Source: Naegleria gruberi (taxonomy: Eukaryota). From it: DNA of 64,000 bases. A program made the position numbers and the translations under genes. Numbering within the stretch: position 1 is the first letter of the stretch; every line of letters begins with the position of its first letter. Under the pieces are notes generated by a model. That model was not told the DNA's origin and did not search any database. It was given only the letters and a program-made list of their open reading frames with translations. Below are positions 1 to 64,000 of this stretch, piece by piece. The stretch is from assembly GCA_000004985.1 (NCBI GenBank), contig GG738908.1; one strand, 5' to 3'.

Positions 1-47
1 TTCAGCTTTTTTGGCCTCAACTAATTTGTTCCAACAGTTAAAATTAT

Positions 48-410
48 TTATTCCTTAAATTCTTCCACAATCTTTGAAGCCACATCCATTTCCATAAGAG
101 GGTGTTCAAACACGTAGAAGAAACGAGGGAGTTCAAAAGCTGCCTCCGCTTCCTCTTTGATTTCCATCAGATAATTCACACATTGTTCCATTTTACCTTC
201 GAATAATAGAGTTTGTACTCCTTTCTTCATATTTACAAGTTCTGTACGTTTGTTTACCAAGGATTGCAACTTGGACCAAGATCTCCAAAATTTGGCCTTT
301 TCCAATAATGTGAATAAATTCCAAATAATAAAGATACCATCTTGGAAGGCAAATTCAAGTAAATTACTAGAAACATATTTCACCAATTCATCCAATCGTC
401 CTAAACCCAA
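48..410 (-). CDS. Hypothetical 120-codon ORF ending TAA at 48-50. Either a small independent gene or an unresolved terminal exon.
   Basis: Continuous reading frame with coding-like composition. There is no in-frame ATG until about codon 62 (MKKGVQTLL...). Simple splice joins from the upstream 631-codon ORF, tested by hand, introduce stops, so it is kept separate. Confidence 0.25.
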   Translation of the reverse strand: MGLGRLDELVKYVSSNLLEFAFQDGIFIIWNLFTLLEKAKFWRSWSKLQSLVNKRTELVNMKKGVQTLLFEGKMEQCVNYLMEIKEEAEAAFELPRFFYVFEHPLMEMDVASKIVEEFKE

Positions 411-414
411 ATCC

Positions 415-3400
415 TTAAAGAAAACTAGTTTGATAAAGAGGTTTGAACATTATAGTAGAAAAAAACTTACATTCTTGAATAAGGTCATAATATAAAGTAC
501 TCTTGACAAGGTCAATGAGACGATATTCCTCTCTTTGGTCCTCATGATATCTGAATGTCCAATTTTCAGCGTATGCTATTGCTGAATCACTATCTTGACT
601 TGCCTTCAGGACATCTAACTTTTTCTGTACAGACAATCCACAAAGTATGGCATAGAGTACGCAGAAAAATTTTGAATTCGTGTAAAATGTGACAGTTTTG
701 TGGAGGTAGATTTTCTCATCATCCAAGCATCCAAAGTTTGGAAGAATAAAGAATCTATCTATGACTTTCAGAGGAGAAAGCGTTTGGTAATTGGCTTCTC
801 CTAGTTTGGTTTTAGTAAGGCTCTTTTTTTGTCTATTGAAAAATGTATTATTGAGACGGAACATCTTACTTGGGAATTGATCTTTCATCTTGACAATATA
901 ATCATTGCATTTTCTAATGAAGGTGTCTTCTGAAGGAGTAGTAAAAACTGACATTCCTGATAAATAATCCTCTTCAATATCAATTGGTTTTACACATGTG
1001 AAGAGATAGTCAATCAGAACTTCAGTTTCAGGTCCATTCAAAATTAAAAATGCAGAATTTGGATTACTCAAATGCTTCATAATATCGTCGTAGTCTATGA
1101 ATTTAAACAATTCTTGGCAAACCTTCTTCTGGTCTCTTTCGTAATCAGTGTTTGCAGCATCATTAATGCTCTTGCTAATGTCTTCCTCTTGAGAAACCAA
1201 GACAAACTCATCCTCTATAACTGTGTGAGACATTACCATTTGTGAAAAGCTTTCTCGAGATGTTGCTTCAGCAATAAGGGGGAATAGTATCAATTTACCT
1301 GAAAAATCTGGTAACCATCTATAGGAAAGTTTCACTTTGGCTTGATTAAAACTGAAACCATTCTCCTTGTTGATATCCCAATAATTGCATCTGAGTCCAA
1401 GTCCATCCATAATATTTTGATATCTCAAGAATTCCTTATGCGACATTTGTGGATGAATGACAAAGAGTAAATCAAACTCTGAAGCTTTTTCTGAAATAAT
1501 GTAGTGAGGTATGATTTGAATATTCATCTTTCTGGAATGTGTTAGGAGATATTCTTGTCCATATTTCAGGTAGATTTCCAATTTCCAACACTTGTCAACA
1601 AAGAATGAAGCGTCTCTGGAGACCGAAATATCAAAAGTAATGGTTTGCGATTCTCCAACATCCAATTCAACCTCCTTCTCCAAGGCTCCATCGTGAAGTG
1701 TCAGCTTACAGTTAGTATCTTCGTAACCTGTTGTTCGACTGCATATTAAATCCTTATCATCCATTACTATTTTAACTTTAGCTAGTCTGTTCTTACTTGC
1801 TTTAAATGGTAGGTTTGTAGTATTGACCAAATCAAAACTGCATGTATGCTTCTCAGTTCTTCCCATTGTTTGTGGTGAATTAAAAGAGGAAACATTAATA
1901 GGGAGCAAACATTCTACACATTTCTCTAATCGAGCACCATTTTCAAATTCCTTTCCTAATATAGAGACATTGGAAGCTATTTTCATTATTGGTTCAGATT
2001 CAATCTTGAAATAAAATTTTTCATCGATGATAATAGATTCTCCTGGTTTGATGGCAGGTAAAGGTAGTTCATGACTGGAAACACCTGGGAATTTGAGGAT
2101 GGCTTTCAAATTTGGAAGCATTAGAGAACCATTGTTTTCTATTACAATGTTGGTAATGTAGCATTCCTCACCTGGAGACAAAACTCCATCATCAAACACT
2201 GGAACAATTTGAAAATCTTTCACAATTACATTATACAGTGAATTAGAATATTCAACAATTTCACCATTCTCATTAGTTACAATAAATAAAAATTTTCCAC
2301 ATTCATCCATTTCTCCAGGACTGGATGGATGAGGAGCTGTTCCATCAGCACCATTTTCACCATGTTTTCCATTCTCGGCGTGGGAAATCTCATTACAGCC
2401 AGCATCTCCACCAAAACCACCAATTCCTGGTCTACCATTAAATCCAGCATCACCTGGTTTCCCACAGCTTGAAAATGCTTTGAAAAAGACAAAGAGTTCC
2501 TAATATTGGTTAACGAGAAAAGAATATTTTTCTACATACACTGTGTTCAGACTCGATTACTATATTTCCACCCTTTCCAGAAGAGCCACCTTTTCCACTA
2601 CAAGTATTAATATCAATTGACAATTTCATTTTGAACTTACCCCTTTCCTGATTTAGCTCCATTTCCTCCGTTTCCTCCATTACCACCTTTACCAAAACTA
2701 CTGTTGGCTCCTGATCCTCCATTGCCTCCATTACCTCCATGTCCACCTAATTGAATTAGGAAATTAATATATTTACAATACTAACCATTTCCACCTCTTC
2801 CACCTATATAATATATATTAGTCAACTGTGTTAATTTACAATATCTCATAAAAATTACATACCATTTCCACCTCTAGCATCAACAATAAATAAATTATTC
2901 TCGTTAATTTCAAAATTAGCTTCAAAAGATCCATTCAAAGAAATCATGTTATCCTTAGAGAGTAATTTTAAATAAATATCTTGAGCATCTTCTCCATGAG
3001 ATCCATCACCACCAAGTTGACCTTTTGTGCCATCTTCTCCATCACATCCATTCAATCTTCTTCTATCAATCATTTCTCTTTCCACTTCATCTTTAAATTC
3101 AGCAATTATACCTGTTTTCCCACTAAATTCCACATTAAAATTTCTCCTTTAATTATTAACACTTACTTGCTTCCGAATCTTCCATCTTTTCCACTTTTAC
3201 CATTTGTTCCAATATTTCCTTTCTTCCCTCTACTCGAAAAGTGATAGAATTTAGTCAATCCAAATGATCGTGACTCAAAACTATGGAACGATAATTCACT
3301 ATTTTCTATCTGTCTTTCCAAATGATTTTTAATTTGATACCTTTTCCATAATTCTTGCAGTGATTGTTGACATTGTTCAAAGCCAATTCCCTCACAATTT

Positions 3401-3633
3401 TCCAACGTCTTGATTAGTTTATCTGGTATCACACATTCTCTATTAATTTTAATATGATTAATACTGTTATTATTTACATCCACAACTTGTGATGCTGACA
3501 ACTGATTATTCTCTTGATTATCATGCTGAATATTATTTTCATTATTTTGTGATGAAGATGATGATGTAGATTGTTGAAGCAAATCATCATTGTTTGGAGG
3601 AGTTGACGATGAAGCCTCCAAAGCCGTGATCAT
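415..3633 (-). CDS. Collagen-like (G-X-Y) and Gly/Asn-rich repeat protein with a large C-terminal globular domain, ~997 aa. Six exons: 3167-3633, 2863-3122, 2787-2804, 2641-2746, 2540-2597, 415-2499.
   Basis: ATG at 3633. Five introns of 44, 58, 40, 43 and 40 nt have GTAAGT, GTATGT or GTTAGT donors and AG acceptors. Every splice restores the G-X-Y register (for example GKDGRFGS|NGKTGII). Total exon length is 2994 nt, which is divisible by 3. Exons 2-5 encode GGRGGNG, GGHGGNGGNGGSG and GKPGDAGFNGRPGIGGFGGDAG repeats. Exon 6 is the 631-codon ORF in the track. Confidence 0.6.
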
Positions 3634-3778
3634 TTTTAGGCTTTTTTTAAAATTATTAAATTTAAATATTAAATATTAAATAATATTAAATTTGAAGTAT
3701 CATGGAGATAAAATTAATAAACAAGTATTTAATATTTACAAAATAGTTAATATTTACGATTAATAGTATTTAAAAAAA
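3634..3778. promoter_or_regulatory. 145-bp divergent intergenic/promoter region between two start codons, more than 90% A+T.
   Basis: It lies between the ATG at 3633 (minus) and the ATG at 3779 (plus). It contains runs such as attaaatttaaatattaaatattaaataatattaaattt and no ORF. Confidence 0.4.
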
Positions 3779-5844
3779 ATGACATCATTGCTAGATGTAC
3801 AGGAATTATTGAGAATTTGTTTTTCAGTTCCGAGTGGAAGTAATACATCATCGATTGAGAGTGTTGCCTCTCGGATCCGATCAGTGGATGATGAAGTTGC
3901 TTGTGATAGTTACTATAATGTAAGTTTGATCAAAGGCTTTGTATTAGGAACATTATCAATTTTAATACTTATAATAATAATTGAGAAGAGATTGGTAGGT
4001 TTGCAATGGAAATGCATATTTAAATAATTGATAATATTATTTTGTATTCTCTTAAAGCATATTGTATGTTTTTGATGAACATATGAATTAGAATATTCAA
4101 TATTTAACGTTTATTTAAGGATGTAAGTTTTTTGGAATGAGGTTGGAAATTCAATTATTTAAGGATGTATGTTTGTCGTATTTGTGGAGTTTTATTGATT
4201 TGCGTATTGTAGAATGTTTGTATTTCATTTGAAATAGTTTTTTAATAATATTAATTATCGAGTAGAGTGTTGGAGTAAGTTTAATTTAGGTTATTGGAAA
4301 CTTGAATATGCTAAGTTGACAGTAAGTAGTAATATTGGTATTGGAAATATTGAACTCGGAAATAGTTTGTAAGTTTTCATTATGGGATTATTAATGTACT
4401 TGTAGAATGCAGCGTATGCGGCAAGTTGTAAAGGAAGATTGGATATTTTGAATATTCTTGTAAAGAATGAGGCTGATATAAATTATAAAAACTCAACTGG
4501 AGCTAATTGGACTCCACTTCATGGAGCAGTTTATTACAATCAGGTAGTTGTTGTAAAGTTCTTGTTGGACCATAATGCAAATCCTCTTATCAAAGATAGT
4601 GTATGTAATTGTATTTTCAATTTGAAATATAATAAGAATGATAGAGGGATAGAACGCCTCTGAATCTTGCTCGAAGTTTACACAATCAAGATTGTGTAAA
4701 ACTCCTTTTGCAATGTGATTTTAAATTCTTGAAACCTCTCAAGATATGTGAAAGGGATAAGCTATTGAATTCATCAGTGGTTTGTTTCAAACCTGCTTTA
4801 AAACAAATCACCCCATATTTTTATGAACGAGTTGTAAATAATCAAAAACTTATAGAGTCTTTGGATGAAGAGGAACAGTCAATTCTTCAATGTATTATTA
4901 AGAAAATCCTCTATGAAAAAACAGAGGAAAGACAATTTGATGTCAAACAGAAAATGATATGTACATTTTTATTGAGTACTACGGAGACTGACCTTATATT
5001 TATGAAAAACAGTCTAATTAGGGATTTAACGAGAATGATTAACTTGAAAAATGTTTTGGATAACTTGGAAACAATAGAAAAATATATTGAAAGAGAAAAA
5101 ACATACATCTCTATTCAGAGTGAAGAAAGTTTATTGAGAGAGTTTAGAGAATATTGTCTAGACATGCTGGGAAGTTATTCACACACTCAAGATTTTGCGG
5201 AACATGTCGAAAAAGATATCAGAATGGATAATTACCTTAAATTGTTTTTCAAACGTAAGAGTATAAGAAGTATAGTAATCAATGAGGATCGAGATGTAAA
5301 TATTCAAAATCCATATGTAAAGTTATTCAATCATGAACCTTCCCACGATCTCAGAATACTTGTTGGTGATCAAGTAACATACTATTGTCATAAGACTATA
5401 TTGGAATCTACTAGTTTATACTTTACAGACCTATTCAAGAGCAGCAATTGGTCTGATTTCGATACCGATGTATACAAACTGGATGTGAATGATGAGGAAT
5501 CAATTATTGCCACTGATTACATAATCAGATATTGCTACGATTTACAAATTGACATTGAGCCTTCTCATTTGATTGGTGTAATGAAGGCATCCCACATGCA
5601 CAACATCAAGCCACTAATTACCCTCTGCAGCAAGAAGCTAGAAATCTCAACTGATAACTACTTCTCATTAATTGAGGGTCTATATGACTATATTGAGGAT
5701 CCACTCTTCTCCAAATTACATCAAAATATCATAGAGTTTGGAGTCAAGCATTGTAAACAACTCTTTTCACAGGATAAGAAGTCATGTAGAAAACTTCCAC
5801 CAACAACTTTGGAAGAAATATTTACCAGATTGGCCTCTCGTTAA
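3779..5844 (+). CDS. Ankyrin-repeat plus BTB/POZ-domain protein, ~511 aa. Three exons: 3779-3919, 4406-4600, 4645-5844.
   Basis: Exon 1 is ATG...DSYYN followed by a GTAAGT donor. A 486-nt AT-rich intron follows. The acceptor ttgtag|AAT opens exon 2 (NAAYAASCKGRLDILNILVKNEADINYKNSTGANWTPLHGAVYYNQ..., ankyrin repeats). A 44-nt intron (gtatgt...atag) follows. Exon 3 continues the ankyrin repeat (RDRTPLNLARSLHNQDCVKLLLQ). It then encodes a BTB fold (DLRILVGDQVTYYCHKTILESTSLYFTDLF...). Exon lengths are 141, 195 and 1200 nt, keeping the frame. Confidence 0.6.
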
Positions 5845-6012
5845 TTCTAATTCTAGTTCTATTATTTCAGAATGTATTACTACAACATTAAAATAATGGA
5901 AGCTATAAAAATATTCTAAATAATAACAAACTACAAACCTCAATGTGTCAACAGTCATCAATAAGGGAGATAGCTTTGAAAAACCTCCAATTCCATCAAA
6001 CTATCAAAAACA

Positions 6013-8829
6013 ATGCAACAACATATACACGAGGTAACCATATCGGAAACTCCTCTTTCTTCAAACACAACTAAACGAAACTATGCCGATGCATACACTC
6101 TATCAGATGAGGAAATTCAACCAAGCACAATAGTTCCATCTCCCTTTCATTCAGAAACCCTATTTGTGATACAGAATGAAGAGTCGTACATGACTGGGAA
6201 ACCAACATACGAAACAATTAGAATAGAAAGAAGACCTCAATTATCTTTAACAGCACCAATAGCTAATCATGGCGACTCAAGAGGACATTTATCCTTAACA
6301 TCCTCAATAGTTTGCACACCAAAGAGTTTAGATGGTCATCATGCTCTAGACGAAACTTCAACAACCAGATATAATCATCAATGCATTACAACCATTGGTC
6401 AACCAACTCTTCATCACGAAACCAGTCAAATCTCCACTCAACTGACTCCTCCTGAAGAAAAGAAGGTCAAATATTCCTCCTTCTTCATCAAACTCTTCTC
6501 ATTTACCAACATTTTTATTCTAATGTTTATTGTTCAGGGATTAATAGGAGTTGGAACGGCCTTCATCTTGACAAACTCGTCAGTGAATCATGTTCTCGAA
6601 CACAGTCGACAATATCAAAGATTACAATTACAAGTTTACTTTAATTCAGAGTTACAAAAATTCATTTCACAAATTTCCTCAATGACCAACCACATTTCGA
6701 AACAAATGCAAAGATTTAACTTGAATGATAATTTGGCAATGATTAAGATGATTGACAGTATTGACACTGCTTACAACTCAAAGATTGGAGCAGGTGCTTA
6801 TAGGTGGGCCAGATTTGATGATTTTTACTTTGCGAGACAATTTAATGAAACTGTTGATGGTTATGTTGTAAGAGTGTACAATCCAATTGTTACAAATTTT
6901 AAATATTACAATGTCAGTAAGAATCAAATGTCAAAGGCACCTACTGGGAGTAAGATGGATGTTCATGAATATTTAAAAGGAATTTCTGTAGATCCGTATT
7001 ATGATGGAAATTCAACCTATTATCCAAAGAAACGAGAATATTATTTGCCATATGATAAGGGAAATCAATCTGCTACTGATATCATGTGGTCTAACAGTTG
7101 GGCTAATTTTAATGATGAGGTCGTGATTACATTGAGCATTCCAGTGTTTAGTAATTATTCGATGAGTTTCTTTAAAGAATCGAATAATTCTTATTTGATT
7201 CAAAACATGTTACATCCAAAATATATTTCCATTCCTAATGGACAACTTTCCAAGTATCCCTATTTGAAGAGTCCTCAATATTTATTTGGCGTCTTGAGTA
7301 TTCAATTCTCATGGGAATCAGCATCAAAAACTATTCTAAATGGTTCAAATTACGGGACAGATCTTCTTAAAACCAATGATGCGATGGAATACAGCATGAT
7401 AGTTGACTCGAAATATAACTTGATTGGTAAAAGCAATGAAAACAAATTATTGTCAACTATCCATCAGGTTCTAAAGGAAAGAAATTTGCTTTCTCTCCTT
7501 TCATCTCCCTGTGGAAACATGACAAGCAATATTACAGAATCAGAAATAACTTCCTATGGAACTGTTTTCTTTAAACTCAATTCTAAAAACTATGGAAAGT
7601 TAGTAACAGATGCAATTGAGGTTGAAATTGCTCCAATTTGTGACAAGTATGGAATTGATTGGTTCGTGGTGGTAGGAAATTACAAATCAGTAGTCTTGAT
7701 TCAACCGAGTCAAGTTCCAGATTTTGTTGTAACATTTGTACTTGTATTTGTTCTACAGGCAATATTTCTAGTATTTAGTGTTGTGAATATTAGATTGTCC
7801 TTCTCTGCTGTTAAGAATCAAGCTCTTTCAATACTAAAATTGGGAAATGAAAAGCAGATAAGTTCCAGAAATGCATTGGTAAGAATGTGGAACACGTTTA
7901 AATCGTTCTCATTCTTTGTGGATATTAGAGAAATGAAATCTAAATTATCTACCATTAGAAATGGACTCTCCACTTTCTCCAAATATGTTCCAGAACTCGT
8001 TGTGAAGGCATTCACAGAGAGGGATGGACCTTTTGATAAGATTAATTTGGCGCAAAGGAACATGACTATTCTATTCACTGAATTGGTTGGTTTTTCAGAG
8101 CTTTCACATGGCATTCATGATGATTTTCTTCCATGCCTTATGACTAATTATTTCACGATTGTTTCAAAGGCAGTCAAAGAGGAGGGAGGTATGATTACCC
8201 AATTTATTGGAGATAGAGCTGTTTGTGTATTTAATGTTTATTGCCTTCCATTGGAAAATCATGAAATTAAGGCATGTAGGGCAGCTCTCAAAATAATGAT
8301 GAATATTGAGAATTTTAATAGAATTCATCTATCTGATTTGCAAGTTAGAGCTTCCATTACCTCTGATGAAAATATTCTTTGCGGAAATACTGGAAGCCAA
8401 TCGAGAATGAATGTTACTGTAATAGGTTCAAGTGTACCTATTGCTAAAGCTCTTCTATTCTTGAATAAGCATGTTGGAAAGAAAATTCTCATCCATGAAA
8501 AGACCTATCAGAAAGTTGTGGAAAATTTCGTTTGTAACTTTGTTGATTATGTTTGTTTTGAAGATTGCCATTTCCCAGTTTATAGCTTGGAAAGCATTTT
8601 TAGTTTACTAACAGAGGAGAAGGAAGAGATACATAATGCCTCATTTCAAGTAGAATCTGCCTTGTCAAAATGTGACTTTTCTTCAATTATTGATATTTGT
8701 AAAAAGTATGAAAGTAAGGATGAATCTCTAAAGAGAATGAGAAAAAGAGCTGAAACCCTTGAAAACGATTATTCAATGTGGAATTCTTGTGATGATTTCG
8801 ATTGCTCTTTTAAACTAAGAGTTAAATAA
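6013..8829 (+). CDS. Receptor-type class III nucleotidyl (adenylyl/guanylyl) cyclase, 938 aa. Two predicted TM helices flank a ~550-aa N-glycosylation-rich ectodomain, followed by a C-terminal cyclase domain.
   Basis: ATG at 6013. Hydrophobic segments are FFIKLFSFTNIFILMFIVQGLIGVGTAFIL and FVVTFVLVFVLQAIFLVFSVVNI. The cyclase-domain motifs are MTILFTELVGFSELS ... QFIGDRAVCVF ... CGNTGSQSRMNVTVIGSSVPIAKAL. The stop is TAA. Confidence 0.7.
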   Translation: MQQHIHEVTISETPLSSNTTKRNYADAYTLSDEEIQPSTIVPSPFHSETLFVIQNEESYMTGKPTYETIRIERRPQLSLTAPIANHGDSRGHLSLTSSIVCTPKSLDGHHALDETSTTRYNHQCITTIGQPTLHHETSQISTQLTPPEEKKVKYSSFFIKLFSFTNIFILMFIVQGLIGVGTAFILTNSSVNHVLEHSRQYQRLQLQVYFNSELQKFISQISSMTNHISKQMQRFNLNDNLAMIKMIDSIDTAYNSKIGAGAYRWARFDDFYFARQFNETVDGYVVRVYNPIVTNFKYYNVSKNQMSKAPTGSKMDVHEYLKGISVDPYYDGNSTYYPKKREYYLPYDKGNQSATDIMWSNSWANFNDEVVITLSIPVFSNYSMSFFKESNNSYLIQNMLHPKYISIPNGQLSKYPYLKSPQYLFGVLSIQFSWESASKTILNGSNYGTDLLKTNDAMEYSMIVDSKYNLIGKSNENKLLSTIHQVLKERNLLSLLSSPCGNMTSNITESEITSYGTVFFKLNSKNYGKLVTDAIEVEIAPICDKYGIDWFVVVGNYKSVVLIQPSQVPDFVVTFVLVFVLQAIFLVFSVVNIRLSFSAVKNQALSILKLGNEKQISSRNALVRMWNTFKSFSFFVDIREMKSKLSTIRNGLSTFSKYVPELVVKAFTERDGPFDKINLAQRNMTILFTELVGFSELSHGIHDDFLPCLMTNYFTIVSKAVKEEGGMITQFIGDRAVCVFNVYCLPLENHEIKACRAALKIMMNIENFNRIHLSDLQVRASITSDENILCGNTGSQSRMNVTVIGSSVPIAKALLFLNKHVGKKILIHEKTYQKVVENFVCNFVDYVCFEDCHFPVYSLESIFSLLTEEKEEIHNASFQVESALSKCDFSSIIDICKKYESKDESLKRMRKRAETLENDYSMWNSCDDFDCSFKLRVK

Positions 8830-8851
8830 AGATTAATGTATCATTGCCAAA

Positions 8852-11437
8852 TCATTTAAATTTATAGAATGTGCTATTAGGTCCATACTTTTTCTTGAAT
8901 TGAATTTCGTCATAGTAATTGTTAAAAACGATAGTCTTGTTTTTGTTTTGGGATTTGTTTTGTTTCGTTGCAACGATAGGTTGTTGCTCTACTGACGATA
9001 TCGAATTCCTTCTGCTTCCCTTCTTTGAATTATTTGAACTGTTACTGGCAACAGCGGATACAGCACTAGCCACCATATTTTGTTCCAGTTGTCCTGTTGA
9101 AGAGCTGGCATTATTGATAGATCCCCTTACAGACGAACTTTTTCTCTTTGTTTTTGTTGGCTTCTCAACCCTGTTTACAAAAGTATTAATTGCAGGTGAT
9201 GAATGATGTCGTGGATGAACAGAAGTTTGATTATTCTCGAAACTTTGCTCATAATCTGTTCCAAAGGAACCAAAATTAAAAGTATTATTATTTGAAATCT
9301 CTATAGTTGGAACAGTTTCTTCACTAGACCTACTCATTGGACTAACAATTTCTTGAGGAACGTTGGTACTATGGGTAATTTGGAATTGTGGAGGAGATGA
9401 AAAAGTTCTAGAACGTGTTGGAAAATTATTTACAGGTGTTTCATTTGTAACAAGCTTTAGACCAAGAGATGATTTGCAACCACTCAGTGCATTATCGATC
9501 ATTGAATAAAGAGCTTGATTTTCATCTACTACTTCATTATTTGTATGTAATTGTTTTTGAAGAACTGTTTTGAGGAGAGAATCTCTTGGTAAAGTTGTTG
9601 AAGAATCTTCTGACATGTAACTTGCAACACTAGATCTACGTTGTTGTTGAGAATTTGAAACTACCACTTCATTCGATGATGTATAAGTATTAGAAACTGG
9701 AGAAGTTAAATTATTTTGATTTGACATGCACAACACTTGAAGAGCAGCCAACTGTTCTTGATTCAATTTAGAAATATCAATTTGACTCAAAAATGTTGCC
9801 AGAGGAGAAGGAGGAGGTGATTGTTCCATTGAGCTACATCCTGCAGAGGATGTTGGTGAATAGGTAACACTATTGTTATTATTTGCATTAAATCCAAAAT
9901 ACTGATACGAGTGATTATTATCCATCATCATTGCATCAGAAATCTCCATTTTGTCCTTTGAATGAAAGCTTCTGCTTCTGATAGTTCTCTTTGCTTTGTT
10001 TTGAATAATTTTGTCCATAGCAATTGTTGGAGAGCCATTCATTGGATGAAGAGATGATGTATGTTGATAACTATTGTCCATGATTGGAGCGTTCGTTAAT
10101 ACATCGGTTGAAGAAGGCAATTGGTGTTGCATAGAAGAGCAATTATTAGGTGATGAGGCAAAACTAGAATTTGATGAGGAAGGAGAGTAGAGATGTTGTT
10201 GTTGTTGCAAATTCGTATTGTTATTGTTCATATATGTGTTGACCATACCGTCGATATTAAATGTTTGATTCGCATCTCTCCTTAGTGGATTATGCAAGGA
10301 ATGGGATCTGGATCTTTGTATGATATTTGGTGTTGAGCGATGTTGAATATTATTGAATAAATTATTATTATTATTATTGAGTGATGTAGTTGGTAGAGTC
10401 GAGAAGGAACATGCAGTTGCTGAATCATCTTCTATTGAAAATGAAATTGCATCTAGATTCGAGGTGTCTGATGTATGTTGATGATGTTTTTGCTTGGATG
10501 AAACATTGTTTGACTCTCTCTCTCCATCTGAAATAAAAGAGTAATCTTTTTGTTGTTCATTATAAACCAAATCATTGGTCTTTGTAGTTCATATTGTATG
10601 TTTGAAGAGGTATGTTATATAATCAATGATCAAAGATGATGTATTTAAGCATGATGATGAGGATGAGAATGACAGATAATTATTAGTAAATAAACTATTT
10701 CTACTACTACTTACCATCATTTCAGTCTTGGAGAGGTGAGAATTTTCTTTAAATGTTAAGGGAGATGGACCAAACTCTCTCTTTTCGAAAGAACTTGTAT
10801 CGTTATACACATCAGAAGAACCAACCAGTAAGCCTTGGGGATTGCTATTAAATTGCATTTGTCTAAAAGAAAAGTCGGCATTTGATTCCGGCTTTTGCAC
10901 ATTTAAAGATGGATAAGCTTGTGTGGTGCTATTTGGAATATAACTAGTATGTATAAATGTTGAGGTTGTTAACATGTCGTTGCTCATGAAGGAATCCAAT
11001 GGTGCATTGATTCCGTTGCTAAAGGTATGTTGATTCAAACCATGATTGGCATGGGATGGCTGAATGCTGGATGTACTTGGTAGGAGAATGTGTGGAGATG
11101 GATTATGATGATTGCTTATCGAATGATGGTCAGACTCTTGTGAGAATAAATTATCAAAATTGTTATTCAAATCGTGTGGATTCAAAATTGTTTGGTGATT
11201 AAGGTATTGTTGGTTAAGTTCTTCCTGTTGTTGTTGAGTTAAAAAGGATGAAGGATTTTCGGACGATGAATATACCATTCTTGTGTGTAATTGCTGTGAT
11301 TGATCTAAGTTATCGAAAAGGTCAGACTCATCACAAGACTGCTTGTTAATTTCATTCAATATTTCTTGTTGTTGAGAAAGATTGGGATGCTGATGATTAA
11401 CAAGTTGTGAATGATGCAACTTTTGCTTATTGCTCAT
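8852..11437 (-). CDS. Asn/Gln/Ser-rich low-complexity protein, ~816 aa. Two exons: 10715-11437 and 8852-10579.
   Basis: The first ATG is at 11437. A 135-nt intron at 10580-10714 has a GTAAGT donor and a caaag acceptor. It contains the in-frame TGA that splits the two track ORFs. Both ORFs are in the same frame and the intron length is a multiple of 3. Confidence 0.6.
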
Positions 11438-12677
11438 CTTCAAAGAAAGCAAGAGCAATAAGCCAAATAAGGATGATTGTTTGAGTCTTTTTTCTAAGGA
11501 GATTTGTCAATACAATCCTAACAAGTCCGTTGCGAAGGTAACCTACTTACAATACTTTGTGAATTCAACACACAGAGAGAGTAATAAGCAACGAGTTGTG
11601 GATTCAACAAGAATGGAAGTAATTCTTTCCGTCTATATTTCTAGAGACCAACAAAATGGCAGGTGAATATTTGTGAATGGGTTTTAGGACTTGATTTTTT
11701 GGGTGTGGATCTTAATTAAGGAAGGCAGCCCGTACTTTTACAGTGTTGTGGAATTGAATCGAAGGTTGAGGATGCTCTCTATGGAATAAATTGTGCGGAT
11801 ACACAACAACAACAGCACAGTAAACACAACTAGATGATCACAGTTGTGTTTTTTAGCTTAGCTACTAGCCTGTAGATAGTCTTTTGGCGCACAAATGATG
11901 ACACTGCTGTAATGTGATAAATACTCTACTGTATAACCAACACACTGATTATCTTCTTATGATGATGACTGACGAGATATTTGATTACGGTTAAATATTC
12001 TTCTTTTTCTCTATGATGAATATTGGGAAGAAACAATTTTGAATCAAAAACTTCCAATATTTTAATGTATTGTATTAAAACAATGATGATGGACAAAAGA
12101 CCTTTTGATGATCAAAAAGCTAACCAGAATCACCACGACCAAAGTTTCTGTTGTAGAAGACGTGATAAAAGTTACCAAGGTGGGATGGTGTTGTTTTTTT
12201 CAATGTGGAAAGTTGAATGGCGGTAAACTTTCTTTTGGAAATGTCTGCACGTAAAAGTAAATCAAAAACAACCATAATATAAAGAGAGGGGGAACATTCT
12301 ATTGCCGGCAACACAATAGTGATGTCACCCTTTCAATTGGTGAATAATGTCTTTAATATATTGTAATGATCAAAGCTTTCTCTTTACAAAGTGGGAGAGA
12401 GAAGAACCCAATTATTTGATTATAATACAGGAAATAGTTATAGGAATGATGTTCAATGAAAATTGTGGAGTAAGCTGGTTTCAACTCGTGTGAAAAATCA
12501 AAGCACCGTTTGACTCAAAAGGGAGCACGAGTATGACAGACCAAAAAACAACATTATCCATATCAGTGGCCCAAATCAACAATTGGTTAAGAGGAATAAT
12601 TTCCAAAAGAACTTTATTAGACCGAGAGTTCTTTCAATATGTTACAACAATGAGAGTTCTAGGCAAGTGCTCTTACT

Positions 12678-14344
12678 TTAAATACCACCGGCAACTTCTA
12701 ACTCCTTAATTTTCTTATTATTCTTAATCTTCTTGACGTATTGTTTAAACTCTGAACTTTCCAAGAAGTTTTGGTAGGTACCATTTTCGTTAAGAACAAG
12801 TTTGAGTTTTTCAATGGCAATATCAAACAAATCAATTGGGACTTCATCATCATAAGTAATTTGATTGTATCTGTGAATAATTCTCTTCTTTACCTTACCA
12901 GCAATGTTAATTTCATTAAGAGCATCATCCTTGATATAATTTTCAATAATATTTGGAGCCATGTGAGATCTTTCATCAGGTGTAGCTCTCTTATAATTCA
13001 TAACATCCTCATAGAAAAGAATAGTTTCACTGCAAAGGGCTTTCAACAAGTACTTCTTAAATAATTCTCTGGTTACATCATTTTCAAGCATCTTTTCAAT
13101 ACTATTTGGAATTTCCATCTTTCCTAGTTCAGTCATACTCATACCTGTTTTCTTTCTGAGAGCATTATAAGCAAGTAGGAGAACTGGATAGTATAAACAA
13201 GTGGTATGAATTGCTTGAACCCAAATTTGGGCCATAACAACAAATGCAAATGAGAGATTTGTAAATGAAAGAACTGCAAGGAAAATAGTACCAATAATTG
13301 AAATGACAGTAGCAACTCTGATTTCAGTATTCAATGAATAGGAATCGTTAACTTCTCTCAACATGATAACTTCAATCAATAACATGATATCAACAATAAA
13401 CATTAAAGGAACAACAAGTCTAGGGTAGAGAATGTAGGTCATGATTGGATTGTTGGTTTCTCTTTCATTGATTTGACACAAAAAGTCATGAGGACATAAT
13501 CCTGGATAAGCCAAAGAAACTGGAAGCATCAATACAACGACAACAATTAGCATAATGACAAAGAATTTGACAAGATTGCTTTCTTCAGCTCTTCTCTTAT
13601 TGACATTGCTAGTGTTGGTTGCCTTTTGTTTTCTAATCATTTCAGAGACTTCTGTGGCATCAATCAATGTTGGCACATCTTCAACATCAAGAACTGAAAT
13701 TTGATCAGTTTGTAAATCATCTTGATTATTATGACGCCAACCTCTTGTGCTCGTTGATGGTTTTTGTGGTTGTGATGGTGGAGCAGTACTTTCTCCGAGA
13801 CCATCTTCAATGGCTTCACCTTGTTGTTTTGCCTTGTTTTGCAATTTTCTATTCAAGTTTCTTGCATTTCTCCTTTCCTTTGAAATTTCTTCTTGTTTCT
13901 TTTGTTCTGCAATCATCCTGAAGATTAGTTTCGAATAACAACATTGTCATTGAGAATAATTTCCAACACAAGACATTAAAACAATGATGACATTCAAGGT
14001 AAATTATTTCGGTTAATTAATACTTACTTTGAATTCCAGTGGTAGATAAAGTAAATTCTCCAAGCTCTCAACAGCAATGGAGCCCACAGAACATAAAAAC
14101 TTATGTTAGCAACAAGAACAATTAAACTACATGGTGTTTCCGGAATGCTATATGATAGAGTGTAGGCACCTAAATATATGGAAGCACCTATTGATGACAA
14201 GGATGATAGAACAGGAGCTCTTGCACGCATAGACTGATTGTTTCTGAATACAACAATCACAATAGCACAAGCAATACACAACAGAAATTGTAGACACCAC
14301 AATACTATGAAAAGTATTTCAGAGCCTTGTATGCTAAATGTCAT
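12678..14344 (-). CDS. Seven-transmembrane protein with a C-terminal RGS (regulator of G-protein signalling) domain, ~518 aa. Two exons: 14028-14344 and 12678-13917.
   Basis: ATG at 14344. Exon 1 encodes three hydrophobic helices. A 110-nt intron (gtaagt...tcttcag) joins in frame (...YHWNSK|MIAEQKK...). Exon 2 has a long Lys/Gln-rich loop, then four more helices. The RGS-like C-terminus reads SIEKMLENDVTRELFKKYLLKALCSETILFYEDVMNYKR...IIENYIKDDALNEINI. Exon lengths 317+1240 = 1557 nt. Confidence 0.65.
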
Positions 14345-14669
14345 TTTGAAAAAGTTAAAAAGTTAGTGATGAGAGGTTATTAATAATATTGAATAGAATA
14401 AGAATTATTATTTCAAGAAGAGGAATGGAAAGGCTTGTCTCTCAAATTCCACGTTTGACGAATGGTCTTGTTGTGATGGTTTTAGCTTTGTTTTTTTCTC
14501 TTTAGACTTCTCTTCCATCAACACAAAACGTTCACATCATTGTTGCCTCCAAATAAAATCCGGATATTCTACTGATAATAGGCAAGAGAAGAGCCTTCAT
14601 TGTTTGGGGTGAACTAAACGATTTTTGTAACATGTGAACGAAAATTGTCCAACAGTTTTTTTCTTGGGT

Positions 14670-16487
14670 TCAAATAGAGCTGTTGACGTTTGAAGTTGTT
14701 CTTGCTACACATGCAGCACCAATAAAATATTTTGCCAATTCTTTGGCATTACTGTCTGCCATTTCTCTCTTCACAATAGGACTTATTGAGGGTTGTTTAG
14801 GTGGTGAGGCAATAATTTCTTCTTCTTCTTTGCTAGAGAGATTATCTTGCTTTGCTTCTTTTTCTGGAGTTTTGTGTGAAATCGAGGTTTTGTTTTCTTG
14901 TTTTACCTTCTTGTTGGAAGAGGGTTTAGTGGAAGATGAGGATGATTGAGATTTAGATGATGAAGGTGTTGATTTGGAGGATCTGGTTACTCTCTTAGTA
15001 ATCTTTACTTCCTCTTCGCTTCCAGAACTTTCGGAAGAAAGTTCTACTTCCTCTTCACTTTCAGAGCTTTCTACCTTTGTTTCTTTTTTTACAGAGGGTC
15101 TTCCACGTTTTCTGGCTGGTTCTTGTTTTGTTGTGATGACTTCCTCTTTCTTCGCCTTAACCTTAGAGAGTTGCTTCTTTATATCTGCTTTGTCTGAAGC
15201 CATCATTATAAACTGTTCCAATGCATTTTTACCATCATATTTGCATTCAGATAGAGAAATTCCACTTTTTTTAGTGCATAGTGGAGAATCACATGAATAT
15301 CTACAGTGAGTACAAACCCAACCTCCATTGTAAAGGTAATGATCAAAATCTCCTAACTCTTTTTTTTCAAAGCAATCCTTGCATGTAGTAACCATACATG
15401 GCAATCTTTGAGTAAATTGGAAGTTTGGATCTGGTTTGCTAATATTGTGTTTTTCATAGAATTCTCTCTTGTTACTAATCTTTGAAATGTCACATATCAT
15501 TCTACAACCCTGTTTTGTTCTGCAAAAATGGCAGTAGAATGTAACAAAACCATATTCTCGTATTGTTTGAGTGAACAATATATCAATAATAAATTCTTCT
15601 TTCTTGGTATTCAATGCATTGATAGAACAAGTTAAGAAACAGGTTTGTTTGATTTTGTTCCTGTCTTCATTGAAAAATTCTGGAAAATCTTCCATAAGGT
15701 TTGTTATTTCCACTGGTAAATCATCCATATCCTCAAGTTCTGGTATGATATCAGTTAAATTTATAATCAGACGTTTGCTTAATTTTTTTACAGGGAATTT
15801 TCTTCCTCCTATCATAACACAGTTTGTAGAATCAATATGTAGGACGGTCACTCCTTTTTTTCTTGGTTTTCTACTTCTCTTTGCAGGCTTCTTTACCTCT
15901 TCTTCATTGATTTCAGTTTCCCCTGTGTTTTCTTCATTGATTTCTTCAGTCCTTACCACTTCCTCGTTTATAATTGGATCAATTGGTTTCTCCTCCTGTT
16001 CTTCTATTAATTCCTTCTGTTCTTCCTTTTTTTCTTCCTCAACTGCAGTTTCACAAATAGCAGGTATTGGTGGAGCTTCATGCATTGGATCCTTTATATT
16101 CGGTGAATCGACATTATCACTAGTTACATCCATCATGAGTTGGGTTGCATTCTCCACAGAATCACTGGTAAATGAAGTATTCATCAAGCTTGGGGAATCT
16201 TGTGATTGAACATTCTTAAAAAATCTTCTCTTCTTTTTCGGAGATGTTACCACTTGAACACTACCACCACTATCATTATCATGATGATTTGTTGGTGATG
16301 TTGGCTCATCTATTGGTGGAGGTGGGTTGATTTGATGATCATTAACTTGACTTGATTCTTTATCAATATTAATACTACTAGAAGAAGAGGTTGATGTTTC
16401 CGTTGAATAAGATTCCAATGATGATGATAACTGTGATTCTTCCAAAGCACCAGAGCGACGAATAAACCTTCTAGGTTTGTGAGACAT
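14670..16487 (-). CDS. Acidic, Lys/Ser-rich protein with a Cys/His-rich zinc-finger-like module, probably nuclear (605 aa).
   Basis: ATG at 16487. The Cys cluster is CHFCRTKQGCRMICD...CMVTTCKDCFEKK...WVCTHCRYSCDSPLC. It has long EEK/KKE and Ser runs. No specific family was recognised. Confidence 0.5.
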   Translation of the reverse strand: MSHKPRRFIRRSGALEESQLSSSLESYSTETSTSSSSSINIDKESSQVNDHQINPPPPIDEPTSPTNHHDNDSGGSVQVVTSPKKKRRFFKNVQSQDSPSLMNTSFTSDSVENATQLMMDVTSDNVDSPNIKDPMHEAPPIPAICETAVEEEKKEEQKELIEEQEEKPIDPIINEEVVRTEEINEENTGETEINEEEVKKPAKRSRKPRKKGVTVLHIDSTNCVMIGGRKFPVKKLSKRLIINLTDIIPELEDMDDLPVEITNLMEDFPEFFNEDRNKIKQTCFLTCSINALNTKKEEFIIDILFTQTIREYGFVTFYCHFCRTKQGCRMICDISKISNKREFYEKHNISKPDPNFQFTQRLPCMVTTCKDCFEKKELGDFDHYLYNGGWVCTHCRYSCDSPLCTKKSGISLSECKYDGKNALEQFIMMASDKADIKKQLSKVKAKKEEVITTKQEPARKRGRPSVKKETKVESSESEEEVELSSESSGSEEEVKITKRVTRSSKSTPSSSKSQSSSSSTKPSSNKKVKQENKTSISHKTPEKEAKQDNLSSKEEEEIIASPPKQPSISPIVKREMADSNAKELAKYFIGAACVARTTSNVNSSI

Positions 16488-16574
16488 TTTTTTTAATAAA
16501 TTATTTTACATTTTTAAATATTATTTATTTAAATATATTTATTATAATATTTAATTATATACTAAATGTTATTA

Positions 16575-19025
16575 CTATTTCAAATGATGAAGAAGTGCCT
16601 CACATCTTGTATGAATTTCTTCAATAGAGGGACAATTACTTTCATCAACCCCAAACTTTTCTCTATAGAGTTTGAGTTTTTCCTCAAAAGTTTCATTCTT
16701 AAATTTATCAACCATACCTTTCAAAGTTTTCTTATTCTTCTTTACATAATTATCAAATAGTTCCTTAACTTTCTTTCCAGGAGATTTTACAAAGAGAAGT
16801 TCAGTAAATTTACTCTTCTTTGCTGTAGGAATTGTTTGACGATTTTCATCCAAATCTATACCAAATGCTTCATTAGAATCCAAATTAACGATCACATTAT
16901 TCAAGTGAACATCTCCAATTCCTAAAATATATCTTCCAATAAAATCTGTTGAAATTGATTCATAAATTTTTGATGAAATATCTTCTTGAGTTTTGAAGTA
17001 TTCTGTTGCAAGTGAAATTCCAAGACATTTCCTATCTTTAACAATATTGTGCTTATTGAGATTCTCTCCCTTATCCTTAATATCAGAATCAGTCATATCA
17101 GAACCAATTCTAATATATCTGAGATAGTAGTTCGAATCACTTTCGAATTTCACAACTGTTGGAATTAAAATATTACTCAAACCAATCTCAGTATTCAATA
17201 AATTTGTTCTAAATTGAATTTTCCTAATATTGACCATATCTTTTTCATTTGTTTGGCTATAAGGTCCTTTGAATACATATTCACTAGTAATGTAAACCTT
17301 CTTCTTTGAACTACTTGTAGGAGTTTGACCAATAGGACATTCGAGAATATTCTCACAAAGTTCTGTATCTAATAATTCAAAATCAGAAATCATTTCAATT
17401 TTTGTTTTCTTCTTGATTCTCAGTTTTGGAGTTGATTTTCTCTTTTTTGATTCCACTTTCTCTTCTTCATCACTTGAATCCTCTTCTTCATCACTATCTT
17501 CTTCCTCTTCTTGTTCAAAGTTTTTCACCCATTTTTTGTAAACATCTGGATAAATGCTATTAGTTCTAGCCTTTTTTGTTGTATTCTTTTCTTCCAGATT
17601 CATGTAAATTTTGTAAGCTTCATCCATATATATATTGTCAATGTTCAAAACTAAACTCTCATCTAATTTTAATCCTTCATCAAGAAAATGTGACATTTGA
17701 GTAGGAAGTCCCTCTTTCTGATTCTTAAATCTCTTAATAACATTTGGATGTGATTTGTTGAGCTCGTCTTCACCCCATTCTGAAATATCAATCTTCTTAT
17801 TCTTACAATATTTCTTCAAAGTTGTTCTTGTATCCTTCCCTTTACCAGCATGAGTGTGTTTATCAAAGTAAACATCTAACATTGTCATTTCTCTTCTTTT
17901 TGATAATAATGAAGCATCTGGCTTTTCTACAACATTGGAATATAATCTTTCCATAGAATCCTTAATAGATTCTTCATCAGTAATTTCATCATAATCAATA
18001 TTCTCCCATTCATCATCAATTTGTAACATTTGAGACCTCACTGCATACAGTATACCACACTGGACATTAAGTTTGAGCGATCCAACTCCCAAACAAATAA
18101 TTTCCATCAATGATAATATATTCAAAAGTCTCATTTCCTTATTATTAACTTCCATTTTCAATAATTTACCCAATATGAAATGGAACAAACAAATTAATAA
18201 TCTTGACTGATGCTTAGAAGTGTCGTCCATACTATATATACAATATTTCTTTACAAAATTAATACAATCATCCCTCTTCTCTTTTTTGAGATATTCCAAT
18301 ACTGACCTCACCATCTTTTGCTTATTATTTTCTACTTTCTTCTTTTCAATTTCTTCCATCATTATTATACAATGTGTTAATTGCAACAATTCAATTTCAC
18401 TTTTCTTTACAGTTTCAAGTTTTTCATTTGTTTTTCCATTTTCCAAATAATCATTCCAATTTGTAAATGTTTCATCAAATACTTTTTCAAAATTCTTTAA
18501 AATCAATTCAGCATCCATTCCTTTTGTTTCATTAATATTATGAACCCATTTCAAATTATTAGAAATCTTTCCATCATTTTCCAATTCTGTAAATTCACTA
18601 TTCAAAGCAACAATACTTCCCATAGCAGCAATTCTAGATTTCAAAGTCCTACAAACAGACAAAGCACCACCAACCAGCATTTTCCTACTCTTTTCTGATT
18701 CCTTCCAAGCAGTACTAGTTTTGTTTTTACATTCCTTCTTTACATGTTTCTTCCAATCAACGTATAATTCTAATAATTGAATTGGTAACTCCAAGCTTCC
18801 GAAACAATCTTCGCATGCATAAGTAAACAAATCTTCGAATGTACCATTTCCATAACCAGAAACATCCTGTTCAATCGTATAAAACAAGACATCATTCGAA
18901 AGGTTTCTTCTACATGCTTTTTGAATAGAACTAACGCAAGCACTATATTCATACAAGTGTTTAGTGTGAGAGATTCCTAAAGGCATTTTTTTATGTTGTA
19001 AATTGTTAACAAATGCACTTATCAT
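16575..19025 (-). CDS. Atypical kinase-like protein with a PI3K/PI4K-like catalytic-loop motif (816 aa).
   Basis: ATG at 19025. A C-terminal segment (ILGIGDVHLNNVIVNLDSNEAFGIDLDE) resembles the GIGDRHxxN...IDFG catalytic and activation loops of PI3/PI4-kinase-like and actin-fragmin-kinase-like folds. There is a central acidic tract (EEEEDSDEEEDSSDEEE). Confidence 0.45.
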   Translation of the reverse strand: MISAFVNNLQHKKMPLGISHTKHLYEYSACVSSIQKACRRNLSNDVLFYTIEQDVSGYGNGTFEDLFTYACEDCFGSLELPIQLLELYVDWKKHVKKECKNKTSTAWKESEKSRKMLVGGALSVCRTLKSRIAAMGSIVALNSEFTELENDGKISNNLKWVHNINETKGMDAELILKNFEKVFDETFTNWNDYLENGKTNEKLETVKKSEIELLQLTHCIIMMEEIEKKKVENNKQKMVRSVLEYLKKEKRDDCINFVKKYCIYSMDDTSKHQSRLLICLFHFILGKLLKMEVNNKEMRLLNILSLMEIICLGVGSLKLNVQCGILYAVRSQMLQIDDEWENIDYDEITDEESIKDSMERLYSNVVEKPDASLLSKRREMTMLDVYFDKHTHAGKGKDTRTTLKKYCKNKKIDISEWGEDELNKSHPNVIKRFKNQKEGLPTQMSHFLDEGLKLDESLVLNIDNIYMDEAYKIYMNLEEKNTTKKARTNSIYPDVYKKWVKNFEQEEEEDSDEEEDSSDEEEKVESKKRKSTPKLRIKKKTKIEMISDFELLDTELCENILECPIGQTPTSSSKKKVYITSEYVFKGPYSQTNEKDMVNIRKIQFRTNLLNTEIGLSNILIPTVVKFESDSNYYLRYIRIGSDMTDSDIKDKGENLNKHNIVKDRKCLGISLATEYFKTQEDISSKIYESISTDFIGRYILGIGDVHLNNVIVNLDSNEAFGIDLDENRQTIPTAKKSKFTELLFVKSPGKKVKELFDNYVKKNKKTLKGMVDKFKNETFEEKLKLYREKFGVDESNCPSIEEIHTRCEALLHHLK

Positions 19026-19365
19026 TCTATTAATAGGGTTTTCAAACAGTTCGAATGTTGGCTCGAAGTGAAATCAATGAAAAACAAATAGTTCACCAAA
19101 TTATTTGACCTTATTTTTGGAATAGTGACTTTCTTTGAAACATGATTATTCAAGTTTGATTTTCAATACTAATCTTTAATCTGCTTCTAGCTTTGATTTT
19201 TTCCCGCCTTTAATCAAAAAAAATACTAATACCATCATTACCAGTAATATTAATCATAGGATCAGAAAATAATTTTAGTATCGTGAATGAAATGTAGATG
19301 AAATTGAAGAAGAAGGCTAACATACACGTTCCTTTTAACAATATTTTGTAATTTATGTACAGGAA

Positions 19366-22300
19366 TTAAATTGTTGTTGGATTATCAAAATGAACATCAA
19401 TAACATCAATAGTAGAGAAGGTCTTCATGGCAATGCTATATGGCTGTCTGTGGCCTATGGTCGGAGTTGTAGAATCACGATGTTCAAATCTAAAAGCATT
19501 TTGAGAAGAATTTGATTGTAATGTGGAGGAAGTCACAACTCTTTCGTATTGAGGATTAGGAGGAGCCTCCTTGTTGGTTTCCTTTGCATTATCCCTCTTT
19601 CTCTTTTCTCTCACTATAATACAGCCAACAGTTATTGGAATAGCGATGAAACAACCACAACAGATAAATATTGGAATCAAGATTACAGCAGCTGCTCCAC
19701 TACTGTCATTGCTAAGTGGTGCGTTAATGTCATTTGGAAGAGTTTGTTCAAGGTAATCAGCAGTTATTCCAACCATTGAATTGTTCATGAGGTTGGAAAG
19801 AGAGGATAAATCACACAAACAATGGACAATGAGAGTTTGTTCACTTGCTTTGATATCTGTCAATAATTGGAAAGATGTCTTGACAAATTTACAACTTGAT
19901 TCAGTTTCAAAATTTGTAAAATCAAGAGTCAAACTGCATCTGAATGTTTGATTGGTTCTTGAACTGATTGGTGCAATATAGGATGGAATTGGAATATTGA
20001 TATGAACACTTCCTGTCAATGAATTTGAAATGTTCAATTGTGAAACATATTCCTTTTTTACATCTTCAACTTTTCTTGATAATTTGGTTGGGAATTTGAA
20101 TAATGAATTTGCAATATTGACCATTTGAATGGTGGAAATCATGGAAACACTAAAAGAGACCAATGAACTATTAGAATTGGAGAAGGAAAAACTATTTGAG
20201 TTCAGTGCTGAAATAGATGTTTTTACAGCATTAATAGAAACCAAATTGGATGGTTTTTCACCTGGGAAAAAGTCTAAAGTTGTCAATTCTGTTTTAGTAC
20301 CCAAAGAAATAGCAGCATTCACAATTGAAGATGCCAATTTGATGGTTGATGTTTCTGGAATCTTTGATGCGACATTTACCAAAATTTCAGAAAGTGAATT
20401 TGAAGAATCTGATGACCAAACAGCTGCCTTACTTGAAATATCAACAAACTTGTTAATCATGTCAACAGTTTTCGATGTAGTTTCTTCTGTTAAGAATTGA
20501 GGTTTTGAAAGTACTTTGACTTGGTTCATGTAATTGGACATGTCTTCAGAAGTGACTGAATTTTGTGCAAGATTTGTATCTAATTGAGTAGAAAGAGATG
20601 TTGCTGTTGCATTTAAGGCGAGTGGAATAATTTTAGAAATTTCACTAATGACAGAATTATTTTGGGCCACTGTACCGATATTAGAAACAATTGAAATAAC
20701 CAAATCATTGCTCTTATGGAAATCATTTGTTGGACTTGATAACGAGTTTGAAAGAGAGGAAACTACATCATTTGTGAACAAACTATTGGTACTGAACTCG
20801 ATGACGTTTGTCAACTTGATAGGCATTGTTAGTTTACCACCAGTTTTGGTGTCTGAAAAGAGAATTTTGAAATTTGAACCAAATTTTGTAGTCTTGAAGG
20901 ATATTGGGAAGGATACCGATGTTGCAACGATACTATCTTCATTAAGAAGTGTCATACTAATGGTAGAGAGTGGATTTCCCATGGTACAAGAAAGCTTTCC
21001 AATTGTAAAACCAACTTCAAGTTTAGAAGGAGTGATGGTACAATCTTTGAGTTTGATTTGATCAGATAGAGAATCTTGTACAGTGACTGGAACTGTAACA
21101 TCTGTAACGTCGCTGGTTCCCATCAAGGAGAGGGTAAAGTATTTACCAACATTTTGAATTGTTGAATCTTTGGATTTGAGTTTTCCGTTTTTATATTGCA
21201 ATGGGAGTAAGTATCTCGTACCACTAACAAAAATTGAAGCTAATGGATATCTTTCAAATTGTGAACCAATGTAACGAATATCAACTTGGCAATTAGAAGC
21301 TTGGGATGTCAAAATATCCAAAAAGTAAGTTGTAGATTCTTCCAAGGATGGAATAACATTATTAACTTTCATACCAGTTAAAGTTGCTCCAAGTACGTTG
21401 CATGATGATACATCTATGCGAGTATCAGGGATGAATGAAACCACTTGGGTGGATTTTCCAATGACAACTGGTTGATTTTCAGAATTGGTCATGAGGTTCA
21501 ATAAATCAGGGGCTGGTGCTACTGAATAATAATATGATTGGAGACATGCAACTGTAAAGGTATGATCAATGGTCATATTAAAATCAGGGTAAATTGTATT
21601 CACTGGTACTGAAACAGTTGCAGAGGAAGTCTCTAAACTAATCTTCCTGTACACGTGATTATTTTCCAACAGCAGGAAAACAATTGATTTTTGTAAAGAC
21701 TCTGCACCATAATAATTCTTGCAAGTGAGTGTAATACTAGGAATTCTGGATGGCTTATACACAATCAGTGATTCCTTGATCAAAACAGTTGGAGCAATCA
21801 TTTGTAATTGGAATGGAAGTGTTGTACCATCAATAAGTTCTATTGTGAATGACAAATTCTCACTGAATGTTTTTGGTTTGATAACAATTGCTTTTTCAGT
21901 TGTTTCCCAATTAAAATAATAAGTTGGATAGGTAGAATGGACTTGGAAGGAAACAGTTCTGGCGTCGACACATTCTTGATTCTCAGCGAAGAATTGGGCA
22001 AGGGGTATTGTTGCTTGCGTAGAGGTCATTACAATCTTGGTTGTTGGAACTTTGAGTAGTAATTTTGGATAGGATCCTTCGATTGGGAACGAAAGGTTTT
22101 TGGTGTATGTTAAACCAAAATTAGAAATCACACTGACAGACATGTCAATAGTAGAAAGCTTTAAAATATCTGAAACATATGGGAAAGTCCATTCCAATTG
22201 ATTTTGGGAATTTTGAATGGCATCACTCACTAATTTGTTAGACATTAAGGCAACTGAATTTCCTGTCAATTCCCAAGTCATTGCTTGGAAATTTCCATGT

Positions 22301-25300
22301 TCTGGTTGAGAATATTCAGCCTTAACATTGCTTTCAAAACATCTATTCATCGATTTGGAACTGATCTTTCCATTGGAAATTTTAGCAGAAACTCCATCAT
22401 AATAATGTTGGAAGGAGCTCAAAAAGGCACTCACATCTAATTGGACGGAAACGTATTTGTCAGACTTTGGATTCGACCAAAATACGTTGAACATTATTGG
22501 TTCTCTTGGACTGAAGATTGCATCTGATTGAGATACATATGCTTTGATGGTATATCTGTAACTGTGCAGGTCAGAATTCAATCTATTTTCTGTTACATAA
22601 CATAGCATTGGATAAGAAGTGGAACTCTTGGTGACTAACTTGTCAATATTTCCAAATATTTTCTCGCAATCCACCTTTGAACTAGTGTATCTGTAATTAC
22701 TATTGGTAACAATGCTGAAAGCTGCCAATTTTTTTCCAATTCCCCAAAGATTTTGATCCATATTCAAGTCAACTGAATAATCAAAATAGGTAGCTTGATC
22801 TGATTCCAAGAAATTGAAACAATCATCACCAAAGTGAGCTCCTATACAACCAGAACACGATTGTCCAGTGTAATAGTCGAGACATTGTTCACAATAAGTA
22901 CCATTGGATCTCGTATTGCATTTACAAACATTGTAGGAGGTACAAGTTCCTCTATAATTACAAACTGATTCTTCAGAGTGTGGTACATTGTCACATGTCC
23001 AATTTCCACACTTTGACCCATAGTAACCGGTAATGCAATCTTGGCAGGTATCTCCCTTAATAGTTTCCGATTCACAGACACAGATGTTTACAGATTTACA
23101 ATGACCTCTTGCTGAACAAACGGCTGGTGAAGAATTTTCAATTCCTCCACATGTCCATTTTTCACAATGAGTGCCATAATAACCATCTTCACAAGTTTGG
23201 CAATTACTACCAATGGATTTTGGTCTCGTACAAGAGCAAGTATCGAGAGCTGTACATATACCATTTCCATTGCAAACATTTGGATCCATGAAATGAGTTC
23301 CATTACATGTGAATTGTTCACAATTTTCACCAAAATATCCATCAGTACAGTTACAGTTATTGTAATCAACACATGTACCCTTAGAGGAACAGACTCTTGG
23401 TTGTGAGCTATCAGTTCCGTTACAACCAAAACTTTGACACATGCTTCCGTAATAACCAGTCTTGCAAGAACAAATACCAGGTTTCACACAAGTACCTTGC
23501 CCAGAGCAAACATCAGTTTCGTTTGCTACTTTCCCAAAACAAATTGGAAGTTCACAATTTTTACCTGCATAACCAGTACTACATTCACACAAGTCAATGT
23601 CCGTACATTTTCCATGGTTTGAACAGACACCATAACTACTCTTGGAAATTCCAAAACATGCGGCTTCAATTTCACAAGCATCACCATAATAACTACGATC
23701 ACAAGCACAGGTACTATTGAAAAAACAAGTACCTCTTCCATGACAAGATCCTGAATTGTAGCTTGACAAATCTTCACAAAAACCATAAGGAACACAAGTA
23801 CCTGAATCACTAGGAGAAATGGATGCAGAACAAGAGCAAGTGTTTGGACCAGTACATTTACCTTTTCCATTGCATACATTAGGGTTGGTAGCTTCGAGAT
23901 CATAACAAACAGGAGTATTACAGGAGGCCCCTGTGTAGCCACTTGCACATGAATATGTTGGCCAGTAGCCATAATGGTACCAAATGGAATCAACAACAGC
24001 GCCACAAGACATGGATGCTCCAACTAAATCGAGGCCACTAGGGACGTACTCAATATTACCACCCCAGCAACCATTTGCACCGTAGCTGTTCTTATTAGTA
24101 TCAAATCTAATACATGCCAATGTTGTGGATGCCCAAATCCAGAAACCATAGTCTCTATACTCGTGATGAATTTTAGTGATGTATTCATCATCAGCAAGTG
24201 TAAATTCAGTTTCCCGATTATCGCTGCTACCAATTGATTGACTGGTACCATCTCTAAACCTGAATTCGATACCGTACACATAGTCACTACTGTGTTTAAT
24301 TTTCATTCCTTTGATAAATTTAGATGTTGACTGCGGTGAACTCGTTTTACCTCCGTAGCTTGCACTACTTGTCACATACTGATATTCTGTACCTAAATAA
24401 TAACCATTAGAACTAAAAGACAAGGCTTTCAACTCTTTGGAAGTACCAGAAAGTCTAATGTAAATGATTGGCTTTTGCTCGCCTACATAATTATTGGAAT
24501 TCACAATAGGACTTGATGTTGAGACGATAAAACTATCAGTAATATCGTATTCTGTTGATAGTTGTTGAACTTGAATGATTTTTCCTTCCAGATGTCTGAA
24601 TCGGAATTGATACACACTCTTAGATTGAGCTTGCATAGTTCTGCTATTACCATCCACAATTGAATAAGGATCAGCGCTTGTACCAGTAATGACTGTTGCA
24701 ATGGTATTGTCTCGCTCAATTGACAATGAATGGATCTTGAAATAATCTTGTTTGAACTGGGAAATTTGAATGAAATTCTTTGTGAATGTAAATGTTGTCT
24801 TGATATAATCATATTGCAGAAGGAAGATATTTGGAGAGATTGCATTTCCATTCAAAAAACAATCAGCTTCACATGACAAGAGAATGTTGAGCTTCCCCAA
24901 TGAATCGAACTTAATTTTTGGAGTGGGAATCATGGCAGATGAACTGTGGAAGACTTTCTGAGAATGGACATAGGATCCATCCTTTGGATTTAACAATAGA
25001 ACCCATAGGGAAGACTGATGAGGTAAATATTCCTTATTTTCCCCATCAATGATCAGTTGGAATTCTTGTGTATCAAAGAACGAAACAACAACCCGATCAT
25101 ATACTACCGAGTAGTGAATAGCCATAACTTTACACTTTGTTGTGTCTTCACAACCTGCTATTGCCTTCTTTAGAATAACTTGATCTTTGTAAATGATCAA
25201 GTAAATTTGATATCCTTTCTGCATAATGAAGTATCTCTTTCCGCTTACATTGTCAATGTACATTGCTTGAATAGAATATCCAATCAAATTACTAAAAGGG

Positions 25301-25833
25301 GTGACAGATTGTACAACTCCTGCTGATGAAAGAGTTGCCATAAATGGTATATTCTTAAAGCTTGAGAATGTCTGTGAGGTGACTTGGAAACGTCCAATAC
25401 AAACTGGATACTGAGCAACAAAATACCCAGTCAACAATATATCTGCTTTGGAATTGAGGAATGTAATAGATTCACCCTCAAGTTGTGCTCCTCCACAATC
25501 ATCCTTTATGTTTACCTCCAGGAAGGAATTAAAAGTTTCACCAGAACGAACATTTCCCTGAATCATCACTCGTGAGGAATTTAAACTTGGAAGTGGAACC
25601 TTAATCAACATGTAATGTTTTTCATTATTGTCGGAAATTACATCCACAAAGGACGAACCCTCCCCAAGTGTTTTAATGGTACTGTCAAAATTCTTGATGA
25701 GGCCGTATTTGCAGTTTGGTGCAATCTTGGTCATATCTGAGCAAGGTTCCCCTAAACCTGCCTTAATCACATCAAATATTGAACATGATACAATTAAGAA
25801 AATTAGAACAAACGGCAAGACTGTTGTTCTCAT
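19366..25833 (-). CDS. Paralog A, 2155 aa. Signal peptide, N-terminal domain, jacalin-like lectin domain, ~13 tenascin-type EGF repeats, Ser/Thr-rich stalk, one TM helix, and a short cytoplasmic tail ending PTTI.
   Basis: ATG at 25833. The signal-like N-terminus is MRTTVLPFVLIFLIVSCSIF. The jacalin-like stretch is YVYGIEFRFRDGTSQSIG...GLDLVGASMSCGAVVDSIWYHYGY. EGF repeats have the form CxGxGxCxxPxxCxCxxGYyGxxC. The TM helix is AAAVILIPIFICCGCFIAIPITVGCIIV, followed by REKRKR. Confidence 0.8.
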   Translation of the reverse strand: MRTTVLPFVLIFLIVSCSIFDVIKAGLGEPCSDMTKIAPNCKYGLIKNFDSTIKTLGEGSSFVDVISDNNEKHYMLIKVPLPSLNSSRVMIQGNVRSGETFNSFLEVNIKDDCGGAQLEGESITFLNSKADILLTGYFVAQYPVCIGRFQVTSQTFSSFKNIPFMATLSSAGVVQSVTPFSNLIGYSIQAMYIDNVSGKRYFIMQKGYQIYLIIYKDQVILKKAIAGCEDTTKCKVMAIHYSVVYDRVVVSFFDTQEFQLIIDGENKEYLPHQSSLWVLLLNPKDGSYVHSQKVFHSSSAMIPTPKIKFDSLGKLNILLSCEADCFLNGNAISPNIFLLQYDYIKTTFTFTKNFIQISQFKQDYFKIHSLSIERDNTIATVITGTSADPYSIVDGNSRTMQAQSKSVYQFRFRHLEGKIIQVQQLSTEYDITDSFIVSTSSPIVNSNNYVGEQKPIIYIRLSGTSKELKALSFSSNGYYLGTEYQYVTSSASYGGKTSSPQSTSKFIKGMKIKHSSDYVYGIEFRFRDGTSQSIGSSDNRETEFTLADDEYITKIHHEYRDYGFWIWASTTLACIRFDTNKNSYGANGCWGGNIEYVPSGLDLVGASMSCGAVVDSIWYHYGYWPTYSCASGYTGASCNTPVCYDLEATNPNVCNGKGKCTGPNTCSCSASISPSDSGTCVPYGFCEDLSSYNSGSCHGRGTCFFNSTCACDRSYYGDACEIEAACFGISKSSYGVCSNHGKCTDIDLCECSTGYAGKNCELPICFGKVANETDVCSGQGTCVKPGICSCKTGYYGSMCQSFGCNGTDSSQPRVCSSKGTCVDYNNCNCTDGYFGENCEQFTCNGTHFMDPNVCNGNGICTALDTCSCTRPKSIGSNCQTCEDGYYGTHCEKWTCGGIENSSPAVCSARGHCKSVNICVCESETIKGDTCQDCITGYYGSKCGNWTCDNVPHSEESVCNYRGTCTSYNVCKCNTRSNGTYCEQCLDYYTGQSCSGCIGAHFGDDCFNFLESDQATYFDYSVDLNMDQNLWGIGKKLAAFSIVTNSNYRYTSSKVDCEKIFGNIDKLVTKSSTSYPMLCYVTENRLNSDLHSYRYTIKAYVSQSDAIFSPREPIMFNVFWSNPKSDKYVSVQLDVSAFLSSFQHYYDGVSAKISNGKISSKSMNRCFESNVKAEYSQPEHGNFQAMTWELTGNSVALMSNKLVSDAIQNSQNQLEWTFPYVSDILKLSTIDMSVSVISNFGLTYTKNLSFPIEGSYPKLLLKVPTTKIVMTSTQATIPLAQFFAENQECVDARTVSFQVHSTYPTYYFNWETTEKAIVIKPKTFSENLSFTIELIDGTTLPFQLQMIAPTVLIKESLIVYKPSRIPSITLTCKNYYGAESLQKSIVFLLLENNHVYRKISLETSSATVSVPVNTIYPDFNMTIDHTFTVACLQSYYYSVAPAPDLLNLMTNSENQPVVIGKSTQVVSFIPDTRIDVSSCNVLGATLTGMKVNNVIPSLEESTTYFLDILTSQASNCQVDIRYIGSQFERYPLASIFVSGTRYLLPLQYKNGKLKSKDSTIQNVGKYFTLSLMGTSDVTDVTVPVTVQDSLSDQIKLKDCTITPSKLEVGFTIGKLSCTMGNPLSTISMTLLNEDSIVATSVSFPISFKTTKFGSNFKILFSDTKTGGKLTMPIKLTNVIEFSTNSLFTNDVVSSLSNSLSSPTNDFHKSNDLVISIVSNIGTVAQNNSVISEISKIIPLALNATATSLSTQLDTNLAQNSVTSEDMSNYMNQVKVLSKPQFLTEETTSKTVDMINKFVDISSKAAVWSSDSSNSLSEILVNVASKIPETSTIKLASSIVNAAISLGTKTELTTLDFFPGEKPSNLVSINAVKTSISALNSNSFSFSNSNSSLVSFSVSMISTIQMVNIANSLFKFPTKLSRKVEDVKKEYVSQLNISNSLTGSVHINIPIPSYIAPISSRTNQTFRCSLTLDFTNFETESSCKFVKTSFQLLTDIKASEQTLIVHCLCDLSSLSNLMNNSMVGITADYLEQTLPNDINAPLSNDSSGAAAVILIPIFICCGCFIAIPITVGCIIVREKRKRDNAKETNKEAPPNPQYERVVTSSTLQSNSSQNAFRFEHRDSTTPTIGHRQPYSIAMKTFSTIDVIDVHFDNPTTI
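19742..20482. repeat. Inverted-repeat arm 1, ~740 bp, inside the 3' part of paralog A. Near-identical at the DNA level to 31549-32282.
   Basis: Identical runs of up to ~85 nt include synonymous positions, for example ttaacaagtttgttgatatttcaagtaaggcagctgtttggtcatcagattcttcaaattcactttctgaaattttggtaaatgt. The antisense shadow ORFs 20129-20500(+) and 31493-31888(-) translate to near-identical peptides. Confidence 0.75.
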
Positions 25834-26236
25834 ATTGAGTTGTTGAGTGTTTTGTTTTTCGGATTTTGGAGAAGGGACGCAAAGTCGATGAGGCCAACAC
25901 TTTTGACACTCAATTCACACCCACACAATTTGTGGTTGCATATTTCCTGTTGTTTGGTCCACTGTAAATAGTGTTAAAAAGGGTGCAGATGGGCTCACAT
26001 AGAGTCCACCACAGCCCTTCTCCAAAATTGTAAATCTTGAAAAATAACAACTTATTAAGACTTGATTACAGTTGCCAAGGGCGCAAACAGTAAATGAAGG
26101 AAATTGCCAGCACGCAAACAACAACATTTTGAGGTGTGAATGCACAGTTTGTCACAGATGTTTGCCTCTTCGTCAATGCGTCTTCTTTTGAAGCAAAACT
26201 TGAAAAAAACAACAACACAAACAAACAACACTCAGA
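25834..26236. promoter_or_regulatory. Shared divergent promoter region between the start codons of paralogs A and B (~400 bp).
   Basis: It lies between ATG 25833 (minus) and ATG 26237 (plus). It contains no long ORF apart from track artefacts. Confidence 0.4.
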
Positions 26237-29200
26237 GATGAAACTTCTTCATCATCACTATTTAACTTTCCTGTTATTGTTGTGGGTAGCGAGCTGTGTA
26301 GTGGCTGTGACCTTAGAACCATGCGCGGACATGACCAAAACAGCTCCTTATTGTAAGAATGGCCTCACTAAGAATTTTGAAAAATCCATCAAGGTATTTG
26401 ATGGTAGTTGGGAATTAAGGGATTCAATTGCTGACCAAAATGAGAGACACTATATGTTAATTAAGGAAAATTCATCAAAGATTATCATTCAGGGAAATCA
26501 ACGTTACGGCTCAAATTTCACACAGTTCTCATCTACCACAATTCAAGATGATTGTGGACAAGCAAATATTGAGGGAGAATCAATAAGGTTTTTGAACTCT
26601 GATGGGCAAATTCTATTGAGTGGTTGGTTTGTGGCCAGTGAATCTGTTTGCATTGGTGATTTTCACGTGTATCCACAACAAAATTCTTCAGCAAACTCAA
26701 CAGATCTCGCAGAAACTAGTATCCCTTTTTTAGCAATTCTTTCACCAATTACTGCTGCTGTGCAATCAGTGGTAACTCTTACGGATATGATTGGGTTCAG
26801 CCTGCAATCCTTGGATATAGATCAATATACTGGTAAGATTTACTTGATTATGCAAAACAAGACTCAAATCAACTTGGTGACACTCTTCAAGAATCAAATC
26901 ATTCTCAACCAGCAAATTGCAACCTGCCAAGATCCAACCAAGTGCCAAGTCTTGTCTATTCACTTCTCTGCCTTGTATGAAAGAATTATTGTCTCTTTCT
27001 TTGAGAAGTCTTCCTTTCAATTAACAATTGCTGGCGATATGAAAACGTATTCATCTTATCAATCAGCTCAATGGGTACTATTGCTCAATAAGGATGGATC
27101 CTATATTCACAACCAAAGAATCTTTCATAGCTCGGACTCTGTTATGTCCACACCTAAAATCAAGTTTGATTCTATTGGAAAACTCAACATTCTCCTTATT
27201 TGTGAAAGAAATTGTTACCTTAATGAAGATGCTGTTTCACCAAATGTATTCCTTCTTCAGTATGATTATGTAAACACAGTCTATTCATTTGTGAAGAACT
27301 TTATTTCTACAACTGGAAATTTCACATTCACCATTCATTCACTCTCTGTTGAAAGAGATTTAACACTGACTACTGTAATCTCACCACTTAATTCAGTTTC
27401 GTATACAATTAAAGATGTAGCAGGAAGATCTATGCAAGCTGTAAATAATACTGTCTATCAGTACAGATTCAGACATGTTGATGGAAAGATTATTCACATT
27501 CTTCCTCTCACTTCTGAAGTTGATTTGACTAATGCATTCCTAGTTTCAACTTCCAGTCCAGTTGTCAACACTAACAACTTTATAAGAGAACAGAATCCAA
27601 TCCTTTACACAAGAACATCACCAATTACATACAAGACAGAACTTTTTGTTCAAGCATATATTTATTATGGCAATAGAGATAATGAAAAGGACTATACCTA
27701 CATCTCGAAAAGTCCTAGATATGGTGGTGATAGTGGAGCTGGAGATCCAACAACCCAAAAGGTGTCAAGAATTGATATTTTGGGTGATGGATACGTTTAT
27801 TGCTTCAAATTCACATACACCGATGGAGCTATCAAATATTTTAATGAAGCAAGATGTATTGGTAGAGTTATCACTGCCTATTTAGACAATGATGAATATA
27901 TCAAGGAGATGAGCCACGATTATACCACCTTTGGGAGTGCGCAGATATTGCTTTGCATTTCGTTTAAAACAAACAAACAAACCATCAATTTTTTATGTGA
28001 CAACAAAGTGAAATTTGTGGAATATGTCCCAGAAGGATTAGAGGTAATAGGGTTTGGAGTTAAAAGTGGTTATTGTATTGATTCAATCTCCTATATGTAT
28101 GGCTATACCAATACTTATTCATGTGCCAACGGTTACAGTGGTGATGACTGTTCAGCCCCAGTATGTTATGATGTTGATTCTTCCAGTAAGTTGGTGTGTA
28201 ATGGAAATGGTCGATGTGCAGGTCCTAATAATTGCTCCTGTATGTCATCAAGTGTTAACACTGACTCTCACAATTGTGCATCATATTCATTTTGTAATGA
28301 TGTTTCATCCAACAGCGTGGCCATATGTTCTGGAAGAGGATCATGCCATTACAATGGAACATGTAGTTGTGAAAAAGGTTACTACGGAAATGAATGCTCA
28401 ATCGAAGCACAATGTTTTGGTATTCCAAAGAGCAGTTATGGAACTTGCTCTAATCATGGTAATTGTTTAGACATTGATACTTGCGAATGTAATGTAGGTT
28501 ACACTGGAAGAAATTGTGAACTCCCAATTTGTTTCGGAAAGGCGGCTAACACTTCAGGTATTTGTTCTGGACATGGATCTTGTGTGAGGCCAAGTGTCTG
28601 TTCTTGCAAAACTGGTTACTATGGTCCAAAATGTGAATATTTCTATTGTAATGGAACTGCCAATGCTTCTCCATCAGTTTGTTCATCAAAAGGTGGCTGT
28701 ATAGACTACAACAAATGTGTTTGTAAGGAAGGTTACTATGGTCCAAACTGTGAGCTCTATAATTGTAGTGGAATTGTGTATAATGATCCAAATGTTTGTT
28801 CAGGAAACGGACAATGCATTGGAGTAAATAATTGCGCATGTACCACTCCAAGATCTAGTGGTCAATCGTGTGAAAAATGTGATTCTGGTTACTTTGGGTC
28901 TCACTGTGAAAAGTTCACATGTGGCAACATTGAGAGCACCTCTCCAACCGTATGTAGTGGAAGAGGCATTTGTAAATCTTTAAATACTTGCATTTGTGAA
29001 AATGACAATATTAATGGAAAGCTTTGTGAAAGTTGCATCACTGGTTACTATGGGGAAAAGTGCACCAATTGGACATGTAATGGTATTCCAAGTACTAATA
29101 GTTCAGTTTGTAATTATAGAGGAGTTTGTTCTTCGTATAACAATTGTGTATGTAATAGCAGATCATATGGCACATATTGTAATCAGTGTATTGGATTCTA

Positions 29201-32200
29201 TGTTGGACAAACATGTGGATCATGTGCTGGATCTCATTATGGTGATGAGTGCTACAACTTTTTAGAATCAAATAAGGCCCCATATTTGAATTATCAAAAT
29301 GGTTTCATAATTATAACCAATACCAATTTTAGATTCCAGCAGGGAACTGTTGATTGTTCTCGTGTGTTTGAAAATGTTGGTGATATTTCTAAAGTTATCA
29401 ATGTTGTAACTTGTAAAGTTACAGAAATTGGACTCAATTTGGATAAACGAAGTTATAGATATACTATTGAAGTAACTATACCAAATAACTATGCAATTTT
29501 CAATCCAAGAAACCCTATCAGCTTCAACGTTATGTGGTCATCAACTAAAGCTCCTATTTATCAAATGGTCAACTTGGATATAAGTGACTTTTTGAAGAAT
29601 GAACAACCTTATTATCGTGGAGTATATTTCCAAGTGACCAATGGAGTTGCTAGTGGTAAAACAATTAACAGATGTTTTGAAACCAAAATCAAGGCATATT
29701 ATTCTCAGCCAGAATTTGGTACTTTCCAAAGCTTAACTTGGAATTTGACTGGAAACTCTGTATCATTAATGAAAAACAAATTAGTGAGCGATGCCATCCA
29801 AAATGCTCAAAACAAGCTCGAGTGGACTTTCCCTTACATTCCAGAGCTATCTCACTTTGGTTATATTGAATTATCTGTCAGTGTTGTCACTAATTTTGGT
29901 TTGAAATATACTTCTAGTGATGCGCTGAGCGTGAGTGGAAGCTACAGAAAAACACCTTACTATTTCCCAAGAACAACATTCCTTCTCACATCTAACGAAC
30001 TTACAATCCCATTATCACAATACTTTTCAGAAAATCTGGAATGCATTGATGGAAGAACTATTTCATACACAATTTCTAAACATTTCAAAATATTGGATAG
30101 TTACTTTTCTTTGGAGTTTACAGAAAAGGATATTGTCTTCAAAGCAAAGACCACTTCTATGTATATGTTTATTACAATCCAAATGATAGATGGTACTCAA
30201 ATTCTACTCAATTTCAATTTCAAACCTCCAACAGTTTCAATTAAGGAAACTGTAGTTGTTTACAAAGAATCAAGTGTTCCAACTTTGACTCTTTCTTGCA
30301 AGTATTATTATGGAAGAGATCAAATTTCCATTCCACAGATGATGTTAATAATGGAAAATAATCAAGTTTATAAGAGAATTATGATGGCTCAAACAGACGA
30401 AACTGTTTCATTGCAAGTCAATCAATTGTATCCTTGGTTTGATTTAACGATTCCTCACACCTTCACTGTTGCTTGCTTGCGGTCAACTGATTATGCTCTT
30501 TCTGACCTTTCTTCTCTTTCAAGAGTTATTACAAACTATAACAGTATCCTACCAGTTGTTGGAATTACAACACAAACAGTTTCCTTTATATCTGAAACAA
30601 TTAATGATTATTCTTCATGTAAGGTCCTTGGTGCAAGTTTGATTGGTTTAAAGTCAAATACCATTCCATTCCCAGAAATTTGGACTACCTATTTCCTTGA
30701 GATTTTGACAACTCAAGCTCCAAACTGCCAAGTTGATATTTCATATATTAATTCTCAAAATGAAAAATATATGTTAGATAATGTTTCTGTGAGTGGTTCT
30801 AAATATGTACTTCCATTACAATTTTTAGAAAGAAAGCTCAAATCTAGGTTGACAACAATTTCAAATCTCTACAATTATTTCACACTTTCCTTAAAAGGAT
30901 CCAATGATTTAGTTGAAAAAACTACCAATTTAATTGTACAAGATTCATTGTCTTCCATTGTTAATGTTGCTGATTGTACCATTTCTCCTTCAAAGATTGA
31001 AATTGGCTTTACACTTGCAAAACTTTCATGCTCAATATCTCCACCCTCCACATACTTAATGACACTTTATCATGAAGATTCTATTGTGGCAACTTCGTAT
31101 TCCTCACCAATTTCATTCAAGTTTTCAAAGAGTGGTAAGAATTTCAAGCTTCAATTCCTAGATGAAAAAACAGGAGGACAAACAACTTTGCCAATAACCC
31201 TGATGAACCAAATTGAGTTTAGTACAAGCAGTTTGTTTACAGATGAATTGGTTTCATCTATATCAAGTAGTCTGGCAAATTCAAGTTCAGATTATTTCAA
31301 GAATAATGATTTGGTAATTTCAATGGTTTCTAATTTCAATTCTCTTTCTTCAAATAATTCTATTGTTATGGGAGAAATTCAAAGAATAATTCCAGCTGCT
31401 TTAGCTGCCACTACTTCTTCAGTTTCCACCCAACTGGATGTCAATCTAGCCCAAGGATCTGTGACATCCGAAGCAATTTCTAAATATATCAATCAAGTCA
31501 AAATTCTTTCAAAACCTGAATTCCTTACTAAGGAAAGTACAATGTCAACTGTTGATATGATTAACAAGTTTGTTGATATTTCAAGTAAGGCAGCTGTTTG
31601 GTCATCAGATTCTTCAAATTCACTTTCTGAAATTTTGGTAAATGTTGCAGCAAATATCCCAGAAAGTTCTACTATCAAATTGGCATCTTCAATTGTGAAT
31701 GCTGCTATTTCGTTGGGAACTAAGGCCGAGTTGACAACTTTAGACTTTTTCCCAGGTGAAAAACCATCCAATTTGGTTTCTATTAATGCTGTCAAGACTT
31801 CAGTAGCCTTTTTGAATTCGAATAGTTTTTCCTTCTCCAATTCTAATAGTTCATTGGTCTCTTTTAGTGTTTCCACGGTTTCCACCATTCAAATGGTCAA
31901 TATTGCAAATTCATTATTCAAATTCCCAACCAAATTATCAAGAAAAGTTGAAGATGTAAAAAAGGAATATATTTCACAATTGACCATTTCAAATTCATTG
32001 ACAGGAAGTGTTCATATCAATATTCCAATTCCATCCTATATTGCACCAATCAGTTCAAGAACCAATCAAACATTCAGATGCAGTTTGACTCTTGATTTTA
32101 CAAATTTTGAAACTGAATCAAGTTGTAAATTTATCAAGACATCTTTCCAATTATTGACAGATATCAAAGCAAGTGAACAAACTCTTATTGTCCATTGTTT

Positions 32201-32699
32201 GTGTGATTTATCCTCTCTTTCCAACCTCATGAACAATTCAATGGTTGGAATAACTGCTGATTACCTTGAACAAACTCTTCCTCTTCCTGAAAAGTCAACC
32301 ACTCAAAACAGTGACAATAACAATAATGGTAATAACGATAATAATAACAATAACAGTAATGGAAATAGTAATGATAGTTCTGCAGCTGCAGCTGTGGTGA
32401 TTCTCATCCCAGTTCTCTTGTGTTGTGTCTGCTTTATCACAATTCCAATTGTTGTTGGTTTCATTATCGTGAGAGAGAAGAGAAAGCAACAGCAAAACAC
32501 TCCAAATGTTGCACCACCAATGCCTGCCAACACTCGACCACAATATGATAGAGTAATGACTAATTCAACCAATAGCTCAGGTTCTCCATTTGATCAATTT
32601 GGAAGAGTCAATTCGAATTTCAATCAACCATCTAGTAATAATATTGCAATGACAACATATTCTGAAACTAATTTGGGTCACAAACCTACAACTATATAA
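26237..32699 (+). CDS. Paralog B, ~2154 aa from the first ATG. Same architecture as A, plus an Asn-rich insertion (NSDNNNNGNNDNNNNNSNGNSND) before the TM helix.
   Basis: The first ATG is at 26237 (MKLLHHHYLTFLLLLWVASCVVAVT, a signal peptide). The track ORF starts upstream at 26136 with a non-ATG start. Identity to A is ~50-60% over the N-terminal half and ~95% aa over the last ~250 extracellular residues. The TM helix is AAAAVVILIPVLLCCVCFITIPIVVGFIIV. The tail ends PTTI. Confidence 0.8.
31549..32282. repeat. Inverted-repeat arm 2 inside the 3' part of paralog B. It matches 19742-20482 in reverse orientation.
   Basis: As for arm 1. Weaker similarity (~65% aa) continues 5' of the arm. Confidence 0.75.
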
Positions 32700-32849
32700 A
32701 TAAATTGACCTCGTTTGTCGAATTATTTATATCTTGTTCGTGATTACCATCTAAAGTAACGAATTTTGTAAATTTCACGTTTGAAGAAATCACGTTATTT
32801 TCACGTTTAATAGGAATGGATACACATTCTTCGTAACAAACAAACAAAA

Positions 32850-33575
32850 ATGAATCCAAACCCACAGCTACCCAATCAAATTGAGCCAATGGTCCATTCT
32901 ACAAACCCCCAGTTATCAAACTCGAATCAATCGTTAGAAATGAATGAAATGTTAAATCTTTTCGAAGAACCTAACCCCATTCCAATAATTACAGTTGAAC
33001 AAGTTGATCCAAAAAGCAAGGTTACATCTCACAACTTTAGAACTCTGTTGAGAATAAGTGTACAGGTAAATGGAAAATACGTTCCCTTCAAGCCAACACA
33101 TATTGGGCTAATAACAGCAAAAAGGAATCCAACCATTAGTTTTTTTCTTGATGCAGATCTTCCAACTATTGCAACGCTCAAATGGGAAAGATTTGGAGCA
33201 AAGTGTTACAAAAAAAGTTGTAAAGGAAGATATCTAGTTGTTTTAGAGGTTGTCAATGGTTTAGAAGAAACTCAACACTTTGGTTTGATAGTACATGTTG
33301 GAAGAACCAATCAGAAAGGATGCTTCAGTACGAAAGATCTTCCATTCTTCAAATATTCATGGTTTGAAATAAGAGATGTTGCTTCATTTGTTGATGAAAC
33401 AAATCCACAATTGATTTACTTGTGGGATGAGAGTTTTCTATCTCAAAACCAAAGAGTTTCGTATTTTGAAGTTAAGAAGGACAATGTGGTTGACGATGAA
33501 ATGGTGCCACAAATCAAAAGAAAAGAAATGTGTAGTGAAGAAACTATTCCAAAAAGAAAAAAGACAAAAGTTTAA
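32850..33575 (+). CDS. Hypothetical protein, 241 aa.
   Basis: ATG at 32850 and TAA stop. No recognised domain. Its stop codon overlaps the stop codon of the convergent F-box gene. Confidence 0.5.
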   Translation: MNPNPQLPNQIEPMVHSTNPQLSNSNQSLEMNEMLNLFEEPNPIPIITVEQVDPKSKVTSHNFRTLLRISVQVNGKYVPFKPTHIGLITAKRNPTISFFLDADLPTIATLKWERFGAKCYKKSCKGRYLVVLEVVNGLEETQHFGLIVHVGRTNQKGCFSTKDLPFFKYSWFEIRDVASFVDETNPQLIYLWDESFLSQNQRVSYFEVKKDNVVDDEMVPQIKRKEMCSEETIPKRKKTKV

Positions 33576-34504
33576 TCTTCATTCTCATCATCCTCTTCTT
33601 CTTCTTCTTCTTCATTATTATCGGATGAACAAAGTTTGAACGAATTTGATATCCAATTATCAACCCCAAGTTTTTCAATAAATTTCTCAATCCATTCTCC
33701 TGGTGTTTTATCAGCTTCCAATAAGGTACTGTTGAGTAGTTTTGTTACTGCATCAATATTGGCACTGTTGGTTGAAACTATTTCATCAATTATATCACCC
33801 TTAGATGTTATCCAATACACATCTATTAATGTACTATCAACATATTCACTCTCTCCGCGTTTTGACTCATATTCACTCTTGATTGAAAAGTAAAACTTTG
33901 TTGGTTTGTCCATCGAATAATAAACTCCAATAACTTCTGTTGGAGCATCTGTAACCGTTTCACATTCTTGTGCATTATATCCTTCATAGGATTTCACTTT
34001 AATTGGAATTTCAATTGGCCATTCAATGTAGTAAATCTGTTTTTTAAAACTCAACTCATACTCTTGTCTAGAAATATCAATTTCACTTCCTCCTCCAGTG
34101 CCAACTTCAATCATCACTGGCTTAATTCCACAATATTTCTCAAAATCTCTAATTCTTCCCAATAAATATGCATTATGTAAATTGAAATCATAAACAACTT
34201 GTGGAAACAACTCTCCAAACAATGCACGCCAATACTCATCATGATGAAAAATAAATTTCGACCACTTTTTAAAGAATAACAAATTTCCGAGAGACAAAAT
34301 TTCAAAACGATCCAAGAAGGATAGTATCATGCCAATCATTTCATCTGGTAAATTATTCAACTTGTAAAGCATTCGGGTCGAATATTCGTGTTTGAGATGG
34401 GAAATTAGATCTACAAGTTCATCGTTGGTGAGTGAAGATAATTTCTCCTTCTTGCATAAATTTTCAGTAAAATCTGCGGTAGTGCTATCGTGTTTTCGTT
34501 TCAT
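33572..34504 (-). CDS. F-box-like protein (~310 aa) with an acidic poly-Glu C-terminus.
   Basis: The first ATG is at 34504; the track start at 34516 is a non-ATG codon. The F-box-like motif is LPDEMIGMILSFLDRFEILSLGNLLFF. The C-terminus is EEEEEEEDDENED. Confidence 0.55.
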   Translation of the reverse strand: MKRKHDSTTADFTENLCKKEKLSSLTNDELVDLISHLKHEYSTRMLYKLNNLPDEMIGMILSFLDRFEILSLGNLLFFKKWSKFIFHHDEYWRALFGELFPQVVYDFNLHNAYLLGRIRDFEKYCGIKPVMIEVGTGGGSEIDISRQEYELSFKKQIYYIEWPIEIPIKVKSYEGYNAQECETVTDAPTEVIGVYYSMDKPTKFYFSIKSEYESKRGESEYVDSTLIDVYWITSKGDIIDEIVSTNSANIDAVTKLLNSTLLEADKTPGEWIEKFIEKLGVDNWISNSFKLCSSDNNEEEEEEEDDENED

Positions 34505-35034
34505 TTTTTTTGTCAATCTAGATTTTGCTGTATTTTAAATCTTGTAAACTGAAGAATATTAATAAGGCAAATAAAGCCTTTTATAAATTGTGTGTCTTTA
34601 ATTGGACAAATTGCCGGCTAGTAGAATTGAAATTTTGTCAGTGCTCTCTTCCGAAAAGCCATCATTATTATGTTTTTAAATGTCTTGTTTAATTTTCTGA
34701 TATCCGATATGAATAATGTATTCATTGATGAAGGATTTTGTATTATTTGTTATCCATAGTTCAATTTCATCATGTTTAACAAATGATGTAATAACAACCA
34801 GAGTTTCAAAATCTTCAAGTGTTGTTGAGTTTGTGAGAAGAGAATCCGAACCAGCAAGAACTTTTGACGAGTTTTAATAAGTCAACAGCCATCATACACC
34901 CAAGTGCGTCATCTGTGATTGGACCTTTATCAATTCCATGTCTGTGCAACGAATTCCGGTTTCAAAAAAAAATTAAATTTCCACGTCCTCGAGAATTCGT
35001 CATCACGAACAAGTAGCAAAAATAATAATATAAC

Positions 35035-36843
35035 ATGGCTCCATCATCACCTTCTAATTCCTCTTCATCATCATCAGAAAATTCCTCCTCTCTATTTCTC
35101 TCTCTAAAAGCCAAACCAGAACCGAATTCACCATCAGTAAGTGAAGAATCATCACCTCTAGAACAAAGTACCAATTCTCAAGTATCAACCATCATACCTC
35201 CACAAAATAATAATAACAACACCAATTCGCAACAGCATAATACTTTACCATCGGCCACTACCACTAGTACGAGTGGTAGCAGCAGCAACAAATCATCGCC
35301 ATCACATGATGAAGCCACCTCTTCTTCACCTTCATCAACGAACACCAAACCTGGAAACTCGACCGTAAAGAAAGCGGTTGGTGTGAATTCTAATGCACAA
35401 GCTTCCTCCGGTTCTTCTTCAACAACAGTAATTCCTCAGCAGGTGTCGTCTTTAAACACAAGCACAACAAATACCTCAACTAGTGGTGTCCCAAACAAGC
35501 CAGTATTGATGCAATCAAAAAAGGCTATAAATCCACACCAGCCTATGAATGCTTATTTGCCACCTCAATTAATTCACCATCCACCTCAATTATTTGATCC
35601 AAACGGTGCAATGCCTTATCAACAACCTCCAGTGAGAGTTGCCAATGGCAGTGGCAAACAGCAAGTATATCCAGCAGGGATTCCTCAAGGAACAGTTCCT
35701 AATCCTCTCCATTATTCTTATACTTATCCAGGTGCTCATCCATCTATTATGCAATCACAACCTCCTACTGCCTTCTATCCTCCACCTCCTCCACATGGAT
35801 CTTCAATGGTTCATGATACAAATTCATTGTATGTGCCAATGATGCAACCTCATCCTACCCTTCCAAATTCCGAAGCTGAATCATCCGATGACAGTGAATA
35901 TTCCGAAAGTGACGATGAAGACCAATATACCATCGTAACAATGCAAAAACCAAGTCCCTATACAGAAATTAAGAAAAAGTATGAGGATCTCATGAAGTTA
36001 TACACTAAGGCATGTAAGGAATTGACAGTTGCACAAGCAGAAATATCAGAGCTAAAAAGAAAGAGAGATACGCCTGGTAGTAGAGGTGTTTTCAATCCAC
36101 CCACAAACACTGCCAGCACCAGTAGTGCACACACTGCTCTTTCGCCAGTAGCGAAAAAGAAGAAGACTGAGAGTCCAATTTTCGAACCTATCAGACGAAC
36201 TGAATTGATTCCATTGGGTGTTGATAAGACTGGTAATTCCCAAAGAAGCACCTCCTATCAACAATTGGAAACAAGCATAACTTCCCTTCCTCCACAAAAC
36301 ATGGTAATTGCACCAGTATCGCCATCTTCTGATTCTTCCTCCTCTGTTAGCTTGAATACTCTCGTTTACATTTACTATTATGATGGTGGATGTGATGGTC
36401 ATGGTTCAAGACAATTGAAAGCCAATGGTAAACGTATTTTTATCGACATTAACTGGGACGAGATTTTCAAATTCAGACAAGATGATTGCCTTCATATGTG
36501 CATCTTTGTTAATACTTCCACTGTTGATAAGGTTAAGGATTCTGACTTGATTGCCACTTTTAAGATTCTCAGATCAGATGGTGATAAAGTTAAAATCTCA
36601 AAGATTAGAGAAAACCTCAGAAGACTCAATCTCCAAAATCAATTCTCCCACATTGGTCATATCAAGTTCTTCATTCAAATCAGAGGAAATGATCAACTAT
36701 TTGATTATACTGACAAGATTTTGTTATACTCCAAAACCCAACACAATATTGCCAGTTTTGAACCATCCAATCAAAAGGAGTATAACGAGTTGTCCAAACT
36801 CTTCTATCAACCTGAGAGATTTACTGTTTTCAAGAAGGTATAA
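35035..36843 (+). CDS. Ser/Thr/Pro/Asn-rich protein with a short coiled-coil and a compact C-terminal globular domain (602 aa).
   Basis: ATG at 35035. The low-complexity N-terminal 300 aa carry Pro-rich PPxY-like motifs. The coiled-coil is KKKYEDLMKLYTKACKELTVAQAEISELKRKRD. The C-terminal domain LVYIYYYDGGCDGHG...FTVFKKV was not recognised. Confidence 0.55.
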   Translation: MAPSSPSNSSSSSSENSSSLFLSLKAKPEPNSPSVSEESSPLEQSTNSQVSTIIPPQNNNNNTNSQQHNTLPSATTTSTSGSSSNKSSPSHDEATSSSPSSTNTKPGNSTVKKAVGVNSNAQASSGSSSTTVIPQQVSSLNTSTTNTSTSGVPNKPVLMQSKKAINPHQPMNAYLPPQLIHHPPQLFDPNGAMPYQQPPVRVANGSGKQQVYPAGIPQGTVPNPLHYSYTYPGAHPSIMQSQPPTAFYPPPPPHGSSMVHDTNSLYVPMMQPHPTLPNSEAESSDDSEYSESDDEDQYTIVTMQKPSPYTEIKKKYEDLMKLYTKACKELTVAQAEISELKRKRDTPGSRGVFNPPTNTASTSSAHTALSPVAKKKKTESPIFEPIRRTELIPLGVDKTGNSQRSTSYQQLETSITSLPPQNMVIAPVSPSSDSSSSVSLNTLVYIYYYDGGCDGHGSRQLKANGKRIFIDINWDEIFKFRQDDCLHMCIFVNTSTVDKVKDSDLIATFKILRSDGDKVKISKIRENLRRLNLQNQFSHIGHIKFFIQIRGNDQLFDYTDKILLYSKTQHNIASFEPSNQKEYNELSKLFYQPERFTVFKKV

Positions 36844-37145
36844 ATGTAGTACAATGTGATGAGGATTCCATGTATTGGAGTTCTGAGTGGAGGAAATGTT
36901 CTTTGTAAATTTGAAGAGTTGTATGTTGGCCATATGTAAAAAGTGCAATAGATGATGACAAGTTGTACAAACAAAACAAGTAATTTACCATTTTTAAAAG
37001 TTTACATTTTTATTTTCAAATTCTTCCTAATTTTTCATTAACCAACAATATTAAAAAGAACAAAACAAGAACAAGTATCCATCTGTTCAGTTTCCAAATA
37101 ACTCCCATCCTATCCTTCAAGAATCGATAACAGTCAAAGTATAAC

Positions 37146-37586
37146 ATGTCGTTTCAAAAATTGAAAGGCTTCCTTAAAAAAATGAGGTTTCCAATCTTCA
37201 CCTCAGACTCTCTATCAACCTCAACGCCAACCTCACTCTCGAATCAGGACGGAACAATTGAAGAGGACTTGGAACGTTTCAGACAATTGAATTCAATTGA
37301 TAAACAAACGGGAGTAAATCAAGCAGCAGTAGTAGAAAATTCTCAAACCACTGCACAAGCACAACATCAACAACCTGCTACAGAGAATACATTAGAAAGC
37401 CTCACAGAGAACGTGCATCAACTCATGCAGAGTATCAAATTTCCACTGAAGAAAGTTGTGATAGGCACTCGGAGAACAACTCTAGTAATGTCTGATCCTA
37501 ATTCTGAATCAGATCGGTCGCTAATCCTTTCTATCTGTAGGTTTTCAATTCAATATCCTATTAATCAAATTAATCATATTAACTAA
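37146..37586 (+). CDS. Small ORF (146 aa). Either an independent gene or a 5' exon of the U-box gene.
   Basis: ATG at 37146. A 67-nt candidate intron (donor GTTTTC, acceptor ctctcag) would join ...LSICR in frame to GAQMDIPNN... The donor is weak. Confidence 0.35.
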   Translation: MSFQKLKGFLKKMRFPIFTSDSLSTSTPTSLSNQDGTIEEDLERFRQLNSIDKQTGVNQAAVVENSQTTAQAQHQQPATENTLESLTENVHQLMQSIKFPLKKVVIGTRRTTLVMSDPNSESDRSLILSICRFSIQYPINQINHIN

Positions 37587-37617
37587 AGTCAATTTAATTA
37601 CTCTCAGAGGTGCTCAA

Positions 37618-39017
37618 ATGGACATTCCGAACAATCAAGAATCTGAAATTACTCTGGAACAATTGTTTCATTGCCTTGAGAAGTCTTTCCTCGAATATAA
37701 TGTAAGTTTTCATATTGTAATACTGATTATTCTAATCATAACATTTTACAGCCAAAATTGAAACCTTGTAAAATAAGATCCCTCCTCCTAAGATTGTACA
37801 ATACTGGTACTGTTGATTTTACTGTTACTGGCTCCATAGATGGAATTGATAACGATTTGATAGATAAACTGCTCAAGTGGGTAAAGATTTACTTTGTACA
37901 TGGAACATTAATATCAGATAGCGATCCAATCTTTGATTCTCTGAAAGGGATGAAGTATTTCGACCTTATTAATCCCTCCAATAGAAACAAACACTCTAAG
38001 AAGGCAAAAGACATCCAGGAATTTCTCGATCGTCATTCAGATTTGAGTACAACTAAAGATGGACTCACTAAGCTTCACAATACAGAATCCATGAGACTGA
38101 AGATACTCCTCCACGAAGACAGATACTCTGTGATTGTGAATTATAAAGGTAGAGTGTATGAACTCATTGATTCTAACTATTTGGATAAGCATCCTACAAT
38201 TAAATCCAAATATGAACAAGTTAATGGATCGATACCTCCATTTGCAATTTGGGCAAAGTGGCCTCTGCATCACCCAACCGATAAAAGAATGTTGTGTGGA
38301 GGTGACTTTTTTGAGATTAGCCATCAATCAATTGAAGAAATAGTTCTGGATGATCCAAACCAATCTCAAATCACAAACACTGAAATTGATCCAACAGTTA
38401 TCACTTGCCCAATTTCCATGTGTTTGTTCTTTGATCCTGTAGTTGCAGCAGACAATGTCACATATGAGAAGGAGGTTTATAAGAAGTGGTGTGTGAAGAA
38501 GAATGAGGTGGTAAGCCCTGTAACTGGTCGAAGAATTACTACCAAGTTCACAAATGATGTGGTTATACGAAATAAGGTCCAGATATATCTTCAAAAGCAC
38601 ATTCATTTGAAGCTGTCAGAAGATTATTACATTCCAAGGTATGCTGTTGAAGCTTTTAGGAAGGCTGTTATTAGTGGAGCCACAGAAGATGCAGCCATTC
38701 TTTGTAAGGAAGATATTCGCTTGATAATTTTTAAACCAGATGAATTGAAGAACATTAATGAGGATATTGAAGTAGAAGACTCACTGTCAGGTTACAATCT
38801 TGCCTTCATGTACAATAATTGTCAATTACTGAACACTATGAAAGACATAATAACAGAGAATATGTATCTAGCTCTTCAACAAAACTCCACATCTACAGTA
38901 GAAATTCTCTCGTATCATCTGGATGCCATTGAAACAAAGATAAGCGACTTTAGGGAATGCAACAAGGTGAAACTGCAGGCAGAGGTCGCTATGGACCATA
39001 CCTTGATAAATGCTTAA
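37618..39017 (+). CDS. U-box domain E3 ubiquitin ligase-like protein, ~449 aa. Two exons: 37618-37701 and 37752-39017.
   Basis: ATG at 37618. A 50-nt intron (gtaagt...ttttacag) at 37702-37751 joins in frame. The U-box is ITCPISMCLFFDPVVAADNVTYEKEVYKKWCVKKNEVVSPVTGRRI. Confidence 0.7.
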
Positions 39018-39052
39018 GCACAGAATTTGATGACCTTCCTAAACTGGTGTAT

Positions 39053-39124
39053 GGGACCATGGTCTAGTGGTATGATTCTCGCTTTGGGTGCGAGAGGCCG
39101 TGGGTTCGATTCCCACTGGTCCCC
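39053..39124 (+). tRNA. tRNA-Pro (anticodon UGG).
   Basis: GGGACCATGGTCTAGTGGTATGATTCTCGCTTTGGGTGCGAGAGGCCGTGGGTTCGATTCCCACTGGTCCC. It has a 7-bp acceptor stem, the anticodon loop CTTTGGGT and the T-arm GTGGGTTCGATTCCCAC. It is followed by a ttttatttttg Pol III terminator. Confidence 0.9.
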
Positions 39125-39323
39125 TTTGATTTTATTTTTGAAATTCAATACATTAAAATGAGAGTTATCGAAATATTTGAATGGATGTTTTGCTTCGAAA
39201 TACTTGCAAAACTATTTCGTTTTTATGATATTTCTACTCTAATAGAAATACCGCTAGTACAATTTTAATAATCTGTGTTGTGAGAATTCAACAAGGATTT
39301 ATAATTTTGTCTATAAATGTAAC

Positions 39324-39396
39324 GGGGTCATGGCGCAGTCGGTAGCGCGTAGGTCTCATAATCCTAAGGTCGTGAGTTCGATCCTCACTGACCCCA
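39324..39396 (+). tRNA. Elongator tRNA-Met (anticodon CAU).
   Basis: GGGGTCATGGCGCAGTCGGTAGCGCGTAGGTCTCATAATCCTAAGGTCGTGAGTTCGATCCTCACTGACCCCA. The anticodon loop is CTCATAA. The acceptor stem GGGGTCA/TGACCCC pairs fully. A T-run follows. Confidence 0.9.
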
Positions 39397-39589
39397 ACTT
39401 TTGACCAATTTTAGGTTTTTTTCTTGCATTGGTCTAAGAGAGCATTATCTTTTGTTGCAGAAATTGTTCTATTGTCAAAATCGTAGATTTATTTTGGTTC
39501 GTTCTGAGAGATATCTTCTGCACATTATAGAAGAACTCTTTCACATTCGATCTAATTGCCAATTAATGGGTTAAACCCTCAATATACTT

Positions 39590-41050
39590 TTAAACAATTT
39601 CTGAAACCAATCTTGAAGACCTGTTTTGACACTCTGACAAACCTTCAGATAACAATTTGACCGATTTCAGCACAGAATCTATGGTATGACCATCCAGTTT
39701 GGATGGTGTGTATCCATTCATTAATTTTTGTGCTGCTTGTTTCTTCCTTCTTGATGCTTCTTCGTATTTTTTGAGAATTTGATCCTTTTCGTAGAGTTGT
39801 CGTTTCAAATCGTCAAGCTCACTTGTTAACTTTCCCATCTCTCGTTTATGTTGATGCCCGGTTTCTACTGCACCTCTAAGGTGATTGAGATCATTTTCAA
39901 GTTTTTCATTCTCTCGTTTGACTTTCTCTAGTGCTTCTTGAGAGACATGTTTCAATTCGTCAACAATTTTCTCTAGATCCGTCACGTTTTGATTATGCTT
40001 CTTTTCTTTTACTTTTGCATCTTCCTCCAAATGGAACACCTTGTCTTCCAATTCTCCGTTTACAGTTTCCATATCTTTAATCAAGTCGAGTGTTATTTTT
40101 TCCGAATTGTTAGAATCCTTAAGTTCCTCAATTAATTTATCAACTTCTTCTGAATGGTTCACTTCTGATTCTTTGAGTGTTCGCTTGAGTGTATCAACTT
40201 CCTCCCTCAACAGAAGAATTTTAGTATCTTGCTGTTGAACCATCAGCTCATATCGTTCAATTTCAGCATCATATTCTCTTTCCAATTCTTCGCTGCTCTT
40301 TTGGTATTTTACATAATTCTCACTCACAACCTCAAGATCTCTGTATGTTTCTAAATATTTTCTCTTAAAGAAGGAAGCTTCCTCACTTGGTGAATCAAAA
40401 GTTTTAGAGATGGAAAAGGTCAAATCCGACTCTTCATCCTGACTATTCGACCCAGATCCTTCCATTACATCCACATTTTCATTTTCAGAGCTCTCTTCAT
40501 CTGCAGCTTCTGCATATGCTCTTCGAACTGCTGATGAATTTTCTTCCAACAACATGTCATTAAATTCAACGCTATCCTCTTCCTGATTTCTGTTGATTCG
40601 TAATTTTAATTCATTCTCAATATCATCTTCATCCTCAGAAAGAGTTGGGCTATCTGAAAATGTTTTTGATCTTGGTGTCCTATTAACAATTGGTGATCTC
40701 GATATTGAGGGAGTTTGAGGAGTCTTATTGATCAAAATATTAAGTTCATCACAATTTCCAAGGTTTTGTAAAATACGAGGCGTTGATAGATGAGAATAAT
40801 TCGACAAGTTATCGTGATGAATACATGTGGTTGATGTTGTTGCAGTTGTGCTGTTTGTTTTCATCCTCTTGATACTATTATTACTACTGTTACTATTGTA
40901 CACGTCTGGAGAGGTTGAATCAGAGTCATCGTCTGTGTAGGACACTAGAGAGTCATCGTCTTCATTGATACTCGTTCGGATTTTTGATATTGGAGTTGTG
41001 TGATGATGAACCTTAGCGATTGTTGCTGTAGACATTGCTGATGGTGCCAT
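39590..41050 (-). CDS. Coiled-coil protein (486 aa) with a Ser/Asp-rich N-terminus. It may be NudE-like, at low confidence.
   Basis: ATG at 41050. There are ~250 aa of heptad-like Glu/Lys/Leu-rich sequence (...LEREYDAEIERYELMVQQQDTKILLLREEVDTLKRTLKESE...). Confidence 0.55.
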   Translation of the reverse strand: MAPSAMSTATIAKVHHHTTPISKIRTSINEDDDSLVSYTDDDSDSTSPDVYNSNSSNNSIKRMKTNSTTATTSTTCIHHDNLSNYSHLSTPRILQNLGNCDELNILINKTPQTPSISRSPIVNRTPRSKTFSDSPTLSEDEDDIENELKLRINRNQEEDSVEFNDMLLEENSSAVRRAYAEAADEESSENENVDVMEGSGSNSQDEESDLTFSISKTFDSPSEEASFFKRKYLETYRDLEVVSENYVKYQKSSEELEREYDAEIERYELMVQQQDTKILLLREEVDTLKRTLKESEVNHSEEVDKLIEELKDSNNSEKITLDLIKDMETVNGELEDKVFHLEEDAKVKEKKHNQNVTDLEKIVDELKHVSQEALEKVKRENEKLENDLNHLRGAVETGHQHKREMGKLTSELDDLKRQLYEKDQILKKYEEASRRKKQAAQKLMNGYTPSKLDGHTIDSVLKSVKLLSEGLSECQNRSSRLVSEIV

Positions 41051-41340
41051 AAGGTGGTGATGATTAAGAAGTGTGGCGATGAAGATTTTTTACTGAAGAA
41101 TTTGATGAAATAACAATATTTTTCCAAGTATCTTATTATAGTCGTTTTTTTTTGAAAATGGCGCCAATTACTGGTATTGAAAAGTCTTGATTAATAAAGA
41201 GATAAGGCAATTCCAAAAATCATGTTAATAAATTGGGTTCATTTGATTGGAGTTTGAACAAAATTGTTGAATAGAATACTATTTTATACTTTTTATTTAC
41301 ATTATTGTCCTACTCAGTTAGGTTTTAATATTTGCATTAT

Positions 41341-43068
41341 CTAGTTAGAAAAAAAGGTGAGTATTTCTTCGTCATCATTATTTGTTAAAGGCAAGTCAAA
41401 CATTTGGATAGAATCTATAATTTCAGCCATTTCTTGGTGTTGCACTGACATGATATCGTCATCAGTTGGTAAATTAGTAAAATGGTGATGGTGATGCACT
41501 GGGAATTGGTTATTCAAATTGGTTTGGTGTTGTTGGGCTTGAACATGGAAATCTTCACTAAAGATTTCATCCATAGTTCTCTTGATAGCCCTGTTATCAT
41601 TAAATGATTGTTGAGAAGGAGCTTGGAAGTATTGCATGGTTGGCTGGTAGTTTTGTTGAGTTTGTTGTGGTTGGAAGGTTTGTCTAGTAAATTGCTTTTG
41701 ATAGTCATACTCAAACAAACGATTCTTCATGGCAGATCCCAGACTACTAATGCTCATATGGGCAGCTGTATTAGTTTGATTATTGTTTTGGAATTGGTTG
41801 GAGTTCCAAATGTTATTATTGGTATTGGTGTTCGAGAATTGTTGGTTGTTTTGTTGCATCATTACCATCATTGCCAATTGACTTGCTGATGGCTGATTGG
41901 ATGGTTGTTGTTGTTGTTGCTGTTGTTGTTGTTGGGATTGAACATTGGAAACACCAGAGAATGAATGTCTTTGTGGTTGGTTGAAATCGAGGCTTAATGG
42001 AACAGTACCTTGAGAAAGGATTCTAGTTGTACGATTCACATAGTTATTATTGTTTGGTGTTGTTATCGAAGGGATTTGTTGTTGTTGGTTATTTGGCATT
42101 TGGAATATGTTTTGTTTCTGACTTATGGTTTGACTCATCTTATTAGGGGAACCAACAACAGTAAACATATGTTTGGATTCTTCTTGTACACTAGGTCCCA
42201 TTTCTGTAAAAGTCTTTCTCAACTTGGTCTTGGATTCGCTTTGAGTTACATTAGAAGTAGATCTAACTCTCTTCTTCTTAGAGATTTGATCTGCATTTTC
42301 ATTTGATACTCGTCGAATGGTTGGACTTGTAAGAGTTTGTTCAATAACTTCAATATTGCTTTCATTGCTCTTAGTGGTTGGTTGTGTTACAATGGTTGAT
42401 GAATCAAATGCTTGGACACGATCAATAATTTGATCTATCAAATCATTATCAAGGGACTTTTGGAACATGTAGGCGTTTTCAATACCATACTTATTGTTAC
42501 CTTTACCCAATGAATTTCTCTTGGCCTTAATCATTAAAAAGTAGTGTTCTTCATTCTTAGTAACTTCTTCTGTAATAACAAAAGGCATTACAAATAATTT
42601 TACAGTACCGTTGCAGCCCTTACCGTGACTCTTAACTCTGAAAGCAACTTTTGGTGGTTGATTAGAATTGAGATTATTGGTCTTTGTATTTGTTGGATTG
42701 GCACGAGCACCGGTTGATGATATTACAGATACCCTATCATTCTTCTTTACAGAACTAAAAGTAATTGGGAGCATTTTCTTGATGAGGGTTTGAGCGGTAG
42801 CCATTGTACTTGAGAGGCCATCTTCAGCCAAGTACACACTAACACTTCTATCTGTGAGGATATCAAGCGAGTAATGTTCGACAGTCTTACCAAGAAGAGA
42901 AATTTCTACAGAGTTATTATTGATATCGGTACGTTTCTTGGTATAAAGTTGGAATGGTTGAAGAATTTTAGTGAGTTGGATTGATGTCGAATCAGCAGAC
43001 GTATTCTTATCGGTATTCGAAGAATTGATCATATCCTTCAAGAAGATTTCTTGTCTTTGGGAAGTCAT
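41341..43068 (-). CDS. Gln/Asn-rich putative nuclear regulator, ~575 aa. A ~250-aa N-terminal structured domain is followed by a polyQ/polyN tail.
   Basis: The first ATG is at 43068 (MTSQRQEIF...). The track ORF extends to 43098 from a non-ATG start. It has a QQQQQQQQQQQ run. The N-terminal domain is unassigned. Confidence 0.55.
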   Translation of the reverse strand: MTSQRQEIFLKDMINSSNTDKNTSADSTSIQLTKILQPFQLYTKKRTDINNNSVEISLLGKTVEHYSLDILTDRSVSVYLAEDGLSSTMATAQTLIKKMLPITFSSVKKNDRVSVISSTGARANPTNTKTNNLNSNQPPKVAFRVKSHGKGCNGTVKLFVMPFVITEEVTKNEEHYFLMIKAKRNSLGKGNNKYGIENAYMFQKSLDNDLIDQIIDRVQAFDSSTIVTQPTTKSNESNIEVIEQTLTSPTIRRVSNENADQISKKKRVRSTSNVTQSESKTKLRKTFTEMGPSVQEESKHMFTVVGSPNKMSQTISQKQNIFQMPNNQQQQIPSITTPNNNNYVNRTTRILSQGTVPLSLDFNQPQRHSFSGVSNVQSQQQQQQQQQQPSNQPSASQLAMMVMMQQNNQQFSNTNTNNNIWNSNQFQNNNQTNTAAHMSISSLGSAMKNRLFEYDYQKQFTRQTFQPQQTQQNYQPTMQYFQAPSQQSFNDNRAIKRTMDEIFSEDFHVQAQQHQTNLNNQFPVHHHHHFTNLPTDDDIMSVQHQEMAEIIDSIQMFDLPLTNNDDEEILTFFSN

Positions 43069-44953
43069 CTCTAGATCAAAATTTATAATGGTGCGCAAAG
43101 GATTGTGTTGTCGTATTTCTTATAGAAATATTTGTCTTGGTATCTACAGCAATAGTAGAATATTTGAATGTAGAAATTGAGTGGTTATGAAGGCCGTTAT
43201 GCAACGTTTGTTAAAATTCTAAAGAGAAATGACAGCGCGGGATGAATCAAACTACAAGTAATAACGAAATTAACGTTTTGATTAAATCTGAAGGGGAAAT
43301 GATGTTTGATAAATTAGATTTAGTTTAAATTGTATTATTGCTTGTAGACTATAAAATAACAATAATACTATTGATATTATGTACAATTAGTTGTGTGTAG
43401 TGAAAGCGGTTTAAAAAAACTCTCTTCGCTGTGATGATGTTGTCTTGTTATTTTTTGAAAGGTTAATAACACGGCAATGATTAACAAAAGTGGAAGGCTT
43501 GAAGAGCAGAATTGTTTTGGAAACTTTTCGCTTGTCGTAGTTTTCTTATTGGTAAAATTATGCACCACGAAACGTTGTTAAAATCAAGTGTTGTGTTTTT
43601 TTTAAATTGTAGGAGAGCACAATAAGTCCTTAATTACGAGTTCTTATAAACACTTCACACAACCCTTTGTGATTCTCTGGAGTGAAAAACTTGTTTGGCC
43701 CCTTGTTGTTGTGTGAGGAGCGTTTCGCTTCAACGGTAGTCAATTTGATGCAAGTGAAAATATTAATGTTCATTTGAATGATTATATTAAGGCACAAGAC
43801 ATCCGAGTGATTCGCATTTCTTATTAAGGATCGTAATAAAGTTATTTAGAATTTATCTCTCGATAAGTTGAGTAAAATTGGTTGACTAACTAATCAGTTC
43901 ATAATAATATCTTGGAATGTGTTGTTCGTCACTCAACATCTGTTCTTTTATTCTTAGTTTGTAAAATGTGATTCTGCTTCTAGTTTTTGAATTGTGATAT
44001 ATTCATTTAAAATAATGGCTTCAATCATTAGCCATTCATTTTCAACATGTGTCGATTGAGGCCATTCATCATTCAATTATTTGCTATTTAAAAATATTAT
44101 TGTCCAACCTATTAATATTACACGTGGCGTATTTATATAGAAACTGTGTAGTCGTTGAAGGAGTTGTTTACAAGATCTTTTAATTCACTACCTCAATAGT
44201 ATTGTGATTTCCTTAGAGGAGTGAACTGTAAAAAAATCCCAAAATCACCAATATTCATCTGTTTTGCACTTTTTTGGCCTTGTTTGTGATAGATGGATGT
44301 CGAAATATCGTGGCTGTAATCTTGTAGTTAAGGACAATATATCTAATCTTTTTTATTTTTGATGGTGGGAGTAATATGGAGTCAATATTGTTGTGTTACA
44401 TCATTGCTAAAAGAAGCATTGAATAATAGGTTAGAGTGAAATTCCATTAAATTGATTCATAAGTTTTTTTAATGTTTTAAAGACTAGCGATTGCTATCTC
44501 GGATGATTAGGGATGGAGGAAAGAGAGCCAGCTCTCTTTCTTTGAAGAATTGCTTCTTTTGTGGAGAGAGAAGGTTGTTGCTTTTTCTTCTTTGAGTGTT
44601 GTTGATCAACAATAGATGATAATGTGGAATGTGCTTTCTAGTCAACAACTTTGATTTCTATACAATGGGATGACTGAACTTGATATTTGGCTAATTGGAA
44701 TAGTAAATTATTTCAATTTTCTTAATGATACTACTGTCTTCTTCATTCAAACAATGAACTCGATCTTAATGACCTAAGCTCCAGCATGAGTTTTTATAAC
44801 TTAGCAACGAATAGTTTTCATTTTTTGCGGATAATACTTGATCAACATTACAATAATGAGCATTCATCATTCGGACCTCCAAACCTGTAACTTCATGCTC
44901 CCCTGCACGAATCAATTAAAGCAAAGAGTATTTCAAACATCAGATTAAAAAAA

Positions 44954-45538
44954 ATGTTGTTTAATAACGACAACTGTCACCATGATGGCAAACCTTTCAT
45001 CATGCTTGCCATGATTCTTATCATGTTAACGATAACAACAATTGCCAACGCTTCCATGATGACCATCAATAGTGACTATAAATTACCAAATGGTGGTTTT
45101 TCTTTTAAATTTGAATTACAGGAACGATCTGGAAAATTGGAAAAGTACCACGGTACTACTGTAAGATATCAACAAACCAATGGAAATGCTGTAAACTTGT
45201 TATTGGAGAGTGCAACACTGGGTTTTGGAACATTCTTTGATTCGACAATTTTACATACATTTTTAAAGCCAATTTTGGGAGCAGATGGAGAGACAATGAC
45301 TGAATGTCTTCATTTGAATTATGATTCGCCTTGGAATAGTGGAGTTGAGATGAGTAAAATGTTGGACTTGATTGTTTTCAAGAAGGTTTCTCAAATGGAA
45401 GGTATTAGTTATTATGACAAGGAATTGAATGACAAGTGTTTCAAGAGAGGTTTGGAAGTTTATGCCTTCTCTGTAATGAGTGAAACTATGGCATTGTGTG
45501 CTGATGCTGTTACTATGGAACCAAGATATATTGTGTAG
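44954..45538 (+). CDS. Secreted protein (194 aa). It may be the N-terminal part of one gene together with the downstream hydrolase ORF.
   Basis: ATG at 44954. The signal peptide is KPFIMLAMILIMLTITTIANA. It ends at TAG 45536-45538, in the same frame as ORF 45572-46795 and only 33 nt upstream of it. Confidence 0.5.
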   Translation: MLFNNDNCHHDGKPFIMLAMILIMLTITTIANASMMTINSDYKLPNGGFSFKFELQERSGKLEKYHGTTVRYQQTNGNAVNLLLESATLGFGTFFDSTILHTFLKPILGADGETMTECLHLNYDSPWNSGVEMSKMLDLIVFKKVSQMEGISYYDKELNDKCFKRGLEVYAFSVMSETMALCADAVTMEPRYIV

Positions 45539-45571
45539 CCAGCCTTTGTTATCTCTATTTCAGAATTCACT

Positions 45572-46795
45572 TTGAGGGATGACAGCAAGAAAGTTACAGA
45601 ACTATCATCTCATGAAAAGTTCTACCTTGATCGTCTTGATGGGTTAATGGCTAACTGTACTTTCTATGACAGAAAGTGGTTGCAAGAAAATATGAGAAAA
45701 GAAACTGGCTCTCAACCAAATACAGCTGTCAGACAATTCATGGAAAAATACATTCAAAAGTACAAATTCAGTGGAAAGATCAATGCTCCAATATTGCAAG
45801 ATAATATTTACAAAACCTCCCACCAATTAAAGCCAATCAACACTCGTATCAGTTTGTGGTTCCAAAATGAGAGAGAAGCATGTGTATTGGCTCATATCAG
45901 AGACGAAAGTGCATGTAAGAGAATGATGAAATCCAATGAAAATAAGCCAACATGCATCTTCCTTCATGGAGCAGGTTACAAGAAAGATCTTCCTCCTCAA
46001 AAAACACTCTCTGATTATTGGGGTAATGTGGCAGATTATGTTCCTCAATGTGGTGATGTTTGGTTTGGAGCAAGAGATACCAAAAACTTTGGTTGGGATG
46101 ATGAAAACTTGCAAAAATACTATTGTGAAACAGCTTTGTTGGGAAGTGGAAACTCTTCCACCATCAAAAATACCATTATTTACTCTCACTCAATGGGTAA
46201 TCTCATTTTGGCTGCTGCTTTCAAGAATGGTATTTGTGATATTGATCTATCAACATCTGAGTGGTATACTATTGGTTCTCCATTCAATGGTTCACTTGTT
46301 TCAAGAACAGCTCAAAGTATTTGTTACGATTATTACTATGACAATTTCAAGCTCAATAAGAAGGGTATTGTTGGTTGGGTAATTACTTTGGCAGGTTATT
46401 GCATTAAGGGTACACCAGATATCTTCCCAAGTTATGCCTCTGTTGAGGAAGGTTACTGCTCTCCAAAAGATGGCACCTGCATTCACGATTTGTATCAATT
46501 TGCTGATCCTTACGATAAGGGAAGAATGTGTGGAGATACTCCAATTGGCTTAATTACTCACTACAGCATTGCTCTCGAACTAGTTCATCTACTTGCTGAT
46601 TTACAATATCAATCCGATGGATTTGTTACTTTCCCAGCATGTCAAATGGATGAAGCAAAGAAATTTACTAGTGAATCACCAAATGATTTATGGTATAAGG
46701 GTGGAATAAATCATGCAGATGCGACTTGTAGAAATGGAAATGGGTGGTTTGGTCTGGGTAGAAAACCATGTTCCTTCTATACTAACAAGCAATAA
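45572..46795 (+). CDS. Alpha/beta-hydrolase, lipase-like, with a GHSMG nucleophile elbow (407 aa as in the track; the first ATG is at 45644).
   Basis: FLHGAGYKK ... IIYSHSMGNLILAAAF (GxSxG). It is Cys-rich. The stop is TAA. Confidence 0.6.
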   Translation: MRDDSKKVTELSSHEKFYLDRLDGLMANCTFYDRKWLQENMRKETGSQPNTAVRQFMEKYIQKYKFSGKINAPILQDNIYKTSHQLKPINTRISLWFQNEREACVLAHIRDESACKRMMKSNENKPTCIFLHGAGYKKDLPPQKTLSDYWGNVADYVPQCGDVWFGARDTKNFGWDDENLQKYYCETALLGSGNSSTIKNTIIYSHSMGNLILAAAFKNGICDIDLSTSEWYTIGSPFNGSLVSRTAQSICYDYYYDNFKLNKKGIVGWVITLAGYCIKGTPDIFPSYASVEEGYCSPKDGTCIHDLYQFADPYDKGRMCGDTPIGLITHYSIALELVHLLADLQYQSDGFVTFPACQMDEAKKFTSESPNDLWYKGGINHADATCRNGNGWFGLGRKPCSFYTNKQ

Positions 46796-47064
46796 ATCAT
46801 CACCACAGAAACAAGAATTTAACTAATTCTTTTCATCATGCTGTGTGTAATTTTTGCTGTAATCAACTTGTGCCATTTTTAAATATTATGATGCACATAC
46901 CTGCAAGTATCTAGTTATATTCATGTTTGATAACTCCTGAATCAACACAAATTCCTTCCGAGAATAACATTCTCTTCATCCTCTTATTCTCTTCTTTCTT
47001 CAATAATAAAAAAAACAAAATCTTTAAAAAATAATTATTGTAAAAAAAAATTGTTTTTGAAAAA

Positions 47065-49557
47065 ATGCGTAATTTCTCTTCTTTGCTGAAGTCTTCCACA
47101 AAGACGAAAGTAATTTCATCAACACCATCATCATCTCTTCTTAGTCAAATTAGAAGTTATTCAATCACTCACACTGTTTTGGAGGAAAATAAGGATGGTA
47201 ATCGTGGTCAAAATAATAGACCACAACAAGGTGGTAAACCATTCGTAAAAAAGACCTACAATAACAATAACTCTCAACAAGGAGGACAACAAGGAGGTGA
47301 GAATAGACCATACTACAAGAAACAATACAATAATAATAACAACGCTAGTGGTCAAGCACAAAGCACACACAACAAGAGACCATACATGAAACCAAAACCA
47401 CAAGGAACAACCCCACAACAAACTTCTACTTCAACTACTAATACTACCACTGCCAACACTACAAACACTTCCGCTGCTCCAAAGAGAATTGTTAAGAAGG
47501 ACGGTGAATTGTTGAAGGAAGCCCAAAAGTTGAAGGAACTTCAAAAGAAAATTAAGAATGAAGACGCAAATACTTCATCCACAGAAGTTGTTGAAGCACC
47601 TTTGGAAGAAGAGGAAGGCGTAATTATTGTCGATGATGCTGCTCAACCAACACAAAAGATTATGCAAAAGAGAGCCTTGAGTGAAGAAATTGAAAAGCAA
47701 GAATATTTAATGAGATTAGAAGGAAAGAAAAAGAAGCCATCTACTTCATTAAAGATTGCTAGTAATAAGAAGAAGGGTGCCAGAAAGCAACAAAGAAAGA
47801 AGGAAGGACAAAGCGAGGAAGGTGAAGAAGGAAAGGAATTCAAGGGTGAATTCAGAAGAAAGAAGAAGGGTGAAGAAGAAGAGGAAGAAGATGTTCTCAA
47901 GACTGATATTGAATTGAATCAAAGCTTTGCTGAAACAATTGATAGAATTTATACTGGTTTTAACCCAGAGTTGGTTCACGAACAACTTAACTCGATATCT
48001 AAGAGAGGTTTCATTCCAGCTATGGCTGAAATCGGAGCTGAAAGTGGTGCTAATTTTGCTCCACTCATGAAGCAAATTTTGACAGGAGTTGCCATTCACG
48101 ATGAAGCCTATCATAATCTTATGAGATTTGTTTCTAATTATCAAGCTCTTGCTCAAAAAGTTTTGGATTCTATGGAAGATAAGGAAAGAGCTGATAGTAT
48201 TAGAGAAATTTATCCATTCTTGGGTGAAGGTGCTACTATTGAAATTGACTCTAACTTTGATGTTAACGAATTTTTGAAACTCAATCCTGATGTTAGAATG
48301 AATCTTGTCCAATTGTTCGATCCTGACTATTTTACAAATTTGGAAGCTGTTGAATCTAAGGCTGCTAAGGACTTGGAAACTTTGGCTAATGAAGGAAAAT
48401 TAACTAGAAAGGAATTGGATTTATACAAGCAAGAAATTTCAACTTCACTTTTGGCTGAAAAATTATTGAACTATTTTAACTCTAAATTATTCTCACTCCA
48501 ACTTGCTGGTGTTAGTGATTTCTTCTTACAACAGGAAACTGTTAAGGAATTGGCTGATCACTGTTTTGATACTATTGTCAGAAAGAGAGGTTCTGCTGTC
48601 GTTCCATTCCTTCCAGAAGCTGAAAGAAACTTTATTGAAGAACGCGAGGCTAATTTGGGCATGAAATATGGCATTACTAGAGAAAATTTACATACATTTG
48701 TTGGAAAGGAATCACTTTTACGTGAAGGTACTTATCAAAGTTTGAATGGAAGAATTGAAGAATTACTTTCAAAGAAACGTGTCAACACAATTGCTATCGA
48801 AAATAGATTGAAGATTGAACAACCAAGTGATGACTTTGATAATGAAGACGAATACTACTATGGTGATGAACAAAATCCAGTTGAAGCTAAGGAAAAGAGA
48901 GCTAATGCTGTCAATTCAATGCTTGCAGACTTTAAATATCTTCCATTGAAGAGTCACGTCAGTGCTATCAGACATAAGATTAAGCAAAGATTATATCACA
49001 TTATGAAATACGTTTATGAACCAAAGCTTGAAACTATCCCATATATAAGAGATATTCCATTTACTAGTGGTCAATATCACCATGCTGGTAAGACTGGATC
49101 TTTTGCCAAGTTTGCTCCAATTGAAAGAAACTTTGATGAAATTATTGAATCAAGTAGTTCACCTGATTCTATTGCTAGAATTGTTCTCATCAATTATTCT
49201 AGAGCTTTGGGTCAAAATGATACAATTGACATGAAGTCTAAGATGAGTTTGATGCACAGATTTGGATCCTTCATCAAGACTCTCGATGAACAAGGAGATT
49301 TGATTGAACCTGTTGCTCTCAATAACGGTAAGAGAACCCACATTCACCCTAACAGAGTTAATCCTCGTGATGCTGAATTGGATCTCAAGTCTATTCACGT
49401 CAATGAACCTGAAGAACACTGGTTCTGGAAGTACATGGAAGAAGCTAGTGATAAGGTTGATGATGTCATTAGTAAGAGACTTGCTAGTGAAACTAAACGT
49501 TCCGATATTGGACGAGGTGGTAAGCCAAAAGTTAAGAAAGTTAGATCAAAGAAGTAA
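47065..49557 (+). CDS. Hypothetical 830-aa protein. Its N-terminus looks like a mitochondrial presequence, followed by a Gln/Asn/Lys-rich region.
   Basis: ATG at 47065. The N-terminus is MRNFSSLLKSSTKTKVISSTPSSSLLSQIRSYS (basic, hydroxylated, no acidic residues). There are Lys/Glu tracts. No family was assigned. Confidence 0.55.
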   Translation: MRNFSSLLKSSTKTKVISSTPSSSLLSQIRSYSITHTVLEENKDGNRGQNNRPQQGGKPFVKKTYNNNNSQQGGQQGGENRPYYKKQYNNNNNASGQAQSTHNKRPYMKPKPQGTTPQQTSTSTTNTTTANTTNTSAAPKRIVKKDGELLKEAQKLKELQKKIKNEDANTSSTEVVEAPLEEEEGVIIVDDAAQPTQKIMQKRALSEEIEKQEYLMRLEGKKKKPSTSLKIASNKKKGARKQQRKKEGQSEEGEEGKEFKGEFRRKKKGEEEEEEDVLKTDIELNQSFAETIDRIYTGFNPELVHEQLNSISKRGFIPAMAEIGAESGANFAPLMKQILTGVAIHDEAYHNLMRFVSNYQALAQKVLDSMEDKERADSIREIYPFLGEGATIEIDSNFDVNEFLKLNPDVRMNLVQLFDPDYFTNLEAVESKAAKDLETLANEGKLTRKELDLYKQEISTSLLAEKLLNYFNSKLFSLQLAGVSDFFLQQETVKELADHCFDTIVRKRGSAVVPFLPEAERNFIEEREANLGMKYGITRENLHTFVGKESLLREGTYQSLNGRIEELLSKKRVNTIAIENRLKIEQPSDDFDNEDEYYYGDEQNPVEAKEKRANAVNSMLADFKYLPLKSHVSAIRHKIKQRLYHIMKYVYEPKLETIPYIRDIPFTSGQYHHAGKTGSFAKFAPIERNFDEIIESSSSPDSIARIVLINYSRALGQNDTIDMKSKMSLMHRFGSFIKTLDEQGDLIEPVALNNGKRTHIHPNRVNPRDAELDLKSIHVNEPEEHWFWKYMEEASDKVDDVISKRLASETKRSDIGRGGKPKVKKVRSKK

Positions 49558-49636
49558 ATAGCCTTTGTGATTAGGGATAAATATCACTGTAATAAAAATT
49601 AATATTTAAAAAGTGACAATTAATTTTTATAACACA

Positions 49637-50269
49637 TTAAGAATCAAAATCTACAGTCATTTTGATTTTAACCAGAGTATTGGCAGCTTGAACATCTTCA
49701 TTTTCAATCTCAAACTCTGATTCCGAATATGACATGTCAGATTGTTCATCATTCGTTGTGGAAGTATCCTCATCTACATCCATTTTATATTCGTCTTCAT
49801 CGTCTTCTGTTTCAACTTCATCTTCACTCTCACTGTCAGATTCCACATTAACCTTTCTTGTTTGTCTTGTTCTTCTTGGTCTTGATGATTTTGCAGGAGG
49901 AGATCGACCACCACTGCTACTATTATTTGACATGTCTATTGAGTGTCCGGAAGATGAGACCGATCTAGCCCACGTTCCAAGTTTCCCCTCATCTGACAGT
50001 TCTCTTATTAGATCATTGTCCTTATTACGTGGTGTATTTGGATTTGATTTTTTATAAGCTGCTAATACCTTGTCAAGTAAGGGTCTAACTAATCTTCTTC
50101 TTGCATTGATGAACCAATTGTTAATACTCTTCATCTCTAGGCTTGTTTGATTAGATAACTGGTTCTTTTGTGCATCCGAAGGATAGGGGTGAAATAAATG
50201 ATCGTACAACCATTCTTTTAATTGTTCAACAGCTTCTTTTGGGAGTGTTCTTTTTTGAGCTTCTGACAT
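49637..50269 (-). CDS. TALE-class homeobox transcription factor (210 aa).
   Basis: ATG at 50269. The homeodomain has the three-residue loop extension: KEWLYDHLFHPYPSDAQKNQLSNQTSLEMKSINNWFINARRRLVRP. The C-terminal tail is acidic. Confidence 0.8.
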   Translation of the reverse strand: MSEAQKRTLPKEAVEQLKEWLYDHLFHPYPSDAQKNQLSNQTSLEMKSINNWFINARRRLVRPLLDKVLAAYKKSNPNTPRNKDNDLIRELSDEGKLGTWARSVSSSGHSIDMSNNSSSGGRSPPAKSSRPRRTRQTRKVNVESDSESEDEVETEDDEDEYKMDVDEDTSTTNDEQSDMSYSESEFEIENEDVQAANTLVKIKMTVDFDS

Positions 50270-51262
50270 TCTTTCTGATATACAATTAATAATTTAGTGT
50301 GATGATAATGTTATTTCTTGTTGATGTGATGATGTTTCTCTCACGGGTGGATTAGTTTTAATGTACAATTCGATATTTTCAAAAATCCTCAATTAGCCTT
50401 ATGACAATAATTATATACAAATATTCAATATCACAATTCTTGCTTGCAGGTTCTACTTAACAATCCCGTAACCTGCCAATCAACGTCAAAACGCTACACA
50501 ATTACTACAGAGTTTCAACTTGTTTCACTGCCACACAGTGTCTTTCCTTAGAGTTTTTGCTATTTTTTTTTTAAGGCTAAAAAACTTGTCATTTTTGTGG
50601 TATTTTTGAATGGAGGAAGAAGTTGCTAGAACTTTGCTGAAAAATTGCTCTTTTTTGCATTCCCAGAATGGCTAGAGATGAAACAATGCACACATGTGAA
50701 GGTCATCCACATTGCAATTCTGCTTATCTTTGCTTGGTGTGATCTTCATCATCATGTTGTTACTGCTTTGATGTTAAAAGAATAAAAGCAACAGAATGTG
50801 CATTAAGGAAGGGTCAAATAGAGAAGACGATTTTTCCAACTATTGTAATAAAGCAGTCTAAAGAAGGAAAATAAAAATCACTCCAAATAAATACATGGTG
50901 TAATGGGTGATGAGATTTTACAACAATAATTGGTGTGTCCATAGTCAAACTCCTCAGAATGTTAAACCTTAATGGAAATCAAATATTTAACTATTCTCAC
51001 AGGACATTAAATTTTACCCCGTTGACATGTTTATGTTGAGCTACAAAAGATTATTAAAAAGATTGCAACGATTAGAGAATTTTATAATCAAACTTGAGTA
51101 ACCTTTCAATTATTATTATTTGTTCCTATCAATGCAATTTTATATGAAGTTACATTTTCCAAGTTGAGTATCCTAGAGCATAATGAACATGCAACACTTG
51201 CCAACTTTTCTTCGTGATGAACTCCTCCTCATCACCACAGAAATCAAAAACCACCCAAAAAA

Positions 51263-53703
51263 ATGTCTTCAATCCGATCTATTTATTTGCTCTCCACAAA
51301 TCCACTCAAATTGCCAGAATATGTTCGTAATTTTGATCGATATGGTGTTAGGGTAGTCATTCGTGATCCGAAGGATTTTGATACTGATCAGAAAAAGTTG
51401 GAGTTTTTACAACAAAATACATCTGCTATTTGTTTTATTTGTGATCAGATGGATTTGTTCAAGAAGGGAACAAGTGAAAGGGCTAAATTGGAACATTTGG
51501 AATTGGTAGAAAGTAGTACAGAGTTGACAGTTTGGCAATTGAATAAGGAAAAGGATGCTCTTGTCAAGAAGGTTTTCAAGAATGTTCAGTATGGATTTAT
51601 TGATTTATCAAGAAAGAAGCCAAACTTGTTGAGAAAGACTGTATTTGGTTGGGATGATGTATTTGTTAATTTATACTCTGGTAAGAGTAATTTGGATCAA
51701 ATTGAATCAGGTGGCTCGAAGATTTCCTCTCGTGATATGGCTATTTCAGAATATATCAAGGAAAGATTCTACTATTCCAAGAGAAAGGATTTGAATTTTA
51801 CTCCACAAAATATTACTGAGAGAACTATTGATTTTAGAAAGAGTGTCTTGACATATTTTGAAGGACATAATTTGTACAATAATGAGTCAACTAGAAAGTA
51901 CAAGATTACCAATGTTTGGAAAACTGTTGTCAATGATGGTTTGGTATTCAAGTCTTCAAAGAATAGAAGAGAAAATAATTACTTTTCAACTCTTCTTAAT
52001 CCAGCACTTCCACTCGTTTCAAAGAGGGATCCAATTCATGAAACTACATTCCAAATGCATGACTGTGGACATTTTTGCATTCTTGAATTGATTTATACTG
52101 GTTATGAATCTACTGAATTGCAAAAGCTTGTATATATTGCTTTCAGAATGATTAGTGAGGCAGTTACCATGATGATGGCAGACGTTTTATTTATTCATGC
52201 ATTGAAAATGCAAGGTATTGAGTATGACTTTGATTCCAGAAAGATTTATCCTCTCTATTCCAGTTCTAATTTGGATTTTGATAGGGATGGTATTGTTCCA
52301 ACTTTGGAAAAATTGATTAGAGCCAATGTTGATCTTGCCCTCAAGGGAAATGACACCAAATTCAAAGCTATAGCCTCTACAGAAGCTTTAAAGACATTCA
52401 AGGACAAGTAAGTATTGAACGATTTGATATTTTATTGAAAATTTTCATTAGATTTGTACCATTCTTTGTTGAAGATTACAAGTGGAATGCAAACAATTAT
52501 CAAAATATGGAAACTAGAAAGGAGGAGATTAAAAAGTGGTGGGACAGTGTTGAACATGTTCGCCACTATACTCCAGAAATCAGATTCCTTACCATTGATG
52601 AGTTTATTGCACACATGGAAAATTACACTCCATCTGAGCTCACTTCTCTTCACACTGATGAAATTGTAGATATTGTATTTGAAACTGTGTGGCAAGAAAT
52701 GGTCAAGCCAGTATTTGAAAAGGATACAATTGAAGTTTTACCAGAAGAGCGTAGAAATTTCAATACTTTTGTTCGTTACATGTGTGGTCAATTGGCAATC
52801 TTTTCTGCCTTTGAAACTCCAGAATCATCCATCTATCGCGATGGTATTCTCAAGTTTATTAAGGAAAAGGCCAAGACCAAAACAATGACAATTGATGAAA
52901 TTGAGAATGCAGAGACTTTCTTTGGAGCCTATGTTGATTTGTTGGCCCAAAAGAATATGATTACCTATGATGATGCTTCCACCTATAAGGAAATTTATCC
53001 AATGTTTGAACCTTGCTACGTTTTCTATGATGAAAACAAATCCTACTATGATTCTCTTTCGAATGTCTACAAGAGACTCTTCAAGATTCCACACAGAATT
53101 ATTATTATGGGTTTACCAGGTTGCGGAAAGGGCACTCAATCCAAGTTGATTGCTGAAAAGTATGGACTCGTTCATATTTCAACAGGTGATTTGGTTAGAG
53201 AAGTTATCTCTAAACAAACAGAGCTTGGTAAAAAGTGTGAAGCCATCATTAACACTGGTGGTTTGTTGCCTGATGAGTTGATTAATCCAATTTTCTTGGA
53301 TAGAATCCTCAAAGAAGATTGCAAGACTAAGGGTTGGATTCTTGATGGATATCCAAGAACTACTTCAAATCTCGAATTTGTCAGAGCCAATCGTCTTAAT
53401 GTGACAGGTGTCATTTTCCTCACTTTGGACGATGATACAGCCATAGAGAGACAGTGTGGTCGTATTACTGACCCATTGACTGGAGCAATCTATCACAGCA
53501 AGTTCTTACCTCCTACTGAAGAAATCAGAGAACGGTTGGTTAAGCGTGCAACTGATAATGAAGAAAAGGCCAAGATTAGAGTTAAGGTTTATCATGACGA
53601 AATGGATCAAGCATTTGATTGGTTCCCAGAAGAAATCTCTCACAAGATTGATGCCACTCCTTCTCCAGAGGAAGTATTTGAGGCAATTAAAAAGCTCTTG
53701 TAA
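51263..53703 (+). CDS. Two-exon fusion gene, ~798 aa (exons 51263-52407 and 52452-53703). A ~380-aa N-terminal domain of unknown function is joined to a C-terminal adenylate kinase domain.
   Basis: ATG at 51263. A 44-nt intron (gtaagtattgaacg...ttcattag) at 52408-52451 joins ...ALKTFKD|K|FVPFF... in frame: the codon AA|A is split by the intron. Exon lengths 1145+1252 = 2397 nt. The adenylate kinase P-loop is IIIMGLPGCGKGTQS. The NMP-binding segment is GDLVRE...TGGLLPDEL...LDGYPRT. The LID-like segment is QCGRITDPLTGAIYH. Confidence 0.75.
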
Positions 53704-53747
53704 TCTGAATTTTATTAACATAATACAATAATTCTACAATCAATAAT

Positions 53748-54536
53748 TTAATTAATATTTAATTTGGCTCCGTTATCATCCAATTTTCTATAGAAAGCTG
53801 GCTCTCTAATAATTAATGGATATCTTTGGTGAGCAAGTTCACACATTAATGAGCAAATTTCTTGAACTTCAGTTTCGTTTCCAAAAGATGTCATTCTTCC
53901 AATAAGCAATTTGTGTAAATCTTTGATACTGATAGTGAATGTCAATGCATTGCATTTACAACCCAAATTGAGCATATTAAAGAATTCGGTATTTAACATT
54001 TCATTATTGACACCCTTCTTATCCCAAAATTGCTTATTTTCCTCTCTCAATTTCAAAAAATCTCTAATCATCTTTTTTTGGATTTCCTTGCTTTCTCCTT
54101 GAACACGATAAAAATTCTCACACATGGCCATTGTCTTGGAGGAAGTAAGACGAGCAATGGTTGCCTCCTTATGAGCACACAATTCCAAACAAGTTTCCAC
54201 TGTACAACCAGCAATCAAGAATGTAACATGAGTACCAGCATAGATTGACAAGTGTTTAGCTTCATTGATCATACGATCGTGAAAATTCAAACTCTCCTCT
54301 TGAGTTATTGGTTGATCTTTAAAGCTCAAGTATGTAATTCTACCTTTAAATTCGGCCGATTGCAAATAATCATCACCATGATTACAATGCATTGCTTCAT
54401 ACAATTCTTTTGCTTCTTCGGTATTTTGTGTAACTTCGGTGATCATCACTCCTGGTTTAATGACAAATAAATCATCTTCAACAATTCCTCCACTCTTTGT
54501 GATGAGAGTTCCGAGACGGCTTTTAAATTGAGACAT
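53748..54536 (-). CDS. ThyX-family (flavin-dependent thymidylate synthase-like) protein, 262 aa, with a non-canonical motif where RHRxxS...SxR is expected.
   Basis: ATG at 54536. By hand it aligns to ThyX: AKHLSIYA...TFLIAGCTVETCLELCAHKEATIARLTSSKT against HKHWSIFE...[29 protein letters not shown]. The C-terminal helix SIKDLHKLLIGRMTSFGNETEVQEI matches TIRDWIHYIELRTSNGTQREHIDLA. Confidence 0.5.
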   Translation of the reverse strand: MSQFKSRLGTLITKSGGIVEDDLFVIKPGVMITEVTQNTEEAKELYEAMHCNHGDDYLQSAEFKGRITYLSFKDQPITQEESLNFHDRMINEAKHLSIYAGTHVTFLIAGCTVETCLELCAHKEATIARLTSSKTMAMCENFYRVQGESKEIQKKMIRDFLKLREENKQFWDKKGVNNEMLNTEFFNMLNLGCKCNALTFTISIKDLHKLLIGRMTSFGNETEVQEICSLMCELAHQRYPLIIREPAFYRKLDDNGAKLNIN

Positions 54537-54960
54537 TTTTTTAATTTGTTTTTTTTTGTAAACTTTGGAAGAGAGAGATTGATGACGTTTGTAATCTTAA
54601 TATCATAACATTCTATATTCCAATTGGATAATCAATATGAATTTTCGAAAGTCCAATATTTCAGTATATTATTAACGTTATTATAGAGTTCAATACAGAC
54701 AAGGTGCTTCATCCACTCTGCCTTTAACAATTGACTGATTAACTTGTTATCCTTCCTAATTTATCAATTAATAACATCAGATACTCAAAATCTTATATCT
54801 GACCCTTCCTTTATTGTCCAATTTCTTCAAAAAGCAAAAATCTTAAAACGAAACCTTGATATCATGGTTATTATTGGCACTGAAAGGTGTGGTTATTACT
54901 TTGAAATCTTTTAAAAAAACCTTCGAGAATTGTACCACACCGTGTTTTCCACTCAAAACC

Positions 54961-55182
54961 ATGAGAAGGCTTACCATTGTTTTGTTAGTATGCATGTTAA
55001 TTTTATTTTTGGTTTGTGTGAATTCTCAACCACCTCCTTATCGAGAAGGAAATAAGGGTGAAACAAGTATCCCACCTCAACCATCTATCCAAACCGAAAA
55101 TTTACAAGCAAATTCAATTGTGTTTCAAGTCAATTCTGTGGTAAAATGGCAAGCCTATTTAAGAGGTAAATGTGATAAATAA
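54961..55182 (+). CDS. Small secreted peptide precursor (73 aa).
   Basis: ATG at 54961. The signal peptide is MRRLTIVLLVCMLILFLVCVNSQ. It ends TAA. Confidence 0.4.
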   Translation: MRRLTIVLLVCMLILFLVCVNSQPPPYREGNKGETSIPPQPSIQTENLQANSIVFQVNSVVKWQAYLRGKCDK

Positions 55183-55198
55183 ACATATCGATATTCAT

Positions 55199-55268
55199 TT
55201 CGCGATAGATCAGTTGGTTAGGAAGCCTAACACGCTTAAGGTCGCGGGTTCAAGCCCCGCTCGCTGTA
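55199..55268 (+). tRNA. tRNA-Val(AAC)-like element. The anticodon and T arms are canonical, but the acceptor and D stems pair poorly in my hand fold, so it may be a pseudogene or a divergent tRNA.
   Basis: The anticodon stem-loop GAAGC-CTAACAC-GCTTA matches the GCCTAACACGC signature of Val-AAC. The T-arm is GCGGGTTCAAGCCCCGC. The variable loop is AGGTC. The acceptor TTCGCGA/TCGCTGT gives only 4 Watson-Crick pairs plus 1 GU pair. The D-stem is GATC against GGAA. Confidence 0.45.
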
Positions 55269-55451
55269 ACCTTTTGCCCATTAGAACAACAATCCTTATC
55301 ATCTTTTTGTCAGCAATTGGAAAAAATTTCCAGAACTGCCTAATTCACTTTCTCAGCCTTTTTCCATTTATTAACATTGCTACATCACAGTCCATATCTT
55401 TAATTCCAAACTGAATGTATTCCACACCAAAAAAATCAAATCCACACAACA

Positions 55452-55706
55452 ATGAAAAAGTCCTGTATTCTCCTCACTTTCCTCATTTTCTTCCTCTTCT
55501 TGGCTCTTCTTGTTGAAAGCCAAAAGCAAAAGCCAACACGTTCTCCAAGACCTGTTCATCCAACTCCGCATGCCTCAGCACGTGTTCATCCAGCACATCC
55601 AGTTAGGCCAACTGCTTCAACTCATCCAGGACAAGGCCACGTTAGACCACTTCGCTCACTTTTGAGACCTCTTCGTTCAAAGCTTCGTCCACAACCTTCT
55701 CAATAA
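55452..55706 (+). CDS. Small secreted cationic Pro/Arg/His-rich peptide precursor (84 aa).
   Basis: ATG at 55452. The signal peptide is MKKSCILLTFLIFFLFLALLVESQ. The mature part has repeated HPxxP and RP motifs: RPVHPTPHASARVHPAHPVRPTASTHPGQGHVRPLRSLLRPLRSKLRPQPSQ. Confidence 0.45.
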   Translation: MKKSCILLTFLIFFLFLALLVESQKQKPTRSPRPVHPTPHASARVHPAHPVRPTASTHPGQGHVRPLRSLLRPLRSKLRPQPSQ

Positions 55707-55757
55707 AACAATTATTAACCAGTATTGTCATATTTTATTAATGGTAAAGCTAACAAT

Positions 55758-56807
55758 CTAGTCAATTCTGATTACAACCTTTCCAAAGTGCTTTCCACTA
55801 GCCAAATACTCAAAAGCTTCTTTTACATTCTCAAAGTCAAACACCCTATCTACAACAGGTTTAATTTCATTAATTTCAATGGACTTGTTCATCCTCTCAA
55901 ACACACCTCTCGATCCAATATAAATTCCCCTCATCTGGACCGAACTATAGAGAACCTTCTCTCCAAATCCACTACAGGTTCCAGCAGACTTGGCCAAAAC
56001 ACCAATAATATGGACATGCCCTCCCAAACGCACAGCATCCAGTGAACGATTCAAAGTGCCCTCTCCACCAACTTCCAACACATGATCGACACCTTTTCCG
56101 TTAGTAATTTCTCTCACCTTAATTTCCCAATCTGGATGTTTCTTATAATTAATTAAAAAAGAAGCACCAAGAGATTGAGCGAGTTTTAACTTTTCATCAC
56201 TGGAGGACAGTACCATAACTTGGCAACCAGCTCTTACTGCAAATTGAAGACCAAACAGAGAGACACCACCAGTTCCAATAATGAGAACAGTTTCGCCTGG
56301 GCCTGCCTTGACACCATTCTCATTGAGAGCACTCCATGCAGTGACTGCAGCACATGGTAAGGTTGAAGCTTGTTCATAACTCAAATGAGAAGGAAACTTG
56401 ATCAAAGCACTCTCTTCAAAGACACGATATTGAGCCAAGACTCCTGGTACAGTAGCACCAAGAGCACGAGAGACATTGTCAGGAGTGATAGGACCATCTT
56501 GCCAAGTTTCAAAGAAGGTTCCACATACACGATCACCAATTTGAAAGGAAGTTACTTCATCTCCCAAGGCAACTACTTGTCCAGCTCCATCTGAGAGTGG
56601 AATTAATCCTGGTGGGAAGGAGAAACTTCCAAATTGACCTCTCGAGATGAGAATGTCTCTAAAGTTGAGACTGGCTGCATGTAAACGAACAAGGACTTGT
56701 TTTCTTTGGGGAGTTTCTACTGGTTCTGAAGGGAAGAGAGTAAGACCATGTGTGCCTTCAAAATGTTGTAGACGATATTGTTTTTGTGTGGTTGGGATTT
56801 CTGCCAT
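55758..56807 (-). CDS. Medium-chain dehydrogenase/reductase family, quinone-oxidoreductase / zinc-type alcohol-dehydrogenase-like (349 aa).
   Basis: ATG at 56807. The nucleotide-binding segment is VLIIGTGGVSLFGLQFAVRAGCQV. The overall MDR layout is LVRLHAASLNFRDI...GDRVCG... The stop is TAG, which is unusual here. Confidence 0.8.
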   Translation of the reverse strand: MAEIPTTQKQYRLQHFEGTHGLTLFPSEPVETPQRKQVLVRLHAASLNFRDILISRGQFGSFSFPPGLIPLSDGAGQVVALGDEVTSFQIGDRVCGTFFETWQDGPITPDNVSRALGATVPGVLAQYRVFEESALIKFPSHLSYEQASTLPCAAVTAWSALNENGVKAGPGETVLIIGTGGVSLFGLQFAVRAGCQVMVLSSSDEKLKLAQSLGASFLINYKKHPDWEIKVREITNGKGVDHVLEVGGEGTLNRSLDAVRLGGHVHIIGVLAKSAGTCSGFGEKVLYSSVQMRGIYIGSRGVFERMNKSIEINEIKPVVDRVFDFENVKEAFEYLASGKHFGKVVIRID

Positions 56808-57269
56808 TTTTTGATTTTGCTATTTTCTATGTTTCTCTTTTACCTTTATTGTAAAATGTTACAACGAGCATAAATATTCCTGCGCCCTATTGAATTATCA
56901 CGCCAAGAATTTCAGTTATTGAGCACGTACTAATTAAGATTTTTACAATAGCAATCATGATGATAATCACAATCAAACTTCAGTTTCATCATGAAAAGAA
57001 GAAGGAACAATTTCTCAATCTGTAAATCCTCGTTTCAGAGCAATTTGGCATCATGTGAGGAACGGTAACCAGCTTAATCAATTGATTTCTACAGTATTCG
57101 ATTATACAAATGGTCAATTTCATATCATAACCAAGACCTCCTACCAATTGAATTGAATATTATTCTTTCCGATGAGGGTTTTCATGTGATTTTCTTGAGC
57201 TTGAAGAAACGTGTGAATTGAATTTACCTTTGTTAAGTAAGGGTTAATAATATTGTTCGAATGATTTAT

Positions 57270-58961
57270 TTAATAGTAAATATCTCTGACACCTTCAGCA
57301 ATTCTTTCAAGGTTCTTCTTGAGTGACTTTCTCTTGGCTTCAGATGGAATGTTCTTTTGTTCTTCTTCAATTCTGTTCCAACCAACAGTTTGAGTTTTTT
57401 CATCGGCATAGTCATGCAAGTATTCAGCAAGTGTCATGATACTGTTAGGATGACACATATTTTGAATGTCACCCTTCTTGGCAATCTTCATAAACTTTTC
57501 ACCAGTACGATTCATTCTGTAACAAGCAGTACAGAAGCTTGGCATGTATCCAGTTTCCAATAATTCACGAATAACTTCACCAGTATTTCTGTGATCACCT
57601 AATGAGAATTGACCCATAGAGTAGTCATCACGCTCGTCTTCCTTCTTTTCATAACCACCAACTGCAGTGTTGGATCCAGCAGACATTTGTGAAATACCAA
57701 GAGAAAGCAATTCTCTTCTCATATCTGGATTTTCTCTTGTGGAGAGAATCATACCAGTGTATGGAACTGAACATCTCAATACAGCAACCAATTTTTTGAA
57801 TTGAGCATCACTGACAAGGTTTGGAACATGAACAGAAACCTCAGAGCCAGATGCTGGTTTCAGTCTTGGAACTGAGATGGTGTGTGGGCCAGCATTCCAA
57901 ACATCACTCAAATGGTTAGCATGTTGCAACATTGCCAACACCTCGAATCTATAGTCATATAAACCAAACAAAGCACCAATACCAACATCATCCAATCCAG
58001 TCACGAAGGCCTTATCCATGGTTTGCAATCTGTCGTAGTATTGTCCTTTAGTACCAAATGGATGCATTTCCTTGTGTGTTTGACGATGATAAGTTTCTTG
58101 GAACAAGATGTATGTTCCGACCTTGTTGGTTGCCTTCAATCTTCTAAAATCAGAAACACTCAATTGAGGAATTTCAACATTGATTCTTCTCACATCACCA
58201 TGAGGTTCAGTCTTGACATCAGCAGCAACTTGCAATTGTCTCATAAAATCTTCAAATGTATACTTTGGACTTTCTCCGCACAACATTAAAATTCTCTTGT
58301 GACCTTGTTTTTGTAAAGCTTCAACTTCTCTAATGACTTCTTCATCAGAGAGGGCTGATCTTGGCATTTCCTTATTAGATCCTCTGTATCCACAATATAA
58401 ACAACTTCCAACACAATAATTACTAGTATACAGTGGTGCAAACAAAACAATTCTGTTTCCGTAAATTAATTCCTTAATATAAAAAGCTGTTGTATATAAA
58501 CTGTTGAGAATATCAGTTTCTTCCTCTGGAATATTCAACAAGGTTGCAGTATCTTCAAGTGACAATCCTTGAATATATTCATCTTTAGGAATGGTTTCAC
58601 AACTTTGTGATTCAACTTCTCCACCATTCTTCTTATTTCGGAGAAGTGGTGATTTGAGCAAGGCTTGATCTCTAGCTCTCTTCAAAATTTGTCGAACGTG
58701 TTCATGATCTTTGGCTTTTTCCTTTGTTTCTTCCATCATTTGATGAATAAGTTTTTCATCAATAATTTTGGTTGGATCTGGAAGTTGTTTCAAGGTTTCT
58801 GGTTCTCTTTCTACGGACCACCTAGCTTGTGATTTAATGGATGTATGGAAATTCTTTGATGCAGATAACAATGAAGCACTACTACCATTAGTAACAGCAC
58901 AACTACTCAAAAGACCTGATCTTCTTCCACCATTAGCAGCCAATCTAGCTAAACTCTTCAT
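57270..58961 (-). CDS. hydG: [FeFe]-hydrogenase maturase HydG (radical-SAM tyrosine lyase), 563 aa, with an N-terminal targeting-like extension.
   Basis: The radical-SAM motif is CVGSCLYCGY (CX3CX2C). The HydG-specific C-terminal auxiliary-cluster motif CTAC-X22-C (CX2CX22C) is present exactly. It is ThiH-like overall. The N-terminus is MKSLARLAANGGRRSGLLSS. Confidence 0.88.
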   Translation of the reverse strand: MKSLARLAANGGRRSGLLSSCAVTNGSSASLLSASKNFHTSIKSQARWSVEREPETLKQLPDPTKIIDEKLIHQMMEETKEKAKDHEHVRQILKRARDQALLKSPLLRNKKNGGEVESQSCETIPKDEYIQGLSLEDTATLLNIPEEETDILNSLYTTAFYIKELIYGNRIVLFAPLYTSNYCVGSCLYCGYRGSNKEMPRSALSDEEVIREVEALQKQGHKRILMLCGESPKYTFEDFMRQLQVAADVKTEPHGDVRRINVEIPQLSVSDFRRLKATNKVGTYILFQETYHRQTHKEMHPFGTKGQYYDRLQTMDKAFVTGLDDVGIGALFGLYDYRFEVLAMLQHANHLSDVWNAGPHTISVPRLKPASGSEVSVHVPNLVSDAQFKKLVAVLRCSVPYTGMILSTRENPDMRRELLSLGISQMSAGSNTAVGGYEKKEDERDDYSMGQFSLGDHRNTGEVIRELLETGYMPSFCTACYRMNRTGEKFMKIAKKGDIQNMCHPNSIMTLAEYLHDYADEKTQTVGWNRIEEEQKNIPSEAKRKSLKKNLERIAEGVRDIYY

Positions 58962-59428
58962 CTTTTCTACTCGGATGTTTTTTTTGTATGAAATTGTATG
59001 TACAAGGTGATATTTGTGTTTTTCAAGTTGTTGTGTTGATATTTGGCTAATGAAAAACTCAAATTTGTTTTGAATTGTGTTTTGTTTTAATTTTTTCTAT
59101 TGTTGTCTAATAGATGACAAAGAAGAGTTTTTCGCTTGTGCTGACGAAAAGATTCTCCACCAAATTAGTGCCTGATTCAATACAAAAAAAAAGATGAGGA
59201 ACCAAAAAGGAAATGAGGTAAGAATCATAGAGTTGTGTATTGAGACCTTTTTCAAGTGAGAGAATCAATAGTTGAAAGAATCTCTTAGAGTTTCATCATC
59301 CAATGAATACATCTTTGCTTAAAAGTCATTGTTTTGCATTGAGAACTATTTTGGAAAAAATTAAGAAAAAAAAATAGCAAAAAAAAACAAAAGCGAAAAT
59401 TCAATCTCATCTTTTCGTAAAATAGTTC
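58962..59428. promoter_or_regulatory. 467-bp divergent promoter region shared by HydG (minus) and HydE (plus).
   Basis: It lies between the two start codons. It is AT-rich with poly-A runs and no ORF. Confidence 0.45.
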
Positions 59429-61003
59429 ATGATGAAGGGATTGAAAAAATCAGCCACGACACTTCTAAGATCGTCCAAGAGTGGTGGTATCAACTTTAAA
59501 GCAGCATCATTGATTTCGGAATTGAAGTTTGTTCCGAATCAATTGTTGATGAGAAATAACTTTTCTACTTCTTTGATACAACAACATGGCGACCACCACC
59601 ATGATCATCATCATCATGATTTGATGGAGGATGAACTGTTACCTACTCCTAAAAAGACAATTATCAATATTAAAGAACCTCCAATACCTACAGAAGTTGA
59701 TTTGGGAGCAATGGGTGAGCAAGTTGCAACAGCATCATCAGCCAATTCTGATCCAAAAGCTGCTGAACGTAAAATGAAAAGAGCAAGAACTGTAAATTAT
59801 CTTCAAAAACCACTCGAACAGAGAATTTTAGTATTGGAAAAGTATTTTGGAGTGAAACCAGAACTTGGAAAACCTGTGGAATTAACAAAGGAACAAATTG
59901 TAAATGTTTTAAATATTGAGGATCATGAGGAACAAAGAGCTCTCTTTGACTATGCCAATTCAATTACTGAATCAATTTATGGCTCAAAGGTTTACTTTAG
60001 AGGTATTATTGAATTTTCAAATGTTTGTCAGAAGGACTGCAATTATTGTGGTATTAGAAAACATATGCAAGTACCAAGATATACAATGCCAAAAGAAGAA
60101 ATAATAGAACAAGCTATTTGGGCCTATGAAAATCATTTTGGATCCATCATGTTACAATCTGGTGAATTGAATACAGAAGGAAGAATCTCAATGTTAGTCG
60201 ATGTCATTCGTGAAATTAAGAAACGTACAGGTGGAGGAGGTCCAGGTGAATGGAATAAGGGACTTGGTATTGCTCTCGGTGTTGGTGAATTGAGTAGAGA
60301 ATCTTATCAGAGATTATATGATGCTGGTGCTCACAGATATCTCCTAAGAATTGAAACATCCAATCCAGAACTCTACTCTAAACTCCATCCTAACGATGAA
60401 AATCACGTATGGGAAGAACGAAAGAAGTGCTTGGAAACTCTAATGGATATTGGATATCAAACTGGTACTGGTGTAATGATTATGATTCCAAATCAAACAG
60501 TTCAAGATTTGGCAGACGATTTACTCTTCTTTAGAAAAATTGGAGCTGATATGATTGGTATGGGACCATACATTGTTCAAGAAGGAACACCAATTGGAAA
60601 GATTTGGATGGAGCAATATGGTCACATGAATGAAGCAGAAAAGAAGGAATATAACAGAGTTCTATTCAGATTGGCTCTGAAGATGACTGCCCTGGCAAGA
60701 ATTTTAATTCCTGAAGCTAATATTTCTGCAACAACAGCTCTTCAAGCCATCAATCCAGCTGGTAGAGAAATAGCTTTAAGTTCTGGTGCCAATATGGTCA
60801 TGCCTATTATTACACCAACCAAGTATCGTGTCAATTATCAACTCTATCAAGGAAAACCTTGTATTGATGATACTAAGGAAGAATGTAAGAGATGTTTAAC
60901 AGATCGTGTTAAATGGTCTAACAAGCAATTGATTTTAGATGAATGGGGTGATCCAATCAGCTACTTTAATAAGAGAAATATGAAAGTACCGAACAAGGAA
61001 TAA
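59429..61003 (+). CDS. hydE: [FeFe]-hydrogenase maturase HydE (BioB-like radical-SAM), 524 aa, with an N-terminal targeting-like extension.
   Basis: ATG at 59429. The radical-SAM motif is CQKDCNYCG. The HydE-specific C-terminal motif C-IDDTKEE-C-KR-C (CX7CX2C) is present exactly. The N-terminus is MMKGLKKSATTLLRSSKSGG...NFSTSLIQQ, followed by a His-rich tract HGDHHHDHHHHD. Confidence 0.88.
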   Translation: MMKGLKKSATTLLRSSKSGGINFKAASLISELKFVPNQLLMRNNFSTSLIQQHGDHHHDHHHHDLMEDELLPTPKKTIINIKEPPIPTEVDLGAMGEQVATASSANSDPKAAERKMKRARTVNYLQKPLEQRILVLEKYFGVKPELGKPVELTKEQIVNVLNIEDHEEQRALFDYANSITESIYGSKVYFRGIIEFSNVCQKDCNYCGIRKHMQVPRYTMPKEEIIEQAIWAYENHFGSIMLQSGELNTEGRISMLVDVIREIKKRTGGGGPGEWNKGLGIALGVGELSRESYQRLYDAGAHRYLLRIETSNPELYSKLHPNDENHVWEERKKCLETLMDIGYQTGTGVMIMIPNQTVQDLADDLLFFRKIGADMIGMGPYIVQEGTPIGKIWMEQYGHMNEAEKKEYNRVLFRLALKMTALARILIPEANISATTALQAINPAGREIALSSGANMVMPIITPTKYRVNYQLYQGKPCIDDTKEECKRCLTDRVKWSNKQLILDEWGDPISYFNKRNMKVPNKE

Positions 61004-61102
61004 AGACTCGTTTTGTACTTCCTGGAACCAATCACAAATGATTTGAGAATTATCTGCTTCAGTTCGTCATAAAAATTTTTTTATTTTGAACGTATTGGTC
61101 AA

Positions 61103-62215
61103 TTAATTCAATTTGAACATTCCTTGAACATCCTTTGCAGAGTAGGCTCCTTCCAAACTCTTCTTCTCCTCTTCAGTCAATTGAATTTCCAATGCTTGAA
61201 CATTGAGCTCAACATTAATAGCCTTTGTTGCACCAATTACCGGACTTACAACCCCAGGCTTTGAAAGCAACCAAGCAAGTGCAATTTGAGCTGGAGAAAC
61301 ATTTCTATTCTTGGCAATCTCAGAAACTTTTCTCAAAGTTTCCTTATCACCTTCAGTCAACTTGTCCTTAAATAAGGATTGAACAAAATCGGTGCTTTGT
61401 CTCTTGGATCCGTTTTCAGTAGTTTCAGTTGCCTTCTCCTCAGCATTGACAAATTCATGAGCACGAGCTAACATTCCATTAGAAAGAGGTCCCCAAGGTG
61501 TGAGTGAAACACCTTGATCAACACACAATGGATTCATTTCTCTCTCCTCTTCTCTATAGATGAGATTGTAGAGATTTTGCATGGAAATGAATTTAGTCAA
61601 TCCCTTCTTCTCAGCATAATGTTGAGCTTTAGCAAATTGCCAAGCAAACATAGTAGAAGCACCAATGTATCTGACCTTGCCAGATTTAACCAAATCATGG
61701 AGAGCGTCCATGGTTTCTTCAATTGGTGTTTGTTCATCCCAACGATGGATAATGTACAAATCAATGTCTGTTTGAATTTTTCATTTCGTACGAGTTGAAA
61801 TAAAGTAATACTTACAATCAAGACCCAATCTTTGTAATGAATCCTCAACGGCATGCATAATGTGCTTTCTGGAAAGGCCCATAGTATTCGGCTTGGCTTG
61901 ACTACCAACCATAATGAGCTTTTGTTCACCAGAACGATCCAATGGTGCACAAACTTTGGTAGCTACCACAATTTCCTCTCTCGGAATGTTAAATTCCTTA
62001 ATGAACTTGCCCAAAATTCTTTCACTTTCTCCATTGCTGTAAATATTGGCAGTGTCGAAAAAGTTAATGCCCAAATCCCAGGCCTTCTTCAAAATGGTCA
62101 ATGATTCCTCTTCTTCCAAAACCCATGGAAGCCACTTGGAAGATCCAAAGCTCATGCAACCCAAACAAAGTTGAGAAACCTTCAAACCACTTTCACCCAA
62201 ATTGACGTATTTCAT
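61103..62215 (-). CDS. Aldo-keto reductase, ~354 aa. Two exons: 61816-62215 and 61103-61767.
   Basis: ATG at 62215. A 48-nt intron (gtaagtattacttt...caaacag) at 61768-61815 joins in frame. It splits and so reconstitutes the AKR signature ...LQRLGLD|YIDLYIIHRWDEQTP. Exon lengths 400+665 = 1065 nt. Confidence 0.85.
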
Positions 62216-62536
62216 ATTGTATTAAATTGCGATGGAAACTGTTAGTGCAGATAGAATTAAATTCAAAAACTAGTTGTGAATTTGTTTTTTTGTGTTTGGA
62301 ATTAGAGTTTTGTTTCGAGAGCCAAAATTTAAACACAAAATTTATGCTTTTAATTATGCGCGCAGAATCAAATGATTCCAACAGATTTGTGCTCTTATTT
62401 AAACGAGCAGAATTATGATCATTATTGATTGAGGAGGTGGAAATACAACCATTGTCCTGCCAAAACACTGACAACAGCCTAGGTAGCTTGGTGATGCGTT
62501 TCAATTGTTAATAATTCTTATTTTAGGGTAATGAAT

Positions 62537-62654
62537 GGCTACGGCCATATCACGATGAATGCACCTCATCCCGTCCGATTTGAGAAGTTAAGCATCGTCG
62601 AGCCACATCAGTACTGAGGTTGGAGACAACTTGGGAACCTGTGGTGCTGTAGTC
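62537..62654 (+). rRNA. 5S ribosomal RNA gene.
   Basis: GGCTACGGCCATATCACGATGAATGCACCTCATCCCGTCCGATTTGAGAAGTTAAGCATCGTCGAGCCACATCAGTACTGAGGTTGGAGACAACTTGGGAACCTGTGGTGCTGTAGTC. Helix I pairs the 5' end (GGCTACGGC) with the 3' end (GCTGTAGTC), with two GU pairs. It has the conserved CCCGTCCGAT and AGTTAAGC blocks. Confidence 0.9.
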
Positions 62655-62659
62655 TTTTT
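62655..62659 (+). terminator. Pol III terminator, a T5 run directly after the 5S gene.
   Basis: ttttt immediately 3' of the 5S 3' end. Confidence 0.6.
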
Positions 62660-63042
62660 AATTTTTTATCTTTTTAAATTAGAAAGCATTACCACAAACA
62701 GCTCCTGTGGAAATGTATGCTTGCCAATCATCCAATTGATTGTCTTCCCTTCACCACTGGCAACAATGAATTCATTATTCGACAATAGAAACCAATATAT
62801 TGATTCAATTCTGCCACTACAACAATATTCGTTATCCATGTTCACACTTTCCTCATCAAAAAGCCATGAACACAATCACCATGTTAAAAAAAATTACCAC
62901 ACTAACCATATAAATTAGTTGCAATTAACTATTCTGCAACACGAACATCAACAACACATATACATTTGGCTTTGCAACATTGAAGCTATTACTTCAGCTG
63001 CCAAACGTCATTCCATTAAAAACTTCATCAAAAGTTAAAAAA

Positions 63043-64000
63043 ATGATTCCTTCCTCCTCTGACCCAGTAGCAGCGACAACTACAAAAACTGCTGTTGAAG
63101 GAGGAGTTATCGAACAACATGTGTCATCACCATATGACAGCTGCAGGAATCAACCAAATATTGACATTTCATTATCCACAACTTGTTTGAAAACCTCTGA
63201 ATATTCCAATAATACAATATCTACTCCCACTAGCAGCGCTGCTATTTCCAACAATATTTCCTCCACTACTACTACTCCATTATCCACAAAACTTTCCCTC
63301 CAAAATCTTCATCATCATCATCAGCCAAATAATAATAATAATTTATTTTCATCATTATCGATATCGGAGGGGAATACTTCACCACATGCGAGAAATGAAA
63401 GTAATAATAATAACAATAATGGAGGAAGTTATGCTGGTGGTGCTGTTGGAGGAGGTAATATAATTCTAACACTTTCAATGCCAACACCCAATACACCCAA
63501 TACGCCGAAAGGACAAACAGGTAATAATGCGAATCGACAGGAACATGAAGAGAAGGCTCCTGAAGATGCTGCCAATGATGATAATCTTGTAGGCAATGGA
63601 AGGAAGAGTAGTGGTGTCGATGTTGATCAGCCTCAAGTGCTGCTGAACAAATCCTCCTCTAATAATTCCTCTTCTTTTAATCACAACAATAATGAAATAT
63701 TTGGCGCCAATAATAATAACAAACAAGAAATATCTAAAATAACAACAAATAATCAGCAGCAACAAGAACAATATGTAGGAGGAGGACAAGAACAATATCA
63801 GCAGCAATATCAAATTATTCTAGTGAAGGAAAATCAACAACAACAACAACATGTTTATGAAAAACGAGGAAGTGAAGATCAGAGAGTTTCATTCTCTTCG
63901 GCAACAAGTGATTCTTCATCATCATCAACAATTCAGCCTTTGCACTTGACCAATAATAATAATTCAAATAATAATACTACTACTACTAGTGAATCATCGA
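63043..64000 (+). CDS. 5' part of a Ser/Asn/Gln/Thr-rich low-complexity protein (partial; it runs off the window end).
   Basis: ATG at 63043. There is no stop in 958 nt of this frame. Codon structure is visible through poly-N, poly-H (HHHH) and poly-Q runs. The track misses it because no stop is reached; it lists only antisense shadow ORFs here. Confidence 0.55.
   Translation, partial: MIPSSSDPVAATTTKTAVEGGVIEQHVSSPYDSCRNQPNIDISLSTTCLKTSEYSNNTISTPTSSAAISNNISSTTTTPLSTKLSLQNLHHHHQPNNNNNLFSSLSISEGNTSPHARNESNNNNNNGGSYAGGAVGGGNIILTLSMPTPNTPNTPKGQTGNNANRQEHEEKAPEDAANDDNLVGNGRKSSGVDVDQPQVLLNKSSSNNSSSFNHNNNEIFGANNNNKQEISKITTNNQQQQEQYVGGGQEQYQQQYQIILVKENQQQQQHVYEKRGSEDQRVSFSSATSDSSSSSTIQPLHLTNNNNSNNNTTTTSESS

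Follow-up and report, generated by a model that had tools for sequence, protein, structure and literature searches.

A Naegleria gruberi transmembrane receptor with a dCache-type sensor and a candidate pseudo-cyclase domain

Introduction

Naegleria species contain roughly 80–100 cyclases, which are assumed to serve as environmental sensors (PMC9928731). One Naegleria Cache-cyclase was noted, together with Rv2435c, by Upadhyay et al. 2016 (PMC4822843). In the chytrid receptor NeoR, T455 and K459 occupy the place of the NxxxR motif; NeoR has no activity by itself and functions together with a paralogous receptor (PMC12264004). Mammalian adenylyl cyclase requires the Asn and Arg of this motif, and NeoR is inactive because it has lost NxxxR (PMC12264004). 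Here, we describe a N. gruberi gene whose product joins an extracellular dCache-type sensor to a class III cyclase homology domain with degenerate catalytic residues.

Results

The 64-kb window (the whole stretch of DNA that was analysed) is low in GC, has few introns, and includes HydE/HydG and BTB genes. These features could point to a parabasalid host, a reading that we rejected, as HydG is 100% identical to its N. gruberi counterpart. The gene under study encodes a protein that is an exact match to N. gruberi XP_002671086.1 (EFC38342.1; UniProt D2VXS2; NAEGRDRAFT_73850), annotated as "predicted protein". Its features, in window coordinates, are as follows.

6013..8829, + strand: complete single-exon gene encoding a 938-aa protein (open reading frame list, exact-sequence look-up)
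6013..6477, + strand: N-terminal cytoplasmic region, aa 1–155, predicted to be disordered and lacking family conservation (pLDDT <50 for residues 1–153; unalignable in the 16-sequence family alignment)
6478..6573, + strand: transmembrane helix 1, about aa 156–187 (hydropathy peaks; lies within a long model helix, residues 164–232)
6574..7710, + strand: extracellular sensor, aa 188–566, with a divergent double-Cache (dCache) fold and 10 N-glycosylation sequons
7711..7797, + strand: transmembrane helix 2, about aa 567–595 (hydropathy; model helix 565–608)
7798..8049, + strand: helical, cyclase-transducer-like linker that ends in conserved FSKYVPELVVK immediately 5' of the catalytic fold
8050..8562, + strand: class III cyclase homology domain, aa 680–850, fold intact and catalytic residues degenerate
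8563..8826, + strand: C-terminal helical tail, aa 851–938, partially conserved in the family (IYSLEC...ATDLQKKI consensus of the family alignment)

An AlphaFold model, for which the 16-sequence alignment served as input, is of moderate confidence (mean pLDDT 67.9). The two hydrophobic helices enclose a region of ~380 aa that carries 10 of the 14 NxS/T sequons in the protein, which bears out the receptor ectodomain proposed in a first-pass annotation of this DNA. In the model, the linker forms helices at residues 621–630, 636–655, and 661–668, and the C-terminal tail forms helices at residues 868–885, 889–899, and 904–923 (pLDDT about 80–88). The FSKYVP block of the linker is conserved in the 16-sequence alignment and appears as FskYvPeelvkk in an HMM of 150 sequences; we take the FSKYVPELVVK segment to be a cyclase-transducer element. 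No Pfam family matched the tail, the linker, or the ectodomain.

The ectodomain consists of a double PAS-like fold with a long N-terminal stalk helix placed between two TM helices, which is the arrangement that defines dCache_1 domains. The Pfam model for dCache_1 (PF02743) found no match in the query or in the 16 members of the family alignment. The family's ectodomain profile aligns with residues 34–212 of P0026, a family member, at 99.2% in hhalign, and P0026 in turn matches dCache_1 with an E value of 6.8e-9 and 36.1 bits, below the 45-bit cut-off. Our data suggest that dCache-cyclase receptors form an entire family in Naegleria, beyond the single case reported, and that dCache-type sensors are apparently commoner in this eukaryote than the one case found with the Pfam model (PMC4822843) would indicate.

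Both sequence and structure matches place the catalytic region in the class III nucleotidyl cyclase fold. PF00211 matches residues 682–835 with 25.1 bits (cut-off, 21.9), and the best sequence matches of the domain are homodimeric bacterial-type cyclases (CyaB, PACs) that do not single out a C1 half. Catalytic residues were mapped with three independent alignments, all of which agreed: phmmer against cyclases of solved structure, CyaB among them (3r5g; E 1.2e-11), a MAFFT alignment that covered 150 homologous cyclase domains, and an HMM derived from these domains. The three alignments place the following residues.

8080..8082, + strand: Glu690 (GAA) at the position of the first metal-binding Asp, in FTELVGFS (nt 8074–8097)
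8200..8202, + strand: Gln730 (CAA) at the position of the substrate-specifying Lys (ITQFIGD versus IDKFVGD)
8212..8214, + strand: Asp734 (GAT), the second metal-binding Asp, retained in IGD (nt 8206–8214)
8437..8439, + strand: Pro809 (CCT) at the position of the transition-state Asn, in VPIAKAL (nt 8434–8454)
8449..8451, + strand: Ala813 (GCT) at the position of the transition-state Arg (VPIAKAL versus VNLASRL)

Thus, substitutions affect four of the six canonical catalytic positions. The domain lacks the set that marks a competent cyclase, namely two metal Asp residues, a substrate Lys (adenylyl cyclase) or Glu (guanylyl cyclase) on the β2–β3 hairpin, and NxxxR. The second specificity position is Asn800, where Asp, Thr, or Ser is expected in adenylyl cyclases and Cys, Gly, and others in guanylyl cyclases; since 87 of the 150 homologs have the same Asn in an otherwise canonical D-K-D-N-N-R pattern, Asn800 is normal for the group. 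The first-pass annotation had read Glu at the first metal site, an intact Asp in IGD, and replacement of Asn by Pro in VPIAKAL, and the alignments confirm all three. It had also read Lys in place of the Arg. Here its hand alignment was shifted by one residue: Lys812 (nt 8446–8448) lies one position upstream of Ala813 and is out of register. Loss of the substrate Lys adds a further change to those it had listed.

A homodimer of this domain is very probably inactive in synthesis of cAMP and cGMP, because neither of its two symmetric sites would contain the substrate Lys or the transition-state pair of Asn and Arg. Glu at one metal position further supports this, and the first-pass annotation had likewise judged a homodimer to be probably inactive. 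Some caveats apply. Some cyclases tolerate loss of the Asn, such as Ma1120, which is active with Ala at this position (PMC4215837), and Lys812 might partly compensate for the adjacent Arg. In addition, since both metal positions are still acidic, the metal site may remain in use, as in the C1-type alternative discussed below.

The gene is under purifying selection despite its degenerate catalytic residues. Comparison with an environmental allele that is 99.1% identical revealed 13 synonymous and 5 non-synonymous differences (pN/pS 0.10; binomial p 4e-6), none of them at catalytic positions. The two available alleles therefore share the same catalytic residues, indicating that the pattern did not arise by chance. 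This 99% allele was the only sequence returned by a word-indexed protein search, even with the family profile; other relatives came from an exhaustive search of representatives.

The relatives form a family found only in Heterolobosea and related metagenome contigs, and our literature search found neither a published description of the family nor the identifiers of the gene. Catalytic residues are degenerate in 16 of 23 family representatives and canonical in the other 7, which indicates that active partners exist. Ranked for conservation in the 16-sequence alignment, five of the six catalytic positions fall at 81–109 of 171, with the poorly conserved metal columns at 109, and G726, G791, G805, and F843 are invariant structural positions. 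The cyclase domain retains its fold and many of the structural residues that line the pocket. Identity to the closest relatives is 42–43% in the ectodomain, which exceeds that in the cyclase domain. Three of the degenerate members, from N. lovaniensis and N. fowleri (P0026, P0071, and P0098), show a complementary, "C2-like" pattern, G/S-K-G-x-N-R, in which the metal ligands are replaced. Their mutual identity is only 32–39%, yet all three retain the Lys, Asn, and Arg. When the three loci were checked for adjacent partners, one (N. fowleri) was found next to a canonical-looking PAS-cyclase, which we consider unconvincing. The Trichomonas transmembrane adenylyl cyclases (TMACs), which span 1450–1700 aa with 6–8 plus 4–6 TM helices and carry an active cyclase domain at the C terminus (PMC2914791), were considered as a possible family and rejected: the present protein has 938 aa and two TM helices, and Naegleria is not a trichomonad.

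The syntenic ortholog in N. lovaniensis, P0003, is intact and shares the Glu and Gln that correspond to residues 690 and 730. At the positions of Asp734, Pro809, and Ala813, it contains Gly, Thr, and Asn, respectively, and its VTLIRNM motif has no Lys near the Arg position. The protein has thus been kept while its catalytic positions drift. Divergence between the two species is fast: P0003 is 36% identical to the N. gruberi protein, compared with 64–89% for most syntenic neighbors.

Discussion

We give about an even chance to a model in which this N. gruberi transmembrane dCache receptor carries a class III domain that has turned into a pseudo-cyclase and acts non-catalytically, most likely in mixed dimers. 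The extracellular sensor would be wired through TM2 and the helical transducer to the cyclase-fold domain, which retains its fold, its dimer-forming scaffold, and its transducer. If a homodimer cannot make cAMP or cGMP, it follows that the domain acts non-catalytically. By analogy, its most likely partners would be catalytically competent paralogues from the same heterolobosean receptor family; heterodimerization is suggested solely by the dimeric nature of the fold and by precedents. A ligand bound by the receptor's own ectodomain would in that case adjust or reduce cAMP output instead of driving its production, and the conserved function would be independent of its own metal site.

A possible but rather doubtful alternative is that the domain is the C1-type half of a catalytic heterodimer. 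Glu690 and Asp734 would serve as metal ligands, a C2-like partner receptor would supply Lys, Asn, and Arg, and the heterodimer alone would make cAMP, on the pattern of chytrid NeoR/RGC1, mammalian C1/C2, and soluble guanylyl cyclase (sGC) α/β. This would account for the combination of acidic residues at both metal positions with loss of Lys, Asn, and Arg, and P0026, P0071, and P0098 offer the complementary pattern within the same family. A precedent is NeoR, which has no NxxxR and no activity by itself but contributes the metal Asp residues (PMC12264004). However, P0003, with Glu and Gly at the metal positions, could not donate a two-carboxylate metal site, and the low conservation rank of the metal columns also counts against this model. 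The first ligand, moreover, is Glu where Asp is expected, and we found no evidence either for or against catalytic tolerance of this exchange. No C2-like member from N. gruberi was present among the best 150 representatives, and neither tblastn nor a six-frame scan with a purpose-built HMM detected a second cyclase domain in the 64-kb window. Given the ortholog, the weak conservation of catalytic columns, and the lack of a partner in the window, a plain non-catalytic pseudo-cyclase fits at least as well as a C1 half. The first-pass annotation had offered both a pseudo-cyclase and a C1 half in need of a C2-like partner. The former agrees with the predicted inactivity of the homodimer; the latter is possible, with the acidic metal positions and the complementary clade in its favor, but is weakened by the ortholog and by the family-wide loss of constraint.

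It is unlikely that the domain forms a non-catalytic homodimer, unpaired with other cyclases, in which the pocket binds ATP or GTP or the helical tail recruits effectors. Retention of the fold and of many pocket-lining structural residues would suit such a module, as would conservation of the tail across the family, but none of our results points specifically to nucleotide binding and the tail belongs to no recognisable family. An unorthodox active homodimer, in which Lys812 substitutes for the Arg and Gln730 and Asn800 recognize the base, is improbable. A Gln/Asn substrate pair has been reported for mycobacterial Rv0386, a basic residue adjoins the Arg position here, and Ma1120 shows that the Asn can be dispensed with. 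Against this, four canonical residues are altered at once, and the alternative set is not conserved, since the ortholog differs at three of the four positions and has no Lys near the Arg. Degenerate catalytic residues and fast between-species divergence might suggest a pseudogene in decay or an artefact of annotation, but this is scarcely credible for an uninterrupted 938-codon reading frame with a low pN/pS, an intact syntenic ortholog, and an ectodomain conserved above the cyclase domain.

Returning to the pseudo-cyclase model, these results show that, in one Naegleria receptor family, most members have degenerate catalytic residues yet remain under selection. Counting genes alone therefore exaggerates the capacity of Naegleria to generate cAMP, and some of its cyclases probably serve as regulators or as partners in heterodimers. 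We also consider, as a quite unlikely extension, that Naegleria cAMP enzymes are combinatorial, with metal-donor ("C1-like", as in this gene) and Lys/Asn/Arg-donor ("C2-like", as in the P0026/P0071/P0098 clade) halves located on separate dCache receptors with different ectodomains. If so, synthesis of cAMP would require two distinct extracellular cues at the same time, and the pair would constitute an independently evolved, receptor-level AND gate that resembles chytrid NeoR/RGC pairs but uses chemical sensors. The practical consequence of our results is modest: they define a set of constructs with which receptor cyclases can be tested for heterodimeric function in an amoeba that is free-living and related to the pathogen N. 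fowleri.

Among known systems, chytrid NeoR/RGC1 resembles the Naegleria protein in being a single-polypeptide receptor with one class III domain that has lost NxxxR. NeoR has both metal Asp residues, a known partner, and a rhodopsin sensor, whereas the Naegleria protein has Glu as its first ligand and has also lost the substrate Lys, its ortholog lacks the second Asp, the ectodomain is of the dCache type, and the partner is putative. The C1 and C2 halves of mammalian transmembrane adenylyl cyclases differ in being fused in one chain, and the α and β subunits of soluble guanylyl cyclase are obligate soluble partners. The TM/dCache/TM/cyclase architecture is shared with dCache-cyclase receptors of the bacterial type, such as M. 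tuberculosis Rv2435c, and with the reported Naegleria Cache adenylate cyclase, the only one that Pfam detects; in contrast to them, the present protein has an ectodomain that has diverged beyond the reach of the Pfam model, together with a degenerate cyclase domain. Dictyostelium ACG and the receptor-type adenylyl cyclases of trypanosomatids are competent homodimers with other sensor folds, and their sequence kinship is confined to the cyclase domain. A class III cyclase-like ATP-binding protein of P. aeruginosa (PDB 6yii) likewise keeps the cyclase fold for a non-catalytic role, but it is a soluble bacterial transcription regulator without receptor architecture. Pseudo-enzymes of this kind are familiar; here, the setting is a protist receptor family seen only in Heterolobosea.

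Identity and architecture of the receptor

The open reading frame (ORF) at 6013–8829 (plus strand) is unbroken and encodes a 938-amino-acid receptor that exactly matches the N. gruberi "predicted protein" XP_002671086.1 (EFC38342.1; UniProt D2VXS2). The gene, NAEGRDRAFT_73850, is located on a 259-kb N. gruberi scaffold, and the literature searched contains no mention of these identifiers. Together with HydG, another gene of the window that matches its N. gruberi entry at 100% identity, this marks the window as N. gruberi nuclear DNA. An allele with 99.1% DNA identity is present on an environmental contig (ENA ERZ929261; 5232 bp) that aligns with window 3752–8979 at 99.1% identity (32 mismatches and 10 gap openings). 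The two coding regions differ by 13 synonymous and 5 non-synonymous changes, none of which affects a catalytic position. The pN/pS of 0.10 (binomial p = 4e-6 against neutrality) indicates that the gene is maintained by selection. The identity of the contig also implies that the sampled environment contained a very closely related N. gruberi strain.

Hydropathy revealed two TM helices (approximately amino acids 156–187 and 567–595) that enclose about 380 amino acids, bearing out the ectodomain proposed in the first-pass annotation; this region contains 10 of the 14 NxS/T sequons. Structure prediction with a 16-member alignment of the receptor family yielded a mean pLDDT of 67.9, with values of 70–95 over the bulk of the ectodomain and of the cyclase domain. 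TM2 is joined to the cyclase domain by a helical linker that ends in a conserved FSKYVP segment, and a three-helix tail, partly conserved across the family, follows the cyclase fold. A profile of the family ectodomains matched mostly dCache chains in the PDB (E 0.2–2), aligned at the RPWY...PvY motif. The same profile matched the ectodomain of the family member P0026 with an hhalign probability of 99.2%, and P0026 matches Pfam dCache_1 at E 6.8e-9, yet under the curated bit cut-off. This weaker sequence evidence agrees with a dCache-type fold for the receptor ectodomain.

Catalytic positions of the cyclase domain

Pfam identified only one domain in the receptor, PF00211 (amino acids 682–835), whose score of 25.1 bits clears the cut-off of 21.9 bits by little. 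Among solved structures, CyaB of P. aeruginosa ranked first (E 1.2e-11), followed by photoactivated cyclases. Residues were mapped through pairwise alignments to solved structures, through 150 homologous domains aligned with MAFFT, and through an HMM derived from this domain set. The canonical positions were identical in all three independent alignments, and their codons and coordinates were verified.

Catalytic positions of the receptor (canonical residue: receptor residue; context, receptor versus canonical)
First metal Asp: Glu690; MTILFTELVGFS versus ltilFsDiegFt
Substrate Lys: Gln730; ITQFIGD versus vdKyiGD
Second metal Asp: Asp734, kept; ITQFIGD versus vdKyiGD
Transition-state Asn: Pro809; VPIAKAL versus VNLASRL
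Transition-state Arg: Ala813; VPIAKAL versus VNLASRL

The three alignments thus agree with the first-pass annotation on Glu690, Asp734, and Pro809. Its replacement of Arg by Lys was off by one, with Lys812 lying one residue before the Arg position, and the loss of the substrate Lys was absent from it. Asn800 occupies the second specificity position and is probably no defect: the pattern D-K-D-N-N-R at the six positions occurs in 87 of the 150 homologs, so Asn is usual there in this group.

A receptor family with eroded catalytic sites

Among 1.8 billion representatives searched exhaustively, 26,013 matched the cyclase domain, and only about 20 of these could also be aligned across TM1, ectodomain, and tail. 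All full-length members with a name belong to Willaertia magna or to one of three Naegleria species (N. gruberi, N. fowleri, and N. lovaniensis); Acrasis kona contributes one more distant relative, and the remaining members are on metagenome contigs. In the 16-sequence alignment, the invariant or almost invariant residues (G726, G791, G805, F843, C755, and D845) occupy structural positions. Catalytic columns rank 81–109 of 171 in conservation, with the exception of Asn800 (rank 30). The receptor shares 42–43% identity with its closest relatives in the ectodomain versus 31–40% in the cyclase domain. Canonical catalytic residues are present in 7 of the 23 representatives that carry the family-specific F-x-C-x-F-[VIM]-D motif, whereas in 13 at least the Arg is gone, in varied ways. 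The other three (P0026, P0071, and P0098) display a C2-like pattern: G or S takes the place of the first metal Asp and 'GD' is replaced by 'EG' or 'DG', but Lys, Asn, and Arg are all retained.

In each of the three C2-like genes, the cyclase domain is interrupted at a similar point (locus L005, ~11308–11349; L006, ~11896–11926; L007, ~11848–12029). In L005 and L006 the break falls between ...MLCG(C) and MGS..R, and in L007 it is close by. This shared position suggests a C2-like clade with a common intron and common descent. Unlike these genes, the receptor gene has no intron. In L006 (10001–15041; N. fowleri VFQX01000028.1), the P0071 gene is separated by 265 bp from a PAS-domain cyclase gene downstream of it on the same strand; the first detectable exon of that cyclase gene retains the metal Asp and K..GD motif. 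The two could be a functional pair or adjacent by chance in a cyclase-rich genome; across the three loci examined, no comparable cyclase neighbor was seen at the other two.

Conserved gene order around a fast-evolving receptor

Other features of the window
4708–5844, plus strand: BTB/POZ-domain ORF directly upstream of the receptor gene, also on the environmental contig
8852–10570, minus strand: N/Q/S-rich low-complexity ORF right after the receptor gene, no Pfam match
10589–11458, minus strand: consecutive ORF of the same kind, no Pfam match
12678–13916, minus strand: RGS-domain ORF ~4 kb downstream of the receptor gene
19366–25833, minus strand: giant gene, 2155 amino acids
26136–32699, plus strand: paralogous giant gene, head-to-head with the former, 2187 amino acids
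51263–52411, plus strand: ORF matching an adenylate-kinase-domain gene
52435–53703, plus strand: adjacent ORF matching the same gene
53748–54536, minus strand: 262-amino-acid ORF with a weak Thy1/ThyX (flavin-dependent thymidylate synthase) match (E 0.0016, under cut-off)
57270–58961, minus strand: [FeFe]-hydrogenase maturase gene HydG, 100% identical to the N. gruberi HydG entry
59429–61003, plus strand: HydE-like radical SAM gene, divergent neighbor of HydG

The N. lovaniensis relative P0003 is 36–37% identical to the receptor. Its gene is followed, as in the window, by an N/Q-rich gene and further on by an RGS gene, with HydE, HydG, a Thy1-like gene, and adenylate kinase nearby; these shared neighbors identify P0003 as the positional ortholog. 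The neighbors are mostly 64–89% identical to their window counterparts (N/Q-rich gene, 39%), and the receptor pair evolves much faster than most of them. At the six positions, P0003 has E-Q-G-S-T-N. Both proteins share Glu in the first metal position and Gln in that of the Lys, and these two residues therefore predate the N. gruberi/N. lovaniensis split; the second metal Asp, Asn, and Arg positions differ. Judged from these sequences, the receptor protein has long been retained while its catalytic positions kept drifting.

Several neighboring genes merit comment. At the site of the BTB/POZ ORF, N. lovaniensis has a 540-amino-acid gene that lacks Pfam matches and shows no detectable similarity to that ORF. 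The two N/Q/S-rich ORFs may be a single gene; the first is 39% identical to its syntenic counterpart. In N. lovaniensis, the ortholog of the RGS ORF (syntenic region L004, 21490–23039) is annotated with both 7tm_3 and RGS domains; the N. gruberi ORF may therefore represent just the final exon of a 7TM-RGS gene. Both adenylate-kinase ORFs match one 800-amino-acid N. lovaniensis gene (69–82% identity) and are probably one gene split by a short intron or frame change. The ortholog of the 262-amino-acid ORF (76% identical) matches Thy1/ThyX at E 2e-9, and the ORF possibly encodes a divergent ThyX-like protein in a eukaryote. Adjacency of HydG and the HydE-like gene recurs in N. lovaniensis (L004, 181–3884). 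The giant paralogues are 55% identical over ~2200 amino acids. Both combine a Jacalin-like lectin domain with numerous EGF/teneurin-type repeats and a hydrophobic segment at the C terminus, and they have the appearance of a tandem pair, transcribed divergently, whose products resemble surface adhesins or receptors.

A putative pseudo-cyclase receptor

In class III cyclases, each active site spans the dimer interface: one subunit contributes the metal Asp pair, and the other contributes the base-recognizing pair and the Asn/Arg pair. This division has been restated for NeoR/RGC1 (PMC12264004). The best-supported reading of the sequence is that the receptor is a pseudo-cyclase in which sensor, transducer, and dimeric scaffold are kept and catalysis would be lost. 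Since the fold is obligately dimeric and the family includes canonical members, the receptor would most likely act by pairing with an active paralogue in mixed dimers and modulating that partner.

The first-pass annotation also envisaged a C1-type half, which would supply Glu690 and Asp734 to an active site that a C2-like partner completes. A clade with the complementary pattern does exist in sister species and NeoR offers a precedent, but the ortholog P0003 has Glu and Gly at the metal positions, the metal columns are poorly conserved in the family, no C2-like member from N. gruberi turned up among the 150 top representatives, and the 64-kb window holds no cyclase domain besides the receptor's own. 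We regard this arrangement as improbable. Homodimeric activity is also unlikely, as a homodimer would present two identical sites, both devoid of Lys, Asn, and Arg and both carrying Glu in one of the metal positions; what room is left for it comes from Ma1120, which is active without Asn (PMC4215837).

Comparison with known systems

No description of a mostly degenerate dCache-like receptor family with a C2-like clade, its named members all heterolobosean in the present searches, was found in the literature searched. This picture extends known principles, and we do not claim a new one. Degenerate class III domains are well known as partners or regulators in tmAC C1/C2, sGC alpha/beta, and NeoR/RGC. 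dCache-cyclase receptors are known in bacteria, with one earlier report in Naegleria (PMC4822843). The putative pseudo-cyclase receptor joins this kind as an uncharacterized new addition with a degenerate class III domain.

Follow-up and report, generated by a model that had tools for sequence, protein, structure and literature searches.

A conserved family of ThyX-like proteins coupled to an ITPase-like and adenylate-kinase partner in Naegleria gruberi

The DNA analysed here, a 64,000-nucleotide stretch of the Naegleria gruberi genome (the window), encodes a protein with the predicted fold of the flavin-dependent thymidylate synthase ThyX, in which the active-site loop of that enzyme has been replaced by another, strictly conserved one. 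The protein belongs to a family whose members are paired or fused with a second protein, composed of an ITPase-like domain, a helical domain and, in Naegleria, an adenylate kinase (ADK). The ThyX shape, the conserved rebuilt loop and the coupling to this partner together suggest that the protein probably converts nucleotides as a new enzyme and is not a broken thymidylate synthase. We put at about an even chance the specific reading that it is a functional, non-thymidylate ThyX-fold enzyme acting in an obligate pair or fusion with the partner. The family appears to be undescribed: literature searches on ThyX-like proteins, on ThyX paralogues and the ThyX fold, on ThyX together with ITPase, MazG or adenylate kinase, and on Naegleria ThyX revealed no account of it.

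Results

The ThyX-like gene and its predicted fold

The ThyX-like gene is located on the minus strand at positions 53748-54536 and was delineated with the ORF list, Pfam, AlphaFold and Foldseek. It is an uninterrupted reading frame of 262 aa, intron-less and with its stop codon included. The product matches ENA protein P0001 at 100%. Among named orthologues, those of Naegleria lovaniensis and N. fowleri come closest, sharing 76% identity with it.

Homology to ThyX along the length of the protein was borne out, as the match to the Pfam Thy1 profile (PF02511) covers profile positions 10-190 of 191. This match has an E-value of 0.0016 and a score of 18.7 bits, below the gathering score of 24.8 bits; all 29 aligned relatives match Thy1 as well (best 6.2e-11), some of them above the gathering threshold. 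Neither phmmer with the single ThyX-like sequence against the PDB sequences nor the NCBIfam models, also queried with exon 1 of the partner, yielded a match. Searching the PDB with the family profile retrieved ThyX of M. tuberculosis and C. glutamicum at 1.5e-5 to 7e-5. When the AlphaFold model (pLDDT 90.2, pTM 0.87) was compared with the PDB using Foldseek, the top matches were exclusively ThyX (E ~1e-8, TM 0.65-0.74, identity 12-15%). Judged by this model, the window protein has the ThyX alpha/beta fold, shared over the whole chain with ThyX such as T. maritima TM0449 and M. tuberculosis Rv2754c; the E-x3-R-x2-Y helix at the N-terminus can still be recognized, as can the GHxS block.

The active-site loop and pocket residues

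The signature loop AHKEATIARLTSSKT (residues 121-135; positions 54132-54176, minus strand) stands, by translation and profile alignment, where ThyX has RHRxxSxxxxSxRY. It lies opposite RHRHFSFSQLSQRFV in C. glutamicum ThyX, and the motif RHRxxSxxxxSxR itself is absent, AHKEATIARLTSS facing RHRHFSFSQLSQR of the C. glutamicum enzyme. An intact RHR that had merely been overlooked is not found in this alignment either. The altered loop had been anticipated correctly, but the residue assigned to the first ThyX serine had not: its counterpart is Thr126 and not Glu124, which faces the residue directly after RHR. The second motif serine is replaced by Thr131, the final arginine by Ser133 and the tyrosine by Lys134.

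Correspondences with T. maritima ThyX were taken from the HMMER alignments to M. tuberculosis and C. glutamicum ThyX and from an hhalign comparison of the family with the single, verified TM0449 sequence; the latter alignment is C-terminal and weak, though structurally sensible, and was used only alongside the former. Four T. maritima residues are retained: His53 as the invariant His95 (54252-54254, minus strand), where gHlSv faces GHFSV of the M. tuberculosis enzyme; His79 as His122; Glu144 as Glu184; and Arg174, equivalent to M. tuberculosis Arg199, as the invariant Arg214 (53895-53897, minus strand; hhalign against TM0449 and HMMER against M. tuberculosis ThyX). Four others are replaced, namely Arg78 by Ala121, Arg90 by Ser133, Tyr91 by Lys134 and the dUMP-phosphate residue Arg147 by Asn187. 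Glu184 and Asn187 (53976-53987, minus strand; hhalign against TM0449) are both invariant in the family. Going by these alignments, the retained residues form the flavin/folate/base face of the pocket and the replaced ones the dUMP-phosphate site and lid.

The dUMP site of M. tuberculosis ThyX comprises Arg87, Arg95, Ser105, Arg107, Tyr108 and Arg199 (PMC6514825), of which the equivalents here are Val113, Ala121, Thr131, Ser133, Lys134 and Arg214. Only Arg199, the base-binding arginine according to PMC6514825 and PMC12004180, is kept, and Ser105 is exchanged for Thr. In ThyX, Ser88 and Tyr91 are strictly conserved and critical for activity and Arg90 is conserved (PMC11940539; T. maritima numbering); Thr131, Lys134 and Ser133, respectively, occupy these positions here. 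Since the arginine that opens RHR is missing here, and the catalytic Tyr91, strictly conserved in ThyX, is lost as well, ThyX-type flavin chemistry may not persist.

A second set of polar residues (Glu118, Glu124, Arg129, Thr131, Ser132, Ser133, Thr135 and Asn187) equals the retained ThyX residues in conservation; Glu118, Glu124, Arg129 and Asn187 are new invariant positions relative to ThyX. Within the loop, His122, Glu124, Arg129, Leu130, Thr131, Ser132, Ser133 and Thr135 are invariant in 29 of the 29 aligned sequences. The pattern [A/S]HxExxxxRxT[S/T]SxT, which contrasts with RHRxxSxxxxSxRY of ThyX, is found in 144 of 204 relatives, with Ala (133) or Ser (11) and never Arg at its first position. 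The window protein carries the full family signature, that is, the loop pattern together with the invariant H95, E118, E184, N187, R214 and E221.

Family spread and selection

At E ≤ 1e-30 the family comprises 137 clusters among 1.84 billion representatives and is set apart from canonical ThyX. Twenty-seven columns are invariant among the 29 aligned sequences, at identities of 38-76%. Comparison with N. lovaniensis points to purifying selection in Naegleria (pN 0.175 versus pS 0.76, with synonymous sites saturated). As the loop substitutions recur in the relatives, they constitute an invariant family signature and not decay. The evidence speaks against the suggestion that the protein is a degenerate pseudoenzyme paralogue, given this loop, invariant in ~140 relatives, the purifying selection and the second conserved polar set; a pseudogene was likewise discarded in view of the intact ORF, the conserved loop and a pN far below pS. 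The alternative raised alongside it, a ThyX relative with another substrate, is favored and can be made more precise: the protein forms one half of a conserved module, of two genes or fused, with the ITPase-like/adenylate-kinase protein.

The module was found in bacteria, giant viruses (Tupanviruses), bdelloid rotifers and amoebae. Among 2.9 million IMG/VR contigs a single locus was detected, on a 911-kb contig with fragmentary ORFs. A link to dictyostelid thy1 did not hold up, nor did a dictyostelid origin of the DNA: the window is Naegleria-like, given the 76%-identical orthologues in N. lovaniensis and N. fowleri and the conserved synteny. By sequence comparison, the ThyX-like proteins form a separate, horizontally spread family and not a paralogue of dictyostelid-type thy1. 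Family members at present carry the label ‘hypothetical’, ‘adenylate kinase’ or ‘thymidylate synthase ThyX’, which in the last case is probably wrong.

The partner gene

The partner gene was re-modeled as a plus-strand gene of two exons (51263-52407 and 52452-53703, stop included) separated by one spliceosomal GT-AG intron of 44 nt (52408-52451, gtaagt...cattag). Exon 1, delimited with the ORF and bacterial homologues, encodes the ITPase-like domain and the start of a His/Asp/Glu-rich helical domain; exon 2 encodes the remainder of the helical domain and the adenylate kinase. Bacterial single proteins of 560-590 aa that are 34-40% identical to exon 1 run on into the next ORF of the window, and removal of the intron yields an in-frame join (...TFKDK to FVPFFVEDYKW) that is collinear with these homologues. 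The resulting protein is 798 aa long; the N. lovaniensis orthologue is annotated as 800 aa.

For the N-terminal domain, the Ham1/ITPase signature (Pfam PF01725) was taken as NxxKxxE, an FGYDPxF-like and a KxSHR-like motif. Candidate counterparts of the three stand between positions 51293 and 51733 (plus strand): STNPLKLPE (51293-51319), FGWDDVF (51644-51664) and KISSR (51719-51733). Among PDB sequences the partner matches KomB of the Kongming defence system best, the resemblance being that of its N-domain.

The most conserved block of the helical domain, NRRENNYF...KRDPIHETTFQMHDCGHFCILEL (51962-52090, plus strand), is a candidate metal or active site. In the alignment of 33 partner homologues, N251, Y257, W258, P260, L262, N263, P267, K271, D273, H276, E277, H283, D284, H287, P291 and D292 are invariant. 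No solved structural relative of this central domain was found; lacking a recognizable fold relative, it may be the catalyst instead of the ThyX-like protein.

The C-terminal adenylate-kinase domain (53095-53703, plus strand) was assessed by the P-loop GxPGxGKGT, TGD(L/M)xR, DGxPR, the LID arginines and a curated cut-off. It matches Pfam ADK (PF00406) at 3e-36 and NCBIfam adk TIGR01351 with 186.9 bits, above the cut-off of 168, and its translation shows the motifs named, which places it among the adenylate kinases. The position of E. coli Adk Gln92, which we take to contact the adenine of AMP, is Asn in the window domain. Module-linked ADKs mostly have His, Leu or Asn in place of this Gln, which a housekeeping Adk on the same contig retains. 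These replacements suggest an NMP other than AMP, so that specificity may differ. BLAST did not place the origin of the Naegleria ADK domain.

Linkage, fusions and operon neighbors

The two Naegleria genes are convergent (tail-to-tail) with a gap of 44 nt, an arrangement that is identical in N. lovaniensis. Whereas ThyX stands alone, the partner lies within 2 kb of the ThyX-like gene in 16 of the 19 loci flanked by at least 2.5 kb on both sides; the two adjoin in Legionella sp. D16C41, Aquimarina sediminis, Saprospiraceae, Rhizobium sp. BK176 and Naegleria. No partner was detected in the other three well-flanked loci (L003, L011 and L054), and one Vibrio partner locus (L015) is without an adjacent ThyX-like gene. 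Partner and ThyX-like protein are fused in at least 39 protein clusters, bdelloid rotifers included, and at least 20 of these fusions carry an N-terminal ADK. Adineta vaga I4U23_019879 is one natural tri-fusion from a rotifer.

Further genes in the operons encode ADK or guanylate kinase (GMK), a PurN-like formyltransferase-MazG protein (FT-MazG), a HAD phosphatase, an APH-type kinase and MFS/TLC transporters. We class these operon accessories as nucleotide enzymes. Within the window, no FT-MazG, HAD, GMK, APH kinase or canonical ThyX gene was found. In all five FT-MazG loci whose partner ORF was examined, at least two of the three signature motifs, FGWDDxF and KxSxR, are lost from the ITPase-like domain of the partner; four of these loci have lost NxxKxxE as well. 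The signature motifs are kept in most MazG-free loci, including the window. This complementarity between MazG presence and loss of the ITPase motifs suggests that an NTP pyrophosphohydrolysis step is required.

Genomic setting

The G+C content is uniform in the window (~35%), the genes at the flanks (a homeobox gene, HydE and HydG) are eukaryotic or typical of Naegleria, and the ThyX-like gene is retained in synteny in at least three Naegleria species. An assembly contaminant or the dead relic of a bacterial insertion might be suspected, as the nearest relatives outside Naegleria are bacterial or metagenomic and the ThyX-like gene is intron-less. This possibility is effectively refuted, and its probability is close to nil, by the GT-AG intron of the convergent partner, the uniform G+C, the flanking genes, the identical gene order in N. 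lovaniensis and the low pN relative to pS. Naegleria probably acquired the pair through horizontal transfer from a bacterium with a partner-ADK-(FT-MazG)-ThyX-like operon.

Discussion

PolB, which retains the canonical ThyX motif, sets a precedent for recruitment of the ThyX fold beyond thymidylate supply. It is a close paralogue within Streptomyces, whereas the family described here is separate and deep. As the ThyX paralogue of polyoxin biosynthesis, PolB is a UMP/dUMP C5-methylase (PMC5954106). It still methylates uracil nucleotides, and it has no ITPase/ADK partner. For the N-terminal domain of the partner, the closest relatives are the Ham1/ITPase proteins (RdgB, ITPA, PH1917) and KomB. 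Unlike in the Ham1/ITPase proteins, this domain makes up the first ~170 residues of a protein of 560-800 aa, is followed by ~400 residues without a known relative and then, in Naegleria, by adenylate kinase, and has lost its signature motifs in the MazG-containing operons.

The domain set and the fusions would imply a three-step logic (pyrophosphohydrolase, thymidylate-synthase-fold protein, NMP kinase) that matches the dUTPase-ThyX/ThyA-Tmk line and the T4 gp56-gp42-gp1 line of dCTPase, dCMP hydroxymethylase and dNMP kinase. The likeness is an analogy of pathway logic, not pathway homology: the components here are of purine type (ITPase-like, adenylate/guanylate kinase), and the thymidylate-synthase-fold component is ThyX-like, not ThyA-like. 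In the model that we favor, for which we infer catalysis, cofactor use, step order and substrate identity, the line would run from NTP via NMP and modified NMP to NDP. The ITPase-like domain of the partner would cleave an NTP, probably a non-canonical purine, to the monophosphate, a task that the MazG domain appears to take over in some bacterial operons. The ThyX-like protein, its pocket rebuilt with the RLTSSKT loop in place of SxRY, would then act at the NMP stage and alter the base through one-carbon or redox chemistry of the flavin/folate type, possibly jointly with the His/Asp/Glu-rich helical domain. An adenylate-kinase-type enzyme, fused or operonic, would finally re-phosphorylate the product to the diphosphate.

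A more specific version of this model is held only tentatively. It would make the protein the first ThyX-fold enzyme to act on a non-pyrimidine nucleotide, performing such chemistry on a purine NMP that the ITPase-like domain delivers and whose product a specialized adenylate kinase returns. Candidate substrates would be a 6-oxopurine such as IMP or XMP, an AMP modified at N6, or a purine precursor with an opened ring, the basis for purine specificity being the associations with ITPase-like, ADK and GMK domains.

The ThyX-like protein could instead be a non-catalytic subunit, a regulator or scaffold that binds nucleotide or folate while the partner domains and the kinase do all the chemistry. 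Such a role would fit the exchange of Ser88 and Tyr91, critical in ThyX, and of the conserved Arg90 (PMC11940539) for Thr, Lys and Ser, and the loss of Arg78 and Arg147. It would also fit the rearranged ThyX-like region of the large fusions, and the tandem forms in which the second copy is without the RLTSSKT loop, a loss to be expected were some copies structural. Moreover, HAM1-like domains can be sensors, as in KomB. Yet the rebuilt loop and some 15 more polar residues at active-site positions are invariant at 38-50% identity, which points to a catalytic or highly specific ligand site more than to a scaffold, and His95, His122, Glu184 and Arg214 are selectively retained. We regard a non-catalytic role as rather improbable, though it deserves attention. 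That the protein is a genuine flavin-dependent thymidylate synthase (EC 2.1.1.148) with alternative active-site residues is far less credible, despite the ThyX fold and the retained equivalents of His53, His79, Glu144 and Arg174. Some sources do label relatives ‘thymidylate synthase ThyX’, but these labels are automatic annotations; the protein has neither the defining motif nor the essential Ser88/Arg90/Tyr91/Arg147 set, the score falls below the Pfam gathering threshold, and the constant partners are of purine type (ITPase-like, ADK, GMK) and not dUTPase or Tmk. Naegleria is also generally held to possess a ThyA-type DHFR-TS, which we count against this reading.

A role in biological conflict, with the module making or destroying a modified or signaling nucleotide during infection as an anti-viral or counter-defence system, would account for its occurrence in giant viruses, in bacteria associated with amoebae and in eukaryotes prone to horizontal transfer. 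The module does occur in Tupanviruses, on a probable giant-virus contig and in Legionella sp.; the neighbors of L003 include a methyltransferase, a NERD domain and a resolvase; the partner N-domain resembles KomB; and fusions to an NPPY-type methyltransferase exist. However, PADLOC-DB gave no significant match for the ThyX-like protein, the partner, the HAD protein or the APH kinase, only weak generic P-loop/AbiTi-like ones. The bacterial neighborhoods are mostly housekeeping-like (Dus, biotin carboxylase, AdoHcy hydrolase, 2-oxoglutarate dehydrogenase), the 2.9 million IMG/VR contigs gave a single match, and the ThyX-like gene is stably retained in synteny, under purifying selection, in at least three Naegleria species. 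A conflict role is in our judgement unlikely.

Conclusions

To our knowledge, ThyX has essentially been a single enzyme with a single reaction, apart from the close variant PolB. A deep and widespread sister family would give the ThyX fold a second, unexplored catalytic life, and would point to a step of nucleotide metabolism that is missing from the annotation of Legionella-like bacteria, Bacteroidota, Tupanviruses, the pathogen N. fowleri and rotifers. Thanks to the Rosetta-stone fusions and the MazG/ITPase complementarity, recombinant proteins allow a direct test of the hypothesis. Should the purine reading be true, the pair would represent a previously unknown pathway of purine-nucleotide modification or repair that has spread horizontally among bacteria, giant viruses, Naegleria and bdelloid rotifers. 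ThyX is an antibiotic target that is absent from humans. N. fowleri has the pair and humans apparently do not, so that it may gain practical interest should it turn out to be essential.

Homology of the ThyX-like protein to ThyX

The ThyX-like gene (53748-54536, minus strand) is a 262-codon ORF without interruption, with exact coordinates in the ORF list and a G+C content of approximately 35% that is the same across the whole window. Taken as a single sequence, its product has only borderline ThyX status: the Pfam Thy1 profile (PF02511) aligns over positions 10-190 of 191 with 18.7 bits (E = 0.0016), below the gathering score of 24.8 bits, and neither phmmer against PDB sequences nor an NCBIfam search with this protein gave a match. 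At the family level, homology to ThyX is secure. Thy1 was matched by 29/29 aligned relatives (best E of 6.2e-11), and the family profile retrieved the ThyX proteins of M. tuberculosis and C. glutamicum from the PDB (E of 1.5e-5 to 7e-5). From the family alignment, AlphaFold produced a confident model (pLDDT 90.2, pTM 0.87), and Foldseek matched this model in the PDB to ThyX structures only (M. tuberculosis, C. glutamicum, PBCV-1, T. maritima and H. pylori; E of about 1e-8, TM 0.65-0.74, 12-15% identity). These matches uphold the original prediction of a ThyX homologue.

The closest named proteins are C9374_009201 of N. lovaniensis and FDP41_010481 of N. fowleri, both hypothetical and 76% identical, which places the window in a related heterolobosean and not in a dictyostelid. 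In N. lovaniensis, the gene order is conserved, with a HydE-like, a HydG-like, the ThyX-like and a convergent 800-aa ADK-containing gene. In the window, genes for the [FeFe]-hydrogenase maturases HydG (57270-58961, minus strand; TIGR03955, 477 bits with a cut-off of 312) and HydE (59429-61003, plus strand; TIGR03956, 295 bits with a cut-off of 255) are divergently arranged, and N. lovaniensis has this pair beside its ThyX-like gene. In the window, HydG is separated from the ThyX-like gene by a 349-aa zinc-ADH/quinone-oxidoreductase-like ORF (55758-56807, minus strand), which may be a lineage-specific insertion, as it has no counterpart at the equivalent position of the N. lovaniensis locus. 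Upstream, a Homeobox_KN (TALE) ORF (49637-50269, minus strand; E = 4.7e-19) confirms the eukaryotic context. Pfam gave no match at E ≤ 1e-3 for three long ORFs at 44954-49557 (plus strand; 194, 407 and 830 aa). Contamination was excluded based on the spliceosomal intron in the neighbouring gene, the N. lovaniensis synteny and the upstream homeobox gene.

A conserved signature loop distinct from that of ThyX

Window residues 121-135 translate as AHKEATIARLTSSKT and are aligned by HMMER with the family profile opposite RHRHFSFSQLSQRFV of C. glutamicum ThyX. Residues were numbered according to the T. maritima TM0449 sequence, which was checked to be identical to PDB entries 1kq4 and 1o26 and whose numbering is confirmed by the PDB point mutants S88A, Y91F and R174K. 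They were mapped onto the window protein by combining the family-profile HMMER alignment to ThyX with hhalign to TM0449. H53, H79, E144 and R174 are retained (as H95, H122, E184 and R214), S88 is conservatively replaced by T131, and R80 and S83 correspond to K123 and T126, which are variable in the family. The other replacements are Q75 to E118, R78 to A121, E86 to R129, G89 to S132, R90 to S133, Y91 to K134, R147 to N187 and R165 to K205. The proposed substitution of the RHR...SxR motif stands for RHR, which reads AHK, and for the lost final Arg; the first motif Ser is aligned with Thr126 and not, as had been suggested, with Glu124.

Strict conservation and a critical role are described for Ser88 and Tyr91 of ThyX, and conservation for Arg90 (PMC11940539). 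M. tuberculosis ThyX holds dUMP through Arg87, Arg95, Ser105, Arg107 and Arg199, with Tyr108 as lid (PMC6514825). Only Arg199 (Arg214) of these six dUMP-site residues is kept in the window protein, with Ser changed to Thr. The dUMP-phosphate clamp and Tyr lid residues are replaced by a Ser/Thr/Lys-rich loop with a new Arg129 and Glu124. The kept residues are those of the flavin/folate/base face (His53, His79, Glu144 and Arg174 equivalents), and T. maritima mutants H53D, E144R and R174K have PDB structures with FAD, folate or dUMP. The window protein shares the ThyX fold and departs from ThyX at every residue-level criterion tested.

Searching 5.8 billion proteins by word index yielded 58 relatives. 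An alignment of 29 of these (38-76% identity to the window protein) has 27 invariant columns, including H95, E118, H122, E124, R129, L130, T131, S132, S133, T135, E184, N187, K194, R214 and E221. The strict pattern xHxExxxxRxT[S/T]SxT occurs in 144/204 relatives, with Ala (133) or Ser (11) and never Arg at its first position, and R-x-T-S is retained even in more divergent branches. When 1.84 billion cluster representatives were searched exhaustively with HMMER, 137 clusters matched with E ≤ 1e-30 and 489 with E ≤ 1e-3, numbers far below the expected contribution of canonical ThyX, which indicates that the family is well separated from it. The window gene and its N. lovaniensis orthologue differ by 0.175 per non-synonymous site and by 0.76 per synonymous site (saturated), indicating strong purifying selection. 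The substituted motif had been taken to mean a degenerate paralog, either a pseudoenzyme or a ThyX relative with another substrate; the loop conserved across the family and the low non-synonymous divergence argue against decay.

The partner gene and its linkage to the ThyX-like gene

Single bacterial proteins of 560-590 aa span two window ORFs, 51263-52411 and 52435-53703, each of which corresponds to a different half. These ORFs form one gene (51263-53703, plus strand) with a 798-aa product, interrupted by a GT...AG intron of 44 nt (52408-52451, plus strand) with the in-frame join ...TFKDK/FVPFFVEDYKW, collinear with the bacterial sequences. Between the end of this partner gene and the stop codon of the ThyX-like gene, which is on the other strand, lie 44 nt. 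The partner protein comprises, in order, an ITPase-like, a helical and an adenylate kinase domain, the last of which is bona fide (Pfam E = 3e-36; TIGR01351 above cut-off). For the all-helical region of about 400 residues no solved structural relative was found; its invariant block N..YW.P.LN...P...K.D..HE.....HD..H...PD suggests a candidate metal or active site.

The two genes are adjacent in the reference genomes of Legionella sp. D16C41 and Aquimarina sediminis, in two gammaproteobacterial MAGs, one Proteobacteria MAG and one Saprospiraceae MAG, and, with a more divergent ThyX-like protein, in Rhizobium sp. BK176. With 38 metagenome loci added, 19 loci are flanked by at least 2.5 kb on each side, and 16 of these have the partner within 2 kb. 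At least 39 cluster representatives are fusions of partner and ThyX-like protein, of which at least 20 begin with adenylate kinase (tri-fusions of 1000-1560 aa). Tri-fusions occur in the bdelloid rotifers Adineta vaga, A. ricciae and Rotaria magnacalcarata, in one bacterial MAG and on a 523-kb contig with giant-virus features. Tupanvirus soda lake encodes a full-length partner counterpart (Foldseek E = 2e-44, TM 0.88), and the Clydonella and Abedinium transcriptomes contain partner homologues.

Some proteins carry two ThyX-like regions in tandem. ThyX-like regions are tandem or rearranged in proteins P0108, P0111, P0115 and P0117 and in tri-fusions (e.g. P0142 and P0119); tri-fusions match the ThyX-like profile in the order 1-38, 99-256, 28-110, and tandem forms keep the RLTSSKT loop in one copy only. 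These arrangements suggest a built-in pseudo-heterodimer. In metagenomic proteins P0109, P0132 (locus L022) and P0147, the ThyX-like domain is fused, N- or C-terminally, to an NPPY-motif, RrnaAD-like methyltransferase, which hints at a link to base amino-group methylation.

In six loci of one subgroup, probably Bacteroidota (L036, L040, L042, L043, L059 and L003), the two genes are separated by about 950 nt, filled by a conserved 315-324-aa ORF without Pfam match; in L003, the ORF that follows (590 aa) is not a detectable partner. Vibrio sp. Of7-15 (L015, 4838-11725) has a partner gene without adjacent ThyX-like gene, flanked by adenylate kinase, stand-alone Ham1, a TLC-type nucleotide translocase and an MFS transporter. 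The single IMG/VR match (L021, UViG 3300042923_001726, 911 kb) has short, fragmentary surrounding ORFs, which suggests a mis-binned eukaryotic contig, introns or another genetic code.

Accessory genes and kinase site

The extra genes of the bacterial operons all encode nucleotide enzymes or transporters: an adenylate or guanylate kinase, a PurN-like formyltransferase domain with MazG either fused to it or following it (FT-MazG), a HAD phosphatase, an APH/choline-kinase-type kinase, and MFS or TLC nucleotide transporters. The formyltransferase domain keeps its GSN loop and N-x-H...D, which we take to be the PurN triad. In the FT-MazG loci with an examined partner ORF (L001, L006, L013, L018 and L024), the partner ITPase-like domain lacks FGWDDxF and KxSxR in 5/5 and NxxKxxE in 4/5. 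The motifs are kept in most loci without MazG, the window included. FT-MazG apparently replaces the partner ITPase-like function, and an NTP pyrophosphohydrolase step appears indispensable, with one of the two domains providing it.

At the position of E. coli Adk Gln92, most of the module-linked adenylate kinases have another residue: the window kinase has Asn, those of three operons have Leu, and those of Vibrio and the rotifer-type fusions have His. Gln is kept in a housekeeping Adk that shares a contig with one operon. The comparison covers L017 (2595-3230 versus 5101-5874), L018, L024, L015 and the fusions. If Gln92 contacts the AMP adenine, as we presume, the module kinases may be tuned to an NMP other than AMP.

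Proposed role

The combination of domains, their fusions and the MazG/ITPase complementarity point to a three-step line, in which an NTP would be hydrolyzed to NMP and PPi, the NMP would be converted with the ThyX-like protein acting at this stage, and the converted NMP would be phosphorylated to NDP. The dUTPase-ThyX-Tmk and T4 gp56-gp42-gp1 lines follow the same logic, whereas the module parts here are of purine type. Our preferred reading, at roughly even odds, is that the ThyX-like protein is an active, non-thymidylate ThyX-fold enzyme at the NMP stage, and we propose a purine nucleotide as its substrate only tentatively. Arg214 corresponds to M. tuberculosis Arg199, which forms a pair with the N3-deprotonated lactam of uracil (PMC12004180); a 6-oxopurine lactam would present a similar face and would fit an ITPase-fed substrate. 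Demethylation of m6AMP with THF as methylene acceptor, reduction of N6-hydroxy-AMP and one-carbon ring closure with the PurN-like enzyme were considered as candidate chemistries, without ranking.

The main rival, a non-catalytic subunit that binds a nucleotide or folate, seems to us unlikely, and a role in biological conflict is more improbable still. That it is a true thymidylate synthase is very improbable; the fold and the flavin/folate/base face are shared with ThyX, the dUMP clamp and lid are replaced, and Naegleria is generally regarded as having a ThyA-type DHFR-TS.

A literature search found no description of the ThyX-like family, its partner or the fusions. PolB provides a precedent for the re-use of ThyX, although PolB itself is still a uracil methylase. 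In our view, the present family is a deeply separated sister of ThyX whose pocket has been remodelled and whose partners are obligate; it would be categorically new only if non-pyrimidine chemistry were demonstrated.

What the first reader, a model, noticed from the sequence alone, without database searches (positions are those of the whole stretch)
55758..62215. Divergent HydG/HydE hydrogenase-maturase pair inside a four-gene redox cluster
HydG (57270-58961, minus) carries the diagnostic CX3CX2C motif plus the C-terminal CX2CX22C motif. HydE (59429-61003, plus) carries CX3CX2C plus CX7CX2C. They are transcribed head-to-head from a shared 467-bp promoter. Both have N-terminal presequence-like extensions. 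An MDR quinone oxidoreductase lies immediately upstream and an aldo-keto reductase immediately downstream. H-cluster maturases are restricted to a minority of eukaryotes that make active [FeFe]-hydrogenase. Here the two genes are physically paired, as in a co-regulated module, within an otherwise dictyostelid-looking genome. The third maturase, hydF, and the hydrogenase itself are not in this window.
Basis: partly seen in the sequence, partly recalled or inferred. Interest (0 to 1): 0.75.

Follow-up and report, generated by a model that had tools for sequence, protein, structure and literature searches.

The report
Naegleria gruberi HydG–HydE maturase pair
These are the already annotated and partly characterised hydrogenase-maturation genes hydG and hydE of the amoeboflagellate Naegleria gruberi, sitting back-to-back on a shared spacer; the reading of the sequence is correct, but it is known biology, and the two flanking reductase genes are only chance neighbours.

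Summary
Both proteins pass the curated HydG and HydE equivalog cut-offs and fail those for ThiH, BioB and PylB. They are not new. They are 100% identical to XP_002671139.1 (HydG) and XP_002671091.1 (HydE) of Naegleria gruberi NEG-M, a heterolobosean and not a dictyostelid. Published work shows that N. gruberi has HydA and all three maturases and makes H2 aerobically. It also shows that HydE and the hydrogenase are cytosolic, and that the HydE N-terminal extension does not act as a mitochondrial presequence in yeast. The "four-gene redox cluster" is not supported: MDR and AKR are absent from the orthologous N. fowleri locus, and AKR is absent beside HydE in a closer Naegleria relative. The HydG|HydE pair is conserved in three Naegleria lineages. 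The same head-to-head topology occurs in Porphyridium and Volvox, and other maturase pairings occur in Acanthamoeba and Chrysophaeum, whereas the bacterial sister group has a co-directional hydG-hydE-hydF operon. Minor new leads are a repeated AAGAATC(A/T) motif shared by the three Naegleria spacers and a conserved His-rich module in the HydE extension.

The parts
57270..58961 (-). hydG: radical-SAM tyrosine lyase that makes the Fe(CO)2(CN) synthon. 563 aa, identical to XP_002671139.1.
   Evidence: TIGR03955 477 bits vs cut-off 312. Best PDB hit is T. italicus HydG 4wcx, E 6.6e-144, with ThiH only 1.8e-46. CX3CX2C at 183-190 and CX2CX22C at 477-503. Exact match to the N. gruberi NEG-M protein. 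Core dN/dS 0.04-0.07.
58962..59428 (.). 467-bp shared spacer, a putative bidirectional promoter. It carries three AGAATC cores: AAGAATCA at 59220, AGAATCA at 59261 and AAGAATCT at 59276.
   Evidence: Length and GC 0.29. The motif occurs two to three times in the spacers of all three Naegleria lineages, 110-210 nt upstream of the HydE ATG. Three shared 8-mers vs 0.02 in shuffles. The spacer is the top-scoring place in the 64-kb window for k-mers shared by the other two spacers. No transcription data were examined, so promoter function is inferred.
59429..61003 (+). hydE: radical-SAM maturase that processes the HydG synthon. 524 aa, identical to XP_002671091.1.
   Evidence: TIGR03956 295 bits vs cut-off 254.6. 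Best PDB hit is T. maritima HydE 3ciw, E 6.6e-73. CX3CX2C at 200-207 and CX7CX2C at 478-489. Exact match to the accession cloned by Tsaousis et al. 2014. Core dN/dS about 0.055.
59585..59674 (+). The part of hydE that encodes the conserved His-rich module (aa 53-82, HGDHHHDHHHHDLMEDELLPTPKKTIINIK).
   Evidence: Conserved in N. fowleri, Naegleria sp. L011 and Willaertia. Absent from P0125, P0127 and Acanthamoeba HydE. dN/dS for aa 51-150 is 0.08-0.13.
55758..56807 (-). MDR-superfamily zinc-type dehydrogenase/quinone-oxidoreductase-like gene. A neighbour, not part of the module.
   Evidence: Pfam ADH_N, ADH_zinc_N and ADH_zinc_N_2. No NCBIfam model reaches its cut-off. No homologue in the orthologous N. 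fowleri locus.
61103..62215 (-). Aldo-keto reductase gene: 2 exons, 48-nt intron at 61768-61815, 354 aa. A neighbour, not part of the module.
   Evidence: Pfam Aldo_ket_red on both ORF halves. The splice restores LGLDYIDLYIIHRWD with no internal stop. Absent after HydE in N. fowleri and in L011.
53748..54536 (-). Thy1/ThyX-like ORF, the only neighbour of the pair that is conserved in N. fowleri.
   Evidence: Weak Pfam PF02511 hit (E 0.0016, below the gathering score). A 76%-identical orthologue lies directly next to HydG in N. fowleri.

Best explanation
The locus holds the nuclear hydG and hydE genes of Naegleria gruberi NEG-M. These are two of the three accessory enzymes (HydE, HydF, HydG) that build the [2Fe] subcluster of the H-cluster of the organism's [FeFe]-hydrogenase.

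Mechanism, inferred from the characterised bacterial enzymes: HydG uses its N-terminal radical-SAM [4Fe-4S] cluster to cleave tyrosine. It assembles an Fe(II)(CO)2(CN)(cysteinate) synthon on the auxiliary C-terminal cluster bound by CX2CX22C. HydE, a second radical-SAM enzyme, takes that synthon and converts it towards a dinuclear Fe precursor. The precursor is completed on HydF and inserted into apo-HydA.

In Naegleria the two genes are transcribed divergently from a short shared spacer (467 bp here, about 380 bp and 199 bp in two other Naegleria lineages). The spacer most likely acts as a bidirectional promoter that keeps the two enzymes in step; this is inferred. The products work in the cytosol. 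That is shown for HydE and HydA by others and inferred for HydG.

The N-terminal extensions are not working mitochondrial presequences. Their first ~45-50 residues drift freely. The inner parts are conserved and presumably functional, including a His-rich module in HydE.

The flanking MDR and AKR genes are unrelated neighbours specific to the N. gruberi lineage.
For: Identity: exact matches to XP_002671139.1 and XP_002671091.1, both on one 259,034-bp scaffold.

Family: equivalog scores are above the HydG/HydE cut-offs and below those for ThiH, BioB and PylB. Best solved structures are HydG 4wcx and HydE 3ciw, with all cluster cysteines aligned. Motifs are present.

Function in vivo: N. gruberi produces H2, its hydrogenase is active and cytosolic, HydE is cytosolic, the HydE N-terminus fails to target yeast mitochondria, and the N-termini were confirmed by 5'RACE (PMC4007538). 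The three maturases plus HydA were reported in the genome.

Constraint: core dN/dS is 0.04-0.07. GC3 is 0.26-0.28, equal to host genes.

Pair conservation: head-to-head in N. fowleri and in Naegleria sp. contig L011.

Co-variation: HydE falls 2.8-fold and HydG 2.4-fold in iron-starved N. fowleri.

Shared spacer motif.
Against: No transcript or TSS data were examined here, so 'shared bidirectional promoter' is inferred from geometry and a modest sequence footprint. The AAGAATCW motif is only mildly enriched window-wide (27 observed vs 17.7 expected). In the reciprocal scan of N. fowleri, a site inside the HydG coding sequence scored as high or higher.

The parallel drop of HydE and HydG under iron starvation could be post-translational, because apo Fe-S proteins may be unstable.

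HydG localisation was not tested by anyone cited. The pair is split in the sister genus Willaertia, so linkage is not obligatory. The catalytic chemistry is extrapolated from bacterial enzymes.
Confidence: 0.93

Rival explanations
1. The four genes (MDR, HydG, HydE, AKR) form a co-regulated redox module, and the two reductases serve hydrogenase maturation or H2-linked electron flow.
For: Physical adjacency in N. gruberi. All four are redox or Fe-S enzymes by family.
Against: In N. fowleri the orthologous locus reads ADK, Thy1-like, HydG, HydE, DOCK/kinase, with no MDR or AKR and no tblastn trace of either within 21.6 kb. In the closer relative L011, the 883 bp after HydE hold no AKR, whereas in N. 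gruberi the AKR starts 99 bp after HydE. MDR and AKR are very large, ubiquitous families, and neither is part of any described maturation pathway. MDR is co-oriented with HydG but lies behind its 3' end, and AKR is convergent with HydE, so neither shares the spacer.
Confidence: 0.03
2. The ORFs are ThiH and BioB/PylB-type radical-SAM enzymes (thiamine, biotin or other cofactor synthesis) misread as hydrogenase maturases.
For: They belong to the same radical-SAM/BATS superfamily. Several database entries for orthologues are auto-named '2-iminoacetate synthase' or 'biotin synthase'.
Against: ThiH scores 264 bits against a cut-off of 380, while HydG scores 477 against 312. BioB scores 76 against 225 and PylB 104 against 348, while HydE scores 295 against 254.6. 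PDB: HydG E 6.6e-144 vs ThiH 1.8e-46. The HydG-specific C-terminal CX2CX22C domain is present, and ThiH lacks it. The organism has an active [FeFe]-hydrogenase.
Confidence: 0.01
3. The pair is a bacterial contaminant or a very recent lateral transfer still arranged as an operon fragment.
For: The closest prokaryotic relatives (Anoxychlamydiales) carry hydG-hydE-hydF as a tight operon. Eukaryotic maturases are thought to derive from a bacterial donor (PMC7449678).
Against: The genes are divergent, not co-directional as in the operon. They carry eukaryote-specific N-terminal extensions conserved in Naegleria and Willaertia. GC3 equals that of surrounding host genes. They are embedded among eukaryotic genes (an intron-containing AKR, 5S rRNA, RGS, BTB, EGF). 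Orthologues in the same context exist in N. fowleri.
Confidence: 0.01
4. The N-terminal extensions are functional mitochondrial presequences, and maturation occurs in mitochondria. This was the original 2010 genome prediction and is implied by the first reader.
For: Basic, Ser/Thr/Ala/Leu-rich N-termini with almost no acidic residues. In-silico predictions cited in PMC4007538. Mitochondrial HydE-G in Acanthamoeba (PMC13632651).
Against: Immunofluorescence, cell fractionation, enzyme activity and heterologous GFP targeting in yeast all place HydA and HydE in the cytosol. The first 45-50 residues are essentially unconstrained in sequence (pN 0.54-0.61).
Confidence: 0.07

Closest known systems
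Naegleria gruberi NEG-M HydG (XP_002671139.1 / D2VXT5) and HydE (XP_002671091.1 / D2VXT6)
   Same: Identical sequences on the same scaffold. HydE is the very protein localised to the cytosol by Tsaousis et al. 2014.
   Different: Nothing differs: this is the same locus. The papers I could search describe the proteins but do not mention their head-to-head arrangement.
Bacterial HydG (Thermoanaerobacter italicus, PDB 4wcx) and HydE (Thermotoga maritima, PDB 3ciw)
   Same: Full-length homology of the catalytic cores. All radical-SAM and auxiliary-cluster cysteines are conserved.
   Different: The Naegleria proteins carry N-terminal extensions of about 65 aa (HydG) and about 147 aa (HydE) that bacteria lack. 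The genes are divergent rather than in a co-directional hydG-hydE-hydF operon as in Anoxychlamydiales.
Green-algal HYDEF/HYDG pair (Volvox carteri; Chlamydomonas reinhardtii from memory of Posewitz et al. 2004)
   Same: The HydE-containing gene and HydG are head-to-head about 426 bp apart in Volvox (PMC4416025 Table 2). They are co-induced by hypoxia in Chlamydomonas.
   Different: In the algae HydE is fused to HydF, the products are plastid-targeted, and the genes are intron-rich. In Naegleria HydE is separate, the genes are intronless, and the products are cytosolic.
Other eukaryotic maturase clusters: Porphyridium purpureum HydG|HydE, Chrysophaeum taylorii HydE-HydG-HydF, Acanthamoeba castellanii HydF|HydE, Nannochloropsis HYDA1/E/F/G
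   Same: Maturase genes are physically paired, usually head-to-head on a short spacer.
   Different: The partner and order vary (G|E, G|F, F|E). Linkage is absent in Willaertia, Anaeramoeba and Carpediemonas and loose in Pelomyxa.

Membership tests
HydG ([FeFe]-hydrogenase H-cluster radical-SAM maturase, TIGR03955) | Scores above the curated equivalog cut-off and above the sister family ThiH | tested here: met
   477 bits vs cut-off 312.15. ThiH scores 263.6 bits, below its cut-off of 380.
HydG ([FeFe]-hydrogenase H-cluster radical-SAM maturase, TIGR03955) | N-terminal CX3CX2C radical-SAM cluster motif | tested here: met
   C183/C187/C190, aligned with CVNNCRYC of 4wcx.
HydG ([FeFe]-hydrogenase H-cluster radical-SAM maturase, TIGR03955) | C-terminal domain with CX2CX22C, which binds the auxiliary cluster where the Fe(CO)2CN synthon forms. 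ThiH lacks this domain. | tested here: met
   C477/C480/C503, aligned residue-for-residue with the T. italicus HydG C-terminus out to the last residue.
HydG ([FeFe]-hydrogenase H-cluster radical-SAM maturase, TIGR03955) | Tyrosine lyase activity producing CO and CN- | not testable with these tools
   Inferred from homology. The organism does make an active [FeFe]-hydrogenase (PMC4007538).
HydE ([FeFe]-hydrogenase H-cluster radical-SAM maturase, TIGR03956) | Scores above the curated equivalog cut-off and above BioB, PylB and HmdB | tested here: met
   294.9 bits vs cut-off 254.6. PylB 103.9 (cut-off 348), BioB 76.4 (cut-off 225) and HmdB 43.3 (cut-off 321).
HydE ([FeFe]-hydrogenase H-cluster radical-SAM maturase, TIGR03956) | CX3CX2C radical-SAM motif, plus the optional C-terminal CX7CX2C auxiliary-cluster motif | tested here: met
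   C200/C204/C207 and C478/C486/C489, both aligned with T. maritima HydE.
HydE ([FeFe]-hydrogenase H-cluster radical-SAM maturase, TIGR03956) | Co-occurrence with HydF, HydG and an H-cluster hydrogenase in the same genome | tested here: met
   HydG is adjacent. HydF and HydA (XP_002674266) are reported in the N. gruberi genome and hydrogenase activity was measured (PMC4007538; PMC3785491). They are not in this window. I did not search the genome for them independently.
Bidirectional-promoter gene pair | Head-to-head genes less than 1 kb apart, with the arrangement conserved in relatives | tested here: met
   Spacers of 467 bp (N. gruberi), about 382 bp from ORF starts (N. fowleri) and 199 bp (L011).
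Bidirectional-promoter gene pair | Correlated transcription from shared regulatory elements | tested here: inconclusive
   Only indirect evidence: parallel protein decrease in iron-starved N. fowleri and a shared AAGAATC(A/T) footprint. No RNA data are available through these tools.
Functional four-gene redox cluster (MDR-HydG-HydE-AKR) | Conservation of the gene neighbourhood in related genomes | tested here: not met
   MDR and AKR are absent from the N. fowleri locus, and AKR is absent from L011.
Mitochondrial presequence | The N-terminus directs import into mitochondria | tested here: not met
   Not testable computationally here. Published experiments show that the HydE N-terminus fused to GFP stays cytosolic in yeast and that native HydE is cytosolic. 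HydG was not tested.

The most novel reading that the evidence does not exclude
Head-to-head pairing of H-cluster maturase genes on a short shared spacer may be a recurrent, selectively maintained eukaryotic replacement for the bacterial hydG-hydE-hydF operon. The pairings seen are G|E in Naegleria and Porphyridium, EF|G in volvocine algae, G|F in Chrysophaeum and F|E in Acanthamoeba. In Naegleria the spacer carries a conserved repeated AAGAATC(A/T) element that would co-regulate the two radical-SAM enzymes. In addition, the vahlkampfiid HydE extension, with its conserved His-rich HGDHHHDHHHHD...ELLPTPK module, may be a lineage-specific functional domain (for example metal handling for cytosolic maturation) rather than a decayed presequence.
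Probability: 0.3. Interest if true: 0.45.

Novelty: already known. Interest (0 to 1): 0.2.

Why it matters
The genes matter for the debate on anaerobic metabolism in early eukaryotes: an obligate aerobe with a complete, active and cytosolic [FeFe]-hydrogenase system. That debate was opened by the 2010 genome paper and the 2014 localisation study, not by this finding.

This re-examination adds four things:
1. A clean rejection of the dictyostelid attribution.
2. A clean rejection of the four-gene redox cluster.
3. Evidence that the HydG|HydE head-to-head pairing is conserved within Naegleria and recurs in distant eukaryotes, in contrast with the co-directional operon of the bacterial sister group.
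4. Two testable leads: a candidate cis-element in the spacer and a conserved His-rich module in HydE.

Tried and rejected
- An exact look-up of the window HydG in the contig index returned nothing, although the protein is in the protein collection. This is an index gap, not biology.
- The Tetradesmus HydEF look-up also returned nothing, so its adjacency rests only on consecutive locus tags.
- Pairwise alignment of the N. gruberi and N. fowleri spacers showed no long conserved block. Only the k-mer approach with three species gave a signal.
- I suspected a tRNA between Thy1 and MDR from a 'GSSP'-like translation. ARAGORN and Rfam found none there.
- The Thy1-like ORF has no PDB sequence relative and no NCBIfam hit, so its function is left open.
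- Literature searches for an explicit description of the Naegleria head-to-head arrangement, or of a bidirectional maturase promoter, found nothing relevant. Posewitz et al. 2004 (Chlamydomonas hydEF/hydG) is not in the searchable library, so that comparison is from memory.
- I did not use the sigma-70 promoter scan, because it is inapplicable to a eukaryote.
- I ran no further search on HydF, because published work already documents HydF and HydA in this genome.

Full report
**1. What is there.**
The ORFs are exactly as described. 57270-58961 (-) encodes 563 aa and 59429-61003 (+) encodes 524 aa. They are head-to-head, separated by exactly 467 bp of AT-rich DNA (GC 0.29).

All four cysteine motifs are present at single positions:
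- HydG: C183-X3-C187-X2-C190 and C477-X2-C480-X22-C503.
- HydE: C200-X3-C204-X2-C207 and C478-X7-C486-X2-C489.

The MDR ORF (55758-56807, -) matches ADH_N and ADH_zinc_N. The AKR is one gene split by a 48-nt GT..AG intron (61815-61768 on the minus strand). Removing the intron restores the canonical LGLDYIDLYIIHRWD junction and gives a 354-aa product with no internal stop.

**2. Family identity.**
Scores against NCBI's curated equivalog models:

| ORF | Model | Bits | Cut-off |
|---|---|---|---|
| First (HydG) | HydG TIGR03955 | 477 | 312 |
| First (HydG) | ThiH | 264 | 380 |
| Second (HydE) | HydE TIGR03956 | 295 | 254.6 |
| Second (HydE) | PylB | 104 | 348 |
| Second (HydE) | BioB | 76 | 225 |

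Against solved structures, the best hits are T. italicus HydG (4wcx, E 6.6e-144; ThiH only 1.8e-46) and T. maritima HydE (3ciw, E 6.6e-73). Both the radical-SAM and the auxiliary-cluster cysteines are aligned.

**3. Whose genes they are.**
- The HydG ORF is 100% identical over its full length to '[Fe]-hydrogenase maturation protein HydG [Naegleria gruberi]'.
- Exact-sequence look-up gives XP_002671139.1/D2VXT5 for HydG and XP_002671091.1/D2VXT6 for HydE. Both are on the same 259,034-bp scaffold of strain NEG-M.
- N. gruberi is a heterolobosean (Discoba), not an amoebozoan dictyostelid.
- GC3 of the two genes (0.28 and 0.26) equals that of unrelated genes in the window (0.28-0.29).
- The surroundings are eukaryotic: an intron-containing AKR, a 5S rRNA gene, tRNAs, and RGS, BTB, U-box and EGF/jacalin proteins. 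Contamination is excluded.

**4. What is already known.**
Tsaousis et al. 2014 (PMC4007538) report the following:
- The 2010 genome paper had identified the [FeFe]-hydrogenase and three maturase genes.
- 5'RACE confirmed the long N-termini of the hydrogenase and of the maturases.
- N. gruberi produces about 6 nmol H2/min/10^7 cells under air.
- Hydrogenase activity and protein are exclusively cytosolic, and HydE (this very accession) is cytosolic by immunofluorescence and fractionation.
- The first 690 bp of HydE fused to GFP stay in the yeast cytosol, whereas NgSdhB is imported into mitochondria.

Leger et al. 2013 also state that the hydrogenase and all three maturases are in the genome and that PFO is absent. 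The second refutation condition (no hydF or hydrogenase) therefore fails as well. Within this window there is indeed no hydF (tblastn best E > 2) and no hydrogenase domain in the scanned ORFs of at least 180 aa.

**5. The 'four-gene redox cluster'.**
In N. fowleri the orthologous locus reads ADK(+), Thy1-like(-), HydG(-), HydE(+), then a 2412-aa DOCK/kinase gene. tblastn with the N. gruberi MDR and AKR finds nothing in that 21.6-kb locus, whereas Thy1-like (76% identity), HydG (88%) and HydE (74%) are found in order.

A metagenomic contig from a closer relative (L011; HydE 81%, HydG 86% identity) carries HydG(-)|HydE(+). It shows no AKR in the 883 bp after HydE, while in N. gruberi the AKR begins 99 bp after HydE.

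MDR and AKR are therefore neighbours specific to the N. gruberi lineage. Neither shares the spacer: MDR lies behind HydG's 3' end, and AKR is convergent with HydE. I reject the four-gene module.

**6. The pair itself.**
Head-to-head HydG|HydE is conserved in N. gruberi, N. fowleri and L011. Spacers are 467 bp, about 382 bp (measured from the longest ORF starts) and 199 bp. In the sister genus Willaertia, HydG has other neighbours and HydE is on a different contig.

Arrangement in other lineages:

| Lineage | Arrangement |
|---|---|
| Porphyridium purpureum | HydG(-)\|HydE(+) head-to-head |
| Volvox carteri | HYDEF(-)\|HYDG(+) head-to-head, about 426 bp apart (published coordinates) |
| Chrysophaeum taylorii | HydE(+), HydG(-), HydF(+) contiguous |
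| Acanthamoeba castellanii | HydF(-)\|HydE(+) head-to-head |
| Nannochloropsis gaditana | published four-gene HYDA1/E/F/G cluster |
| Pelomyxa schiedti | HydG and HydF about 6 kb apart |
| Anaeramoeba ignava | HydG solitary within ±8 kb |
| Carpediemonas membranifera | HydG solitary within ±8 kb |
| Anoxychlamydiales (bacterial sister group, PMC7449678) | overlapping co-directional hydG-hydE-hydF operon |

The divergent topology is therefore a eukaryotic derivative. It recurs with different partners and is not universal. My sample is small, and part of it was chosen because locus tags were consecutive, so I treat any general claim as a lead only.

**7. Regulation (inferred).**
In iron-starved N. 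fowleri, HydE (NF0081220) and HydG (NF0081230) fall 2.8- and 2.4-fold, HydA falls 3.7-fold, and hydrogenase activity falls 95% (PMC7326272). This fits co-regulation but does not prove transcriptional control.

The three Naegleria spacers share an AGAATC core two to three times each, mostly as (A)AGAATC(A/T), lying 110-210 nt upstream of the HydE ATG.
- Three non-trivial 8-mers are shared, against 0.02 expected in shuffles.
- When the k-mers common to the N. fowleri and L011 spacers are scanned across the whole 64-kb window on both strands, the true spacer is the top-scoring location.
- The motif itself is only mildly over-represented window-wide (27 vs 17.7).
- In the reciprocal scan of N. fowleri, one site inside the HydG coding sequence scored as high or higher.

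This is a modest footprint, not a proven element.

**8. The N-terminal extensions.**
Bacterial homology begins at about residue 66 of HydG and about residue 148 of HydE.

- First 45-50 residues: basic and nearly free of acidic residues. They are essentially unconstrained in sequence (pN 0.54-0.61, synonymous sites saturated).
- Inner segments: under purifying selection (HydG aa 46-115 dN/dS about 0.08; HydE aa 51-150 about 0.08-0.13), against 0.04-0.07 for the catalytic cores.
- HydE carries a conserved His-rich tract followed by ELLPTPKKTIINI (aa 53-82). It is present in all three Naegleria lineages and in Willaertia. It is absent from the next-closest eukaryotic HydEs, which have short N-termini.

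Together with the published cytosolic localisation, this argues that the extensions are not working presequences and that part of them has another, unknown role.

**9. Mechanism.**
The enzymology is taken from established work on bacterial HydG and HydE, reviewed in papers listed (PMC8855341, PMC8162317, PMC12501116). I did not read these here, so it rests on my own knowledge. It is inferred for Naegleria.
- HydG cleaves tyrosine by radical-SAM chemistry and builds an Fe(II)(CO)2(CN)(Cys) synthon at its C-terminal auxiliary cluster.
- HydE uses that synthon as substrate, on the way to the [2Fe] precursor.
- HydF delivers the precursor to apo-HydA.

All cluster ligands needed for these steps are present.

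**10. Verdict.**
The locus is already annotated and experimentally studied, so novelty is 'already known' and interest is low. The residual leads are the recurrent head-to-head maturase pairing across eukaryotes, the spacer motif and the His-rich HydE module. They are modest and are stated separately in the novel case.

Noticed in passing
window 62537-62655 (+): A complete dispersed 5S rRNA gene (Rfam RF00001, 105 bits). It lies 322 nt upstream of the AKR start codon, just outside the finding's coordinates.
   Followed up: no
window 59585-59674 (+), HydE aa 53-82: His-rich tract HGDHHHDHHHHD followed by ELLPTPKKTIINI. It is conserved in N. fowleri, a third Naegleria lineage and Willaertia, and absent from other eukaryotic and bacterial HydEs. 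The surrounding segment is under purifying selection. It is reminiscent of the His-rich metal-binding tails of Ni-enzyme maturation proteins (from memory). Function unknown.
   Followed up: partly
window 53748-54536 (-); L001 6935-7723: A ThyX/Thy1-like ORF is the only neighbour of the pair that is conserved between N. gruberi and N. fowleri (76% identity). The Pfam hit is below threshold in N. gruberi (E 0.0016). By eye, the canonical ThyX RHRxxS motif looks degenerate (AHKEATIARLTSS). There is no PDB or NCBIfam match.
   Followed up: partly
L001 7873-9618 (N. fowleri HydG): The deposited N. fowleri HydG model (522 aa, FDP41_010482) appears N-terminally truncated. The ORF continues to an upstream ATG that gives 581 aa, this aligns with the N. 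gruberi N-terminus, and a 581-aa member exists in the same protein cluster.
   Followed up: partly
P0124 (Willaertia magna HydE model, 833 aa): The Willaertia HydE prediction carries an N-terminal enoyl-CoA hydratase domain (PF00378) ahead of the His-rich module. This is probably two merged gene models rather than a real fusion.
   Followed up: no
window 19366-25833 (-) and 26136-32699 (+): Two giant ORFs (2155 and 2187 aa) with the same EGF/teneurin-EGF/jacalin domain set, so probably paralogues. They are arranged head-to-head about 300 bp apart.
   Followed up: no
window 39053-39124 and 39324-39396 (+): tRNA-Pro(TGG) and tRNA-Met(CAT) genes 200 bp apart.
   Followed up: no
window 54537-57269: Relative to N. 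fowleri, where Thy1-like and HydG are about 150 bp apart, N. gruberi has about 2.7 kb inserted. The insert contains the MDR gene (GC 0.42, the highest of the regions measured in this locus, but with host-like GC3 of 0.29). It also holds two small ORFs with hydrophobic, signal-peptide-like N-termini (by eye; 54856-55182 and 55452-55706). The origin of the insertion was not investigated.
   Followed up: no
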